Shown: positions 1 to 64,000 of the stretch, piece by piece
How positions within the stretch are numbered: position 1 is the first letter of the stretch
Layout: every line of letters starts with the position of its first letter
Source of the DNA: Phyllobates terribilis
Lineage: Eukaryota
DNA: 64,000 nucleotides
Direction: 5' to 3'
NCBI RefSeq assembly: GCF_046119375.1
Contig: NW_027362763.1
Coordinates: 781,076,001 to 781,140,000, forward strand
The notes under the pieces: generated by a model
The model's input: only the letters and a program-made list of their open reading frames with translations
The model's database searches: none
What the model was told of the DNA's origin: nothing
Position numbers and translations under genes: made by a program

Positions 1-2
1 AC

Positions 3-849
3 CGCTCAGGAAGGAGACGGGTTCTGTGTCCCAGAGATGATCGTGCTTTGGTCCGACATGTGCATATCAGCCCAAGAACAAAAGCAAAAGACCTTGTGAA
101 GATGATGGCGGAAGCTGGTAAGATTGTGTCAATATAAACAGTGAAACAAATATTGTATCAGCATGGGCTGAAAGGCCACTCTGCCAGGGAGAAGCCATTA
201 CCCCAAAAGAAACATAAAAAAAGCCAGATTAATGTTTGCAAATGCACACAGGAACAAAGACCTTAATTTTTGGAGACATGTCCTGTGGTCTGATGAAACT
301 AAAATTGAACTTTTTGGGCATAACGACCATCGTTATGTTTGGAGGAAAAAGGGAGAAGCTGGGAAGTCTAAAAACACCATTCCAACTGTGAAACACGGCA
401 TCATGTTTTGGGGTAGTTTTGCTGCAGGATGGGACTGGTGCACTTCACAAAATAGATGGCATCATAAGAAAAGAAGATTATGTGGCAATACTGAAGCAAC
501 ATCTCAAGACATCAGCCATGAAGTTAAAGCTTGTGTGGAAATGGGTCTTCCAAATGGACACTGACCCAAAGTATACTACCAAAACGGTAACAAACTGGCT
601 TAAGGATAACAAAGTCAATGTTTTGGAGTGGCCGTCAAGAAGCCCTGATCTCAATCCTATTGAAAATGTATGGGCAAAGCTGAAAAGGCAGGTGCGAGCA
701 AGGCGACCTACAAACCTGGATCAGTTACACCAGTTTTGTCAGGAGGAATGGGCCCAAATTCCGACCAACTATTGTGAGAAGCTTGTGGAAGGATATCCCA
801 AACGTTTGACCTACGTCATTCAGTTTAAGGGCAATGGTACTAAATACTG
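3..849 (+). pseudogene. SB-like Tc1 transposase pseudogene
   Basis: In-frame TAA at 135-137, +1 frameshift in the A-run at 216-222, small deletion/frameshift near 398-430. The two ORF-track pieces (232-564, 419-880) carry the DDE motifs. Confidence 0.88.
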
Positions 850-1020
850 CAAAGTCAAAAGTTTACATACATTTCTTTAGTAAGTAATAAAAATTTCTTA
901 AAACATTCTCTCTCTCATTATTCTGGCAATTGACAAACATTAAAAATGATGGTAATCCTAGTTGACCTAAAACGGAAAGGTTTATTCTGATTTCATGTCA
1001 GATATTGAGAAAAACATGTA

Positions 1021-2671
1021 CAGTTATATGAAAAAGTTTGGGCACCCCTATTAATCTTAAGCTTATTGTTTTATAAAAATTGGTGTTTTTGCAACAGCTA
1101 TTTCAGTTTGATATATGTAATAACTGTTGGACACAGTAATGTTTCTGCCTTGAAATGAGGTTTATTGTACTAACAGAAAATGTGCAATCTGCATTCAATC
1201 AAAATTTGACAGGTGCATAAGTATGGGCACCCTTATCATTTTCTTGTTTTAAATATTCCTACCTACTTTTTACTGACGTACTAAAGCACTTTTTTTGGTT
1301 TTGTAACCTCATTGAGCTTTGAACTTCATAGCCAGGTGTATGCAATCATGAGAAAAGTTGCTTAAAGTGGCCACTTGCAAGTTGTTCTCCTGTTTGAATC
1401 TCCTCTGAAGAGTGGCATCATGGGCTCCTCAAAACAACTGTCAAATGATCTGAAAACAAAGATTATTCAACATAGTTGTTCAGGGGAAGGATACAAAAAG
1501 CTGTCTCAGAGATTTAACCTGTCAGTTTCCACTGTGAGGAACATAGTAAGGAAATGGAAGAACACAGGGACAGTTCTTGTTAAGGCCAGAAGTGGCAGGC
1601 CAAGAAAAACATCAGAAAGGCAGAGAAGAAGAATGGTGAGATCAGTCAAGGACAATCCTCAGACCACCTCCAGAGAGCTGCAGCATCAACTTGCTGCAGA
1701 TGGTGTCACTGTGCATCGGTCAACTATACAACGCACTTTGCACAAGGAGAAGCTGTATGGGAGAGTGATGCGAAAGAAGCCGTTTCTGCAAGCACACCAC
1801 AAACAGAGTCGGCTGAGGTATGCAAAAGCACATTTGGAGAAGCCAATTTCTTTTTGCAAGAAGGTCCTGTGGACTGATGAAACCAAGATTGAGTTGTTTG
1901 GTCATACAAAAAGGCGTTATGCATGGCGGCAAAAAAACACAGCATTCCAAGAAAAACACTTGCTACCCACAGTAAAATTTGGTGGAGGTTCTATCATGCT
2001 TTGGGGCTGTGTGGCCAATGCCGGCACCGGGAATCTTGTTAAAGTTGAAGGACGCATGGATTCCACTCAGTATCAGCAGATTCTTGACAATAATGTTCAA
2101 GAATCAGTGATAAAGTTGAAGTTACGCAGGGGATGGATCTTTCAGCAAGACAATGATCCAAAACACCGCTCCAAATCGACTCAGGCATTCATGCAGAGGA
2201 ACAATTACAATGTTCTGGAATGGCCATCCCAGTCCCCAGACCTGAATATCATTGAACATCTGTGGGATCATTTGAAGAGGGCTGTCCATGCTCGGCGACC
2301 ATCAAACTTAACTGAACTGGAATTGTTTTGTAAAGAGGAATGGTCAAAAATACCTTCATCCAGGATCCAGGAACTCATTAAAAGCTACAGGAAGCGACTA
2401 GAGGCTGTTATTTTTGCAAAAGGAGGATCTACTAAATATTAATGTCACTTTTCTGGTGAGGTGCCCATACTTATGCACCTGTCAAATTTTGTTTGAATGC
2501 AGATTGCACATTTTCTGTTAGTACAATAAACCTCATTTCAAGGCAGAAACATTACTGTGTCCAACAGTTATTACATATATCAAACTGAAATAGCTGTTGC
2601 AAAAACACCAATTTTTATAAAACAATAAGCTTAAGATTAATAGGGGTTCCCAAACTTTTTCATATAACTTG
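1021..2671 (+). mobile_element. Intact Tc1 element of IR/DR type, TA target duplication
   Basis: TA at 1019-1020 and 2672-2673. TIRs of ~211 bp (1021-1231 / 2460-2671) differ at only ~3 positions. Each TIR has outer and inner direct repeats aagt(t/a)tgggcacc. Confidence 0.96.
1420..2442 (+). CDS. Tc1 family DD34E transposase, 340 aa, uninterrupted
   Basis: ATG at 1420 (MGSSKQLS...). Paired-like HTH region with GRPRK, then WTDETK, QQDNDPKH and SPDLNIIEHLW with exactly 34 residues between D and E. Ends GGSTKY*. Confidence 0.95.
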   Translation: MGSSKQLSNDLKTKIIQHSCSGEGYKKLSQRFNLSVSTVRNIVRKWKNTGTVLVKARSGRPRKTSERQRRRMVRSVKDNPQTTSRELQHQLAADGVTVHRSTIQRTLHKEKLYGRVMRKKPFLQAHHKQSRLRYAKAHLEKPISFCKKVLWTDETKIELFGHTKRRYAWRQKNTAFQEKHLLPTVKFGGGSIMLWGCVANAGTGNLVKVEGRMDSTQYQQILDNNVQESVIKLKLRRGWIFQQDNDPKHRSKSTQAFMQRNNYNVLEWPSQSPDLNIIEHLWDHLKRAVHARRPSNLTELELFCKEEWSKIPSSRIQELIKSYRKRLEAVIFAKGGSTKY

Positions 2672-3228
2672 TATATGTGTCTTTTTATATAGTGTATGTA
2701 AACTTCTGGTTTCAACTGTAGGTTGTTTTATGTAAAGTCAACTGAATATTTTATCATTAGGTCATGAACCCTCTTATGCATTTTATAGTTTCTTTTTCTT
2801 ATATGACATTTTAATATTGCCACCCCCCCCCCAACAGACAAAAATATTAAAAGGTAAATATGTCATTTATGCCTATCCAATTACACCACCCAGCAGTCCT
2901 CACAAAATTAAACATAATGGCAGAATTTTTGGTCACACACAGGTATCTTAAACGGGTTGTCTGAAGAGCCAGATTTACACGTTTCTACGCCCTAGGCCAA
3001 AGCAGATACTTCTGCGCCCCCTCTCCCCTTCAAAAAGTTGATTAGAAATGTATTGATTGGAAAGTTATCACGCCCTCTTAAACAAACTTCACCATCATGA
3101 GCCTCATCAGATTGAAGTTTCCTGAGAATTGAATGCTTTTCATCACGCTCATATACTTTCTTTTCAGAAATGTTGAGAGCTTTTTCCTCATAAAGTAACC
3201 TTCTCGCAGTTCTATCAAGAACTTTACT

Positions 3229-3503
3229 ATAATGTTCATCCAGGCCAAATGTGCTCCCAAGAAGCCAGTGAATACTATGGGTATATATTCTCCAAACGAT
3301 CTTTATTCCTCAAGTACATACAACGCGTTTTGACAAGATTATGCCTTCCTCAGGTATATTCTCAGTTTAAGAATATACCTGAGGAAGACATAATCTTGTC
3401 GAAACGCGTTGTATTTACTTGAGGAATAAAGATCGTTTGGAGAATATATACCCACAGTATTCACTGGCTTCTTGGGAGTGCATTTGGCCTGGATGAACAT
3501 TAT
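3229..3503. repeat. Long near-perfect palindrome (134-bp arms, 7-nt loop)
   Basis: 3229-3362 is the reverse complement of 3370-3503 with ~6 mismatches; loop cagttta at 3363-3369. Confidence 0.95.
3369..3420 (+). ncRNA. Minimal type I hammerhead ribozyme (Penelope-like element type)
   Basis: aagaatatac-CTGAGGA-a-GACA-taatct-TGTC-GAAA-CGCG-TT-gtatttactt: CUGAnGA and GAAA cores, helix II, palindromic ACGCGT helix III and a pairable helix I. The mirror copy on the minus strand (3312-3362) has GAAA mutated to AAAA. Confidence 0.75.
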
Positions 3504-5408
3504 TGTCAAAATCTCTTTCCTATGATAACCCGAGCCACCAACCCGAGCCACCAGGTGTATGCAGCAAACTAACTGAAAGGAGAAAATCCCTTTCTTTGTG
3601 ATCCTTAGAGATCGGTAAGCTGAATTGAAAGACCAAATAAAGGTGAGTGCAAAAGACCATTTTGAATACTCCTATCACCGCAATATTTAGATTGGTGCGC
3701 TCTCTGTCTACCTTTCTCTCTTTTTTGTGAACAACTTTACTAGTGATTGGAGAACTTCGGCAACTTCAAAAACATTGACTACGTTTTGCACATACTCGTT
3801 CACTTGGTGTAATCTGAGCAGCCACCGTTCCCCAAAACTGTGCCATGAACGCTGTTTCAGGTCTTCACAACTTGATGAAAATACCTCTAGCTTCTGCTTG
3901 AGCTACTGATTTTTGGGTTTCATCACTTCCGAGGTATTTTTTTGAACATCTATGATGGCAGTAGATATGTAGAAGCCAGGCGATATGAGTGTAATGAATC
4001 ACTATTGCAACACCAAATCTGGAATTTTCCTTTAAAATATGGTTTACGCTGAGTGTGTGAGAGAGAAATAGCAAATGCTTTTTGCCTGTGATTTAGCAAG
4101 GCAGCGCAAGCTGTAGAGATGGGCACTTTTAATATGCCGCTCAATTTATTTAATGTATATGGATGTAAATTTAAACAGCATTTTATATGGCTTTTTCAAA
4201 ATAACACTGAAAAATTAGTAATTATTTGGTTATTTCTTCTATATATACGCCTCACTAACTGCTGCGCCCTAGGCCATGGCCTTGGTTGGCCGTATGAATA
4301 ATCCGACCCTGGTTGTCTGCATATTGGGACATTTTTTTTTCCCTTTTGAAAATATTTTTTTTTCCAATATACAGTGTAACACAGAGGCTGTAGAAAGCAA
4401 ACGGTGCAAATTTTTTAGCCCTAAATACATGCATCTAAGTAAAAAAATGTCCCCAAAAGGTGGACAACTCCTTTAAAGAGTTTCTACTGATACCTGCCAC
4501 GTTGCATGTGCAATCAGCAGGTTTTGTGCCCCTGTTCTACCCATTAGAATGACACTTTCATTTTCAATGAATACCTAAATTATTGGACCTTGTAGACTGA
4601 GTAGCATATGTTAATGTTGCAGCAACAACGTACAGTTCAATGCAAGTGAATAGGCTTTTGCAAAATCCTATTTACAAGAGGTGGAAAAAAATATTCAGAT
4701 AAGAGCTGGGGAATGAATTTTATTTTGTTTCCTTTTACCTGCTGCCATATAAATTGCTTTGAGAAATATTTGATGCATGGTAAACCTGCTGGATGCCCCC
4801 ACTTATCCACACAATACCTGAAATATAGTACATGGTTAACGCAGTATGTCACTTGGTTGCTAGGGGAGTATTCTGGCGTAACAGAAGAATATTTGAGGAA
4901 TGCAGAGCCTCCCAATGGTATTTATACAAATTAATAATAACCTGCCTCTTTCTTCCTCGCTCCTCCATCAAACAGGGTTAGGTGGGAGTGCTGGATTGGC
5001 AGTGAACACTATGAGGAATGCAAGTTGAAAGAGAATAGTTTGCTATCTTATACAGTCAAACTGTGTTTCTCTAGATTTTTAGGCCAAGTATGCTTTTAAT
5101 TAATGTCAGGATTTCTGTGAGATTGGAATACCAATCCACTGCTTTGCTACAGTTTGCACAATGCATTAATTCAGACCTCAGCATGAGCCACAGAATCGTA
5201 GGAGCAAATCAGTAATAAAAGGTATAGAACCCCTTTTGACAATACATATGTGTTAGAAAATGTCTGACAGGCTGACAGTCCGCGATCTTATCTGCGCTGT
5301 TTTTCACTAAAACAAACCAGATGTGAACATGGCATGCTTGAATCAATTAACTAAATACTAGCAATTTTATATTTTAAAGGGTAATCATCATGTCTATAAT
5401 GATGTATG

Positions 5409-8400
5409 GAATACAGGTAATACACAAGAATACAGGTAATATACAAGAATACAGGTATTACACAGGAATACAGGTATTACACAGGAATGAATACAGGTAA
5501 TCTACAAGAATACAGGTATTACACAAGAATACAGGTAATCTACAAGAATACAGGTAGTACACAAGAATACAGGTAATATACAAGAATACAGGTAGTACAC
5601 AGAAATACAGGTAATCTACAAGAATACAGGTATTACACAAGAATACAGGTAATATACAAGAATACAGGTAGTACACAAGAATACATGTAATATACAAGAA
5701 TACAGGTAGTACACAGAAATACAGGTAATCTACAAGAATACAGGTATTACACAGGAATACAGGTACTATACAAGAATACAGGAAGTACACAGGAATACAG
5801 GTATTACACAGGAATGAATACAGGTAATCTACAAGAATACAGGTAGTACACAAGAATACAGGTAATATACAAGAATACAGGTAGTACACAAGAATACAGG
5901 TAATATGCAAGAATACAGGAAGTACACAGGAATACAGGTATTATACAAGAATACAGGTATTACACAAGAATACAGGTAATATACAAGAATACAGGTAGTA
6001 CACAAGAATACAGAAATACAGGTAATCTACAAGAATACAGGTATTACACAGGAATACAGGTAATATGCAAGAATACAGGAAGTACACAGGAATACAGGTA
6101 ATCTACAAGAATACAGGTATTACACAAGAATACAGGTAATATACAAGAATACAGGTAGTACACAAGAATACAGGTAATATACAAGAATACAGGTAGTACA
6201 CAAGAATACAGGTAATATACAAGAATACAGGTAGTACACAGAAATACAGGTAATCTACAAGAATACAGGTATTACACAGGAATACAGGTAATATACAAGA
6301 ATACAGGTAGTACACAAGAATACATGTAATCTACAAGAATACAGGTATTACACAGGAATACAGGTACTATACAAGAATACAGGAAGTACACAGGAATACA
6401 GGTATTACACAGGAATGAATACAGGTAATCTACAAGAATACAGGTAGTACACAAGAATACAGGTAATATACAAGAATACAGGTATTACACAGGAATACAG
6501 GTAATATGCAAGAATACAGGAAGTACACAGGAATACAGGTAATATACAAGAATACAGGTATTACACAAGAATACAGGTAATATACAAGAATACAGGTAGT
6601 ACACAAGAATACAGAAATACAGGTAATCTACAAGAATACAGGTATTACACAGGAATACAGGTAATCTACAAGAATACAGGTATTACACAAGAATACAGGT
6701 AATATACAAGAATACAGGTAGTACACAAGAATACAGGTAATATACAAGAATACAGGTAGTACACAAGAATACAGGTAATATACAAGAATACAGGTATTAC
6801 ACAAGAATACAGGTAATATACAAGAATACAGGTAGTACACAAGAATACAGAAATACAGGTAATCTACAAGAATACAGGTATTACACAGGAATACAGGTAA
6901 TCTACAAGAATACAGGTATTACACAAGAATACAGGTAATATACAAGAATACAGGTAGTACACAAGAATACAGGTAATATACAAGAATACAGGTAGTACAC
7001 AAGAATACAGGTAATATACAAGAATACAGGTAGTACACAGAAATACAGGTAATCTACAAGAATACAGGTATTACACAGGAATACAGGTAATATACAAGAA
7101 TACAGGTAGTACACAAGAATACAGGTAATATACAAGAATACAGGTAGTACACAAGAATACAGGTAATATACAAGAATACAGGTAGTACACAGAAATACAG
7201 GTAATCTACAAGAATACAGGTATTACACAGGAATACAGGTACTATACAAGAATACAGGAAGTGCACAGGAATACAGGTATTACACAGGAATGAATACAGG
7301 TAATCTACAAGAATACAGGTAGTACACAAGAATACAGGTAATATACAAGAATACAGGTATTACACAAGAATACAGGTAATATACAAGAATACAGGTATTA
7401 CACAGGAATACAGGTAATATACAAGAATACAGGAAGTACACAAGAATACAGGTAATCTACAAGAATACAGGTATTACACAAGAATACAGGTAATCTACAA
7501 GAATACAGGTAGTACACAAGAATACAGGTAATATACAAGAATACAGGTAGTACACAGAAATACAGGTAATCTACAAGAATACAGGTATTACACAGGAATA
7601 CAGGTAATATACAAGAATACAGGAAGTACACAGGAATACAGGTATTACACAGGAATGAATACAGGTAATCTACAAGAATACAGGTAGTACACAAGAATAC
7701 AGGTAATATACAAGAATACAGGTAGTACACAAGAATACAGGTAATATACAAGAATACAGGTATTACACAGGAATATAGGTAATATACAAGAATACAGGAA
7801 GTACACATGAATACAGGTATTACACAGGAATGAATACAGGTAATCTACAAGAATACAGGTAGTACACAAGAATACAGGTAATATACAAGAATACAGGTAG
7901 TACACAAGAATACAGGTAATATACAAGAATACAGGTATTACACAGGAATACAGGTATTACACAGGAATGAATACAGGTAATCTACAAGAATACAGGTATT
8001 ACACAAGAATACATGTAGTACACAAGAATACAGGTAGTACACAGGAATACAGGTAATATACAAGAATACAGGTAATATACAAGAATACAGGTATTACACA
8101 AGAATACAGGAAGTACACAGAAATACAGGTAATATACAAGAATACAGGTATTACACAGGAATACAGGTAATATACAAGAATACAGGAAGTACAGAAGAAT
8201 ACAGGTAGTACACAGGAATACAGGAAGTACACAGGAATACAGGTAATATACAAGAATACAGGTATTACACAGGAATACAGTTAGTACACAAGAATACAGG
8301 TAATATACAAGAATACAGGTATTACACAGGAATACAGGTAATCTACAAGAATACAGGTATTACACAAGAATACATGTAGTACACAAGAATACAGGTATTA

Positions 8401-11400
8401 CACAAGAATACATGTAGTACACAGAAATACAGGTAATATACAAGAATACAGGTATTACACAGGAGTACAGGTAATATACAAGAATACAGGTAGTACACAA
8501 GAATACAGGTAATATACAAGAATACAGGAAGTACACAGGAATACAGGTAGTACACAGGAATACAGGTAATCTACAAGAATACAGGTATTACAAAGGAATA
8601 CAGGTAATCTACAAGAATACAGGTATTACACAGGAATACAGGTCATATACAAGAATACAGGAAGTACACAAGAATACAGAGAGTACACAGGAATACAGGT
8701 ATTACACAGGAATACAAGTAATAAACAAGAATACAGGAAGTACAGAGGAATACAGGTAGTACACAATAATACAGGTATTACACAGGAGTACAGGTAATAT
8801 ACAAGAATACAGGTAGTACACAAGAATACAGGTAGTGCACAGGAATACGGGTAATATGCAAGAATACAGGAAATACACAGGAATACAGGTAGTACACAAG
8901 AATACAGGAAGTACACAGGAATACAGGTATTACACAGGAATACAGGTAATATACAAGAATAAGGAAGTACACAGGAATACAGGTATTACACAGGAATACA
9001 GGTAATATACAAGAATACAGGTATTACACAGGAATACAGGAAGTACACAGGAATACAGGTAATATACAAGAATAAGGAAGTACACAGGAATACAGGTATT
9101 ACACAGGAATACAGGAAATATACAAGAATACATCTATTACACAGGAATACAGGTATTACACAAGAATACAAGAAGAACACAAGAATACAGGAAGTGCACA
9201 AGAATACAGGAAGTACACAGGAGTACAGGTAATATACAAGAATACAGGAAGTACATAGGAATACAGGTAATACACAAGAATACAGATAGTACACAGGAAT
9301 ACAGGTATTACATAGGAATACAGGTAATATACAAGAATACAGGAAGTACACTAGAATACAGGTAGTACACAAGAATACAGGTATTACACAGGGATACAGG
9401 TAATATACAAGAATATAGGTAATCTACAAGAATACAGGAAGTACACAGGAATACAGGTAATATACAAGAATACAGGAAGTACACAGGAATGCAGGTATTA
9501 CACAGGAATACAGGTAATATACAAGAATACAAGAAGTACACAGGAATACAGGTATTACACAGGAATACAGGTAATATACAAGAATACAGGAAGTATACAA
9601 GAATACAGGTAGTACACAAGAATACAGGAATACAGGTAATATACAAGAATACAGGTAATATACAAGAATACAGGTATTACACAAGAATACAGGAAGTACA
9701 CAGAAATACAGGTAATATACAAGAATACAGGTATTACACAGGAATACAGGTACTATACAAGAATACAGGAAGTACACAGGAATACAGGTATTACACAGGA
9801 ATGAATACAGGTAATCTACAAGAACACAGGTAGTACACAAGAATACAGGTAATATACAAGAATACAGGTATTACACAGGAATACAGGTAATATGGAAGAA
9901 TACAGGAAGTACACAGGAATACAGGTAATCTACAAGAATACAGGTATTACACAAGAATACAGGTAATCTACAAGAATACAGGTAGTACACAAGAATACAG
10001 GTAATATACAAGAATACAGGTAGTACACAGAAATACAGGTAATCTACAAGAATACAGGTATTACACAGGAATACAGGTAATATACAAGAATACAGGAAGT
10101 ACACAGGAATACAGGTATTACACAGGAATGAATACAGGTAATCTACAAGAATACAGGTAGTACACAAGAATACAGGTAATATACAAGAATACAGGTAGTA
10201 CACAAGAATACAGGTAATATACAAGAATACAGGTATTACACAGGAATATAGGTAATATACAAGAATACAGGAAGTACACATGAATACAGGTATTACACAG
10301 GAATGAATACAGGTAATCTACAAGAATACAGGTAGTACACAAGAATACAGGTAATATACAAGAATACAGGTAGTACACAAGAATACAGGTAATATACAAG
10401 AATACAGGTATTACACAGGAATACAGGTATTACACAGGAATGAATACAGGTAATCTACAAGAATACAGGTATTACACAAGAATACATGTAGTACACAAGA
10501 ATACAGGTAGTACACAGGAATACAGGTAATATACAAGAATACAGGTATTACACAGGAGTACAGGTAATATACAAGAATACAGGTAGTACACAAGAATACA
10601 GGTAATATACAAGAATACAGGTATTACACAGGAATACAGGTATTACAGAGGAATACAGGTAATATACAAGAATACAGGTATTACACAAGAATACAGGAAG
10701 TACACAGAAATACAGGTAATATACAAGAATACAGGTATTACACAGGAATACAGGTAATATACAAGAATACAGGAAGTACAGAAGAATACAGGTAGTACAC
10801 AGGAATACAGGAAGTACACAGGAATACAGGTAATATACAAGAATACAGGTATTACACAGGAATACAGGTAGTACACAAGAATACAGGTAATATACAAGAA
10901 TACAGGTATTACACAGGAATACAGGTAATCTACAAGAATACAGGTATTACACAAGAATACATGTAGTACACAAGAATACAGGTATTACACAAGAATACAT
11001 GTAGTACACAGAAATACAGGTAATATACAAGAATACAGGTATTACACAGGAGTACAGGTAATATACAAGAATACAGGTAGTACACAAGAATACAGGTAAT
11101 ATACAAGAATACAGGAAGTACACAGGAATACAGGTAGTACACAGGAATACAGGTAATCTACAAGAATACAGGTATTACAAAGGAATACAGGTAATCTACA
11201 AGAATACAGGTATTACACAGGAATACAGGTCATATACAAGAATACAGGAAGTACACAAGAATACAGAGAGTACACAGGAATACAGGTATTACACAGGAAT
11301 ACAAGTAATAAACAAGAATACAGGAAGTACAGAGGAATACAGGTAGTACACAAGAATACAGGTATTACACAGGAGTACAGGTAATATACAAGAATACAGG

Positions 11401-14400
11401 TAGTACACAAGAATACAGGTAGTGCACAGGAATACGGGTAATATGCAAGAATACAGGAAATACACAGGAATACAGGTAGTACACAAGAATACAGGAAGTA
11501 CACAGGAATACAGGTATTACACAGGAATACAGGTAATATACAAGAATAAGGAAGTACACAGGAATACAGGTATTACACAGGAATACAGGTAATATACAAG
11601 AATACAGGTATTACACAGGAATACAGGTATTACACAGGAATACAGGAAGTACACAGGAATACAGGTAATATACAAGAATAAGGAAGTACACAGGAATACA
11701 GGTATTACACAGGAATACAGGAAATATACAAGAATACATCTATTACACAGGAATACAGGTATTACACAAGAATACAAGAAGAACACAAGAATACAGGAAG
11801 TGCACAAGAATACAGGAAGTACACAGGAGTACAGGTAATATACAAGAATACAGGAAGTACATAGGAATACAGGTAATACACAAGAATACAGATAGTACAC
11901 AGGAATACAGGTATTACATAGGAATACAGGTAATATACAAGAATACAGGAAGTACACTAGAATACAGGTAGTACACAAGAATACAGGTATTACACAGGGA
12001 TACAGGTAATATACAAGAATATAGGTAATCTACAAGAATACAGGAAGTACACAGGAATACAGGTAATATACAAGAATACAGGAAGTACACAGGAATGCAG
12101 GTATTACACAGGAATACAGGTAATATACAAGAATACAAGAAGTACACAGGAATACAGGTATTACACAGGAATACAGGTAATATACAAGAATACAGGAAGT
12201 ATACAAGAATACAGGTAGTACACAAGAATACAGGAATACAGGTAATATACAAGAATACAGGTAATATACAAGAATACAGGTATTACACAAGAATACAGGA
12301 AGTACACAGAAATACAGGTAATATACAAGAATACAGGTATTACACAGGAATACAGGTACTATACAAGAATACAGGAAGTACACAGGAATACAGGTATTAC
12401 ACAGGAATGAATACAGGTAATCTACAAGAACACAGGTAGTACACAAGAATACAGGTAATATACAAGAATACAGGTATTACACAGGAATACAGGTAATATG
12501 GAAGAATACAGGAAGTACACAGGAATACAGGTAATCTACAAGAATACAGGTATTACACAAGAATACAGGTAATATACAAGAATACAGGTAGTACACAAGA
12601 ATACAGGTAATATACAAGAATACAGGTAGTACACAAGAATACAGGTAATATACAAGAATACAGGTAGTACACAGAAATACAGGTAATCTACAAGAATACA
12701 GGTATTACACAGGAATACAGGTAATATACAAGAATACAGGTAGTACACAAGAATACAGGTAATATACAAGAATACAGGTAGTACACAAGAATACAGGTAA
12801 TATACAAGAATACGGGTAGTACACAGAAATACAGGTAATCTAGAAGAATACAGGTATTACACAAGAATACAGGTAATATACAAGAATACAGGTAGTACAC
12901 AAGAATACAGGTAATATACAAGAATACGGGTAGTACACAGAAATACAGGTAATCTACAAGAATACAGGTATTACACAGGAATACAGGTACTATACAAGAA
13001 TACAGGAAGTGCACAGGAATACAGGTATTACACAGGAATGAATACAGGTAATCTACAAGAATACAGGTAGTACACAAGAATACAGGTAATATACAAGAAT
13101 ACAGGTATTACACAAGAATACAGGTAATATACAAGAATACAGGTATTACACAGGAATACAGGTAATATACAAGAATACAGGAAGTACACAGGAATACAGG
13201 TAATCTACAAGAATACAGGTATTACACAAGAATACAGGTAATCTACAAGAATACAGGTAGTACACAAGAATACAGGTAATATACAAGAATACAGGTAGTA
13301 CACAGAAATACAGGTAATCTACAAGAATACAGGTATTACACAGGAATACAGGTACTATACAAGAATACAGGTAGTACACAGGAATACAGGTATTACACAG
13401 GAATGAATACAGGTAATCTACAAGAATACAGGTAGTACACAAGAATACAGGTAATATACAAGAATACAGGTAGTACACAAGAATACAGGTAATATACAAG
13501 AATACAGGTATTACACAGGAATATAGGTAATATACAAGAATACAGGAAGTACACAGGAATACAGGTATTACACAGGAATGAATACAGGTAATCTACAAGA
13601 ATACAGGTAGTACACAAGAATACAGGTAATATACAAGAATACAGGTAGTACACAAGAATACAGGTAATATACAAGAATACAGGTATTACACAGGAATATA
13701 GGTAATATACAAGAATACAGGAAGTACACAGGAATACAGGTATTACACAGGAATGAATACAGGTAATCTACAAGAATACAGGTAGTACACAAGAATACAG
13801 GTAATATACAAGAATACAGGTAGTACACAAGAATACAGGTAATATACAAGAATACAGGTATTACACAGGAATACAGGTATTACACAGGAATGAATACAGG
13901 TAATCTACAAGAATACAGGTATTACACAAGAAAACATGTAGTACACAAGAATACAGGTAGTACACAGGAATACAGGTAATATACAAGAATACAGGTATTA
14001 CACAGGAGTACAGGTAATATACAAGAATACAGGTATTACCAAGAATACAGGTAATATACAAGAATACAGGTATTACACAGGAATACAGGTATTACAGAGG
14101 AATACAGGTAATATACAAGAATACAGGTAATATACAAGAATACAGGTATTACACAAGAATACAGGAAGTACACAGAAATACAGGTAATATACAAGAATAC
14201 AGGTATTACACAGGAATACAGGTAATATACAAGAATACAGGAAGTACAGAAGAATACAGGTAGTACACAGGAATACAGGAAGTACACAGGAATACAGGTA
14301 ATATACAAGAATACAGGTATTACACAGGAATACAGGTAGTACACAAGAATACAGGTAATATACAAGAATACAGGTATTACACAGGAATACAGGTAATCTA

Positions 14401-17400
14401 CAAGAATACAGGTATTACACAAGAATACATGTAGTACACAAGAATACAGGTATTACACAAGAATACATGTAGTACACAGAAATACAGGTAATATACAAGA
14501 ATACAGGTATTACACAGGAATACAGGTAATCTACAAGAATACAGGTATTACACAAGAATACAGGTAATATACAAGAATACAGGTAGTACACAAGAATACA
14601 GGTAATATACAAGAATACAGGAAGTACACAGGAATACAGGTAGTACACAGGAATACAGGTAATCTACAAGAATACAGGAAGTACACAAGAATACAGAGAG
14701 TACACAGGAATACAGGTATTACACAGGAATACAAGTAATAAACAAGAATACAGGAAGTACAGAGGAATACAGGTAGTACACAAGAATACAGGTATTACAC
14801 AGGAGTACAGGTAATATACAAGAATACAGGTAGTACACAAGAATACAGGTAGTGCACAGGAATACGGGTAATATGCAAGAATACAGGTAATCTACAAGAA
14901 TACAGGAAATACACAGGAATACAGGTAGTACACAAGAATACAGGAAGTACACAGGAATACAGGTATTACACAGGAATACAGGTAATATACAAGAATAAGG
15001 AAGTACACAGGAATACAGGTATTACACAGGAATACAGGTAATATACAAGAATACAGGTATTACACAGGAATACAGGTATTACACAGGAATACAGGAAGTA
15101 CACAGGAATACAGGAAATATACAAGAATACATCTATTACACAGGAATACAGGTATTACACAAGAATACAAGAAGAACACAAGAATACAGGAAGTGCACAA
15201 GAATACAGGAAGTACACAGGAATACAGGTATTACACAGGAATATAGGTAATATACAAGAATACAGGAAGTACATAGGAATACAGGTAATACACAAGAATA
15301 CAGATAGTACACAGGAATACAGGTATTACATAGGAATACAGGTAATATACAAGAATACAGGAAGTACACAGGAATACAGGTAGTATACAAGAATACAGGA
15401 ATACAGGTAATATACAAGAATACAGGAAGTACACTAGAATACAGGTAGTACACAAGAATACAGGTATTACACAGGGATACAGGTAATATACAAGAATATA
15501 GGTAATCTACAAGAATACAGGAAGTACACAGGAATACAGGTAATATACAAGAATACAGGAAGTACACAGGAATGCAGGTATTACACAGGAATACAGGTAA
15601 TATACAAGAATACAAGAAGTACACAGGAATACATGTATTACACAGGAATACAGGTAATATACAAGAATACAGGAAGTATACAAGAATACAGGTAGTACAC
15701 AAGAATACAGGAATACAGGTAATATACAAGAATACAGGAATTACACAGGAATACAGGTAATATGCAAGAATACAAGAAGTACACAAGAATACAGGTAATA
15801 TACAAGAATGCAGGTAATATACAAGAATACAGGTATTACACAGGAATACAGGTAATATACAATGTAGCGCCGGCGTCCCTGCCCTCTGCTAGGCAGGGAC
15901 GCTGTTCCCCTCACCTCTCTGCTCCGTGCCCGGCGTCCTCCTTCCGCTCTGCTGGCAGCGCGCGCTCCTTCCCGGCCACTGTGCTTAGGGCGCGCGCGCG
16001 CTCTCCCTCCCTCTTAAAGGGGCCGCGCGCGCCGTCCTAAGGAGTCCCCGGCCAATGGCCGGAGGACTTCACCATATATAAGGCACCTCCTCCAAAATGG
16101 AGGTGCCCGAGCAATGTTGTTGCACTGTTCACTACTCTGCTTCAGCCCTCAGGTCCCGTTGCCAGTTACCTGCCAGATACCTGCCAGATTCCTGCCAGCT
16201 TGCTGTCTTATTCCTGCCTGATTATCTGCTACCTGCCTGCTAGTCTGAGGTCCGACGGTCTGCCTTACTACTCCTGTCAGTCTGTCTAAGGACCAGCCTG
16301 TCCGCTCACCTGGGAGCGCACTTCAGCCACCTGCCTGCTTGCCTGAGGTCCGACGGTCTGCCTTCCAACTCCTGTCAGTCTGTGTATGGACCAGCTTGCC
16401 TGCTCACCTGGGAGCACACATCTGCTACCTGCCTGCTAGCCTACCTGGAGGCTCCGCCGTCACGTGCTGTGACCACCTGCCTGTCCAGTGACTCCTGCCC
16501 GCTCACCTGGGAGCGCTCATCTGCTGCCTGTCTGCTAGCCTACCTGGAGGCTCTGCCGTCACGTGCTGTGACCACCCGCCTGTCCAGAGACTTCTGCCCG
16601 CTCACCTGGGAGCGCTCATCTGCCGCCTGTCTGTTGGTCTTCCTGGAGGCTCCGCCGTCACATGCTGTGACCACCCGTTCATCCAGAGACTCTCGCCTGC
16701 TCACCTGGGAGCTCACGTCTATCATCAGCCGCCACAGGTCGTACCAACCCTTTACCCAGAGACTGCCCCGGTCACTTGCCGTGACCATCTGCCCGTTCAT
16801 TGAGAGACTGCCCCGGTCACTTGCCGTGACCATCTGCCCGTTCATTCAGAGACTGCCCCGGTCACTTGCCGTGACCATCTGCCCGTTCATTCAGAGACTG
16901 CCCCGGTCACTTGCCGTGACCATCTGCCCGTTCATCCAGAGACTGCCCCGGTCACTTGCCGTGACCTCCAGCCCGTTCACTCAGAGACTGTCCCGGTCAC
17001 CTGCTGTGACTTCCTGCCCGTCTTCCCTGGTCGCCACCCGCTCCCTTACAAGGACCGCCCCCTTGTATAGTAGCTCAGAGGTTCCGCCTCCCAGACCCGT
17101 TACATACAAGAATACAAGAAGTACACAAGAATACAGGAAGTGCACAAAAATACAAGAAGTACACAGGAATACAGGTAATATACAAGAATACAGGAAGTAC
17201 ACAGGAATACAGGTAATATACAAGAATACAGGTAGTACACAAGAATACAGGAAGTACACAGGAATACAGGTAATATACAAGAATACAGGTAATATACAAG
17301 AATACAGGTATTACACAGGAATACAGGTAATATACAAGAATACAGCAAGTACACAAGAATACAGATAGTACACAGGAATGCAGGTAATATACAAGAATAC

Positions 17401-19488
17401 AGGAAGTACACAAGAATACAGGTAGTACACAAGAATACAGGAAGTACACAGGAATACAGGTATTACACAGGAATACAGGTAATATACAAGAATACATGTA
17501 TTACATAGGAATACAGGTAATATACAAGAATACGGGAAGTACACAAGAATACAGGTAGTACACAAGAATACAGGAAGTACACAGGAATACAGGTATTACA
17601 CAGGAATACAGGTAATATACAAGAATACAGGAAGTACACAGGAATACAGGTAATATACAAGAATACAGGTAGTACACAAGAATACAGGTAATATACAAGA
17701 ATACAAGAAGTACACAAGAATACAGGAAGTGCACAAGAATACAGGAAGTACACAGGAGTACAGGTAATATACAAGAATACAGGAAGTACACAGGAATACT
17801 GGTAATATACAAGAATACAGGAAGTACACAGGAATACAGGTAATATACAGGAATACATGTAGTACACAAGAATACAGGTAGTACACAAGAATACAGGTAT
17901 TACTCAGGAATACAGGTAATATACAAGAATACAGGTAATCTACAAGAATACAGGAAGTACACAGGAATACAGGTAATATACAAGAATATAGGAAGTACAC
18001 AGGAATACAGGTATTACACAGGAATACAGGTAGTACACAGAAATACAGGTATTACACAGGAATACAGGTAATCTACAAGAATACAGGAAGTACACAAGAA
18101 TACAGGTAGTACACAAGAATACAGGTATTACACAGGAATACAGGTAATATGCAAGAATACAGGTATTACACAAGAATACAGGTAGTACACAAGAATACAG
18201 GTATTACACAGAAATACAGTTATTACACAGGAATACAGGTAGTTTATAGGAATACAGGCAATACACAGTAATACAGGTAGTACACAGGAATACAGGTAGT
18301 ACACAATAATACAGGTAGTACACAGAAATACAGATAGTACATAGGAATACAGGCAATCCACATTAATACGGGTAGTACACAAGAATACAGGTAGTACATA
18401 GGAATACAGGCAATACACATTAATACAGGTAGTACACAGAAATACAGGTAGTGCACAAGAATACAGGTAGTACACAGATGTACAGGTAGTGCACAGGAAT
18501 ACAGGTAGTACACAGAAATACAGGTAGTACACAGGAATACAGTTAGTACACAATAATACAAGAAGTACCCAGAAATACAGGTAGTACCCAGAAATACAGG
18601 TAGTACACAGAATTACAGGTAGTACATAGAAATACAGGTAGTACATAGAAATACAGGTAGTACACAGGAATACCGGTAGTACACAGGAGTACAGTTAGTA
18701 CACAGGAATACAATGGGTACATAGGAATACATGTAGTACACAGGAATACATGTAGTACACAGGAATACAGGTAGTACAAAGAAATACAGGTAGTACATAG
18801 GAATACAGGTAGTACACAGAAATACAGGTAGTACACAGAAATACATGTAGTACACAGGAATACAGTTAGTACACAGTAATACAAGAAGTACCCAAGAATA
18901 CAGGAAGTACACAGTAATACAAGTAGTGCACTGAAATACAGGTAGTACACAGAAATTCAGGTAGTGCACAGAAATACAGGTAGTACACAGAAATACAGGT
19001 AGTACATAGAAATACAGGTAGTACACAAGAATACTGCTAATACACAAGAATACAGGTCGTACATAGGAATACAGGTAGTGCACAGGAATACAGGTAGTAC
19101 ACAAGAATACTGGTAGTACATAGAAATACAGGTAGTGCACAAGAATATAGGTAGTGCACAGAAATACAGATAGTACATAGAAATACAGGTAGTGCACAAG
19201 AATACTGGTAATACACAAGAATAGAGGTCATACATAGGAATACAGGTAGTGCACAGGAATACAGGTAGTGCACAGGAATATAGGTAGTACACAGGAATGC
19301 AGGTAGCACAAAAGAATACAGGTAATACACAGGAATCTACGTAGTACACAAGACTACAGGAAGTACACAGGAGCACATGTAGTACATAAGAATATAGTTA
19401 GTACTAAGGAATACAAGTAGTGCACAGGAATACAGGTAATACACAGGCATACAAATAGTACACAGGAATACAGGTAGTACACAGGAAT
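5409..19488. repeat. ~14-kb tandem satellite of ~19-bp units (gaatacaggtaatatacaa / gaatacaggtagtacacaa / gaatacaggtattacacag / gaatacaggaagtacacag), interrupted by a solo LTR
   Basis: Directly visible; roughly 650-700 units, with units more diverged after ~18250. Confidence 0.98.
15863..17104 (+). mobile_element. Solo LTR (Gypsy/chromovirus-like), 1242 bp, inserted in the satellite
   Basis: TGTAGCG...CGTTACA termini; 5-bp TSD TACAA (15858-15862 / 17105-17109); CCAAT near 16052; TATATAA at 16075-16081; internal 45-bp tandem repeat (~5-6 copies from 16761) and ~110-bp repeats. Confidence 0.9.
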
Positions 19489-20177
19489 GGCATTATAAAA
19501 GGTATTAATCTGAAATATTCAGATCAATGTTAGAGTAGCCTATTATTTTATATTGACAGACACAGCCTTTGGACAAGATTGAGGTTGAGCAGGTAACATT
19601 TTTTTTTCTTTAAATCCTATAACCCCTTTTAAATGGTTGTTCGGTATTAAAGGGGTTCTCTTGGAAAAGTGTTCAACAGTTTGAGCATGTTAAACTGGAC
19701 ACTTCATGGAATAGTGGATTCAGAGCTGAATAAAACGTGTTTTGTTTTTTCTCTTCTCATTTGCAGGGATATTAGCTTGTAAAATTTAGATTCCAATTTC
19801 CCCTTCAAATAAGAGGGCATTAACAGAGATTCGCTTCTGTGGGCGTGTATTTTTTCCTCTGCATGACATTACCCAAACATAAGCAGGAGGCATCATGCAG
19901 GGGAAAAAATGGAACACACCCCTAGAAAATGTCAGACCTGGCTTTTTCTGTGTGAGCCATGTAATGACCCACACACCTGATCTTCTTACTGATTTCATCA
20001 CTAGCATCTACTGTGATAACAAGTGAGGGAAAAATGCTCCTACAGAAGATTAGTGCTAGAAGGTTCACAGTAACACTGATAATTAGATAACAATTAAGCA
20101 ATTTCATCATGCTAGTAACATAGTCTTAAGCACGTGCTAATATCATGGATATAGTTATTGAAGAAACTCCCAATACA

Positions 20178-21648
20178 TACTCATCAAAAAAGAAATGCAG
20201 TGCAGACTTCATGTAATTATTAATTGATTTAACTTTATTAATTATGAAAAATTCATACATAAATGCATAATTACAAAAAACTTAGAACAGAGGTGCATAA
20301 AAAGAGGATAAAAGGTCACCCGCGGAACAAGACAAGTAAGTATGGGGTTTTAATGATAGTAATTAGTGATGAGCGAGTAAGAATTGTTAACCCTTTCAGC
20401 GAGCACGCTTGGGTGCTCGCCAAGTATTTGCGGCGTGCTCGGCATCGATGTACGTGTCGCCGCGGCTGCATGTGTTACATCTGTTAAACACCTGTTGCAC
20501 ATGCAGGGATTGCCTAACAAACAGGCAATCCCTGCATGTGTTACAGGTGTTTAACAGATGTTACATATGCAGCCGCGGAGACACTTACATCGATGCCAAG
20601 CACGCCGCAAATACTCGGCGAGCACCCAAGCGTGCTCACCGAAAGGGTTAACAATTCATACTCGTTCATCACTAATAGTAGTGCACAGCCCCAGATATAG
20701 AGTAATTCCAAAATATTAATACAATTCAAAGGAGCCACTTACGGAATGAATCCCCTAATTCATACAATATACATGATTAGTGTTTAATAAATACAAGGAA
20801 ACAATCTAGTAAAGTGCTTGTGCAAAACACATTATAATTCACTCCTATTAGGCAATAATAGCAGAATAGCAAAATAGCATAATGCCCATAAATTGCATAG
20901 TAATTATCATTCACCCTGCACATGCACTGTGCTAACCCACTACTGTTCTATCACATCCGGCCTCCGAATTGGCAGTGCGCATGTCCGTGACGTCATCAGG
21001 AGTTTTTTTCCCTGACGTGCGCCCTTCCAGAGATGCTGATCATGTGACCGCTATTTCCATTTTGGGCCGCACACCACACGCGCTATTATGCTGACCGCCA
21101 ATGATGAGATCTATAAATAGTAGACAGGACATCATCCATTCATACCCCTATTTTGAAAAAGCTAACTCGAAACACACGTCATGGTCCCCTAGGAACGCCA
21201 CACTTGCACCTACACTTATGGGTGAGTGATAATTACTATGCACTTTATGGGTATTATGCTATTTTGCTATTCTGCCATTATTGTCTAATAGGAGTGAATT
21301 ACAATGAGTTTTGCAAAATCACTTTATTAGATTGTTTCTTTGTATTTATTAAACACTATTTTGTTTTTTGTATATTGTATGAATTAGGGGATTCATTCCG
21401 TAAGTGGCTCCTTTGAATTGTATTTCTATTTTGGAATTACTCTATATCTGGGGCTGTGCATTACTATCATTAAAACCCCATACTTACTTATCTTGTTCCT
21501 CAGGTGACCTTTTATCCTCTTTTTATCCACCTGTGTTGGTTATGTTTTTTGTAATTATGCATTTATGTATGAATTTTTCATAATTGATAAAGTTAAATCA
21601 AGTAATAATTACATGAAGTCTGCACTCCATTTCTTTTTTGATCAGTAC
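20178..21648. repeat. Inverted duplication (~425-bp arms, 303-bp spacer), Penelope-like pLTR remnant suspected
   Basis: 20178-20916 (minus the MITE) is the reverse complement of 21220-21648. The spacer has ctataaatag (21111) and a decayed hammerhead-like motif tgaaaaagctaactcgaaacacacgt (21154-21179); a GGTGAGT donor opens the right arm at 21221. Confidence 0.8.
20364..20674. mobile_element. hAT-type foldback MITE, 311 bp
   Basis: TIR tagtgatgagcgagt / actcgttcatcacta; 8-bp TSD atagtaat / atagtagt. The empty site (atagtaat once) is preserved in the opposite arm near 21461. The element is palindromic throughout. Confidence 0.92.
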
Positions 21649-22295
21649 AGATTAGTGCAGTCTTTCTCCTGTGAGACACGTAATGATACACAGCCTTGCT
21701 CTCCTCTATAATCATTGTATCTGTTGTGCAGAGTAGAACAGAAGCTATGTATCATTATAAATACGTCTTGCAGCTTTGATCTCACAGCACTGTCTGCTCT
21801 TCTCTACTCCCCTCCCACCGACAGTGCCATGAGAGGAAAACAGTTTATAACTACACCTATTCTCTGTGTACTATTCTCCTCCTCCACTTCGAATCACAGT
21901 AGATTTGGATAGTGAGATCTGTTAAGAGAGCAGGGCTGTGTGTCATTATATGTCTCGTATAGATAAAGCTGGGTCTGACATTCTCTAGGGACGTGTACAT
22001 TTTTTCCCCTGCATGACATCTTCTGCTTACAAGTGGGCAACGTCATGCAGGAGCAATAATACATGGCCCAGTGATGCTTGGCTAAAGGGGAAATTATAAT
22101 CTAAAGTTTACTAGCTAATATCTCTGCAACGGAGGGGAAAAATTAAAACATCAAAATTGAGTTTTATGCAACTCAGCAGTCACTCTGCAGTCACTATTCC
22201 ATGAGGTGGCCAGTTTAACATGCTAAAGCTGGTTAAATGTAATTTTTAAGTTCTTGAACCTTAACTTCCAAGCTAGGTATAATTGTTGTGCAAAT

Positions 22296-25200
22296 TTATT
22301 ATTATTATTTATTATTATAGCGCCATTTATTCCATGGCACTTTACATGTGAATAGGGGTATACATAGCAGAAACAATTACAATAATCTTGAACAAAACGT
22401 GACGGCGACTGGTACAGGAGGAGCAAGGACCCTGCCCACGAGGGCTCACAATCTACAAGGGATGGGTGAAGATACAGTAGGTGATGGTAGGGCTGGTCGT
22501 GGAGCAGTATGGTGGAGAGATGGTTAAAAGAAAGAGGTGGGTCTTCAGGTTCCTTTTGAAGGTTTCCACGGTCGGTGACAGTCTGATATGTTGGGGTAGA
22601 GAGTTCCAGAGTAAGGGGGATGCACGGGAGAAATCTTGTATGCGATTGTGGGAGGAGGAGATAAGAGGGGAGTAGAGAAGGAGATCTTGTGAGGATCAGA
22701 GGTTGCGTGCGGGTATGTACCAGGAGACTAGGTCAGAGATATATGGAGGAGACTTGTTGTGAATGGCTTTGTATGCCATGGTTAGGATTTTGAGCTGGAG
22801 TCTCTGAGCAATGGGGAGCCAGTGAAGAGATTGACAGAGAGGAGAGGCCAGGGAATAGCGAGGGGACAGGTGGATTAGTCAGGCAGCAGAGTTTAGGATA
22901 GATTGGAGGGGCGCGAAAGTGTTGGAAGGGAGGCCACAGAGTAGGAGGTTGCAGTAGTCAAGGCGGGAGATGATGAGGGCGTGCACTAGTGTTTTTGCAG
23001 ATTCATGGTTGAGGAATGTGCGGATCCGGGAGATATTTTTAAGTTGGAGTCGGCAGGAAGAGGAAAGGGCTTGGATATGTAATTTGAAGGAGAGTTCAGA
23101 GTCCAGGGTTACCCCAAGGCAGCGAGCTTGAGGGACTGGGGAGAGTAGACAGCCGTTGACGTTGATAGATAGGTCAATTGGGGGGGTTGAATGAGATGAC
23201 GGAAAGATGATGAATTCTGTTTTGTCCATGTTAAGTTTTAGAAATCTAGCAGAGAAGAAGGATGAAATAGTGGACAGACATTGTGGGATTTTGGTTAGTA
23301 GGGAGGGGATATCGGGTCCAGAGAGTTAGATCTGTGTGTCGTCGGCATAGAGGTGATAATGAAAGCCATGAGACTCTATGAGCTGACCCAGGCCTAAGGT
23401 GTAGATGGAGAAGAGCAGGGGTCCTAGAACTGAACCTTGGGGGACACCGACAGATAGGGGGTGAGATGAGGAGGTGGTGTGTGAGTGGAAGACACTGAAT
23501 GTCCGGTCTCTTAGTTATGAGGAGATCCAGGATAGGGCCAAGTCTGTGATGCCGAGAGATGAGAGGGTCTGTAGTAAGAGGGAATGGTCCACTGTGTCGA
23601 AGGCAGATAACAGATCCAGGAGGAGGAGGACAGAGTAGTGTCGCTTGGATTGGGCGGTTAGTAGATCATTGATGACTTTAGTCAGTGCAGTTTCAGTAGA
23701 ATGGTGCGGTTGGAAACCAGATTGTAGGCGGTCAAAGAGGGAGCAGAAGGAGAGGTGGGAGGACAGTTCAGAATGGACATGTTGTTCCTGTAGTTTTGAG
23801 GCATAGGGGAGAAGTGATATGGGGTGATAGCTAGTCAGAGAGGATGGGTCAAGGGAGGGCTTTTTTGAGGATGGGTGCGATCGAGGCATGTTTGAAGCAT
23901 GAGGGGAAGACGCCAGTTGTTAGTGACAGGTTGAAAAGGTGGGCTAGGGTTGGGATGAAGATAGTGGTAAGGTTTGGGATGAGGTGCAACGGGATTGGAT
24001 CAAGTTCACAGGTGGTGAGGTGTGATTTGGAGAGTAAAGAGGAAAGGTGGTTATGGAGTAGGAGGATTGAGTAGGTGTGGGGAGGGTCTGTGGGGACTAT
24101 AGGCAAAAGTTTTGTCTGATGGTGTCAATCTTCTGCTTGAAGAATGAGGCAAAGTCTTCGGCTGAAATAAGAGGAGAGGGAGGAGGCACTGGGGGATGGA
24201 GGAGAGAATTGAAGGTGTTGAATAGTTGTTTGGGGTTGTGAGATAGGGAGGATATGGGAAATGAGAAGTATGTGTGTTTTGCTGCAGTGAGTGTGGACTT
24301 GAAGGTAGTGAGAGACTGTTTGAATGCGATGAAGTGCTCATTGGAGTGGGACCTTTTCCATCTACGCTCAGCAACCCTGGAGGCCCGTCGCAGTTCTTTA
24401 GTTAGGCTGGTGTACCAGGGTTGTCTGTTGATTATGCAAGCTTTGGTATGTGTGAGGGGGGTGATCGAATTGAGAGCTGCAGCTGTTGTGGTGTTGTAGA
24501 AAGTGGCAGCAACATCTGCATCTTGTAAGGACCTAATGTCTGTAAGAGGGAGAAGGAATTCAGAGAGTGAGTGTAGGTCAAGGTGTTTAAGATTTCTGTG
24601 AGGGTGTGCAAGTTTGTGGAGTGGGGATTGTTGCTCTGGAGAGGAGAGGGTAGAGAATGTAAGTAGGTTGTGGTCAGAAAGAGGGAGAGGTGAGTTAGAG
24701 AGGTTAGATAGGGAACAAAGGCGGGTGAAGATGAGGTCCAGTGTGTGGCCGTCTTTGTGGGTGGCTGCGGAAGACCACTGAGTAAGGCCGAAGGAGGAAG
24801 TGAGGGATAGAAGCTTAGAGACAGCTGGGCGGGAAGTGTCAATGGGGATGTTGAAGTCACCCATGAGGATAGTGGGGATGTCAACGGAGAGGAAATGAAG
24901 TAGCCAGGTGGTGAAGTTGCCAAAGAAGGTGGTGGTTGATCCTGGGGGGCGCTAAATGACAGCCAGTTGGAGTTTGGAGAAGGAGTAAATGCGCATGCAG
25001 TGCACTTCAAAAGAGGGGAGAGTAATGGAGGGCAGTAGTGCGATTTGGGTGAAGGAGCAGTTATCTGATAGGAGGAAACCTATTCCTCCACCATACTTGC
25101 CGGTGGGGCAGGGGGTGTGGGAAAGGTGGAATCCACCATACGAAAGTGCAGCAGGAGAGGCCGTGTCAGAGGGGGTGAGTCAGGTTTCAGTGATGCCGAG

Positions 25201-25650
25201 GAAGGAAAGCTTGTTAGTGATGAAGAGATTGTGAATGTAGGAAAGTTTGTTGCAGACAGAGCGAGCGTTCCATAGAGCTTCTGTTAGAGTGACTGGGGAA
25301 GCAGAGGCTGGGCAGATGGGTTACGAGAGTTTGGGATAGATCGTGGGTAGGAGGTGGAAGTGATTGTAGGGATGTGGTGAGGAGGACCAGGATTTAGAGA
25401 GATGTCACCGGTAGTAAGGAGGAGCAGAGAAAGTGTTAGTAGGTGGGAGCAGGAGAGGGCATGAGGTGGCTGTGTGTGTTTGGAGACAAAGGATTGTATG
25501 TTGAGGAATAGTTCTGAGGAGGAGGTGAGATGGGTGAGGAGGATGGAGGGAGAGATGAATAGTTCATTACTAGGTGTAGGGATTAGGGGTGGTTGTAAAA
25601 AGTGAAGGATTAAGGGGGTGAGAGTGAAAACAAACACAAACATTGTTTAC
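22296..25650 (-). mobile_element. L2 clade LINE, near full-length ORF2 region, degenerate
   Basis: (TAA)n-like tail at 22296-22319 after aataaatggcgcta. APE motifs (MGDFNIPID, GHTLDLIF, SDHNLL) and RT motifs ([41 protein letters not shown], [16 protein letters not shown], YADDTQI). Many stops and frameshifts. Confidence 0.93.
22545..25643 (-). pseudogene. L2 ORF2 (2A-like leader + APE endonuclease + reverse transcriptase) pseudogene
   Basis: ORF-track fragments 25284-25643, 24097-24864, 23849-24106, 23515-23889 and 22879-23229 are collinear pieces of one ORF2. The 3' coordinate is approximate. Confidence 0.88.
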
Positions 25651-26035
25651 TGTTACTTAGTATCCAGTTACCTTCAGTTCCCTTCAGGTTCAATTCAGGA
25701 TTAATTCATATTTCTCACTCTTAAGCAATGGACACACTTAAGGTGATGGACACAGACTAAAGTCTAATAGACTCCTAGCCCACAATATATTTGTAGCAGA
25801 ATGCATTCAGCTGTGAACCAGAGGGGCGTGGTTTGTGCTCAACTTGATCAGCTGATTAAGGCTGAAACAGATGCTGGATAGTCAAAGTCTAAGTAAACAA
25901 GGTCATAAATGAAAGAGGAGGGTAGTTGGTGTTACTTGAAAAACATACCATTAGTATATAGGAGCAGAGAGGTAGAGAGAAATCTGCATGGAAATCAGGA
26001 TGGGAAAGCTGAGTCACGTACCATTAGTATACATA

Positions 26036-27683
26036 CAGTTAGGTCCATATATATTTGGACAGAGACAACATTTTTCTTATTTTGGTTCTAGACATTACCA
26101 CAATGAATTTTAAACAAAACAATTCAGATGCAGTTGAAGTTCAGACTTTCAGCTTTCATTTGAGGGTATCCACATTAAAATTGGATGAAGGGTTTAGGAG
26201 TTTCAGCTCCTTAACATGTGCCACCCTGTTTTTAAAGAGACCAAAAGTAATTGGACAATTGACTCCAATGCTATTTCATGGACAGGTGTGGGCAATCCCT
26301 TCGTTGTGTCATTCTCAATTAAGCAGATAAAAGGCCTGGAGTTGATTTGAGGTGTGGTGCTTGCATTTGGAAGGTTTTGCTGTGAAGTAAACCTGCGGTC
26401 AAAAGAGTTCTCCATACAGGTGAAACAAGCCATCCTTAAGCTGCAAAAACAGAAAAAACCCATCCGAGAAATTGCTACAATAATAGGAATGGCAAAATCT
26501 ACAGTTTGGTACCTCCTGAGAAAGAAAGAAAGCACTGGTGAACTCATCAATGCAAAAAGACCTGGGCGCCCACGTAAGACAACAGTGGTGGACGATCGCA
26601 GAATAATCTCCATGGTGAAGAGAAACCCCTTCACAACAGCCAACCAAGTGCACAACACTCTCCAGGAGGTAGGCGCATCAATATCCAAATCTACCATAAA
26701 GAGAAGACTGCATGAAAGTAAATACAGAGGGTTCACTGCACGGTGCAAGCCACTCATAAGCATCAAGAATAAAAAGGCTAGACTGGACTTTGCTAAAAAA
26801 CAACTAAAAAAGCCAGCACAGTTCTGGAAGAACATTCTTTGGACAGATGAAACCAAGATCAACCTCTACCAAAATGATGGAAAGAGAAAAGTATGGTGAA
26901 GGCGTGGTACAGCTCAAGATCCAAAGCATACCACATCATCTGTAAAACACGGCGGAGGCAGTGTGATGGCTTGGGCATGCATGGCTGCCAGTGGCACTGG
27001 ATCACTAGTGTTTATTGATGATGTGACACAGGACAGAAGCAGCCGAATGAATGCTGATGTTTTCAGAGCCATACTGTGTGCTCAGATCCAGCCAAATACA
27101 GCCAAACTGATTGGTCATCGTTTCATACTACAGATGGACAATGACCCAAAATATAAAGCCAAAGCAACCCAGGAGTTTATTAAAGCAAAGAAGTGAAATA
27201 TTCTTGAATGGCCAAGTCAGTCATCTGATCTCAACCCAATTGAGCATGCATTTCACTTGTTAAAGACTAAACTTCAGACAGAAAGGCCCACAAACAAACA
27301 GCAACTGAGAACCACCGCAGTGAAGGCCTGGCAGAGCATCAAAAAGGAGGAAACACAGCGTCTGGTGATGTCCATGAGTTCAAGACTTAAGGCAGTCATT
27401 GCCAACAAAGGGTTTTCAACCAAGTACTAGAAATGAACATTTTATTTACAATTATTTAATCTGTCCAATTACTTTTGGTCCCTTTAAAAACAGGTTGGCA
27501 CATGTTAAGGAGCTGAAACTCCTAAACCCTTCATCCAATTTTAATGTGGATACCCTCAAATGAAAGCTGAAAGTCTGAACTTCAACCGCATCTGAATTGT
27601 TTTGTTTAAAATTCATTGTGGTAATGTCTAGAACCAAAATTAGAAAAATGTTGTCTCTGTCCAAATATATATGGACCTAACTG
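26036..27683 (+). mobile_element. Full-length Tc1 element (1648 bp), inactivated
   Basis: TA|cagttaggtccatatatatttggacag ... ctgtccaaatatatatggacctaactg|TA; TIRs of ~220 bp. Confidence 0.95.
26393..27430 (+). pseudogene. Tc1 DD34E transposase pseudogene (345 codons, single frame)
   Basis: CTG at the expected start (26393), TGA at 26897-26899 and 27194-27196, no frameshift. Motifs WTDETKIN, QMDNDPKY, WPSQSSDLNPIEH; ends GFSTKY*. Confidence 0.92.
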
Positions 27684-29106
27684 TAACTATAAAAAAAATC
27701 TTTACAAAATTTGTTGGCTAGGGTAGTTATAAAAGAAGAGATGTATCTGAGGGTGTCTGTACCAGAGACAACCCCAGTAGTGGTTCTGATGCCCTTGAAC
27801 ATGTCACCCAAGCATCCTGCATCATTGTATTGTCCCACAAAATAAGTTAAAAAAATGTCAAGTGTACTTAAAAAAAGACATCATATCTAAGAGCTTTTGT
27901 GGATATTCATAGATGAATCTAGTGTTCAATTATTGGTAAGTAGCCTAGTAAAAAAAAAAGTGCCACCCTACAGTTGATTGGAGAACCTGGCCTGGGAACT
28001 AAAATATTAGAACACAAATTGGTTAGTCCTTTTCTGACATGGTTTCATTTTGATCTCTGCTATGGGATTGCAATGTAGAATTGCCTTGTTATACACATCC
28101 AAAAAAAGTATTGTGACCTGCATGCAGTATGAGCAGTCAAATGGAAAAAGCTGCTACACAGTGTCTTTGTCTAGAATGAATATAATGGGTTCAGTTGGGT
28201 TTTATGGTATTTTTTGCAAAATCTGCGGCCTTATTAAAGCAAATTACTACTTGTAGTGTCTACTTTTAGAAAAAAAGCTGCAGTATGCTATATATTTTAG
28301 ACATGTATTTATGATTCAGCATATTTTACTTAAACGTATTTTAAAAGTCGATTGATTGTGTGAGAAAAGTGGTAAAAAAATCAGTTTCTTATGTGTCCAG
28401 CAAGTGAACAAATAACAAACTCAATAATATATTATTTGCTTGTATGTGTGAAATAAAAATTACTGTTATTACTGTCGTCGTTTTGTATTCCAATGACTTT
28501 GATTATGGTCATATAAAATTGTGATTTATTTAAAGCACTATAATTGCATGCCACGAAATGCTTCATTGATATCTTTGCACTTTTAAATGTGCATTTAGCT
28601 TATGTCTATTTTTGCTTGCAAATACGCTAAATTATAAACCATTGTGGACGTAAATAAAAGAGTAGAAATCGTTATATGATAACATATATCCTTGACCCCG
28701 GCATCTAGCACAGGGTACCCATACAACACATAATATGGACTCTCAGCTCTCTTGCTGCTAGTAATGGGCCAAGCTGATAAATAATCCAGTGCATAATCTA
28801 GTGCAGGTAAATAGAATTGGTCAGGATAGGGTTTGGCAATAGGATTGGGGACAGAAGAGGGTAATTTGGCATAGGGTGGACAGCTGACTAGGGATCAACT
28901 TGGCTAAGGGACTGATGGACAGGACACAACACAACAAAGGGAACAGTCAACCAGTCTTGAGTCTTGAGTGGCGCACTGCAATCCTAGAACTGACCTGGCA
29001 TGGGGGCACTTGGTCAGACTTTCACATATTATTGGGGGCAGACACTAACATGGTGAGGGCTGTAGGGTGCTGGTAGATAGGTGACACACACATGAGGTTA
29101 AACTTA

Positions 29107-29303
29107 AAGGGCCACGTTCACATATTCAGTATTTGGTCAGTATTTTCCATCAGTATTTGTAAGCCAAAATCAGGAGTGGCACAATCAGAGAAGTATAATA
29201 GAAACACGTCACCACTTTTGTATTTATCACCCACTCCTGGTTTTGGCTTACAAATACTGATGCAAAATATTGACCAAATACTGAACGTGTGAACGTGGCC
29301 TTT
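29107..29303. mobile_element. Harbinger/PIF-like foldback MITE
   Basis: ggccacgttcacatattcagtatttggtcagtatttt...aaaatattgaccaaatactgaacgtgtgaacgtggcc; ~85-bp inverted arms. TSD not clean. Confidence 0.7.
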
Positions 29304-30328
29304 GACTAACTATTCAATGATATAGGAGACTTCACTCCTATAAAAGCACACTAACACTGTACATATTACTAGTACAATGGTGGGAGTATGGGGCACCCAG
29401 AGTATGTCCCCTCAATTTGCGATTTGGGGACTTCCCTAACTTGTGATGTACAGCGCTCACTCCTACAGCGAACGCTGTCCCATGTATGTGTGCACATGCG
29501 CACTGATTCTGGCACGGTCGTCAGTGCAAACACATGTCTATGAAAGCAGAATGATTGGGGGGGCATTGTACACAGATCTCCACATCATGGAGAGGGGAAA
29601 AAGTATGTCAGTGAGAACAAAGAAAGCAATATAGAAAATAAGAAAATCACATGTAGAGGATTGTTATAGATTTAATTGCAAATCTATAAGTTCTTATAGT
29701 TCATAGTGAATATATTGAAGCGAGGCTATGATCCCCAGATGATCCTTAACTGCAATTGAGAAACATTTAACTTCCCCATCCTGCAAATTGGTAATTAAAG
29801 TTGGGTTCTGATAGATAACAGACAGGAATTCCATCCTTAACTAGTAGAAGAATCTGAAAAGTCGACAGATTTATGGTCTCAACCTCAGCATGACCAGAAC
29901 TGGCATGCAAACTGCATTAAGATAATTTGTTCTATTACAGTTATGACTATTGAATTTTTTTTTACAAACACCAAGTGTCTTAAAACTATGAAAATCATAT
30001 TTTCGGAGTCGTAACAAAGTGGCGAATTGTCTTACATCACTGGGCGGTGACCATAACACTTTCAAATTAAATATCGGCTCAGATGGATGATGCTATCAAT
30101 GCCATGTTTCCCATCTATATAAAAGTAAAATCGTGATAAGAAAATAGACAATAATATCTCCTACCTTTGTACTCCAGGGGCGAAGATATCATAGAAGTTT
30201 GGAATCTCGTAATTTTCAAAAAAGAAGTGGCACACCCATTACCAGCCCTGTTATGAGTCACCGGAGGGGAGGTATGTGGGTGTAACTTATGTTAATAAAA
30301 GCAAATGCCCATTCACTACAGAATTCAA

Positions 30329-31059
30329 TGTTACACGCACGCCGCTAGGTTCAGATAGGGGCGAGACAGGTTACATGAATTCTTTGGAATCCTGGGGGAA
30401 CCGTTACTCAGGGCGACTATAGACCATGTGCTGCAGTTTCTCTCAGGCACACAGGGGTATTGATCCTCAGGCACAGACACGTAGGTTGTTTCATGTGCTG
30501 ACCAGACACACTTGACAAGAGTCCTCATAAACGGTAGAACAGTAGCATTTAATATGAAGCCGCACAGCCAGTGCAAGTTAAGTCTTATGAGCAACAGGCT
30601 CCAGTGACCAACAGTACAGTTTCCTTAGCAGCATAGCATTTCACAGTCTTCCCAGTAGTACAAGACAGCACAGTTCTAATGCAAAGGCACATTAATGAAC
30701 ACAGCATTCTTTACAGCACAGTGAGATGGAGGAGGGGGGAGGGTTTGCTGAGGGAGATGATCCCTGTGACACCATTTCTTCCAGTCCTTATCTTACTGCC
30801 TGACAATACTCTGCACTGGTAGTTCAGGAACTCTACCTGACCTGTGCTTAGCTTCAATCCTGACTTGAATCCTTTTCACATGCAGGGGCGCTTCTGTGAG
30901 ATACAGAACACACACCATCTTTCTCTTCGGCTGCAGCCAGACAGTAAACAACTTCCCCACAATCCCCCATGGGCTCTGCTAAAATACTCCCCTTCTCCTG
31001 TGACTGTGTTAACCCCTCTAGTTGCTGGATGCTTCTGGAGCACAACACTTCCTGTCTCA
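30329..31059 (-). mobile_element. Solo LTR of the same family as 40461-41165, opposite orientation
   Basis: tgttacacgcacgccgctaggttcagat...ggaatcctgggggaaccgttactcagggc matches the reverse complement of 41080-41165; tgttaacccctctagttgctggatgc...cctgtctca matches the reverse complement of 40461-40520. No TSD found. Confidence 0.7.
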
Positions 31060-31949
31060 TGTGCTTGTGTTACTTCTAATAGTTGCTGAATGCTTTTAAA
31101 GCAACAGCACTACTTCTGCATGTCACACTCTGCTACAGCACTACTTCTGCATGTCACAACAATACAAACTTATCTCTCACCCACAAGGCCCTCTACACTT
31201 CTGCACAAACCTATATTTCCTCCCTCATCTTTGTCTATCACCCTACCCGTGCTCTCCGCAACTAAAACTAACATCCTCCATAATCCGAACCACCTACCTC
31301 CATCTCTAAGACTTCTTTCTTGCTGCACCAGTTTTATGGATGCACTACCCCGGACAATCTGAATAATACCTAGGCCTGTCTACAGAGATGAGTTTTTAAA
31401 GTACGTTTAAAAAAGTGGGGGCTATCACCTCAATTCACCAACCTAATGCTCCCCTGTTCTGTCTTTTTAAATTTTACTCAGAACCTGGTCCCTCCTTTTC
31501 TGTGTCCACTTCCTCCTTGCACCCAATAGCACTTGGCAACTGTACCTAGACAGATGCTGGCTGGTGACTGGATCATGCAGTTTATTTAAAATGCCCTATT
31601 TATTATAATGATGGCTGGACCATATATTACAAGCACTTCTACCTATAGTCTCCTCTCTATTTCCTTATAGATTGTAAGCTTGCGAGCAGGGCCCTCACTC
31701 CTCCTGTAACTGTTGAACTGTGTTACTTTGTGTAACATACCTGGCGGCGTCCTTGCATGGTGGTCCATCTCCCACTGTGCAAGAGCGCGCACTTGATCTC
31801 CAGTCCAGAATGTCTCTCTGGCTTCCCTCCTTGCTGTCTGTTTGTCTGTTTTGGCTGCATAGGGCGACGCCCGCTGAACTTCCTGTTTCTTGTACCTGCT
31901 GCGGACACGCCCCTGTTGCACCTTCAGCCTATTGCTGTCCATCTTTGGG

Positions 31950-31989
31950 TATTTATACCGCCTTCTTCCTCAAGATGGCGCCTGAGCAT
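31950..31989 (+). promoter_or_regulatory. LTR TATA-like box (tatttata) with predicted transcription start 30 nt downstream (gcctgagcat)
   Basis: TATTTATA at 31950-31957. The start sequence is complementary to the post-LTR primer position. The same TATA/-30/GCCYGAGCA layout occurs in the solo LTR at 16075/16105. Confidence 0.6.
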
Positions 31990-32499
31990 TGTGTCCTGTC
32001 AGTTGGCTTTTTGTCTCTGATGTGCCAGGTCCTTTCCTGTTTTCCTGCCTGTTCTCCAGTTCTGTGTCTGAACTGTGGTCTGTTCTTGTGAGCACGCTTC
32101 TAGCCTGTTCTTTCGCCTTCTAGGGGCTGTATTCCTAGATCTGCCTGTCTGTGCCTTGCGGTATCTGTTCCCGTCTGAACAGAGTCCTGTTTGTGTCCCA
32201 GCCTTGCTGTATTTGTTCCCGTTCCTCGGTTCCCAGTTGTCTGTGCCTCGTTTCTACTTTAGCCTTTTCTCCCTTTTCCCTCTATGTCTGTTTTCTGCGT
32301 CTTTCTGCAGAGTCTGAACTTGCTCCTAAATTCCTTCTCGTCGTCTCTGTACCTCTGTTGTGAATTTAGTGTACGCTCGCTACTTCTTTGTAAGTACTTT
32401 GTGTGCTTCTGGTTCTGCCTTTCCTTCTCCGTCTGCTCTTTGTGAACAGAGTCCTATCCCCTTGCCTTGTCTCGTTCGCCGCTCCGGCGGTTCTAGCCG

Positions 32500-33200
32500 C
32501 TCTGCGGTTTCCGCTCTGCTTCTGCCTCGCCTACCGCTCTGCGGTTTCCGCTCTGCTCCTGCCTTGTTTACCGCTCTGCGGTTTCCGCTCTGCTCCTGCT
32601 TAGCTTGCCGCTCTTGCGGTTTCTGCTCTGCTCCTGCCTTGTTTACCGCTCTGCGGTTTCCGCTCTGCTCCTGCTTAGCTTGCCGCTCTTGCGGTTTCTG
32701 CTCTGCTCCTGCCTTGTTTACCGCTCTGCGGTTTCCGCTCTGCTCCTGCTTTGCTTGCCGCTCTTGCGGTTTCTGCTCTGCTCCTGCCTTGGTTGCCGCT
32801 CTGCGGTTTCCGCTCTGCTCCTGCCTTGTTTACCACTCTGCGGTTTCCGCTCTGCTCCTGCCTTGTTTGCCGCTCTGCGGTTTCCGCTCTGCTCCTGCCT
32901 TGTTTGCCGCTCTGCGGTTTCCGCTCTGCTCCTGCCTTGTTTGCCGCTCTGCGGTTTCCGCTCTGCTGCGGCCTTGTTTGCCGCTCTGCGGTTTCCGCTC
33001 TGCTGCGGCCTTGTTTGCCGCTCTGCGGTTTCCGCTCTGCCGCGGCCTTGTTTGCCGCTCTGCGGTTTCCGCTCTGCTGCGGCCTTGTTTGCCGCTCTGC
33101 GGTTTCCGCTCTGCTGCGGCCTTCTTAGCTGCTCTGCGGTTTCCGCTCTGCTCCTGCCTTGTTTACTGCTCTTGCGGTTTCCACTCTGCTCTTGCCTTGC
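32500..33200. repeat. 37-bp tandem repeat array inside the 5' LTR (gctctgcggtttccgctctgctgcggccttgtttgcc)
   Basis: Directly visible. Confidence 0.95.
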
Positions 33201-33825
33201 TTGCCGCTCCTGCGGTTTCTGCTCTGCATCTGCTCGCTGCTCCGGCAGTCCTGTCCTGCTCTGCTTCTGCTCGCTGCTCCGGCAGCCCCGTCCTGCTCTG
33301 CATCTGCTCGCTGCTCCGGCAGTCCTGTCCTGCTCTGCTTGTGCTCGCTGCTCCGGCAGTCCCGTCCTGCTCTGCTCTTGCCCACCGCTTCGGGCGTTCC
33401 CTCTCTGCTGTGTTTGGCTACCGCATCTGCGGTTCTGTTTCTGTGTCCCAGTCTGTACTGGGTCTTGTCCTCTCTGTGCTCCAGCCCGTCCTTTCGGCCA
33501 GTACCTCCCTGCCTGCATATTCGCCTGTATCCACCCGTCTGCATACCTGCCGTGTTTGCTTATATCCACCAGTCTGTGCCTGCCTAGCCTGCCTGTTCCA
33601 GTAATCCCTGTGTGGGTCAACCCCCGTGTCCGGAGTTTGACCTGGAGTAGCACCTGGTCCCTCTGCCCGGTTTCTCCCTGGTGCACTGGCGTCGTATGCC
33701 GTCGTGCCACCTTGGTCGGATCGGCCAGATACTTAGTCACGCCCCTCCAGGCACTCTCCGGTCCATGGTCCAGTGGAACCACTACTCCCGCACACGCCAG
33801 TCAGTCCGGGCGTGTGCATAACAGC

Positions 33826-33835
33826 ATGCTCAGGC
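33826..33835 (+). promoter_or_regulatory. Putative self-priming primer-binding site
   Basis: atgctcaggc starts 2 nt after the 5' LTR and is the exact reverse complement of 31980-31989. No TGG tRNA-type PBS is present. Confidence 0.7.
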
Positions 33836-33964
33836 CATGGTTCCCGTTGAGCCCCACGGCCTTCGCTCTCTGAGAAGTTTTCCAGCGAATACATGCATTA
33901 AAAATAAATAAATACATTTTTTTTTTTCTCAGCTGAGTTCCAGGCGAATTACGCACCCGTCCAG

Positions 33965-36370
33965 ATGGATCTATCTGCTCTCGTTCCTGCGGATCCGCCA
34001 CGTTACTATGGGGATCCAAGACAAAGTCGTGCATTTGTGGAGCAATGCATGCTACACTTCAAGTTCTACCCTCTATGTTTTCCCACCAATCGGGTTAAGG
34101 TGGCATTCATTATGTCTTACCTGGCGGGTGATGCCTTGGAATGGATCAACCCCCTATATGAAACACAGGATCCGATCCTCCTGGACCTAATGGCCTTCCT
34201 GGTGGCCTTTCTAATGGTCTTCGATGATCCTAACCCGGAGGCTCCTGCTGAAGCTTCACTTCCCAATATCCCGGAGCAGCCCCAATGGGTAATGTGTGTG
34301 GGTAGCGCAATAGTCCTCCAGCCCAATGAGACTACTGCCCACCCAGAATCCTCACAGGGTGACTACGCTTTCCGGAATACTTCTCCCAACCTCAAGAGGC
34401 AGTCCAGACGTGCTAAATGTAGAGGCAAGCCGTCACGCCAGGGTCTGTCCTCCCTGAGACCTCCTGACCCCAACCTTGAAGTCCCTACTGAAGCTTCATC
34501 TCCCTGTATCCCGGAGAAGCCCCAACGGGTAATGTGCGTGGGTAGTGCACCAGTTCTCCTGCCCGAAGAGACTTCTGCCCATCCAGACTCCACACAGGAG
34601 AACTTCCTGCACCCGGCATCAGATGCTTCACCCACTTTAACCGGTGTGCATGTCCAAGGATGCTCCAAAGCTGTGGTTACCTCTGAGTCTGTGCACCTCT
34701 ACTACCTGGCGGAGGACCCCCTGTTGCCTCCTGAATCCTCCGGGATACCACTCGATGACAAATGGAGAGAGACTTCTCTACACTCGGTACTCGATACTTT
34801 GTCCGCTTCGTCCTGTGAGCCTGACAATGGGTACCCCAAAGTGGTAGTTACCCCCGAGTCTCTACACCCCTCCGACCAGGCGGAGGACCTCCAGTTGTCT
34901 CCAGAACCCTTCGGGGTGCTACCTGGTAGCGAAAGGACAGAGACTCTCCTATACTCTGTACCTGATACCTCGCTCGCTTCGTCCAGTGAGTCCAACCTAG
35001 TGTACTCCGAAGCAGAGGTTACTCCCGAGTCTCTACACCCCTCCGACCAGGCGGAGGACCTCCAGTTGTCTCCAGAACCCTACGGGGTGCTACCTGGTAG
35101 CGAAAGGACAGAGACTCTCCTATACTCTGTACCTGATACCTCGCTCGCTTCGTCCAGTGAGTCCAACCTAGTGTACTCCGAAGCAGAGGTTACTCCCGAG
35201 TCTCTACACCCCTCCGACCAGGCGGAGGACCTCCAGTTGTCTCCAGAACCCTTCGGGGTGCCACCTGGTGGTGAATGGACAGAGACTTTCCTATATCCTG
35301 GATCTGATACCTCGCTTGCTTCGTCCAGTGAGTCCGACCTTGTGTACTCTGAAGCAGAGGTTACCCTTGAGTCTCTACACCCCTCTGACCAGGCGGAGGA
35401 CCTCCAGTTGTCTCCAGAACCCTTCGGGGTGCCACCTGGTGGTGAATGGACAGAGACTTTCCTATACTCGGTACCCGATACCTCGCCTGCTTCCTCCAGT
35501 GAGTCCGACCTAGTGTACTCTGAAGCAGATGTTTTCTCTGAGCCTCTGCACTCTTCTGACCCGGCGGAGGACCTCCAGTTGTTTCCTGAATTCTCCGGGG
35601 TACCACCAGATAACAAAGAGACAGTGACTTTTCCTCATTATGTACCTGATAACCCATCTATTTCTTCCTGTGAGCTTGACAAGATGTACCTCGAAGCAGA
35701 GATTACCCCCAAGTCTCTGTCCCCCTCCAACCCGGTGAAGGACTTCCAGTTGTCTCCTGTACCCTCTGGGGTGCCACCTGAAAATATGTGGAGAGAGATT
35801 TCCTTGTGTGCTGTTCCTGGTACTCCACCCGTTTCGTCTGTTGCTAAGGATGGCTGGATAGGAGGTAGCATCCTAGTTAACCAGATGAGATCAATTTTTC
35901 CTGTGGACAGTGGAAGTGATCTCCTTGAAGTGAACGACTGGTCCTCGAATTCCCTGCGGAAGATTCTGGCAGGCCTGAAGAAGAGGGGGCGTAAGGGGGG
36001 GGGGGGTACTGTAACATACCTGGTGGCGTCCTTGCATGGTGGTCCATCTCCCACTGTGCAAGAGCGCGCACTTGATCTCCAGTCCAGAATGTCTCTCTGG
36101 CTTCCCTCCTTGCTGTCCGTTTGTCTGTTTTGGCTGCATAGGGCGACGCCCGCTGAACTTCCTGTTTCTTGTACCTGCTGCGGACACGCCCCTGTTGCAC
36201 CTTCAGCCTATTGCTGTCCATCTTTGGGTATTTATACCACCTTCTTCCTCAAGATGGCGCCTGAGCATTGTGTCCTGTCAGTTGGCTTTTTGTCTCTGAT
36301 GTGCCAGGTCCTTTCCTGTTTTCCTGCCTGTTCTCCAGTTCTTTGTCTGAACTGTGGTCTGTTCTTGTGA
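33965..36370 (+). CDS. 801-aa ORF: N-terminal sushi/RTL-like Gag (capsid) fragment + acidic Ser/Pro-rich 57-aa repeats, reading into the 3' LTR
   Basis: PPRYYGDPRQSRAFVEQCMLHF...FPTNRVKVAFIMSYLAGDALEWINPLY resembles the Gag domain of sushi-derived elements (PEG10/RTL/LDOC1 type). Contains a 171-bp coding repeat. No protease, RT, RNase H or integrase motifs. No stops over 2.4 kb. Confidence 0.75.
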   Translation: MDLSALVPADPPRYYGDPRQSRAFVEQCMLHFKFYPLCFPTNRVKVAFIMSYLAGDALEWINPLYETQDPILLDLMAFLVAFLMVFDDPNPEAPAEASLPNIPEQPQWVMCVGSAIVLQPNETTAHPESSQGDYAFRNTSPNLKRQSRRAKCRGKPSRQGLSSLRPPDPNLEVPTEASSPCIPEKPQRVMCVGSAPVLLPEETSAHPDSTQENFLHPASDASPTLTGVHVQGCSKAVVTSESVHLYYLAEDPLLPPESSGIPLDDKWRETSLHSVLDTLSASSCEPDNGYPKVVVTPESLHPSDQAEDLQLSPEPFGVLPGSERTETLLYSVPDTSLASSSESNLVYSEAEVTPESLHPSDQAEDLQLSPEPYGVLPGSERTETLLYSVPDTSLASSSESNLVYSEAEVTPESLHPSDQAEDLQLSPEPFGVPPGGEWTETFLYPGSDTSLASSSESDLVYSEAEVTLESLHPSDQAEDLQLSPEPFGVPPGGEWTETFLYSVPDTSPASSSESDLVYSEADVFSEPLHSSDPAEDLQLFPEFSGVPPDNKETVTFPHYVPDNPSISSCELDKMYLEAEITPKSLSPSNPVKDFQLSPVPSGVPPENMWREISLCAVPGTPPVSSVAKDGWIGGSILVNQMRSIFPVDSGSDLLEVNDWSSNSLRKILAGLKKRGRKGGGGTVTYLVASLHGGPSPTVQERALDLQSRMSLWLPSLLSVCLFWLHRATPAELPVSCTCCGHAPVAPSAYCCPSLGIYTTFFLKMAPEHCVLSVGFLSLMCQVLSCFPACSPVLCLNCGLFL

Positions 36371-36779
36371 ACACGCTTCTAGCCTGTTCTTTCGCCTTCT
36401 AGGGGCTGTATTCCTAGATCTGCCTGTCTGTGCCTTGCGGTATCTGTTCCCATCTGAACAGAGTCCTGTTTGTGTCCCAGCCTTGCTGTATTTGTTCCCG
36501 TTCCTCGGTTCCCAGTTGTCTGTGCCTCGTTTCTACTTTAGCCTTTTCTCCCTTTTCCCTCTATGTCTGTTTTCTGCGTCTTTCTGCAGAGTCTGAACTT
36601 GCTCCTAAATTCCTTCTCGTCGTCTCTGTACCTCTGTTGTGAATTTAGTGTACGCTCGCTACTTCTTTGTAAGTACTTTGTGTGCTTCTGGTTCTGCCTT
36701 TCCTTCTCCGTCTGTTCTTTGTGAACAGAGTCCTATCCCCTTGCCTTGTCTCGTTCGCCGCTCCGGCGGTTCTAGCCGC

Positions 36780-37760
36780 TCTGCGGTTTCCGCTCTGCTT
36801 CTGCCTCGCCTACCGCTCTGCGGTTTCCGCTCTGCTCCTGCCTTGTTTACCGCTCTGCGGTTTCCGCTCTGCTCCTGCTTAGCTTGCCGCTCTTTCGGTT
36901 TCTGCTCTGCTCCTGCCTTGTTTACCGCTCTGCAGTTTCCGCTCTGCTCCTGCTTAGCTTGCCGCTCTTGCGGTTTCTGCTCTGCTCCTGCCTTGTTTAC
37001 CGCTCTGCGGTTTCCGCTCTGCTCCTGCTTTGCTTGCCGCTCTTGCGGTTTCTGCTCTGCTCCTGCCTTGGTTGCCGCTCTGCGGTTTCCGCTCTGCTCC
37101 TGCCTTCTTAGCCGCTCTGCGGTTTCCGCTCTGCTCCTGCCTTGTTTACCGCTCTGCGGTTTCCGCTCTGCTCCTGCCTTGTTTACCGCTCTGAGGTTTC
37201 CGCTCTGCTCCTGCCTTGTTTACCGCTCTGCGGTTTCCGCTCTGCTCCTGCCATGTTTGCCGCTCTGCGGTTTCCGCTCTGCTGCGGCCTTGTTTGCCGC
37301 TCTGCGGTTTCCGCTCTGCTGCGACCTTGTTTGCCGCTCTGCGGTTTCCGCTCTGCTGCGGCCTTGTTTGCCGCTCTGCGGTTTCCGCTCTGCTGCGGCC
37401 TTGTTTGCCGCTCTGCGGTTTCCGCTCTGCTGTGGCCTTGTTTGCCGCTCTGCGGTTTCCGCTCTGCTGCGGCCTTGTTTGCCGCTCTGCGGTTTCCGCT
37501 CTGCTGCGGCCTTGTTTGCCGCTCTGCTGCCGCCTTGTTTGCCGCTCTGCGGTTTCCGCTCTGCTGCGGCCTTGTTTGCCGCTCTGCGGTTTCCGCTCTG
37601 CTGCGGCCTTGTTTGCCGCTCTGCGGTTTCCGCTCTGCTGCGGCCTTGTTTGCCGCTCTGCGGTTTCCGCTCTGCTGCGGCCTTCTTAGCCGCTCTGCGG
37701 TTTCCGCTCTGCTCCTGCCTTGTTTACCACTCTTGCGGTTTCCACTCTGCTCTTGCCTTG
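36780..37760. repeat. 37-bp tandem repeat array inside the 3' LTR (longer than the 5' copy)
   Basis: The 3' LTR is 263 bp longer than the 5' LTR, mostly from extra units. Confidence 0.95.
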
Positions 37761-38748
37761 CTTGCCGCTCCTGCGGTTTCTGCTCTGCATCTGCTCGCTG
37801 CTCCGGCAGTCCTGTCCTGCTCTGCTTCTGCCCGCTGCTCCGGCAGCCCCGTCCTGCTCTGCATCTGCTCCGGCAGTCCTGTCCTGCTCTGCTTGTGCTC
37901 GCTGCTTCGGCAGTCCCGTCCTGCTCTGCTCTTGCCCACCGCTTCGGGCGTTCCCTCTCTGCTGTGTTTGGCTACCGCATCTGCGGTTCTGTTTCTGTGT
38001 CCCAGTCTGTACTGGGTCTTGTCCTCTCTGTGCTCCAGCCCGTCCTTTCGGCCAGTACCTCCCTGCCTGCATATTCGCCTGTATCCACCTGCCGTGTTTG
38101 CTTATATCCACCAGTCTGTGCCAGCCTAGCCTGCCTGTTCCAGTAATCCCTGTGTGGGTCAACCCCCGTGTCCGGAGTTTGACCTGGAGTAGCACCTGGC
38201 CCCTCTGCCCGGTTTCTCCCTGGTGCACTGGCGTCGTATGCCGTCGTGCCACCTTGGTCGGATCGGCCAGATACTTAGTCACGCCCCTCCAAGCACTCTC
38301 CGGTCCATGGTCCAGTGGAACCACTACTCCTGCACACGCCAGTCAGTCCGGGCGTGTGCATAACACTTTGTGATGTCTTTATTGTTTGTACATGTCTCCA
38401 CCTAATTGTAAAGCGCTGCGGAATTTGTTGGCTTTGTATAAATAAAATTATTATTATTATATGCCAAATTATAATTTTGGTCAGTCCTGGAAGTCACAGT
38501 GTACTGTGGTTCTGTCTGTTGCTCTAAGGAGTGCTTCCCTCCACTAAGCTCTGAGCCATTTTCATGGCACAGGTTTAGTACATTTATTTTGTTTATCCTT
38601 TTTATTTTATGTGATTGTAAATACTGCATTGTTTTGTCCATTTTGTAACATCTTTGTATATTTTTTATAAACACTGCCTACGTTTTCCTGATAAAATATA
38701 TAAAATTGAATAGCTTCATTCTTCTTGCTCTATAAACCGCATCCTGAA

Positions 38749-41165
38749 GTCATACGCTACCTGTTGTGTGTCCAATCAGCCTGCAGAAACCATTGGTGGT
38801 AGCAGCTAGTTTTTCGTGGGTTATTGGGAAGCTTGTAGGTGACTGTACTGGAGTATATATGGATATGAACTGTGGCGGTCCAGGATTATTAGACAAAAGA
38901 GGTGCGTGGAAGCATTTGCCCAGGAATGGATGACAACCACTGAGAGAGCCAGATTGGAGGACTGTATGGTGAGAGGAGTGGTAATCAATTTTGACCAAAA
39001 GAAGAGATAACGTTTCATCCAAGAACCGGGCAACCGGTTAGACATCGTTGTTAATCCTAGGTTGGTGGAGCAAGACTATGATTTACAGAGGACCCGGAGT
39101 CTCAAGCCAGGAGACAAGGTCCAATACCTAAAGATGTGGGGGCCTAAGGGGTGGTACGCCATATCTGTGTCACGAATAGTGGAAATGGAAGAGTACCGCC
39201 CAGAACATTGGTCGGACGCAGAGTACCCCAATATAGAAGGGCAGGTAAGGGAACGCTTCCCATCCCCCACAAGACACTGATTCGGGGCCCTACCCACCCG
39301 GGAAAGAGAGCCTGCCCCACCAACTACAACCCAGGAAGCTGCCGCTCCAACCACATTTGGGGGCACAGGACCAACAACGGTGTCTGCACATTTACTCACA
39401 ATAAATGGCACCAACAGCCAGGTCTCTTTGTCCTGCTGTGTGCCATCTGGCTTGTCTAAAGCTCCTAAAAAGGAGAAGACGGATTGAAAGAAACTGACAA
39501 GTATGACGGAAATCACCATGTTGTGCTGGTTGCACCGTGGTTGCTAGGGATAGTTCCCTGTCCCTGGCCAGGTGATGTGACCTGCTGAGTCCTGGGGGCA
39601 TGAGGCTGTAAGTTCAATTCTTGTATGGCTGGAAAAGCCACCAGTGACTTTGGTTGCTAATTTGTTTTTCTGTTCAGGCTGGATAGACCTATTTTGATAA
39701 AAAAGATTTGAATAGCTGGGCAAGCTGCACCTTGTTTTCTCCCTTATTTTTATTTGCACATGTTGTGCCCTTTTCTGGACATGTGGGCTCCTCAAGCAAA
39801 GTTGGGAGAGTTTGCATTCTCAAATTATGGACTGTGCTGTATCCTGTTCAGGAACTGTTCCCGGTTGCACTTTAATGGACTGTGCCTTTACTGTTTTGAA
39901 GAAACAGACATTGTTTCTGTCCTTGTTTTAAGGACTATCCCTTTGCCTGTTCCAGGGTCCTTACCGGGAAGGACCAAGGACCCCGTGCCCAAGGAAAGAA
40001 AGGAGTGTGTTTCTTAAATTTGCACAAACTTTTTCAGGAATATTGACTGTGTTGATGATATGTGTTTTCTTGATTGCAAAATGTTTTGTAAAGACTGTTG
40101 CAGTATTTAAATATTTTATACTTGAATTTGATAAAAATGTTTAGAGGTAGATAGGGAGAGCTGGTTGAAAACACACGAAAAGCTCCAGCTCAAGAGTGTC
40201 AGTTGGTTCAAATTGTTGTTGTTTTTTACAGGAGACCGACCAACAAGAGTGAGATAGAGTAATTGTGTTAAATATGTAAATTGTTAATATGGGTAAAAAT
40301 AATGTCTACAATGTCTGGCCACTACCTCACCTTTATTAAAAGGGCAGCATTGGGGGAACACTGTCATTGATGGTAAGGGGAGAACAACTCCGAGGGGCTG
40401 GTTAAGGTTAACCAGGTAGAAGGTAAATGTTGAGGACGACATTAATTTAGGAGGGAAGAGTGTGACGGGTACATACTGTACAGATGTTGCAAAGCATCGA
40501 GCAACTAAAGGGGTTAACAGGGTGCAGCTAGGTGGAGTGGTCAGGCCTGCCCCAGTTAGACTGAGTAGAGTCAGTGCTGAGCTGGAGAGCAACCTGGAAG
40601 GATGCAGACCTCTTCATCAGGCAGACGAGGGTCCTGAACTTCTCTGACCGTGACTGCCCGTTAGTTGCTAGGAGTAACTACACCGTAAGGAAGTTGAAGC
40701 GGGAGTTCACTGTTTTTAAGCAGAAGAAAAGGATTGAACACCATGTCTAAGGACTGGACCCATCCTACTGTCCTACCCCCCCGTACCTCACTGCAAAGAA
40801 GGTAAAGTGTGGCACTGTAGACAGGGACTGCTGGTGGGCACATCAAACTGTGTTGTTAAAGAGACTGTTGCTGTTTAAGGAAAACCTGTTGCATATTGTG
40901 CCTTTGTGAAGAAGCTGTCTGTTGTTGTTTATAGAAAGCCTGTTGCTTCAAGGAACTGATGTTATGTGCTGGCCGTGCATCTGCATTAAATACGATTGTT
41001 GAACTGTTCCTAAAGACTGTCAGTGTGTCTGTGCCAGACAGTGAATGCATGTTATGACTGAGAAAACTACAACCAATGGTTGCCCTGAGTAATAGTTCCC
41101 CCAGGATTCCAAGAATTCATGGAACCTGTATAGCCTCATCTAAACCTAGTGGCATACGTGTAACA
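38749..41165 (+). mobile_element. Degenerate LTR element remnant: 5' LTR mostly lost, short internal ORF with cold-shock domain, PPT and 3' LTR 40461-41165
   Basis: catacgctac at ~38751 resembles the LTR end; PBS-like tggtggtagcag at 38794; PPT aggagggaagag directly before TGTGACGGG (40461); end cgtgtaaca (41165). The LTR family is confirmed by the second copy at 30329-31059. Confidence 0.6.
38966..39280 (+). pseudogene. Degenerate cold-shock-domain (OB-fold) coding sequence
   Basis: MVRGVVINFDQKKR*RFIQEPGNRLDIVVNPRLVEQDYDLQRTRSLKPGDKVQYLKMWGPKGWYAISVS aligns by eye to the CSD pattern G-V-x-F-x-x-x-KGYGFI...D(V/I)FV...RSL..G..V.F...GPKG..A..V. One TAA at 39008. Confidence 0.65.
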
Positions 41166-42582
41166 GTGTCCTGTATAACTATATCATCTACAGGACGCAG
41201 ATGCAGTTGAAATCAATGGTGGAGCAAAACTTAGGCTCACTTTCCCATCATTTAACTCACTTGTAGGCCACAAACTGCTTTACACCACACAGAGGATATC
41301 ACCTTGGTGCTGGCACCACAATGTACCACCTCGCGGGATTGCAGAGGCCGAATTTACTGCGCTTTTTGGGGAATCAGAATTAGGTAAATATGTTGTTTTT
41401 TTTTCTGGGGAACAAAAGAGGTGCTATTACTCGTGCCAATACAAAAAGGGTATGTGCACACAAAGTCTTTTTCAGGAGGATTCTGATCCCAAACCCGCCT
41501 GAAAAAGTGCTAACTGAATGCTCAAAAGAATGAAAATATGCATTTCTATCTAAAATGACTTGCTATTCATATGTTCAGTCTTTTGAACATCTTTTAAACA
41601 CTTCAGGTTTTGAAAGACGCTAAGCTATTAAAAGAAATGACCTGAACATTCTTCAGCTTTGAAGCTCTGAAGCCTCTCTATACTTCATGATATAAGTCAA
41701 TGGCACGGTTCAAAACATGCTTGGAAGATGCCTAAGTGTCTTTTTAAGAGTTATGTCATCGTGTTTGCTTGAAAAACTGCTAGCAGTATCTTCATTGTAC
41801 AATAGAGTTTAAAAAAAGCCACCGGAAAAAGGCAGTAAAAAAAATACACCACGAAAACCAAGGAAAAAAGCTTAAAAAAATGTCTACAGTTCTACAGTCA
41901 AAAACGTTAAAAATGCAAAGAGGGGAAAAAAAAAAGCTAAAAACGACTCTTTAGGATCTTAAAAAACGTGGCGGGAATTTGCATTGTGTGTGGGCACAAA
42001 TTACTGTTTAGGGGATGTGGATGCTAATATTGAATTTATATTTGATGTTTACAACATGGTAAAAATGAAAGGGGCCCACTATAAAGAAAAATGTGAAAAT
42101 TGTAAAAGTTATTTGCGTAGATAAGTGCAGGCACACCATGTACAGGCAATAAAAGTGCTGTGAATAGCATTTAAATAAAAGCTTTAGCAACAAGTAGAAC
42201 AGCTGACATTCACATCGAACGTAGGAAAATGACTCTTGGATATGAAGAAGCACTTGTGATAGTGCACAGTAAAATACTCTCAGGGACAATCTAGAATATC
42301 TCGTATTGTTGGCAATCATAAAAAGCATTGTATTATTATAGAAGTCTCTGACCTATTAGGTATATTATATGCAGCTTGGATATGTACTACATTGACTTGT
42401 GATTTCTAAATTTGCAATTGCCATAAATATCTTGATGCACTTTTTATTAGACTAAATTGCACATCTCGGTGGATATACTATAGGTGCATTGTGGTCAATT
42501 TTCAAAGCCAAAAACAGTGCGGTCACATGTTTGACTATAGTGATATATAAGACTATAGTGATATATAATTGTCTCACGCATA

Positions 42583-43585
42583 TGTGGCACCCCAGGGGTC
42601 CGGTTGCCACAGTGGCATTGCCTCCCTCACAAGGGGTGATGCCATGCCTGGAAGCAAGGAGGAGTCCCCTAATCAGGAATACCAGCATACAACACTTTCC
42701 TGGCTCCAGACCAGAAAGGGAAGTTCCTCCCCTTCACACTGGAATCTGGAGTAAGCAGGCTGGAGGCTGTCATCTAGCCTGACAGTCTGTCTACAGTCCA
42801 GTCCGCCAGTCTGTCTATGGGCTCTGCCCGCCTGCTTACCTGGAAGCACCTGCCAGTTACCCGTTGTGCCTGCCAGTAAGCCTACCCAGAGCACCCATCT
42901 GGCTATCTGCCGAATCAGCCTGCTTACCCGCTGTACCGGTCTGTTCCTGCCATATGACCCGTGCGTGTCACCTGCTCTCATACAAGGTCAGTCCCAGATT
43001 GGCACCTGGTCCCCCTGCTTGGTCCCTCCCTGGTTCACGGAGTCGACTGAGCCGCTATGCGACCTTGGTCAGGCCGAGTAGGTACTTAGTCACGCCCCTC
43101 TGGTCCCTCCTTGCACCGCAGCACAGAGGTTCCACCACCCGGACCCATAACAGAAGGCCTCCAACTTCACCTGGCGAGGTGGATTCCCAACTTGCATCCA
43201 GGCCGCCCGGACCTCTACTACCAGCTAGTACCCGTGCCCCGGTCTGCCTAACCACCGCAAGTAAAGATAAGAGGAAACCGCCATTAAGTTGTGGACTGGT
43301 CATTATCTGCGCCATCCCCTGCACTACACTGCACAGTAACATCTAAATCGTCACCATTTCCTGCCCTGGAGCTAAGCTCTGCCTGTGGAGAGCTGAACCA
43401 ACTCTGCTGCGTCATCATCAGCTCCAGAGGATCTGCACCGCCGCTGCGGCTCCATATAGCCACATACCACAGGTGGCATCACGAGCATTATATAAAAACT
43501 ATATACCCTTTTCTTTAAGCCCCTTTTATTGACCGCCCTGAGTCATGGACCGGGTCACCCCACTGTGACATCCCCAAGCACGACA
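42583..43585 (+). mobile_element. Probable Gypsy solo LTR (tgtggcaccccagggg...), possibly composite with an internal LTR end at 43152
   Basis: TG start at 42583; end cacgaca at 43585 with imperfect flanks (cata/tata). An internal cagaggttccaccacccggacccataaca resembles the end of the solo LTR at 17104. Confidence 0.45.
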
Positions 43586-43679
43586 TATACAGTACATCAC
43601 GTCATAACAATGACAGGTTAATCATAAGAGCTGGCAGGTAGGAGGCGATTCATAGAGCTACTGTCCGGCAGTCACAGAA

Positions 43680-44241
43680 TGTCATGCTAGGTATGGGAAG
43701 GACCCAGCATACGACGATGGGAAAATGGGGAAAGCCCAGCAACTAGGGAAAGGGAGAGTGGAGATCCCTAGGCAGATCTAACAACACCCTGACTCACCTA
43801 TCGTCCCTAAATAGGTCCCGCACCTAACGCCGAGCAGTATACGTTAGCCCTGGCTGTCCCTAGAGCTAGGCCCTAGGAAGGGAGGGGGAGGGGTGAATAC
43901 TAGTCAGCCCCACTACAACTAAAGATAAACAAGGGAAACAGACAAGGGGATATACTTAGCTTTGAGACGACACCAGAGAGATAACGACTAAAATCCATAA
44001 AGGAACTCCAAGAAGAATCTAGCCGACTGCTATAACTCCAGACCTGAACAGAAGAATATACTCTATCACCAGCGATTCTCTGGAGAAACAGAGCGTATTT
44101 AAAGAAGGTGGAGATCACCACTGGGTCCTAGAGAGGGAGGGATGATGAAAGGATCAAGAAGGTGTCTGCAAGGCTAAGTACAGCGACCTTCTACAGCTGG
44201 ATCCAGAATGACTGTCTATCAAACCTGATACACCCATGACA
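43680..44241. mobile_element. Solo LTR, 562 bp
   Basis: TGTCATG...CATGACA perfect 7-bp terminal inverted repeat; TSD cagaa/cagat (4 of 5). Confidence 0.7.
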
Positions 44242-45788
44242 CAGATACTGGGTTCTGCGGATTGATTTGTGCCATCTCTTCTGTCAATCACTGAATAGCA
44301 CCACCCACTGGACTCATACAAATACTAAGGATGTCAATGAATAAAATACAAGTTTTACTGAAACTTTTACCACAAAAATATATATCAATCTGATTGGCTC
44401 CTTCTGCTCTACAACATAGACTTCTGCTGCAAATAAGCAACCTAGTGATGCTGGAACAAAAGGCAAAGACTGACAAAGCTGTTGTGCAAATGGGGCACAA
44501 AAAAACAATACTTTTAAAAAAGCAGAAAACTGTTACAATTCATGATGCCATGGCAATATTTTTTAGAATTTTGGTTGGCAGCAAGTGGAGTTTTAACAAA
44601 ATCCCGGATGCTTTAGATATGGAGTTTTACGTAATGTTGTTGACAATAGGCTTTAAAACTTTAAAACTTACATCAAACCATGCATAATGACATAGCGTGG
44701 GCTGCTAGTGTCTGGGTGAAGGCAAGAATTTTTTCCACCCTACCCCATGGACCGTTAGAAATGAATGCGTCCCTTTCACTAGTCCAGTACTGAGCCACTT
44801 ATCCACCAAGCACATGCTTTGTATTTTAAGAAAATACTGATGTAATTATAGTTAGCCCTTTGACCCTCTAGTTACTTTCTGCTTTTTGCTAAAATACAAC
44901 AAAAAATGTTAAAAATAAAAAGTTATATTTTTCCTTTGGAATTTTTTTTACTTTTAATACTTTAATTTTTTTATTATTTTATCATTTTTTTAATGTAAAT
45001 ATTATATTACCCTAACCATTTCACTATGCCAAACCCTAGTCCTAGCCCTAATCCTAATCCTAGTACTAACCCTAACCCTAGTCTCTTTTTCCAATGTATC
45101 TCATATAATCAGCCAAATATATAAAAAAAAATGTTTTGGTAAAGTATATGAAATCATAAATAAATATCTAAAATATCTAATATACTGCAGTATTTTTTTT
45201 TTTTTATAAAAGTGGACAAGTTCTAGTTTATTTAAAACTTAATGTGTTTTTTTTTTTAACTTGGAACAATTCTTTGAATTTGGGACAGCTCCCCCAGCAT
45301 GTATCTGTCTCTCCTTTCACAAAATCATAAATGGAGGTGAGGCAGGAACTGTGGGAGAACATACTGCAACCCTGTTCCTCTCAGTCAATGCCTATGCAGA
45401 GTGCAGCATTTTGAGTTGAGTTTGTTATCAGCTGCTGCGCTCTGCCTAGGCACCGCCTGAGATGACCTACTTCAGAGATTATCGTATTGAGAGATTTATA
45501 ATCTCATCCGTTGCCTATACAGAACACAGCAGCAAATGGCAAACTCATCTTCACTACTGTACTTCAGTAGCACCGACTAAGATTTTAAAGCAGCTCTTAG
45601 GTGCTTTACTCATCTAGCTAGCTGGCTTGCCGGACTGTCACTAACCACTTCATTGTTGTTCCAAGAGGAAGTAAGGAAGTTGTGGTGGGGAGTGTAAAAT
45701 ATTATCTAGATCAGAGGTCCCCAACCGCCGGTCCGCGGACCAGGACCGGGCCGTTGGGGTTTTTCAGCCGGTCCGCGGCACCGCTGAC

Positions 45789-47527
45789 CAGGGCCGGCGT
45801 CAGCACCCGGGCAAATGCCGGGGCTCTGAGCAGGCAGAGGGGCCCACTGGCGGTCGCGCACCCCGCTGGGCTATGGGCGGAGGAGAGTGGTGTCAGCGCC
45901 CGCCCTTCTCCGCCGCTTGCTCAGGGCCCCGGCAGCTGGATACTTACCTCTCCCCGTGCCTCCGCAGATCAGCTGTCTTCCTGCTCTGCGCTCCCTGTGA
46001 CGTCTCAGGTCAGAGGGCGCGGTGACGTCTTTACACCGCGCCCTCCCCTGAGCCGTCACAGGGAGCGCTGAGCGGGAAGAAACGACAACGCTGGAGTTCG
46101 GAGCCGAGCAGCGAGCGGCGGGCAGCAGGTGAGGAGAAGGGAGGTGAGTATTTGATTATTTTTTTTTTTTTAATGTATGGAGGCATGGGGCATTATAAAG
46201 AGGGGAGGGGGGGCATCCTGCTTGGGGCATTATAAAGAGGAGGGGTGACAGCCTGCATGGGGCATTATAAGGTGGGGAACAGCCTGCATGGGGCATTATA
46301 AAGAGGGGGGGATTCCTGCTTGGGGCATTATAATGAGGAGGGGTGACAGCCTGCATGGGGCATTATAAGGTGGGGACCAGCCTGCATGGGGCATTATAAA
46401 GAGGGGGGGATTCCTGCTTGGGGCATTATAATGAGGAGGGGTGACAGCCTGCATGGGGCATTATAAGGTGGGGACCAGCATGCATGGGGCATTATAAGGT
46501 GGGGAACAGCCTGCACGGGGCATTATAAAGAGAGGGGGGGACATCCTGCATGGGGCATTATAAAGAGGAGGGGTGACAGCCTGCATGGGGCAGTATAAAG
46601 AGGAGGGGTGACAGCCTGCATGGGGCAGTATAAAGAGGAGGGGTGACAGCCTGCATGGAGCATTATAAAGAGGAGGGGTGACAGCCTGCATGGGGCATTA
46701 TAAAGAGGGGGGGTGACAGCCTGCATTGGGCAGTATAAAGAGGAGGGGTGACAGCCTGCATGGGGCAGTATAAAGAGGAGGGGTGACAGCCTGCATGGGG
46801 CATTATAAAGAGGGGGGGCAGCCTGTATGGGGCATTATGTGGGGGGTAACAGCCTGCATGGAGCATTAAAAGGGGGGGGCCTGTATGGGGCATTATGTGG
46901 GGGGTAACAGCCTGCATGGAGCATTATAAGGGGGGGACAGCCTGTATGGGGCATTATGTGGGGGGTAACAGCCTGCATGCAGCATTATATGGGGACCGGT
47001 ATCCTGTATGGAGCGTTATATGGGGGCCAGTATCCTGTATGGAGCGTTATATGGGGGCCAGTATTCTGTATGGAGCCTTATATGGGGGCCAGTATTCCGT
47101 ATGGGGTCTTATATGGGGGCCAGTATTCCGTATGGGGCCTTATATGGGGGCAAGTATTCCATATGGGGGCAAGTATTCCGTATGGGGCCTTATATGGGGG
47201 CAAGTATTCCGTATGGGGCCTTATATGGGGGCCAGTATTCCGTATGAAGCGTTATATGGGGGCCAGTATTCCGTATGGGCGTTATATGGGGACCAGTATT
47301 CCGTATGGAGCCTTATATGGGGGCCACTATTCTGTGTGGAGCGATTCACCGGTTTCTGAGCTATTGTAGAATTTACAATAGATATCACTCATGAAGTGAA
47401 ATCTTTGCATTGTACTATATATATATATTTCTCCGCCGTATCTCTGCATCATGAATCGTGGTATGTGTTAAAGGGGCCCACTGAGACTCTTTCGCCCGGG
47501 GCCCAGAAAAACCTGGAGCCGGCCCTG
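45789..47527. mobile_element. Second non-autonomous hAT nested inside the first
   Basis: TIR cagggccggc / gccggccctg; perfect 8-bp TSD CCGCTGAC (45781-45788 / 47528-47535). Confidence 0.92.
46180..47340. repeat. G-rich minisatellites inside the nested hAT (31-36-bp ggggcattataaagaggaggggtgacagcctgcat, then ~31-bp tatgggggccagtattccgtatggggcctta)
   Basis: Directly visible. Confidence 0.93.
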
Positions 47528-48505
47528 CCGCTGACAGCTAGCTCCGCGGCCCTGCGCCTGGTCAGAACTCGCTCTGTGTGGATTTATAATATTTTCTGCC
47601 ATAGCCGTGACAGCTCGCAGCTCCCGGCAGAGAACATTATGCAGGACGGGGTGGGGCGTCGGGCGGGTCTTAGTGACGCAGCCCTCCACAGCACAGCATG
47701 GTACCTGTTGTACGTCACGGGGCGGGTCTTAGTGACGCGGCCCTCCTGCACAGCATGGTGTGTTCCTGACGGGGTGGGGCGGCAGGCTCTCCTCACTGAC
47801 ACGCCCCCGGCAGAACATGTTATGTGGGGCGTGCTGGGGCAGCAGACTGGCTTCAGTGACGCGGCTCCAGGTACCGGTGTTCAGTGTGTAGCGCTGCTAA
47901 GCAGCAGCGCTGTATACACTGACGCTCAATGTACAATGCTGCTACTTAGCAGCGCTGTACACCGAGGTCCCGCCAGCATCCTCCCCATACAGCTCCACCC
48001 CTCCATAACCCCACCCCCATATGACCAAAGCCCCGCCCCCACCCCCACCGGGCCATGGAAAACTGGTCTTGCTTAAAGCCGGTCCCTGGTGCAAAAAAGG
48101 TTGGGGACCTCTGATCTAGATAACTAGAAGACCCTGACTACAATAATCTTCTTTATAGTCAGGTTCTATCAGTTGAAGTCCCCCTTTATGGCTTTATTCA
48201 CACTGTGCTGTCATATTTCTGTTATTTTCAAGAATCTCAAGAACTTTTGCAACAGCGATGTTTCTCAAAGCTGGCTGCAGTGACTGAAAAGAATCAGCTT
48301 ATAACTCATAAGCATTAAAAAAAGGAGGTAATTACCGCTTAGAATGATGAGAAGGGATTGGAACTGTTGGCTATCTCAATTTCAGGGGGAGTATAACACT
48401 AAAACTTCACTTTGAATATTGAAAGGATATTTTGTTGCTAATATTAGTTTAAGAAATACACAATAAGGTGCTACTTTTTTAATGAGTTATTTCTAATATT
48501 CTTAA

Positions 48506-48883
48506 AGGGGTTGTTTCTCTTCTTAGGTGTTTAAAATTGCAAAATGCTTTGTAAAAACAAACAAAGTTGCAATTTACATCTTATTACAACTCCTCTCCGT
48601 TCTTAAGAATGGAGAGATTCTATTGTGTACTGTTCGTTGCCTAATATACCAACCACCACTACAGTTTATTCGCGGTCATTAGTCTTCTAGTAAGGAGCTA
48701 GCAAGTGCTGTTCTGAAGCTAGCCGGATTCAGTGCTACTGCGCTCCGCCAATGCTGCAGAGGGAAAGCTGCCTCTGCTTGCAACAGAGCGGCAAGGTCTG
48801 AGCTGTCAGTTGTAAGAGGCATAATGTCTCCTGGCAAATAGGAAGACTGGAGACTTCCAAAAATAAATATTGAGAGTACCCCT
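48506..48883. mobile_element. T2/Kolobok-type MITE
   Basis: TTAA|aggggt ... acccct|TTAA; short TIR, decayed interior. Confidence 0.55.
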
Positions 48884-49805
48884 TTAACTTTTACAGCGCA
48901 TACATTGAAACACATTACAAAAGAAAAAAGTTGGCTTTGTAAATATGTTTCTTATATTATTTTGCACTGATTTTAAGAATGACCTTTTCATCACGAATCA
49001 AAATGAAAGAAAAACACCTGCTGGTTCATTCTTGGAATCTATTTGTGGTTTATTTGTACTTTGCCTGATGTAACTGTATAAATGTTGTCTGGCCTTCCAT
49101 AATAAGGTGAGAAAGTGACAGGACTGGCAAAGGCAGAGTATCAGCATGGCACTGGTTACTCTGTAAAGTCCTCTATAGATTAGAGGGCTAGCCCCATACC
49201 TGAACATGTGATAATGGGGTCAATAGGGAGTGGGTCTCTATCTTCATGTATTCTTATACATATATTGAGTTTACATGTTGTCATATACATGATTCAATAC
49301 AGGTAATAGGGTGTTTGTCATGTGACAAAGTCACTGGCAAAATACTGGAGGGGAGATATGTAGCACTGAGATTGATAACGCCAGTAAAATAAACATAGAA
49401 AAAAATGTTCCAGCACACAGAGTGAAGAGAGGGGTTAATCAGCCATGTTTAGTGTTAGGGTGATTAAACACCTGTAGAGAGGGAGGAGTTCAGAGGATAA
49501 ATTCCCAGTCTTTTAGAGCATTTGGTGTGGGGTGGACCTGGGGGCACAAGCTCTGGAGCTGTTTTGTCATGTGAAGGAAAGTTAAACCTTGGGTTGTTTG
49601 ATCCTGAAGCGGGTGGTTTCCCATAGCAACAAGAACTGTGCCATACATTATGTTTTGGTTTTCCTGGTAGGCCAGGACTGTGTTTGTTTTGCTAACTTTT
49701 CTGTGGTTTATGTAGTACTCTTAATAAACCACAACTGAAGATTTAAAGAGACAGTGTTCCTCTGTCTACCTCTATCTGCAGCCGAGTGTGCCAAGCTACC
49801 ACAGT

Positions 49806-49821
49806 TGGTGGAGAATGCGGG
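49806..49821 (+). promoter_or_regulatory. Primer-binding site complementary to the 3' end of tRNA-Ala(AGC)
   Basis: TGGTGGAGAATGCGGG starts 2 nt after the 5' LTR and is the reverse complement of ...CCCGCATTCTCCA(CCA), the vertebrate tRNA-Ala 3' end as recalled. Confidence 0.8.
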
Positions 49822-49851
49822 AATTCGTGAGGGCCACCAGACTCAGGCAGT

Positions 49852-51480
49852 TTGGTGACCCTTGTTAGAGCCACACTCCCTCTCCAATTGATCCCTGTGA
49901 AGAAGGTTGGCGTCTGCTGCATTCAAGGGGATGCTATTAACTATCTGGTGGCCAGAGTGGTCATTGAGATGGCCCGGGGTACTGAGTCTCAAGAGGTCGG
50001 CGTGGTCCAGAACTTATTGCACACAATTATCATAGGTTGGGACTTTGTACTGTTTTGGGACTTGTGGAGTCTTAAAAAAGTCCCACCAACCCAAGAGTCT
50101 GACGAGTTTCCCTTCTGTGTAGTGGGTGAAGAGGAGAAGATAGTATCCCCTGAGGCAGACATTTCTGAAATACGGTTGACCAGAGAAAATTTTGGGTTCA
50201 CCCAACATAGGGACCTAACTCTAAAAGAGGCGTTCAATAAGGTAACCGTCATAAACAGCATAGCACAGGAGATGGGAGCTGACAACATGTTTCCCTATTT
50301 CATGTTGAGTGGGGACTTATTGTACTGAGTTAATAAGGTGAGGGAGGATATAATAGAGAAATTGTTGGTACCAGGACCCTATAGACAAAGGGTGTTGGAC
50401 AAGGCTCATTTACATGTCTTGGGTGGCCATCTGGGGGTGGACAAAACTCAAGAACGGGTCATGTGGAGGTACTATTGGTCCAGATGTCACCATGAAATCC
50501 TAAGATATTGCAAGTCCTTTCCCATCTGCCAGTTAACCACTACCACTTCTCCCTTCCACAATCCTCTCGTGTCGCTATCCATCAAGGCAGGGCAACATAG
50601 ATAGCATGTTGAAACTCCATGTTGGCTGGACAGACCAGAAGGTGACACCAATGGTGTCACAGTGGCAGAGACACTGTCACCAGCCCAGAAACAACAGTGC
50701 CGAGAACTGCTTCAGCAGAACCGGGACGTGTTTGCGGAGTTGCTAAGACATACGCAGGTTGGTGAACATGGAATCCTGATGGAACCACATGACTGGTGAA
50801 CCAAATGTCGTATAGAATCCTCGAAGCCCGCCACAAGGTGATTTTGAAGGAGGGGGCTAAATTTGATGCGTATCCGATAACCCATGACGATAAACTCATA
50901 GAGAAGCTAGGGTCAGCCAGATACATCACCTCCCTGGACCTAGCGAAAGGTTACTGGCAAATCCTCCTCTCACAAAGTGACAAGAAGAAGACCGCCTCTT
51001 TTATACTTGACGGTTGCTTCCAGTATACCAGAAACCCATCCGGGCTGCAGAGAGACCCAGCTACCTTCCAGAGGGCCATAGACCGGCTCTTAGCCCCCCA
51101 CAAAAAGTACGCCGCAGCTTACCTCAATGATTTTGTGATATTCAGTCCGGTCTGGAGAAGTCATCTGCAGAAGGTCCAGGCTGTGAGGAAAGGGAGGTTT
51201 ACCATAAACCCAAGAAGTGTGCCTTCAGGAAAAAGAAGGGAAAATACTTGGTCTACATCTTTGGAAGAAACAAAGTAAAGCCGCAAGTGAATAAAGTGGA
51301 GGCAGTCCAAAATTGTCCGAAACCGGTCTCCAGGTACCAGGTATGGGCATTTCAGGAATGGTGAGATACCCGATGATAGCAGCACCCCTGACCGACCTTC
51401 TTAAGGGCACGAAGACGTCAATGGCCAAATGGCCTCTTGAAGCAGAGTTGGCATTCCAAGAGTTGAAACTCAGGTCTTCA
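49852..51480 (+). pseudogene. Gypsy pol remnants (protease C-terminus, integrase zinc-binding domain, RT)
   Basis: IIIGWDF; AHLHVLGGHLGVDKTQERV...YCKSFPICQL; ARYITSLDLAKGYWQI...PATFQRAIDRLL...AAAYLNDFVIFS. Stops, frameshifts and large deletions. Confidence 0.85.
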
Positions 51481-52722
51481 TCTTTCATGTGGCACACAGT
51501 CCATGGAAGCGTAACCCAGATGCTCTGTTTAGACTTCTCTGTTTGGTGACTGAAGATGCCAAAACCTATGGCTTTGGGCAGAGGGGGTGATATGTGAGAA
51601 AGTCACTGTCAAAGTACTGGAGGGGAGATATGTAGCACTGAGATTGTTAGCTCCAGTAAAATAAACATAGTAAAAATGTTCAAGCACACGAAATGAAGAG
51701 AGGGGTTAATCGGCCATGTTTAGCGCTAGGGCGATTAAACACCTTTTGAGAGGTAGGAGTTCAGAGGATAAATTCCCAGTCTTTTAGAGCATTTGGTGTG
51801 GGGTGGGTCTGGAGGCACAAGCTCTGAAGCTGTATTGTCATGTGAAGGAAAGCTAAACATTGGGTTGTTTGTTCCTGAAGCAGTTGGTTTCCTGTAGCAA
51901 CAAGGACTGTGCCATACATTATGTTTTGATTTTCCTATTAGGCCAGGACTGTGTTTGTTTCGCTAACTTTTCTGTGGTTTATGTAGTACTCTTAATAAAC
52001 CACAACGGAAGATTTAAAGAGACAGTGTTCCTCTGTCTACCACTATATGCAGTCAAGTGAGCCGATCTACCACAGTCAGTGCAGGGGGATGTGCATAAAG
52101 TATGTAATATATATCAGTTATAATTATATCAATAATAGCATTACTAGAACATATACAGTCATGAAAAAAAAACTATGTACCCCCTCTTAGAACATATGAC
52201 AGCTTACAACGTGACATTAGTTATTTTACAAAAACTAGGCCAAAATGCAGAAGCCGTGTGTGAAAAATTAAGTACATTCCATGAATCAATATAACCTTTT
52301 TAAGCAGTAGTAACTTGAAGCAATCAGAAATACCAAAAATTAAAGGTATCACTAAAAATATGAAGCAGACTACAGTGCTCAGGTACACCCTTACATCCAA
52401 AGATTTCTAAACAAAATAGAGAAAGTCAAATAAATACAGACACTAGTATATCCCCTTACAGATATATTACATTTAATAATCTATGTAGATGCATTTATTT
52501 ATATGAGATGACGCAAAGTTAACAATATGCAATAAAAGCACACACAAAAAAATATGTGCATACCAAAATAAAAACAAATCCAGAGGAATTTTATTCCACG
52601 GAGCTATCGTGGAATATATAAGTGTAAATAGTACTAAAAATATTATCGAACTCTCTATAAACAATATTTTTTCTTGTTATTTGGGATGATACATAATGAC
52701 AAAACCAATAGAGCTTCTTTAA

Positions 52723-53380
52723 CCCCTTCCCACATTAGTACGTGAATAAACGTTGCAGGCAGGGATCTGCATGTGCCGAGGGGGCTCAGGAGCTGAGCTC
52801 CATCCACATGCAGTAGATGCCAATTATATTACTTAGCCGGCATCTGTGTATACAGTCATTGCTAGTGCTGAGCCCATGCTGTTAACCATTTAGATACCAC
52901 TGTTAATTTCTGACAACACATATCAGCCCTCCAGGATCCAATTGCGGGGTACTGATGCATTACAACAGCTGCCATTTTGTTATTCTTGAAGAGTTCAGAC
53001 TCAGGCCGAGCTCCATGGAAGACTGTGATTTTTACTATATACTGTGATACAGGTGTAAACTTTGCAGGTTTAAATCCCCTAAAAGGAATTAAAAACTAAT
53101 GAAAAACTAAAAAGTTTTTAAAAATATATATAAAAACTCAAATTAATCCCCTTTTTTCTGTTAAAAATAAACAAAGGAAAAACGAAAAAATATATTTGAC
53201 AGTGTTAAAATATAAAATTAATTGACTCCTATGGTAAACACTGTAAAGAGAAGAAAACTCGAAACCCAAGAATGCCATTTTTTTTGCTCAGCTCCCTAAA
53301 AAAACAGCAACGTACACAAAACAAAATTTTTTGTTTACAAAAGTCAGATTTTTTTTTTTATCACTTATATAGTAAAAAAT
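52723..53380. mobile_element. piggyBac-like non-autonomous fragment
   Basis: ttaa|ccccttccc terminus at 52719-52731 followed by AT-rich interior; the other end was not found. Confidence 0.4.
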
Positions 53381-53395
53381 ATAGCAAAAAAAGCA

Positions 53396-54084
53396 ATGCA
53401 TGCCAGTGAAACATGGTGTGGCAGCATCATGCTATGGGGGTGTTTTTCAGCTGCAGGGTCAGGACGACTGGTTGCAATTGAAGGAAACATGAATGCGGCC
53501 AAGTACAGAGATATCCTGGATAAAAACCTCTTCCAGAGTGCTCTGGATCTCAGACTTGGCCAAAGGTTCACCTTCCAACAAGACAATGACCCTAAGCACA
53601 CAGCTAAAATAACAAAGGAGTGGCTTCAGAACAACTCGGTGACCATTCTTGACTGGCCCAGCCAGAGCCCTGACCTAAACCCAATTGACCATCTCTAGAG
53701 AGACCTGAAAATGTCTGTCCACCAACGTTCACCATCCAACCTGACGGAACTGGAGAGGATCTGCAAGGAAGAATGGCAGAGGATCCCCAAATCCAGGTGT
53801 GAAAAACTTGTTGCATCATTCCCAAGAAGACTCATGGCTGTACTAGCGCAAAAGTGTGCTTCTACTCAATACTGAGCAAAGGGTCTGAATACTTATGACC
53901 ATGTAATATTTCAGTTTTTCTTTTTTAATAAATTTTCAAAAATTTCTACTGTTTTTTTTTTCAGTCAAGATGGGGTGCAGAGTGTACTTTAATGAGAAAA
54001 GAACTTTTTAGAATTTACCAAATGGCTGCAATGAAACAAAGAGTGAAAAATTTAAAGGGGTCTGAATACTTTTCGTACCCACTG
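53396..54084 (+). mobile_element. 5'-truncated Tc1 element (transposase C-half + right TIR)
   Basis: CGSIMLWGCFSAAGSGRL, FQQDNDPKH, DWPSQSPDLNPIDHL; right end ggggtctgaatacttttcgtacccactg|TA with an inner repeat gggtctgaatactt at 53880. Confidence 0.88.
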
Positions 54085-54101
54085 TATGTCCATATAGCAA
54101 T

Positions 54102-54780
54102 TGTCATGATACTGTTTTCTGATAACCCAGGGAATAGGGGCTCCTACCCTGTCCCTAACGCTAGGGGCGCCCTAGCTATCCCTGCTCCCCAGGTTACTTC
54201 TGATGGTGAAGATGCTGGGGCCATCTACCTTTCTGTTCTCCTGATTCAGCCTTTATCTATCCCCTCCCCAACCCAGAGAAGTGGGGAGGAATAGTGTATG
54301 TAAATACACACACCAGACAATCAAGGAAAGTAAGTACAAGGATAAATGAAAATACCAAACATACAAAATATGCACTCACAGACAACAGAGGGAAAACACT
54401 GAAGGGATTAGAAAGGTAAACAAAAATAGAAAAGGAAGGGACTATGCATACAGCCAAAACACCAAGCAACAGTCACAGAACAAATCTCCTTAAACACCTC
54501 TTCAGAACACTGAATCCTCCACTCCTCATCAGGCAGTACAACACTTAACACTGGCAATCCAGATTGTCAGAGAAGAGTCTATATAGTAGAGGGGAGTGGC
54601 TTATACTGCACTACTGAGAACTTCCAAGAAGGAAGCTACCGAGACTCAAAGGTGAGCAGTTTAACTCCTGCACTGCTGAAAGAAACCATTTAATAAGAAG
54701 TGCTTCTATTCAATGCAGGAGTACGTGAACTCAGACGCTATAGTCATCTGGCTCCTCCCTGTCGCGGTAAACCCGTGACA
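54102..54780. mobile_element. Solo LTR, 679 bp
   Basis: TGTCATG...CGTGACA; perfect 5-bp TSD GCAAT (54097-54101 / 54781-54785). Confidence 0.88.
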
Positions 54781-55256
54781 GCAATTTTTTTCCAATTTGT
54801 GATATCGTTCTAATGAAACCTGCAATGTAGGAATATGTATACAATGTTTTATCGAGATTCAATTATAAAATGCATTGGGGCATGTAAAAACACCTAGAAA
54901 CAGCAATATAGAATAATAGCAATTTAATGAGATATAATGATTGTGATAATTAACGCAAGTTGTGTGGCGACGTGATTGTGGTAGTGTAACATTGCTAAAA
55001 TATATTAAAGAAGCTCTATTGAAAGCTTTCACCATTATGTATCATCCAAAATAACAAAAAAATAGCATTTATAGAGAGGTCTATAATACTTTTATTTAAA
55101 GGCTTATATGTAGGTCAGTCCAACACTTTGATTGTCAAATTTATACTAATATATCTTATGAGGGCGCTAAACACTTAAATGCACCAATAAAACCAAATCC
55201 AAAAGAATTTTTATTCCATGGGCTCTAGTAAGATGTATTAGTGTCAATTTATTATA

Positions 55257-56890
55257 CAGTGGCATGCAAAAGTATGGGCACCCCTTGTCAAAATTACTGC
55301 TATTTTGAACAGTTAAGCAAGTTGAAGATGAAATGATCTCTAAAAGTTTCTGTAAAGGTCCCACCAAAGAATTTCAAGTGGGCTGAGGTCTGGACTGTGA
55401 CTTGCCAATTGCAACTTCTTGAGTTTTTTTCTTTTTAAGCTATTCTGATGTAGATTTGCTGTTATGCTTGAATCATTGCATGAACAAATTTCAGCCAAAC
55501 TTTAGCTTTTGGATAGAATGCCTTACATTTGACTCTAGAATACCTTGCTTTACATAGGAGATCAATGTTGACTCATGCCTATAAGGAGCCTAGGTCCTGT
55601 GGCTGCAAAACAAGTCCAAATCATCAGTCCTCCACCACTATATGTGATAGTATGAAGTGTTTATGCTGATATGCTGTATTTGTTTTTGGCCAAGCATCTC
55701 CACTTCGGTTTTGTCTATCCAAATGACATTGTTCCAGTAGTTTTGCAGTTTGCAAAATTTATCTGTTCTGCCATCTTTTTAGAAAAAAGATGTTTTTTTT
55801 CCCTGGGAGTCCTTCCAAACAAGCTATTCTTAATTCTTGTTCAGCTTTTTTCTTATTAGGCTCTCATAAATTTGCGCATTTAACATGCTAACTGAGGCCG
55901 TTAGAGTCTGAGCTGTAATACTTGCCTGGTCTAATCTTAGGCTATGTGCCCACGATGCAGAAATCCTCCGGATTTTTCCTGAGAGTTTCTGCATCTCCCT
56001 GGCAGAAAAAACGCATGCGGATTGTACATGCGGATTGTACATGCAGATTGTACATGCGTTTTTCCTGCCAGGGACATGCGGAAGAGAAGCGTTCTTCACA
56101 TGCATTTCCGCATGCGAGTTGTCAAACGCTTTCCAAGTGATTTTAGCATCACTTGTAAAGTGCTTGTCAACTTGGTCACACTATATAAAACCAGCATGGA
56201 TTTATATAGTGTGACCTTAAAGAATGGTTAAAAATAAAAAAATTAATCTATACTTACCTTCTGATGGCCGCGGAGTCTTGCTTCGCTCCGTTCTCCCTTG
56301 TCGGCAGCTCGCGGTACACTACACTGAAGGACCTGCCGTCACATGACTATGACGTCAGCGGAGGTCCTTCAGTCCACCGCGATCTGCGGCAAGGGAGGAC
56401 GAGCTCAGCGGGGGCTGTCAGAAGGTAAATATAACATTTATTTTTTATCTTATTCTTTTTTTCACAGGTTCTATGGTACCTGGGTCCGGAGGAGAGTCTC
56501 CTGTCCTCCACACCCGGGTACCATCCGCACATTGAAACGTGTGGAATGCGCATCTACATATGCAGTGATGCGTAATCCATGCGTTTCAATGCAAGTCAAT
56601 GGCGGCGAAAACGCAGCCCTTCCGCAAAATAATTGGTAGTGCTGCGTTTTTTTCCGTAATGATAATCCGCAGCGGAAATTTCCGCAGCATGTGCACAGCA
56701 CATGCGGATTATCATTGGGGACCATGGCAGGCCTTCTACCATGCGTTTTTTAAGCATTTCTGCAGCGTTTTTGCCGCTGCGGAAACGCTTAAAAAACGCA
56801 TCGTGGGCACACAGCCTTAGGGTGAATTTGCTGAGATGTCCACCCAAGGGAAGATTGTCAACTGTCTGTTTTCCCACTTGTGAATAATAT
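55257..56890 (-). mobile_element. Heavily decayed Tc1 remnant, interrupted by a MITE
   Basis: TA|cagtggcatgcaaaagtatgggcacccc terminus; gggctgaggtctggactgtgacttgcca encodes WPSQSPDL-like residues on the minus strand. The far end is approximate. Confidence 0.65.
55940..56816. mobile_element. Harbinger/PIF-type MITE, 877 bp
   Basis: TIR ggctatgtgcccacgatgc / gcatcgtgggcacacagcc; 3-bp TSD TTA on both sides. Confidence 0.88.
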
Positions 56891-57332
56891 TTCATTCTAT
56901 AGAATTAAGGACTCCAAATTGATTGAAAATAACCTTATTACTAGTGTTGAGCATTCCGATACTGAAATATCGGGTATCGGCCGATATTCGCGGTATCAGA
57001 ATTCCGATACTTAATTCCGATACTTTTGCAATATCGTATACCGGAATCGGAAGTTCCCATAATGCAATGAGCCATTTTCATTTTATTCAGCCAATGAGGA
57101 TCCTAAGAAGTGTGGGCACATCCTGTTAGGCATGTAGGCATCTTAACTAATGGCATGGCTGTGATTGGCTGCTGAAATGATGTCATGATGCACTATAAAA
57201 GCCGCCGCCGCCACTTTGAGCTCACTCTGCTGTGAATTCAGTTAGGGATAGGATGCTGTTGTTCTGAGGGACAGTTTTAGCTACCTATTTGGTCTATTCT
57301 GCTTTACCCAAGCTACTTTATAAATCGCTGTG

Positions 57333-58118
57333 CCTTGCAGTGCTAGTGCACAGTTCCCTGGGCTGTTCACCGCTGTCTGCAAGGTCTCTGTGTGTGAGTG
57401 CAGCTCACCCTGTAGTGTGTGCTTCAGCCACGTCTGGTTATAGTGCACTCAGTGTGTGTCACTGCCTCATACATTGTCCTTTTTTGCCAATTCATAATTT
57501 TTCCTGATATCTCCTATTAGTGTGGTGGTTCCATCCGTATTCAGCTAAATTGGTTCCAAACACACTATATAGGAGTAGATAGAGAAATTTTTTTGGTCTT
57601 GCAGCGCTAGTGCACAGTGCTCTGCATCTGTACTGTTCACCGCTGTCTGCAAGGTCTGGTGTGTGAGTGCAGCTCACCCTGTAGTGTGTGCTTCAACCAC
57701 GTCTGGTTGTAGTGCACTCAGTGTGTGTCACTGCCTCATACATTGTCCTTTTTTGCCAATTCATAATTTTTCCTGATATCTCCTATTAGTGTGGTGGTTC
57801 CATCAGTATTCAGCTAAATTGGTTCCAAACACACTATATAGGAGTAGATAGAGAAATTTTTTTGGTCTTGCAGCGCTAGTGCACAGTGCTCTGCATCTGC
57901 ACTGTTCACCGCTGTCTGCAAGGTCTGGTGTGTGAGTGCAGCTCACCCTGTAGTGTGTGCTTCAACCACGTCTGGTTGTAGTGCACTCAGTGTGTGTCAC
58001 TGCCTCATACATTGTCCTTTTTTGCCAATTCATAATTTTTCCTGATTTCTCCTATTAGTGTGGTGGTTCCATCTGTATTCAGCTAAATTGGTTCCAAACA
58101 CACTATATAGGAGTAGTT
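57333..58118. repeat. 269-bp tandem repeat, ~3 copies, in the hAT 5' region
   Basis: The landmark tcagctaaat recurs at 57541, 57810 and 58079. Confidence 0.93.
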
Positions 58119-58477
58119 AGAGGAGCCTTTCTGCAGCATTGGGCCCTGCAGCCCCAGCCAGATTAGTATTAGCCTATTTTTTGTAGCCTCATCTATTGCA
58201 TTGTAGGTTACCTTCCTACATTGTAATAGCTACAAAAAGTTTGTGATACTATCGTTATTACATCTTTAGGCACATCCAGTGTCTTTTTGTGACAAAAAAA
58301 ACCTAAATAAAGTTCACCAAACACTCCACTTTACAGTTGTGTAGGCCACATTAGCTCATATTAAAGTCTAGTCCACACTTTATAAAATTAGTGTTTCTTA
58401 TACCTGTTAGCAGCTGTTCAGGAATAAGCACACTAAGCCCTTAGTACTTTTCTGCCTATCTTTATCAGTCTACCAAG

Positions 58478-61400
58478 ATGAAGAAGGCAGGGAGTAAGGC
58501 ATGTGGTCGTGGGCGTGGGCGTGGAGTTTCTGCAGGGAGAGGACGTGAGGATTCTGTGCCTGCAGGGAGAAGACGTGGGGATTCTGTGCCTGCTGCGGGC
58601 ACCAGTGACTCAGCATCCCCCAGTTTTACCAGGGAACAGTCCTTTATGCGCAGCTTTGTAGGAGCTAACCGTACCCCACTGCTGCGGGAGGACCAAATTG
58701 AAGCCGTTGTCGGATGGATGGCAGCTAACGCATCGACTTCAATTAGTTCCAGATCCTCTCAGGTCCTGAGCACTGAAGAGCACCCATCTGTCTCTTCACC
58801 ACCTGCCAAATTGCCCAGGCAGTCAGAGAGCCCTGGACAGGAGCCATCTCTACTTCTGTTCTCTGAATCTCTTGGCTTGGAAAGAGGGGGCCAGCCAAGC
58901 AGAATTCGAGAATTTGAAGAAGAGGTAGTATGCAGTGATGCGCAACCGTTTTGTCTCTCTGAATCTGAAGAGGCGGGTGGGCCAGTGCCTATGGTCAGCA
59001 GCACACCTCAGTACGCATCTGATGATGAGACTCAGGTGCCACTTTCTGGTGCGTACTGTGCTGTCGAGACTACCCAGGAGAAGCAGTTGTTTGAAGAGGG
59101 TGGTGTAGATGATGAGGTCCTTGACCCATCATGGCGTGAGGGACAGGAAGGTGGTGGGAGCAGCTCTGAGGAAGAGATTCCCTGAACAGCCCAAAAAGGA
59201 GGGAGAGGGAGGGGGCAGACTTGGTTGCCTGTAGCCTCCACTTCGGCACCCATTAGGAGCATGGCTCTTCCAAAATCCAAAGCGGGCGCTCCCAAGACTT
59301 GCAGTGCCTGGTCCTTTTTTGACACAGTTGCAGATGACATTTGCTTTGTCAAATGCAAGCTGTGTAATCAGAAGGTGAAAAGAGGGAAAAGTGTCAGCAA
59401 CCTCAATATCACAAATATGTGGAAACATGTGCGGACCAAGCACGTGGTGGAGTTACAAAAACACACTGAAGACCTAGGCCAACCTACAGCGCCACCTACC
59501 ACCTCTTCAGCTCGTGTTGTAGCCTCTTCCTCCAGCTCACACACAGCTGGTTCGGCTTCCTCACAGGATCGCCATGGAAGAATCTCTGGCACTGTTGTAC
59601 AGAGACACAGTGTAATTCCACCCACAGCACCACTTTCCCAGTCATCCTCACACTCCCAGGCTAGTCTACAGCCATCGTTAGCACAGGCATGGGAGAAAAG
59701 GCGCCCATACTCGGCAAACCACCCCCGAGCACAGGCTCTGAATGCTGGCATTGCTAAACTACTGGCCCTTGAAATGCTATCATTCAGGCTGGTGGAGACT
59801 GACACATTCCGTAACTTTATGGCATTGGCAGTCCCACAATACAACGTGCCCAGCCGCTTTTATTTCAGCAGGCAAGCCGTCCCTGCCCTGCAACATCATG
59901 TGGAGGGAAAAATTAAACATCCGCTACAAAACGCCGTCAGTAGCAAGGTCCACCTGACCACCGATGCGTGGACCAGTAGGCATGGACAGGGACGATACCT
60001 TTCCCTCACTGCCCATTGGGTAAATGTTGTGGAGCCGGGTACAGATCTTGAGAGTGGCGCTATACGTGTTCTGCCAACTCCAAGGATTGCAGGAATCCAG
60101 TCTGTACACATTGACTCCTCCTCATACTCCAGTTCCTCTGAATCAGCGCTGCAGGAGCCGTCACGGTCTACCTCCACATCGACCCGTGAACGGTTACCTG
60201 TTATGGTGACCAATATGAGCACAGCCGTGGCCAAACGTCAACAGGCCATATTAAAATTAATTTCTTTGGGGAATCGAAGCCACACAGCGCAGAAGCTCTG
60301 GAATGCCATCAAGCAGCAGAGCGACGTGTGGTTTGTGCCAGCGAATCTCCAGCCAGGCATGGTAGTGTGTGACAATGGCCGAAATCTGGTGGCAGCTCTG
60401 GGCCTAGGCAACCTCACTCACATCCCATGTCTGGCACATGTGCTCAACTTGGTCGTGCAGAGTTTTTTGAGGGACTATCCGGATCTTGATGCACTGCTTC
60501 ACAAGGTCCGCATAGAGTGCGCTCACTTGCGGCCTTCCAGCAATGCAAGATCACGCATTGCAGCTCTGCAGCGCCGATTACGTCTTCCGGAACATCGCAT
60601 CATATGTGACCTACCCACCAGGTGGAATTCAACGTTACATATGTTGGAGAGGTTGTGTGAGCAGCAGGCAGCAGTAATGGAGTACCAGCTGCAGCAGGCG
60701 CAAACAAGTCGCAGTGCGCGCCGTTCACACTTCACCACCACTGAGTGGGCCTCTATGAAGGACATTTGCCACGTTTTGCGTGCCTTCGATTATTCAACGC
60801 GGATGGCGAGTGCAGATGGTGCACTAGTCAGCATGACTATCCCCCTTATCTGCCTGCTTGAAAAAACACTGGAAGCACTAAGGGACGAGGTTTTGGAAGA
60901 GGTGGAGGATGAGGAGTCACAAATGCCATCTGCTTCTCTACAGTCTGCGCAACGTGGTTCCTCACAAAGGCCTAGGCAGGGGACACTTTGTGAGGAGGAT
61001 GAGGAGGAGTCAATGGATGAGGAAGACATCTGTCCAGAGGAGGGAGGTACACAATGCTCTAGTAGTCAGTATCTAGAGCGAGGGTGGGGTGATGCAGAGC
61101 AGGCAGAGATCACGCCTCAAGCAGGGGTCAGCGTTTCTTGGCCAGTTGGCAGTCTGCAGCACATGGTTGATTTCATGCTGCAGTGCCTGAGAAACGACCG
61201 CCGCTTCGCCCACATTCTCAACACGGCTGATTATTGGGTGTCCACCCTCCTAGATCCTCGCTACCGGGACAACTTACAAAGTCTCATAACACCGTTGAAT
61301 CGGGAGCGTAAAATGCGGGAGTACCAAGACGCACTGGTGCATTCCATCATGTTCTCCATTCCAACCGAGAGCAGTGCTGCTAGTGCTTTACAAAGCAGCT

Positions 61401-61864
61401 CAGTGCGTCGAGGCAGTGGAGGAAGCTCTGCACAAAGAGGGAGCAGAAGCAGCGCCTCAGCACAAGGCAAGACCAGAATGGCCGAAATGTGGCAAAGTTT
61501 TGTGTCCCCGCCGCCACAAATGTCTACACCATCACAGACGGCTCCAGTCAGCAGGAGGCAACGTTTCTGTCAGTTGGTGACAGACTACATGTCTTGCCCT
61601 CTTAGTGTACTCCCAGACGGCTCTTCTCCCTTCAAGTTTTGGGTCTGTAAGCTGGATACATGGCCAGAGCTTAGTCAGTATGCATTGGAGGTGCTAGCTT
61701 GCCCTGCTGCTAGTGTATTATCGGAACGCGTCTTTAGTGCCGCAGGTGGTGTACTAACAGAACGTCGCATGCGACTATCCTCCGATAACGTTGACTGGCT
61801 TACTTTCTTCAAAATGAACAAGGCCTGGATCTCTCATAAATTTGCCAGTCCTCTTCCAGAATAA
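58478..61864 (+). CDS. hAT transposase (BED zinc finger, DDE core, C-terminal dimerisation domain); 1128 codons with one in-frame TGA at 59183-59185, 867 aa from ATG 59261
   Basis: AWSFF...CKLC...NMWKHVRTKH (BED), LTTDAWTS, VVCDNGRN, CLAHVLNLVV, PTRWNST, WPELSQYALEVLACPAASVLSERVFS. The two track ORFs are in the same frame, 13 codons apart. Confidence 0.9.
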
Positions 61865-61899
61865 ATAATTGGTTGGCAACAGTATCCAGGTCTCCTGTT

Positions 61900-64000
61900 C
61901 TGTTCATGTTTCTACCACCTGAACTGTAATCCCTGAGCTCCAACACCGCCGGTTGGTGCTCGGAAGTGCCGTCTGCACAGTCAACACTTGCTGCCGTGTC
62001 ATTGGGGTTCAGTAACGTCAGCTGTTCCCCGGCTGTGCGGACGGCAATTTCTCCTGCTCTGTCCACATTCTCACTACTACAGATTTTAAAGTTGCTCCAA
62101 TTACACCTCTGGCTCCTCTGTTTTCAGTATTATCCCTGAGCTCCAACACCGCCAGTTGGCGCTCGGAAGTGCCGTCTGCACAGTCAACACTTGCTGCCGT
62201 GTTATTGGGGTTCAGTAACGTCAGCTGTTCCCCTGCTGTGCGGACGGCAATTTCTCCTGCTCTGTCCGCATCCAGTGAACTACTGATTTAAAACCTCCTC
62301 CAAATACACCTCTGGCTCCTCTGTTTTCAGTATTATCCCTGAGCTCCAACACCGCCAGTTGGCGCTCGGAAGTGCCGTCTGCCCAGTCAACACTTGCTGC
62401 CATGTTATTGGGGTTCAGTAACGTCAGCTGTTCCCCTGCTGTGCGGACGGCAATTTCTCCTGCTCTGTCCACATTTTCACTACTACAGATTTTAAAGTTG
62501 CTCCAAATACACCTCTGGCTCCTCTGTTTTCAATATTATCCCTGAGCTCCAACACCGCCAGTTGGCGCTCGGAAGAGCCCTCTGCACAGTCAACACTTGC
62601 TGCCGTGTCATTGGGGTTCAGTAACGTCAGCTGTTCCCCTGCTGTGCGGACGGCAATTTCTCCTGCCCTGTCCACATTCTCACTACTACAGATTTTAAAG
62701 TTGCTCCAATTACACCTCTGGCTCCTCTGTTTTCAGTATTATCCCTGAGCTCCAACACCGCCAGTTGGCGCTCGGAAGTGCCGTCTGCACAGTCAACACT
62801 TGCTGCCGTGTCATTGGGGTTCAGTAACGTCAGCTGTTCCCCTGCTGTGCGGACGGCAATTTCTCCTGCTCTGTCCACATTCTCACTACTACAGATTTTA
62901 AAGTTGCTCCAATTACACCTCTGGCTCCTCTGTTTTCAGTATTATCCCTGAGCTCCAACACCGCCAGTTGGCGCTCGGAAGTGCCGTCTGCACAGTCAAC
63001 ACTTGCTGCCGTGTTATTGGAGTTCAGTAACGTCAGCTGTTCCCCTGCTGTGCGGACGGCAATTTCTCCTGCTCTGTCCACATCCACTGTACTACTGATT
63101 TAAAACCTCCTCCAAATACACCTCTGGCTCCTCTGTTTTCAGTATTATCCCTGAGCTCCAACACCGCCAGTTGGCGCTCGGAAGTGCCGTCTGCACAGTC
63201 AACACTTGCTGCCATGTTATTGGGGTTCAGTAACGTCAGCTGTTCCCCTGCTGTGCGGACGGCAATTTCTCCTGCTCTGTCCACATTCTCACTACTACAG
63301 ATTTTAAAGTTGCTCCAATTACACCTCTGGCTCCTCTGTTTTCAGTATTATCCCTGAGCTCCAACACCGCCAGTTGGCGCTCGGAAGTGCCGTCTGCACA
63401 GTCAACACTTGCTGCCGTGTCATTGGGGTTCAATAACGTCAGCTGTTCCCCTGCTGTGCGGACGGCAATTTCTCCTGCTCTGTCCACATTCTCACTACTA
63501 CAGATTTTAAAGTTGCTCCAATTACACCTCTGGCTCCTCTGTTTTCAGTATTATCCCTGAGCTCCAACACCGCCAGTTGGCGCTCGGAAGTGCCGTCTCC
63601 ACAGTCAACACTTGCTGCCGTGTCATTAGGGTTCAGTAACGTCAACTGTTCCCCTGCTGTGCGGACGGCAATTTCTCCTGCTCTGTCCACATTCTCACTA
63701 CTACAGATTTTAAAGTTGCTCCAATTACACCTCTGGCTCCTCTGTTTTCAGTATTATCCCTGAGCTCCAACACCGCCAGTTGGCGCTCTGAAGTGCAGTC
63801 TGCACAGTCAACACTTGCTGCCGTGTCATTGGGGTTCAGTAACGTCAACTGTTCCCCTGCTGTGCGGACGGCAATTTCTCCTGCTCTGTCCACATCCACT
63901 GTACTACTGATTTAAAACCTCCTCCAAATACACCTCTGGCTCCTCTGTTTTCAGTATTATCCCTGAGCTCCAACACCGCCAGTTGGCGCTCGGAAGTGCC
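61900..64000. repeat. 203-bp tandem satellite (>10 copies) downstream of the hAT transposase, with 812-bp higher-order periodicity
   Basis: ORF-track offsets step by 203 bp (62221, 62424, 62627...). Variant unit B occurs at ~62270, ~63080 and ~63895. Confidence 0.96.

Follow-up and report, generated by a model that had tools for sequence, protein, structure and literature searches.

The window analyzed here, a stretch of 64,000 nucleotides from the Phyllobates terribilis contig NW_027362763.1, contains a complete LTR retrotransposon of 6,635 bp with an interior of 2,186 bp (Table 1). An earlier note on this DNA had described the element as complete, with a CTTTG target-site duplication (TSD), a polypurine tract (PPT) and a primer site, and this description is borne out. 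The LTRs differ by 7 substitutions in their first 706 bp, in agreement with the approximately 7 early substitutions counted previously, and by 24 across the entire LTR; their difference in length is made up by indels of 37 and 245 bp within the tandem array and by others of 7 and 12 bp, and the 37-bp array is where LTR length varies. The LTRs examined contain neither AATAAA nor ATTAAA as a polyadenylation signal. The interior is indeed close to a single open frame, which extends from 33908 to 36370 and encodes 801 amino acids counted from the ATG at 33965, but this frame does not end in the interior and enters the 3' LTR by 361 nt.

Table 1. Features of the element in the window (positions counted from the first nucleotide of the window)
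Feature	Position	Strand	Basis or remark
Left TSD, CTTTG	31726..31730	.	sequence
5' LTR, 2,093 bp, TG...CA	31731..33823	+	sequence
TATA-like box, ~30 nt 5' of putative RNA start	31950..31957	+	function inferred
Self-primer, putative RNA 5' end; exact complement of primer site	31980..31989	+	sequence
Predicted splice donor GTAAGT	32390..32395	+	motif
37-bp tandem array, 5' LTR	32496..33227	+	3' LTR counterpart 36775-37788
U5 block, candidate shared cis signal	33645..33747	+	78-82% identity to one autonomous chromovirus branch
Self-priming primer-binding site	33826..33835	+	10-nt complement
Relic of original gag start, now 24-codon upstream ORF	33837..33911	+	sequence
Predicted splice acceptor: AG with polypyrimidine tract	33917..33932	+	motif
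Single ORF, 801 aa in window copy	33965..36370	+	ORF translation
Capsid N-lobe, DUF4939, residues ~11-89; no C-lobe, no zinc knuckle	33995..34231	+	homology, model
Approximately seven repeats of 171 bp (57 aa), rich in S, P and E; net charge -61	34673..35872	+	sequence
PPT; encodes basic tail homologous to final residues of autonomous Pol	35977..36006	+	
3' LTR, 2,356 bp, TG...CA; ORF of window copy covers first 361 nt	36010..38365	+	
Right TSD, CTTTG	38366..38370	.	sequence

A high-copy family without pol

Exact matches to the LTR-primer junction of this element number 8,631 in the genome, against 0 for a reversed-pattern control. All 40 copies chosen by position lack pol, 37 of 38 have a perfect TSD, and the median lengths in the family are 1,871 bp for the LTR and 1,990 bp for the interior. 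At approximately 6 kb per copy and with solo LTRs excluded, we estimate that the family occupies about 50 Mb, near 0.5% of the 10.6-Gb genome. The prior claim that protease (PR), reverse transcriptase (RT), RNase H (RH) and integrase (IN) are all missing is upheld by Pfam, which detects only DUF4939, and by tblastn, in which none of 126 family interiors matched the autonomous Pol or the Gag C-lobe and nucleocapsid; in none of these interiors was there a hit to the chromodomain-bearing enzyme set of an autonomous chromovirus. Moreover, 32 loci picked by LTR similarity include no pol-bearing sister with the same LTR, comprising instead 12 solo LTRs with TSD, one solo-like LTR without TSD, one internally deleted copy and 18 full pol-less copies. 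A one-off deletion derivative, which the earlier note had named as the case that would undo its proposal, along with pol-bearing sisters or random disruption of the ORF, is therefore rejected, given the thousands of junctions and the pol-less interior common to the sampled copies. With two LTRs, a primer site, a PPT, TSDs and many insertions that share an enzyme-less interior, the element belongs to an LTR retrotransposon family that is of Tf1/sushi chromovirus type, numerous and devoid of pol, and the note's view of it as non-autonomous and recently retrotransposed is supported.

The family has been mobile recently, with LTR pairs differing at only 0-1 of ~850 sites in 17 of 38 position-sampled copies. 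The copy in the window, which had been regarded as young, is older than most of the copies so sampled (10 differences at 888 sampled LTR sites, vs a median of 2 at ~850). The ORF is open as far as the PPT in 32 of the 40 copies and in 16 of the 17 youngest. Subfamilies diverge by up to ~12%, the number of repeats per copy changes freely in 57-codon steps, N-lobe types occur as mosaics among copies, and two copies carry two diverged N-lobes in frame (dN/dS between lobes 0.59-0.65).

Self-priming and the autonomous relatives

The primer site recognized earlier is present and proves to be of the self-priming type. In the window copy its exact 10-nt complement lies 30 nt past a TATA-like box; this complement is exact in 84 of 93 LTRs, and in autonomous relatives, where the TATA-like box and the putative RNA start have the same arrangement, primer site and self-primer covary. 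Self-priming thus accounts for the primer site. Both this complementarity to the RNA 5' end and the Gag homology (45 of 94 residues, or 48%, identical to Gag from an element with a chromodomain; E 2e-28) are those of Tf1/sushi elements.

The search for a helper by LTR and primer similarity, which the note had recommended, led to an autonomous chromovirus family that is abundant in the same genome (19,506 helper-type junctions, with near-identical LTR pairs among them) and that encodes a complete Gag, zinc knuckle included, together with PR, RT, RH and IN and a chromodomain. Because a U5 block, the primer site, the gag start and the Pol tail are common to the two families, the autonomous one is likely to be both ancestor and helper of the pol-less one. 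Two observations count against this assignment: the U5 block was detected in only some of 30 autonomous-type loci examined, and synonymous sites of the N-lobe are saturated. The giant repeat-filled LTR and the reading of the ORF into the LTR also occur in autonomous relatives and hence are inherited traits.

The encoded half-capsid and selection on its frame

The protein had been called Gag-derived, which holds for a capsid N-lobe only: ~80 residues come from Gag (48% identical to the helper Gag), and the DUF4939 match (E 1.2e-6, 28.8 bits) falls just below the curated cut-off of 29. The structural model of the N-lobe (pLDDT 85) has a capsid-lobe fold and aligns with the N-lobe of Ty3 (Z 7.6, rmsd 2.3, 73 aligned) and with dArc1 (Z 9.3, rmsd 7.9, 87 aligned). 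A PDB sequence search returned nothing significant, Foldseek gave no match with E < 0.001, and searches of word-indexed protein databases yielded no relative; a HMMER protein search retrieved 1,278 N-lobe relatives, the best 51% identical, and the best 8 of these are ordinary Gags or gene-model chimeras. A tail of 500-600 residues follows the N-lobe. The protein has two short basic patches but no zinc knuckle, and so no evident means of holding its RNA, a point against a role in packaging. The ORF ends in the 3' LTR at +5, +30, +130, +229, +361 or later, depending in each copy on how long the G-run of the PPT is, and the read-through frame is common to 27 of 37 position-sampled copies. A special domain in the read-through tail is unsupported, as its frame is set by this G-run and read-through is also seen in an autonomous copy.

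Selection was assessed in 100 de-duplicated copies by comparing shared with private variants. The nonsynonymous to synonymous counts are 313:160 for shared and 410:118 for private variants (OR 0.56, p 5.5e-5; shifted-frame controls, OR 1.07 and 1.13), and stops number 0 shared vs 12 private (p 0.00055), although these and the following p-values overstate independence because the copies are related and recombining. The former contrast weakens when CpG sites are removed and shared variants are defined as those in at least 4 copies (OR 0.71, p 0.06). In the other two frames, majority stops number 42 and shared stops 38, and the shared indels seen sum to multiples of 3. Furthermore, shared amino-acid changes affect 5 of the 26 positions that distant Gags conserve vs 31 of 54 others (p 0.0017), a bias that private changes do not show (13 of 26 vs 31 of 54, p 0.63). 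The N-lobe dN/dS ranges from 0.25 to 0.69 across 21 pairs, every value being below 1, a constraint much weaker than that on the autonomous Gag N-lobe (0.04-0.24, 15 pairs). The linker, the tail and the old or outer repeat units have dN/dS near 1 and yet are in frame and stop-free, the outer units differing at 50-70 of 171 nt without a stop. Thus, replicating lineages keep the frame open and, statistically, spare conserved capsid residues, and in the acidic tail the frame is maintained as the sequence drifts. The sharing of the open ORF and the selection on it, both of which the note had proposed to check, are in this way substantiated.

Conserved splice signals are predicted to flank the primer site. 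The GTAAGT donor replaces a GTGAGT donor carried ~30 nt upstream by other LTR types, and a strong donor motif is found in only 1 of 4 autonomous LTRs checked. Of 100 copies, 99 have the acceptor AG at its position, across 16 different tract endings, and 99 have the stop of the 24-codon upstream ORF ahead of the main ATG; a lineage of 8 copies without the first acceptor AG counts against the packaging role. Contigs from 4 of 8 sequencing runs cover part of the element, with the predicted donor outside the examined stretch and reads breaking at the T-rich tract. In two contigs of run X1 the acceptor AG is continuous with the ORF, as in unspliced RNA or DNA; no loose read end at the acceptor was seen among those listed (a further 197 ends lie outside the list), and two sets of pattern matches in the genome, one of 9 and one of 5, include no spliced retrocopy.

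Possible roles of the half-capsid and known counterparts

The roles that the note had suggested for the protein, as capsid modifier, packaging parasite or restriction-like factor, stand as candidates. As the main reading, to which we assign a probability of about 0.45, we propose that this pol-less family with an N-lobe and an acidic tail is copied by the autonomous chromovirus and that its half-capsid co-assembles with the helper Gag, favouring its own RNA in cis. Its starting point is the observed structure, that is, LTRs, TSDs, PPT, no pol and thousands of insertions, many with near-identical LTRs. By analogy with known Tf1/sushi biology, the RNA would begin near 31980 and prime its own reverse transcription; descent from, and mobilization by, the autonomous family are suggested by what the two families share (U5, primer site, start of gag, tail of Pol); and the replicating lineages, as the statistics indicate, retain the open frame and its conserved capsid residues. 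The protein would then be made from spliced RNA or by re-initiation past the upstream ORF, and contact of the N-lobe with the helper capsid would give the encoding copy a packaging advantage, the tail serving as a flexible spacer. Were the mRNA spliced, it would lack the primer site and its protein would not sit on packageable RNA, which weighs against this proposal. The predicted complex of N-lobe and helper capsid scores 0.46 vs 0.00 for the best control, with at least 57% of contacts in common between runs and a partner pLDDT of at least 78, and lends weak support to such a contact. The mark set for complex predictions is reached by 51 of 78 solved pairs and 2 of 108 mismatched pairs, but with a score of 0.60 or less by only 5 of the 78 solved pairs and by all 4 passing mismatches, and the score may reflect likeness only, since similar capsids are already solved. 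As precedents for an adaptor, the fusion protein of mouse IAP 1-delta-1 is reported to promote retrotransposition in cis (PMC6466679, PMC7411935), and RTL8 to be taken into PEG10 particles (PMC11684626); however, RTL8, the closest characterized half-capsid, is an inhibitor of particles and not an aid to them. We more tentatively entertain the idea of a satellite retrotransposon whose half-capsid has become an accessory protein in its own right, made from a separately spliced RNA and used to board or remodel the helper particle, a mobile and selfish counterpart of RTL8 and LDOC1.

It is rather doubtful that translation matters and the protein barely does, the open frame into the 3' LTR shielding the RNA from nonsense-mediated decay or routing it to assembly sites and the N-lobe being folded just enough to avoid harm. 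Such a view accommodates the drifting but stop-free tail and old repeats, a C-terminus free to end at several LTR positions (+5 to +361 or later) and the free variation in repeat number, but not the avoidance of conserved capsid positions by shared changes, the N-lobe dN/dS below 1 in all pairs after the loss of pol, or the two copies with two diverged in-frame N-lobes.

An RTL8- or Ty1-p22-like antagonist, which would poison or remodel helper particles and limit helper copying or host damage, the element being packaged by RNA signals alone, appears unlikely. Inhibiting the helper in trans would harm an element dependent on that helper and should let lineages that do not make the protein spread, yet no lineage with a shared stop was seen among the 100 copies; moreover, helper-type junctions are abundant and include near-identical LTR pairs, so that no strong restriction is evident. 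These points are set against a domain content the same as that of RTL8, a protein that reduces the yield of PEG10 particles and binds to the N-lobe of PEG10 (PMC11684626), a predicted separate spliced mRNA that would suit a trans-acting product, and mosaic N-lobe types as expected for a conflict interface.

A passive relic, its frame intact because of bursts from a few masters that chanced to be open, is very improbable and already disfavoured: many copies are very young, few masters could seed thousands, and an autonomous copy also reads into its LTR, but subfamilies ~12% apart and strongly diverged outer repeats are free of stops, none of which is shared in the ORF frame, and the shared indels preserve the frame.

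The earlier suggestion of an undescribed system was overstated, as non-autonomous LTR elements that keep a Gag ORF are known. Plant TR-GAG elements and wheat RLG_Sabrina_SA and RLG_WHAM are described as non-autonomous, active and high-copy, with one Gag-derived ORF and neither RT nor integrase (PMC4350172, PMC9744471, PMC13570524), but they keep a Gag precursor, often with protease, that is thought to build particles, and TR-GAG elements are shorter than 4 kb; the frog element is 6.6 kb in length (6,635 bp in the window copy), is self-priming and encodes only the N-lobe and acidic repeats in place of a single-ORF Gag precursor with C-lobe and zinc knuckle. Mouse IAP 1-delta-1 is likewise a deleted, helper-dependent and very successful element, in which a single ORF runs in frame from gag as far as the pol end and encodes a protein reported to act in cis (PMC6466679, PMC7411935), and the absence of shared stops in the frog family is compatible with such cis action. 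It is, however, an ERV of betaretrovirus-like type that carries one simple deletion of 1.9 kb, whereas the frog family is a chromovirus that has lost nearly all of pol and half of the capsid and has gained a new repeat tail, a new start codon and a predicted intron. The autonomous Tf1/sushi chromoviruses (bioRxiv 10.1101/2022.12.06.519325), the family in this genome among them, have the self-priming site, TG...CA LTRs with internal repeats, a PPT overlapping the end of Pol and an N-lobe 48% identical, and differ in their full Gag with zinc knuckle, full pol with chromodomain and LTRs of ~1.0-1.3 kb.

MaLR elements of mammals carry a gag-like ORF. This non-autonomous LTR group, likewise from vertebrates and likewise very large, is described as ERV-L related with mere traces of retroviral homology, and its members are not self-priming chromoviruses (PMC6466679).

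The likeness to RTL/LDOC1-type genes drawn in the note is real for RTL8 and LDOC1 at the level of domain content: these domesticated sushi-type genes of mammals come from the same retrotransposon lineage and have the DUF4939 N-lobe without a C-lobe (PMC11684626, PMC10516033). They are described as fixed host genes without LTRs, in contrast to a frog family that is mobile, under weaker constraint, present in thousands of copies rather than fixed at low copy number, and equipped with its long tail. Our literature searches, which did not extend to Repbase or Dfam, where the family may be listed, found no account of a mobile, RTL8/LDOC1-like half-capsid derivative of a chromovirus.

The truncation of RTL8 and LDOC1 is placed shortly after the birth of these genes (PMC10516033), and the same truncation in a still-mobile element, selected at the level of the element, offers a testable route for the origin of half-capsid genes. 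If the half-capsid is a spliced accessory protein, half-capsids and exon-intron signals can evolve inside transposons before host domestication. Pol-based surveys of Ty3 activity (e.g., PMC12822217) would miss this family. With its thousands of dated copies, at least two recombining N-lobe types and a two-lobe variant, it constitutes a natural population experiment on rivalry for helper particles among non-autonomous LTR elements.

Architecture and abundance of the family

The layout drawn in the earlier note, an LTR retroelement flanked by a target-site duplication (TSD), is borne out by comparison of the two LTRs, with CTTTG on each side. Between the LTRs there are 24 substitutions, 7 of them within the first 706 bp, and the difference in size is mostly due to a 37-bp tandem array. 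The frame encodes 801 aa counted from the ATG at 33965 and ends 361 nt within the 3′ LTR; its sole Pfam match, at the N-terminus and slightly below the curated cut-off, is DUF4939.

Positions of the element and of other features in the window
Feature	Position	Strand	Basis or remark
5′ LTR	31731-33823	+	LTR comparison
A/T-rich acceptor segment	33876-33947		flanked by imperfect direct repeat, about 15 nt
Open frame	33908-36370	+	ORF scan
3′ LTR	36010-38365	+	LTR comparison
Tc1/Sleeping-Beauty-like transposon	1022-2669	+	210-bp inverted repeats at 99%
Its open transposase frame	1366-2442		358 codons
19-bp satellite	5409-15862 and 17106-19488		about 13 kb, about 670 units
Solo LTR of autonomous family	15863-17104	+	about 82% to autonomous locus L228; inserted in the satellite array
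Second inverted-repeat element	26028-27691		230-bp repeats
Open hAT transposase frame	59186-61864	+	892 codons; BED finger, dimerisation domain
203-bp tandem array	from 61929		after hAT frame

The family to which the element belongs is large and active: the 10.6-Gb host genome contains 8,631 exact matches to its LTR-primer junction, against 0 for the reversed control. Among the first 40 junction matches along one contig, sampled by position to avoid choice by similarity, the interior measures 1.4-2.9 kb (median 1,990 bp) in 39, the remaining one being further deleted; of the 38 copies in which the TSD could be scored, 37 have a perfect one, and 17 of 38 LTR pairs show 0-1 differences over about 850 sites. 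The ORF is open as far as the polypurine tract (PPT) in 32 of 40 copies; of the 17 youngest copies, 16 are open in this way. The lack of pol, which the earlier note proposed to follow across copies, extends to all 40, and tblastn with the autonomous Pol and the Gag C-lobe with zinc knuckle as queries matched 0 of 126 family interiors. The same plan recurs in older subfamilies (about 88-95% identity), and of 32 loci picked by LTR similarity, 18 proved to be full copies without pol, 13 were solo or solo-like LTRs and 1 had an internal deletion. The stretch was found in runs with two organism codes and is thus probably not limited to one species. Tandem arrays with common LTRs (LTR-interior-LTR-interior) occur at loci L102-L103, L108, L109 and L033, with L102-L103 embedded in a pol of autonomous type that lies on the other strand.

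Probable descent from an autonomous chromovirus

Ten LTR bases, 30 nt past a TATA-like box, have their exact complement in the primer site (84/93 LTRs), a self-priming layout that bioRxiv 10.1101/2022.12.06.519325 attributes to Tf1/sushi chromoviruses. An autonomous family of the same genome has this layout, with covarying letters, and encodes a 316-aa Gag and a PR-RT-RH-IN-chromodomain Pol. Moreover, a 100-bp U5 block is common to the element and one autonomous branch (78-82%), the first 38 nt past the LTR align to the start of autonomous gag, 14 nt of them in an unbroken exact match, and the final residues ahead of the PPT match the autonomous Pol end. These sequence matches give good support to descent from this family; of the chromovirus helper postulated in the earlier note, it is the ancestry that U5, primer site, gag start and Pol tail uphold, and that the same family is the present-day helper we infer. 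Autonomous-type junction matches number 19,506 plus about 730, of which 40 loci were inspected and not all need be complete; some such loci have near-identical LTR ends. Neither the repeats that fill the LTRs nor the read-through into them at the G-run is special to the element, because the autonomous family has both. Shortened autonomous members (L238, also L233 and L234) have interiors of about 1.5-3.9 kb, and other deletion derivatives such as L238 may form further non-autonomous families.

The encoded protein, its constraint and its predicted expression

The N-terminal part of the protein is assigned, mainly by sequence, to the capsid N-lobe: residues 11-104 align with 77-170 of autonomous Gag (45/94 identical). 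The model has pLDDT 85, and its top 35 structural matches are all capsid lobes; with Z 7.6 for the Ty3 N-lobe (73 aligned, rmsd 2.3) and Z 9.3 for dArc1 (87 aligned, rmsd 7.9), the scores are of middling size for a helical domain. Next comes a 45-aa segment that is duplicated and has a basic patch; it is followed by about seven 57-aa S/P/E-rich repeats (net charge -61), a Pol-derived basic tail and a variable LTR-encoded terminus. Loci L139 (4300-6651, minus strand) and L140 form a subfamily with two N-lobes in tandem and in frame that have diverged from each other at dN/dS about 0.6. Copies with one lobe are mosaics of the two N-lobe types and look like recombinant collapses of both lobes. 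The youngest subfamily (L181, L184, L190 and about ten other position-sampled copies) has an A within the PPT G-run, which fixes the frame so that it extends over 229 nt of the LTR, giving the protein an additional hydrophobic end rich in cysteine.

Selection was assessed in 100 non-independent copies, leaving out segmental duplicates, 8 loci picked by protein identity, L139, L140 and L189, though the last proved single-lobed. Variants, classed against the commonest codon of each column, were called shared when present in two or more copies; shared variants mostly arose in replicating lineages. The N:S counts are 313:160 for shared versus 410:118 for private variants (OR 0.56, p 5.5e-5), the two other frames giving OR 1.07 and 1.13; with CpG sites removed, OR is 0.61 (p 0.0015) at threshold 2 and weaker, 0.71 (p 0.06), at threshold 4. 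Stops number 0 shared versus 12 private (p 0.00055). Within the N-lobe, with conservation defined across 107 distant Gags, shared changes affect 5/26 conserved positions versus 31/54 others (p 0.0017), and private changes 13/26 versus 31/54. Pairwise dN/dS is 0.25-0.69 in the element N-lobe (21 pairs); autonomous Gag gives 0.04-0.24 (15 pairs), and the linker, tail and old repeat units stand at about 1. The site counts are rough, since in the tail the ratios for private variants exceeded 1. An intact ORF, as described in the earlier note, is common to most of the position-sampled copies, and our reading is that the frame is needed along the whole ORF, the N-lobe fold is needed yet relaxed, and the tail is a spacer.

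The original gag ATG, adjoining the primer site, opens a short ORF that stops ahead of the main ATG, in any frame, in 99/100 copies; the T-rich tract between the two ATGs ends in AG in 99/100, its last ten letters taking 17 forms. Of 93 LTRs, 89 have a strong donor motif on the sense strand and 7 on the antisense strand, the expectation from shuffling being 0.32 per LTR. In 17 copies, all with the LTR type found in the window, a mutated form of the usual donor is accompanied by a new donor about 30 nt downstream; the remaining copies have the usual donor (49), both (1), neither (5) or a sequence unmatched by the test (24). Eight copies have lost the first acceptor AG in common, with other AGs close behind. 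These signals fit a predicted intron whose removal would eliminate the repeats, U5 and primer site; no spliced retrocopies were found among genomic pattern matches. The repeat flanking the acceptor segment, together with a copy devoid of the segment (L253), suggests that an insertion or duplication within the former gag start gave rise to it.

A candidate half-capsid and its possible function

Since every replicating lineage has kept the ORF, it must benefit the encoding copy, either in a direct way or through a low number of active copies in each cell. We hypothesize, with a probability of roughly 0.45, that the half-capsid would co-assemble with helper Gag and, once co-assembled, favour its own RNA. 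This reading is ranked first because of two precedents: the mouse IAP 1-delta-1 fusion protein is reported to aid retrotransposition in cis, requiring helper Gag and Pol (PMC6466679, PMC7411935), and RTL8, which consists of an N-lobe only, binds the N-lobe of PEG10 and is taken up into PEG10 particles (PMC11684626). A predicted complex of the N-lobe with the helper capsid (score 0.46 versus 0.00 for the best control; shared contacts 57% or more; partner pLDDT 78 or higher) hints at such contact. The mark was reached by 51/78 solved and 2/108 mismatched pairs, but scores of 0.60 or under account for only 5/78 solved pairs and for each of the 4 mismatches that passed, and the model may be reproducing solved capsids of like kind. 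A benefit from translation alone, favoured by the ratios near 1 in the tail but opposed by the spared conserved positions of the N-lobe, ranks second and is rather unlikely. An RTL8-like antagonist, for which the PEG10 interaction offers a parallel and against which the lack of shared stops speaks, is third and somewhat less likely again. Neutrality, set against the lack of shared stops, is last and highly improbable.

Functionally, the element resembles Gag-keeping non-autonomous LTR elements, namely TR-GAG (PMC4350172) and wheat Sabrina/WHAM (PMC9744471, PMC13570524), and also such families of beet. It differs from TR-GAG in its incomplete Gag and its size, and from RTL8/LDOC1 in being still mobile. 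We found no description of a mobile half-capsid chromovirus derivative in the open literature, the search lying outside subscription papers, supplements, Repbase and Dfam. Tentatively, the element, expressed from a spliced mRNA of its own, could represent a mobile precursor of half-capsid genes.

Follow-up and report, generated by a model that had tools for sequence, protein, structure and literature searches.

How does a retrotransposon without a tRNA primer binding site (PBS) start its reverse transcription, and can it do so when the two strands of the presumed priming duplex lie 1.85 kb apart? This question is raised by an LTR element in a 64,000-nt stretch of the Phyllobates terribilis genome (the window hereafter, meaning the whole stretch that was analysed, numbered from its first letter). 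A sequence-only reading had proposed that the element primes from the first nucleotides of its own RNA, as Tf1/sushi elements do. In their accessible parts, earlier papers describe self-priming as typical of Tf1/sushi elements, from fungal to vertebrate ones (10.1101/2022.12.06.519325; PMC6317226; PMC4600332), with experimental proof in fission yeast and by inference only in vertebrates; elements of this type are reported there to be abundant in frogs (PMC4131045). As we argue below, the locus is very probably a non-autonomous, gag-only Tf1/sushi-type element whose RNA starts at ~31980 and primes itself, its first 10 nt pairing with a PBS 1.85 kb downstream.

Anatomy of a pol-less element

The whole element (LTR, internal region, LTR; 31731-38365) measures 6.6 kb and is bounded by a 5-bp target duplication (Table 1). 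Its U3 is 249 bp long and 1846 nt separate primer start from PBS start, with the 37-bp arrays in between, which matches the ~250 bp of U3 and ~1.85 kb of R plus U5 originally estimated. The two LTRs differ at 7 positions across their first 765 nt and also in the length of their arrays.

Table 1. Positions of element features in the window
Feature	Position	Strand	Remarks
Left target-site duplication CTTTG	31726..31730	+	identical 5-mer at 38366-38370
5' LTR	31731..33823	+	2093 bp, TGTAACA...ATAACA, 7.3% A
TATA box TATTTATA	31950..31957	+	related families: TATA-like box at -28 to -36
Predicted self-primer GCCTGAGCAT	31980..31989	+	putative first 10 nt of RNA
Predicted 5' splice donor TTT/GTAAGT	32390..32395	+	inside LTR
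37-bp tandem arrays	32496..33376	+	inside R-U5; 19.6 + 4.3 copies
U5 arm GGAACCA	33775..33781	+	predicted U5-leader stem; coordinates via position ruler
U5 hairpin	33790..33817	+	9-bp stem, directly 5' of LTR end; coordinates via position ruler
Internal region	33824-36009		between the two LTRs
PBS ATGCTCAGGC	33826..33835	+	2 nt past LTR end; complements 31980-31989
Leader arm TGGTTCC	33838..33844	+	predicted U5-leader stem; overlaps ancestral gag start
Predicted 3' splice acceptor	33917..33931	+	poly-T, CAG; ATTAAA 33897 and AATAAA 33903 upstream
801-codon ORF	33965..36370	+	capsid N-terminal half (DUF4939) fused to acidic Ser/Pro-rich tail
Polypurine tract, then TAC	35991..36009	+
3' LTR	36010..38365	+	2356 bp, array longer than in 5' LTR
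Right target-site duplication CTTTG	38366..38370	+

The PBS is the exact reverse complement of the primer candidate over exactly 10 bp, with no extension on either side; it begins 2 nt past the terminal CA of the 5' LTR, and the candidate lies 30 nt downstream of the TATA box, measured from its first T, start to start. The exact complementarity of the two 10-mers and the 30-nt distance, both claimed by the sequence-only reading, are thus borne out, and the TATA spacing points to an RNA start at 31980. Each LTR holds a single copy of the primer 10-mer (31980, 36259), and the 64-kb window a single copy of its complement; the chance expectation of an exact 10-mer match in the LTR, given its composition, is 0.0007, or 0.004 if six offsets are allowed. 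The further claim that a tRNA PBS is missing also stands, in that no TGG is found at offsets 0-5 and the only one within 40 nt after the LTR sits at offset 14. In the accessible text of an earlier survey, self-priming is predicted where a complementarity of at least 10 bp starts 0-5 bp past the 5' LTR (PMC6317226); applied here as at least 10 bp at offset 0-5, to the element's own LTR and not to a tRNA 3' end, this yields 10 bp at offset 2.

At the start of the ORF, DUF4939 is recovered with an E-value of 1.2e-6 and 28.8 bits, just below the cut-off of 29. The tail carries 57-aa acidic repeats, with a reading frame that extends into the 3' LTR. Pol families were not found in the ORF by domain search and, because pol is absent, we class the element as a non-autonomous derivative and not as an autonomous member. 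Of 31 copies, 29 keep the frame open over 450 codons; dN/dS across its first 90 codons is ~0.37 (250 non-independent pairs); judged by its codons, the half-capsid ORF is under purifying selection, and conservation and dN/dS together suggest that it is translated.

Across the 10.6-Gb host genome, the junction pattern of the family returns 9,380 matches versus 0 for a reversed control, with the exact PBS present in 97/100 among the junction matches listed. Since several copies have LTR pairs that are 99.6-100% identical, the family appears to have moved recently. What occupies the locus is a young Tf1/sushi-type LTR retrotransposon that lacks pol and belongs to a very abundant family (~9,000 junctions).

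Some further observations concern the family and its surroundings. Tandem copies of the form LTR-internal-LTR-internal-LTR recur (directly in L204, inferred from repeats in L139, L149 and L155), and four loci on different small contigs (L202, L203, L210 and L211) share the target duplication ACCAT, consistent with one insertion multiplied through a larger duplication or through assembly. Abutting the predicted RNA start is AAGATGGCG (31972-31980), which we take to be a YY1-type motif; in the nearest pol-coding relatives this site reads AAAATGGAGG. Elsewhere, the window holds ~13 kb of 19-bp satellite (5409-15862 and 17106-19488), inside which sits a sister-family solo LTR (15863-17104, TACAA duplicated on both sides) with GCCCGAGCA at 16105, 30 nt below TATATAA. 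There are also further tandem arrays of 31-35, 269 and 203 bp (46183-47343, 57363-58122 and 61929-64000), a 358-codon Tc1/Sleeping Beauty-like transposase frame (1366-2442) and an open frame of 892 codons that combines a BED zinc finger with an hAT dimerisation domain (59186-61864), apparently an intact hAT transposase.

Covariation of primer and PBS among families

If the two 10-mers pair, related families should have changed them in concert, a check that the sequence-only reading had itself suggested. Seven PBS types are found in the genome, each complementary to its own LTR ~30 nt below a TATA-like box, which lies at -28 to -36 above the primer wherever the search pattern detected one. The PBS types ATGCTCAGGC, ATACTCAGGC, ATACTCTAGC, ATACTCAAGC, ATACTCCAGC and ATACACAAGC have a 10-bp complement in their own LTR, the primers GCCTGAGCAT, GCCTGAGTAT, GCTAGAGTAT, GCTTGAGTAT, GCTGGAGTAT and GCTTGTGTAT matching over 10 bp at offset 2, and the pair ATGCTCGGGC / ATGCACAGGC has a 9-bp complement, with primers GCCCGAGCA and GCCTGTGCA at offset 3. 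Among 71 loci, collected with search patterns derived from PBS types already seen and hence a sample biased to this architecture and no unbiased census, the 62 with a gag match complement their own PBS over 9 nt exactly in 51 cases, with one mismatch in 8 and with two in 3; loci without a gag match do so exactly in 2/9. When 10 nt are demanded, 18 of 30 pattern matches are exact versus 7 of 752 control comparisons, in which the PBS came from another locus and had a different sequence. Primer-PBS pairing is thus conserved by compensatory change among families in the same genome.

Members of the family keep the 10-mer unaltered at 40 of 41 loci (20 unselected copies, 20 chosen for likeness to the focal copy, four of which represent one insertion, and the focal copy itself), the exception being L148, where the LTR is truncated. 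The spacer to the TATA box, by comparison, varies at nearly every column, and the 10-mer is kept although subfamily LTRs are only 70-90% alike.

What company does the focal element keep? In a capsid tree of 47 rows, 7 of them focal-type, built from elements of this genome only and without named references, the focal lineage, on a long branch flagged by the program, joins two older, mostly broken pol-coding 9-bp families with support of 100/100. This supports a grouping with chromodomain-bearing Tf1/sushi relatives and, along with the covariation, the earlier assignment of the signal to the Tf1/sushi type. Its closest relatives with pol are old and no longer intact, and no young pol-coding family with the exact PBS was found among 32 matches (25 + 5 inspected), those inspected with ATGCTCAGGC being variants of the pol-less family. 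An autonomous relative, L052, encodes Gag, PR, RT, RH, IN and chromodomain in a single 1499-aa ORF between near-identical LTRs, and its type of primer, GCCTGAGTAT, differs by one base from the focal primer. This young autonomous family is a candidate helper.

Loop closure and rival routes to priming

Loops in the family measure 1158-2295 nt (median 1832), apart from one of 2718 nt with an A-rich insertion, versus 192-931 nt in other families (exact-match, pol-coding relatives). The R-U5 of Tf1 is roughly 170 nt long. The focal loop exceeds those of all 41 other-family gag-linked loci examined, and in the nearest relatives R-U5 already contains short tandem repeats. The description of the loop as unusually long therefore holds relative to kin, but a long loop is normal for this family with its thousands of copies, which occupies the upper end of a gradual series, 0.19 to 2.3 kb, within the genome.

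Would such a loop close? In the focal copy the predicted duplex probability is 0.003, and the duplex is missing from the minimum free energy (MFE) structure; five of five further copies of the family, whose loops span 1167-1890 nt, reach a probability of 0.89-0.99. The MFE structure includes the duplex in 17 of 18 unselected copies and 8 of the 20 closest ones, together 25/38, and since the folding models close the loop in most copies, length looks to be no barrier. Note, however, that the folding test discriminates poorly and that the models cannot decide single cases: even among short-loop relatives the duplex is favoured in 4/10 and fails in 6/10. Single shuffles of the loops keep the duplex in 12/18 versus 17/18 for native sequence, so that a special loop shape bringing the ends together is not shown by this comparison. 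We also rejected the idea that closure is favoured by an A-poor loop: the duplex survived in 2/12 dinucleotide-shuffled versions of the focal loop versus 10/12 base-balanced random loops. We read the models as suggesting that closing 2 kb would be thermodynamically ordinary and that the loop needs no special design.

The 'pretzel'-type flanking stems known from Tf1 present a mixed picture. An extension helix onto the LTR-terminal ACA is found in 13/13 cases tested. The U5-leader stem beats shuffles (at most 4/200) in 6/11 other-family loci and does no better than shuffles in the focal copy (123/200) or in L140 (82/200), so these stems are predicted to be strong in six of the 11 other-family loci and weak in the focal copy. 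The 7 bp of the U5-leader stem show a two-sided swap, reading GGTTCCA/TGGAACC in the nearest relatives and GGAACCA/TGGTTCC in the focal element.

In the mechanism that we favour, the RNA would begin at ~31980 and its first 10 nt would pair with the downstream PBS. A reverse transcriptase provided in trans would use its RNase H to cleave behind nucleotide 10 and would then elongate the resulting 3' end, both by analogy with Tf1; RNA start at the primer, duplex, RNase H cleavage and priming are all taken over from that element, as described in the accessible parts of the literature (10.1101/2022.12.06.519325, PMC4600332). The dinucleotide trimmed by integrase would derive from the two bases that separate the PBS from the LTR end. 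R-U5 has grown by tandem-repeat expansion and, because primer and PBS form the outermost helix, closing the whole domain, the expanded part would merely be looped out. The unspliced RNA would be the template, and a predicted spliced RNA, from which 32390 to 33931 and with them the PBS are removed, would be the half-capsid mRNA.

The same sequence signal could, however, serve another geometry. Imagine that the PBS pairs in trans with the 5' end of a co-packaged second RNA, or with a primer derived from a helper RNA or from the spliced RNA, so that the 1.85-kb loop is never closed. LTR elements package two RNAs, and the spliced RNA would retain the 10-mer and not the PBS; the autonomous-family primer GCCTGAGTAT could pair with the focal PBS through a G-U pair; and the cis duplex is predicted neither in the focal copy nor in 12 of 20 close copies. 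Covariation cannot separate cis from trans pairing. Intramolecular closure predicted in nearly all unselected copies argues against priming in trans, which we regard as unlikely, if worth bearing in mind.

Two other explanations fare worse. Priming by a tRNA or tRNA fragment, for instance at the TGG found at offset 14, would leave the 10-nt complementarity as a structural stem. This TGG, however, represents the former gag start codon and is not the same in relatives, offsets 0-5 have none, only 2 nt separate the 10-mer from the end of the LTR, and the longest complement to a tRNA, in a comparison that covered only tRNA-Lys(TTT) genes, is 6 nt and lies 4 nt from the 3' end. Because seven pairs that covary cannot be accounted for by one unchanging tRNA, we consider tRNA priming very improbable. 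That the match is a chance occurrence, or a relic without present function in a pol-less family, is hardly credible: although the family is young, leaving little time for decay, and its closest pol-coding relatives are old and broken, far less than one match is expected by chance (0.0007-0.004), the 10-mer persists in subfamilies with diverged LTRs, and LTR pairs that are 99.9-100% identical imply recent transposition, which requires a primer. Invariance against a diverged flank has already largely refuted the relic reading.

A predicted intron, known systems and significance

Self-priming in cis, as favoured here, would operate on an RNA that may have a second fate. A TTT/GTRAGT-type donor (GTGAGT and GTAAGT forms) is found in R-U5 in 37 of 40 family loci, three being without, versus a chance expectation of 0.25 per LTR; L217 and L219 read GCAAGT at this position, possibly a GC-type donor or a point mutation. 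A pyrimidine-tract YAG acceptor follows at ~108 nt from the LTR end; it is present in 38 of 40 loci and varies almost only among pyrimidines. The predicted intron (32390-33931) would take out the array and the PBS, together with five of the seven upstream ATGs. No comparable donor was found in the eight nearest pol-coding relatives checked, where gag starts directly after the PBS. A genome-wide search for the junction motif recovered no spliced DNA copies, which fits a PBS-less RNA unable to retrotranspose and equally fits an absence of splicing. The ATTAAA and AATAAA beside the acceptor offer a rival reading of this stretch, as a putative internal poly(A) site.

Sushi training LTRs have a mean length of 572 bp and AATAAA near their 3' end, according to the accessible text of PMC3601003; in the focal LTR, no AATAAA-type hexamer (or listed variant) was found below the TATA box, that is, in R-U5. 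Since the LTR is without such a hexamer, nearly the whole of R-U5 may be terminally redundant. Tentatively, and at rather less than an even chance, we propose that a splice switch is new in the pol-less lineage: an LTR-internal intron reaching past the PBS would divide transcripts into a self-priming genome, with a looped-out, repeat-filled leader of 1-2.3 kb, and a PBS-less half-capsid mRNA, and the spliced RNA could donate primers in trans. Foamy and delta-retroviruses have splice donors in R. Narrow search phrases, which make for weak evidence, turned up no paper on an LTR-internal intron that removes the PBS.

With Tf1/Tf2 (S. pombe), Tj1, Tosmo1-3, Tcry1 and the vertebrate V-clade (Sushi-ichi, Amn-ichi/ni/san), the focal element shares a primer at the predicted RNA 5' end with a complementary PBS just past the 5' LTR; with the Tf1/sushi group it also shares the DUF4939 capsid, the 5-bp target duplication and the chromodomain integrase (in its relatives). 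The 'pretzel'-type flanking duplexes outlined in the available part of 10.1101/2022.12.06.519325 have a partial counterpart in this genome, the U5-leader stem of the focal copy being no better than shuffles. It departs from that group in a tandem-repeat-filled R-U5 of 1.2-2.3 kb versus 0.19-0.93 kb in pol-coding relatives of this genome, in the lack of pol and in the intron predicted across the PBS. Plant TR-GAG elements, as far as the accessible text goes, likewise have two LTRs along with PBS, PPT and 5-bp TSD, and their only ORF is gag-like, PR, RT, RH and IN being absent; TR-GAG1 has ~485-bp LTRs, a tRNA-Leu PBS and less than 4 kb in total (PMC4350172). Unlike them, the focal element is from an animal, exceeds that length at 6.6 kb, is of the self-priming type and retains only the N-terminal capsid half. 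For plant Tcn1 chromoviruses and TAR copia elements, the same survey criterion predicts self-priming in 83% and 89%, respectively; unlike the focal element, both are autonomous (PMC6317226). BARE1, in the part of the source available, keeps separate RNA pools for translation and reverse transcription and a spliced gag-only RNA, as is predicted here, but splices that RNA from a single gag-pol ORF, whereas the predicted focal intron would begin within the LTR and excise the PBS itself (PMC3735527). A literature search largely without subscription papers found no description of a kilobase self-priming loop or of a PBS-removing intron.

The mechanism, then, is a known one and no new priming mechanism; what is new is a long-loop, pol-less and probably spliced variant of it. 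The genome provides a natural covariation series along with a ten-fold range of loop lengths. Given the very high copy number, RNA start, splice junction and cDNA primer should be easy to seek in ordinary sequencing data. The range of loops suggests that self-priming frees R-U5 to expand, and that ~9,000 copies of a parasitic element have spread with a loop of 1-2 kb.

Follow-up and report, generated by a model that had tools for sequence, protein, structure and literature searches.

A decayed cold-shock reading frame in repeated, LTR-bearing DNA of Phyllobates terribilis, possibly the remnant of a non-autonomous retroelement family

The 64,000-nt stretch of Phyllobates terribilis DNA analysed here, called the window throughout (GCF_046119375.1, NW_027362763.1, 781,076,001–781,140,000, forward strand), contains a diverged and broken cold-shock domain (CSD) joined to repeated DNA that ends in a polypurine tract (PPT) and a long terminal repeat (LTR) (Table 1). 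With moderate confidence, we interpret this unit as a dead copy belonging to a family of non-autonomous LTR retroelements of frogs, the only gene of which would encode an old, diverged CSD protein; for that protein, we infer a role as an RNA chaperone. Being both dead and incomplete, the copy shows little on its own.

Table 1. Features of the CSD unit and of a related solo LTR, in window positions
Feature	Position	Strand	Basis or remark
Solo LTR, same family as the 3' LTR	30329..31158	-	471/668 aligned columns identical
High-copy segment resembling the 3' part of another family's LTR	38461..38793	+	5' side cut by LINE-like tail
PBS-like motif, tRNA-Leu type	38794..38806	+	12-mer 38794-38805, 10/12
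Broken reading frame, 185 codons from in-frame ATG	38930..39487	+	CSD, then acidic linker, then Thr/Pro/Ser-rich tail
Cold-shock domain, diverged, broken in RNP-1	38966..39175	+	Pfam CSD, likeness to P0002, YBX1/YBX2 structures
First in-frame stop, TAA, inside RNP-1	39008..39010	+	Sequence; zero-difference contigs across the stop in 3/3 DNA runs
Second in-frame stop, TGA	39278..39280	+	Sequence; zero-difference contigs across the stop in 3/3 DNA runs
Repeated non-coding 3' internal region	39488..40448	+	0 Pfam matches in 6/6 frames; about 960 nt
Polypurine tract, 12 purines, adjoining the LTR	40449..40460	+	Sequence
3' LTR, 705 nt, TG...CA, ATTAAA near 40987	40461..41165	+	Sequence, contig depth, solo relative

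The reading frame opens with an ATG at 38930, upstream of the CSD, and ends at 39485. An earlier note on this DNA had proposed a hidden CSD at 38966–39175, interrupted by a TAA at 39008–39010, and the frame reads as described there. When this interval, with an X at the stop, was compared with 24,736 Pfam families at E-values up to 10, the CSD family was the single match (PF00313, E=4.8e-5, 23.6 bits, profile positions 2–64 of 66). As a control, 14 other readings of 38462–40461 were scanned and none matched any Pfam family at E-values up to 0.1; this agrees with the proposal that neither gag nor pol accompanies the domain. Sequence searches against solved structures gave the CSDs of YBX1/YBX2 as the best matches, occupying all eight of the first rows (E=5e-4 to 2e-3). 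CSD clusters were also among the ESM Atlas matches, the best of which (0.88) fell under the lead line of 0.9, and a single-sequence AlphaFold model of the window CSD was uninformative (pLDDT 36).

When 1.84 billion representatives were scanned in full with HMMER, two matched, P0001 and P0002. The latter (XP_075187427.1) is a 481-aa protein of the frog Anomaloglossus baeobatrachus, annotated as uncharacterised and free of the stop, whose domain is identical to the window CSD at 29 of 69 positions (42% over 69 aa, E=2e-13). Its tail, Ser/Thr-rich like that of the window frame, aligns weakly with the latter (20 bits, E=0.068), and nothing in the window matches residues 1–279 of P0002. The RNP-1 and RNP-2 aromatics are largely kept in P0002; in the window copy, RNP-1 is broken by the stop and the aromatic position of RNP-2 holds a non-aromatic residue. 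The structure model of P0002 has five strands at residues 280–350 (pLDDT 61–86 per block), predicted to form a five-stranded OB barrel with Foldseek TM-scores of 0.81–0.85 to bacterial Csp. A PDB fold search with this model placed cold-shock proteins first (CspA, E=6e-6, TM 0.81), with YBX domains also among the top matches. P0001, a 699-aa JGI/IMG protein with many tandem CSDs (30% identity), was set aside as a generic CSD match rather than a specific relative; it has a GPKG-type motif resembling that of the window CSD. Word-indexed searches of 5.8 billion proteins, which are weak negatives, yielded no relative at near lengths (0 of 1 candidates) and only P0002 among 27 and 966. The locus was found in 0 of 246 metagenome stretches and 0 of 82 viral-contig stretches, and LTR patterns gave 0 in each. 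A chance match is ruled out by the Pfam result, the control readings, and the alignment and fold of P0002. Judging from the Pfam profile and the predicted fold of P0002, 38966–39175 is a true CSD, though the gathering score of 27 bits is reached neither by the window sequence nor by P0002 (23.7 bits).

The domain had been thought to be missed because of one stop codon. The TAA at 39008 does lie inside RNP-1, but a second stop, the TGA at 39278, had been overlooked. Contigs with zero differences cross both stops in all three DNA runs compared (three samples from two studies, one of which runs may be the window's own source). This rules out assembly error behind the two stops, which are thus real, and the CSD copy is dead.

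Repetition in the genome was assessed with contigs aligned to the window at 80% likeness; unique sequence has a depth of about 15 in run X1, and summed depth is not equal to copy number. All bins in 39043–41201 lie above unique depth, and in the three DNA runs the bin with the C-terminal half of the CSD reaches 1982, 1865 and 316. Contigs that differ from the window at 39104–39105 number 13 in X1, 13 in X3 and 5 in X6, and one related copy, present in X1 and X3, spans 39106–39759 with 77 differences (about 88% identity). Further related contigs cover 39865–40220, 40114–40409 and 40303–40463 in the 3' internal region. Related contigs thus extend from the C-terminal half of the CSD to the LTR, and the unit is repeated; among the contigs listed, none joins the CSD to the LTR, and the connection is made by overlapping related contigs only. 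In X9, a run guessed to be RNA that may be DNA, a low-depth related contig covers 39090–39211. The N-terminal half of the CSD behaves differently: its bin (38916–39042) has depths of 18.8, 25.2 and 7.0, near single copy at 80% likeness. Either other copies have diverged more in this half or the window copy is recombinant there. Long related contigs from all three DNA runs begin aligning exactly at 39106, with 150–180 nt of their own sequence left unaligned, and position 39106 is a possible recombination point within the CSD.

The claim that a PPT and an LTR follow the domain is borne out. The 12 purines at 40449–40460 stand directly before the TG at 40461, the LTR closes with CA at 41165, and contig depth drops to the unique level directly past this position. 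The solo LTR is related to the 3' LTR over its whole length (local score 205; shuffles, mean 28 and maximum 40), and the two have a common end motif (84% over 95 nt). Given the solo relative and the depth drop, both PPT and LTR are real. At 31128–31158 (minus strand), the first ~27–31 nt of the solo LTR are duplicated in tandem. The contig covering 40303–40463, that is, the internal end with the PPT, then departs from the 3' LTR sequence, which suggests that the same 3' internal end is joined to other LTR subfamilies. The octamer GGGGTTAA, located near the start of the 3' LTR, occurs five times in the window, four of them in LTRs and two of these in a Gypsy element at 49322–52074; beyond the octamer, the 3' LTR and the LTRs of that element show no similarity above shuffles. 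An Rfam search gave one match, which is attributable to chance (E=0.39).

The 5' side has a different composition. The summed contig depth of the segment at 38461–38793 is 10,000–22,000 in X1, compared with about 15 for unique contigs. The segment does not resemble the 3' LTR (local score 27; shuffles, mean 25.4 and maximum 38; nothing at z>3), and the window copy therefore has no pair of matching LTRs. Directly 5' of it lies what we take to be a LINE-like tail, none of whose three frames matches Pfam and into which another LTR element has inserted with a 5-nt duplication; a search upstream of the nested insertions did not find the remainder of a 5' LTR. The PBS-like motif described previously is present (10/12 to the tRNA-Leu complement), but it is one of 10 matches of the 12-mer with two mismatches in the window, where 3.4 are expected by chance, and it is accordingly weak when taken alone. 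The motif borders on the high-copy segment and is crossed by related contigs (38480–38810 and 38638–38859), and most related contigs differ from the window copy at 38801, towards a better PBS fit. The window contains no tRNA genes, and the PBS 10-mer returned unrelated primer matches only in the literature. In the search for a target-site duplication, the 4 nt past the LTR plus a subsequent TG were found 0 times in 25001–38800; the 5- and 6-nt forms were found at 27753, 32064, 31991 and 36270 and nowhere else, thus not at the 5' edge of the element. The dissimilar LTR-like ends, the border with the LINE-like tail and the missing duplication indicate that the window copy is truncated at its 5' end and probably combines pieces of two LTR families, its 5' LTR-like end coming from a different family than the 3' LTR. 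The placement of the CSD in an LTR element thus holds in so far as the domain lies in repeated DNA with a PPT and an LTR; its flanks form no LTR pair, and no target-site duplication was found around it.

Such flanks invite the alternative that a CSD fragment, taken from a P0002-like frog host gene family or from some other repeat, came to lie between unrelated LTR pieces, and that no CSD-bearing LTR family exists. The near single-copy depth of the N-terminal half of the CSD, the break of related contigs at 39106, the annotation of P0002 as an uncharacterised 481-aa gene and the nest of insertions that makes up the region would all suit this patchwork. We nevertheless regard it as unlikely, since repetition is unbroken from the C-terminal half of the CSD through the LTR end, the frame starts ~125 nt past a PBS-like motif linked by related contigs to the segment on its 5' side, and this motif, frame, PPT and LTR agree in orientation.

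If a CSD-bearing LTR family is accepted, the protein may still never have served it: an LTR element could have acquired a CSD in the distant past and amplified it without making use of it. The four best-supported contig differences within the CSD fall at first or second, amino-acid-changing codon positions, as expected under neutral decay of the copy and with no sign of purifying selection. No open-frame CSD copy was seen in Phyllobates terribilis, and the window copy has its two stops. Varied CSD positions are also reported for bird endogenous retroviruses (ERVs) (PMC12287698). Passenger cargo is, in our estimate, improbable. The domain is 42% identical to that of P0002 from another frog and only ~30% to solved CSDs, and the two frog domains share family-specific residues at their C-terminal end, a pattern that would be easier to explain by selection in the element lineage.

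The donor of the domain is ranked differently by sequence, which places YBX1/YBX2 first, and by fold, which places bacterial CspA first, with ~30% identity to either. The lead of YBX1/YBX2 among solved structures could point to an ordinary processed pseudogene of YBX, LIN28, CSDE1 or CARHSP1. This origin is very improbable, considering that the domain of P0002 is itself only ~30% identical to YBX1, that matches are confined to the domain, that the frog P0002 is far closer than any solved CSD, and that the frame is partly multi-copy and joined to a PPT and an LTR. Scarcely credible is the suggestion of the earlier note that the CSD replaces nucleocapsid function, considered here in the form of a CSD within a Gag-like protein: the long helices predicted ahead of the CSD in P0002 (82–125 and 230–275) could belong to a structural protein, but P0002 has no capsid or Gag family match, no usable ESM Atlas match for residues 60–275 and no Gag-like fold among its listed structure matches, the window frame lacks a P0002-like N-terminal part, no capsid part is seen in either, and an element lacking a capsid would need a helper Gag, which would bring its own nucleocapsid.

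The surroundings of the unit are rich in other repeats. An LTR element at 31731–38365 (plus strand) has LTRs of about 2.1 and 2.35 kb that are 97% alike over 1497 nt and hold 37-nt tandem arrays, a 5-nt target-site duplication, 171-nt tandem repeats in its interior and one open frame of 819 aa that matches DUF4939 (E=1.2e-6) and no other Pfam family. The Gypsy element at 49322–52074 (plus strand), presumably Gmr1-like, is decayed, with an integrase zinc domain before the reverse transcriptase (RT), LTRs that are 90% alike and a 4-nt target-site duplication. At 26028–27691, inverted ends of 230 nt (97%) enclose 1204 nt, an element that we assume from its appearance to be Tc1/mariner-like; a similar layout is found at 1022–2669. 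Very long 19-nt satellite arrays occupy 5409–15862 (about 544 copies) and 17106–19488, and nested long inverted repeats at 19672–22236 form a large palindrome-like structure.

Under the reading that we favour, a non-autonomous LTR family with a CSD gene, members would be transcribed from an LTR, their reverse transcription would be primed by tRNA-Leu, and they would be copied in trans by an autonomous helper of Gypsy type that supplies Gag and Pol. The GGGGTTAA octamer, common to the unit and to a Gypsy element whose integrase precedes RT, is a weak hint to the type of helper. CSDs bind single-stranded nucleic acid through an aromatic RNP surface, and the element's protein may bind the element's single-stranded RNA in this way as a chaperone. 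It could then stabilise or mask this RNA in germ cells and help it into helper particles, easing packaging or reverse transcription, by analogy with the host protein YB-1, which reportedly supports HIV replication and is said to accompany MMTV particles (PMC6040738, PMC4486188). The most extended version of this proposal is a frog-wide LTR family devoid of gag and pol, whose single gene, a CSD chaperone, was captured once long ago and has been under selection across species, its RNA being masked like a maternal mRNP and entering helper particles. We put this version forward tentatively, as a possibility that may well not hold in full.

Several known systems resemble the frog unit in part. P0002 shares with the window frame the CSD and a similar Ser/Thr-rich tail, and differs in its long N-terminal part and in having no stop. 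Compared with the CSDs of YBX1/YBX2, those of the window and P0002 have the same fold and domain length, and no large gaps are needed to align the long loop that precedes strand 4; the differences are the low identity (~30%), the lack of any match outside the domain and, in the window copy, the stop in RNP-1 and the non-aromatic RNP-2 position. Non-autonomous LTR retrotransposons of the TRIM/LARD type have a PBS, a PPT and paired LTRs, lack gag and pol and typically carry no gene. The frog unit, with its PBS-like motif as a candidate PBS, is similar in its PPT, LTR, absence of gag and pol and 1.65-kb internal region, and unlike them in bearing a CSD frame and in having no matching 5' LTR. With the presumed Gmr1-like Gypsy element, the frog 3' LTR shares the TG...CA ends with GGGGTTAA near the start, whereas the frog unit has no pol. 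Within the literature covered, mostly outside the subscription journals, no LTR element of amphibians or of Gypsy type was listed as carrying a CSD.

The earlier note did not count CSDs among the standard cargo of LTR elements, a surprise that was overstated. According to PMC12287698, 46 bird ERVs carry CSDs, captured several times, and its authors suggest a benefit to the virus; LTR retroelements with CSD cargo are thus already known. The bird ERVs and the frog unit have in common a pfam00313 domain in an LTR retroelement. The bird cases are ERV-A/B and ERV-G retroviruses, whereas no gag, pol or env was seen in the frog unit, in which the CSD seems to be the only gene. The bird hits are also strong (E=1e-14 to 1e-26 across the 30 covered of 41 supplementary rows) and the frog CSD is much more diverged, with E-values that come from different programs and are only roughly comparable. 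Relative to the bird ERVs, the novelty lies in the host, the depth of CSD divergence and the lack of other genes. If the family reading is true, LTR retroelements took up CSDs independently in birds and frogs, the frog CSD was kept long enough to form a distinct protein lineage, and frog gene models annotated as 'uncharacterised', XP_075187427.1 among them, may be element products. A minimal element with an RNA chaperone as its sole gene product would then offer a testable case of the benefit suggested for the bird viruses (PMC12287698).
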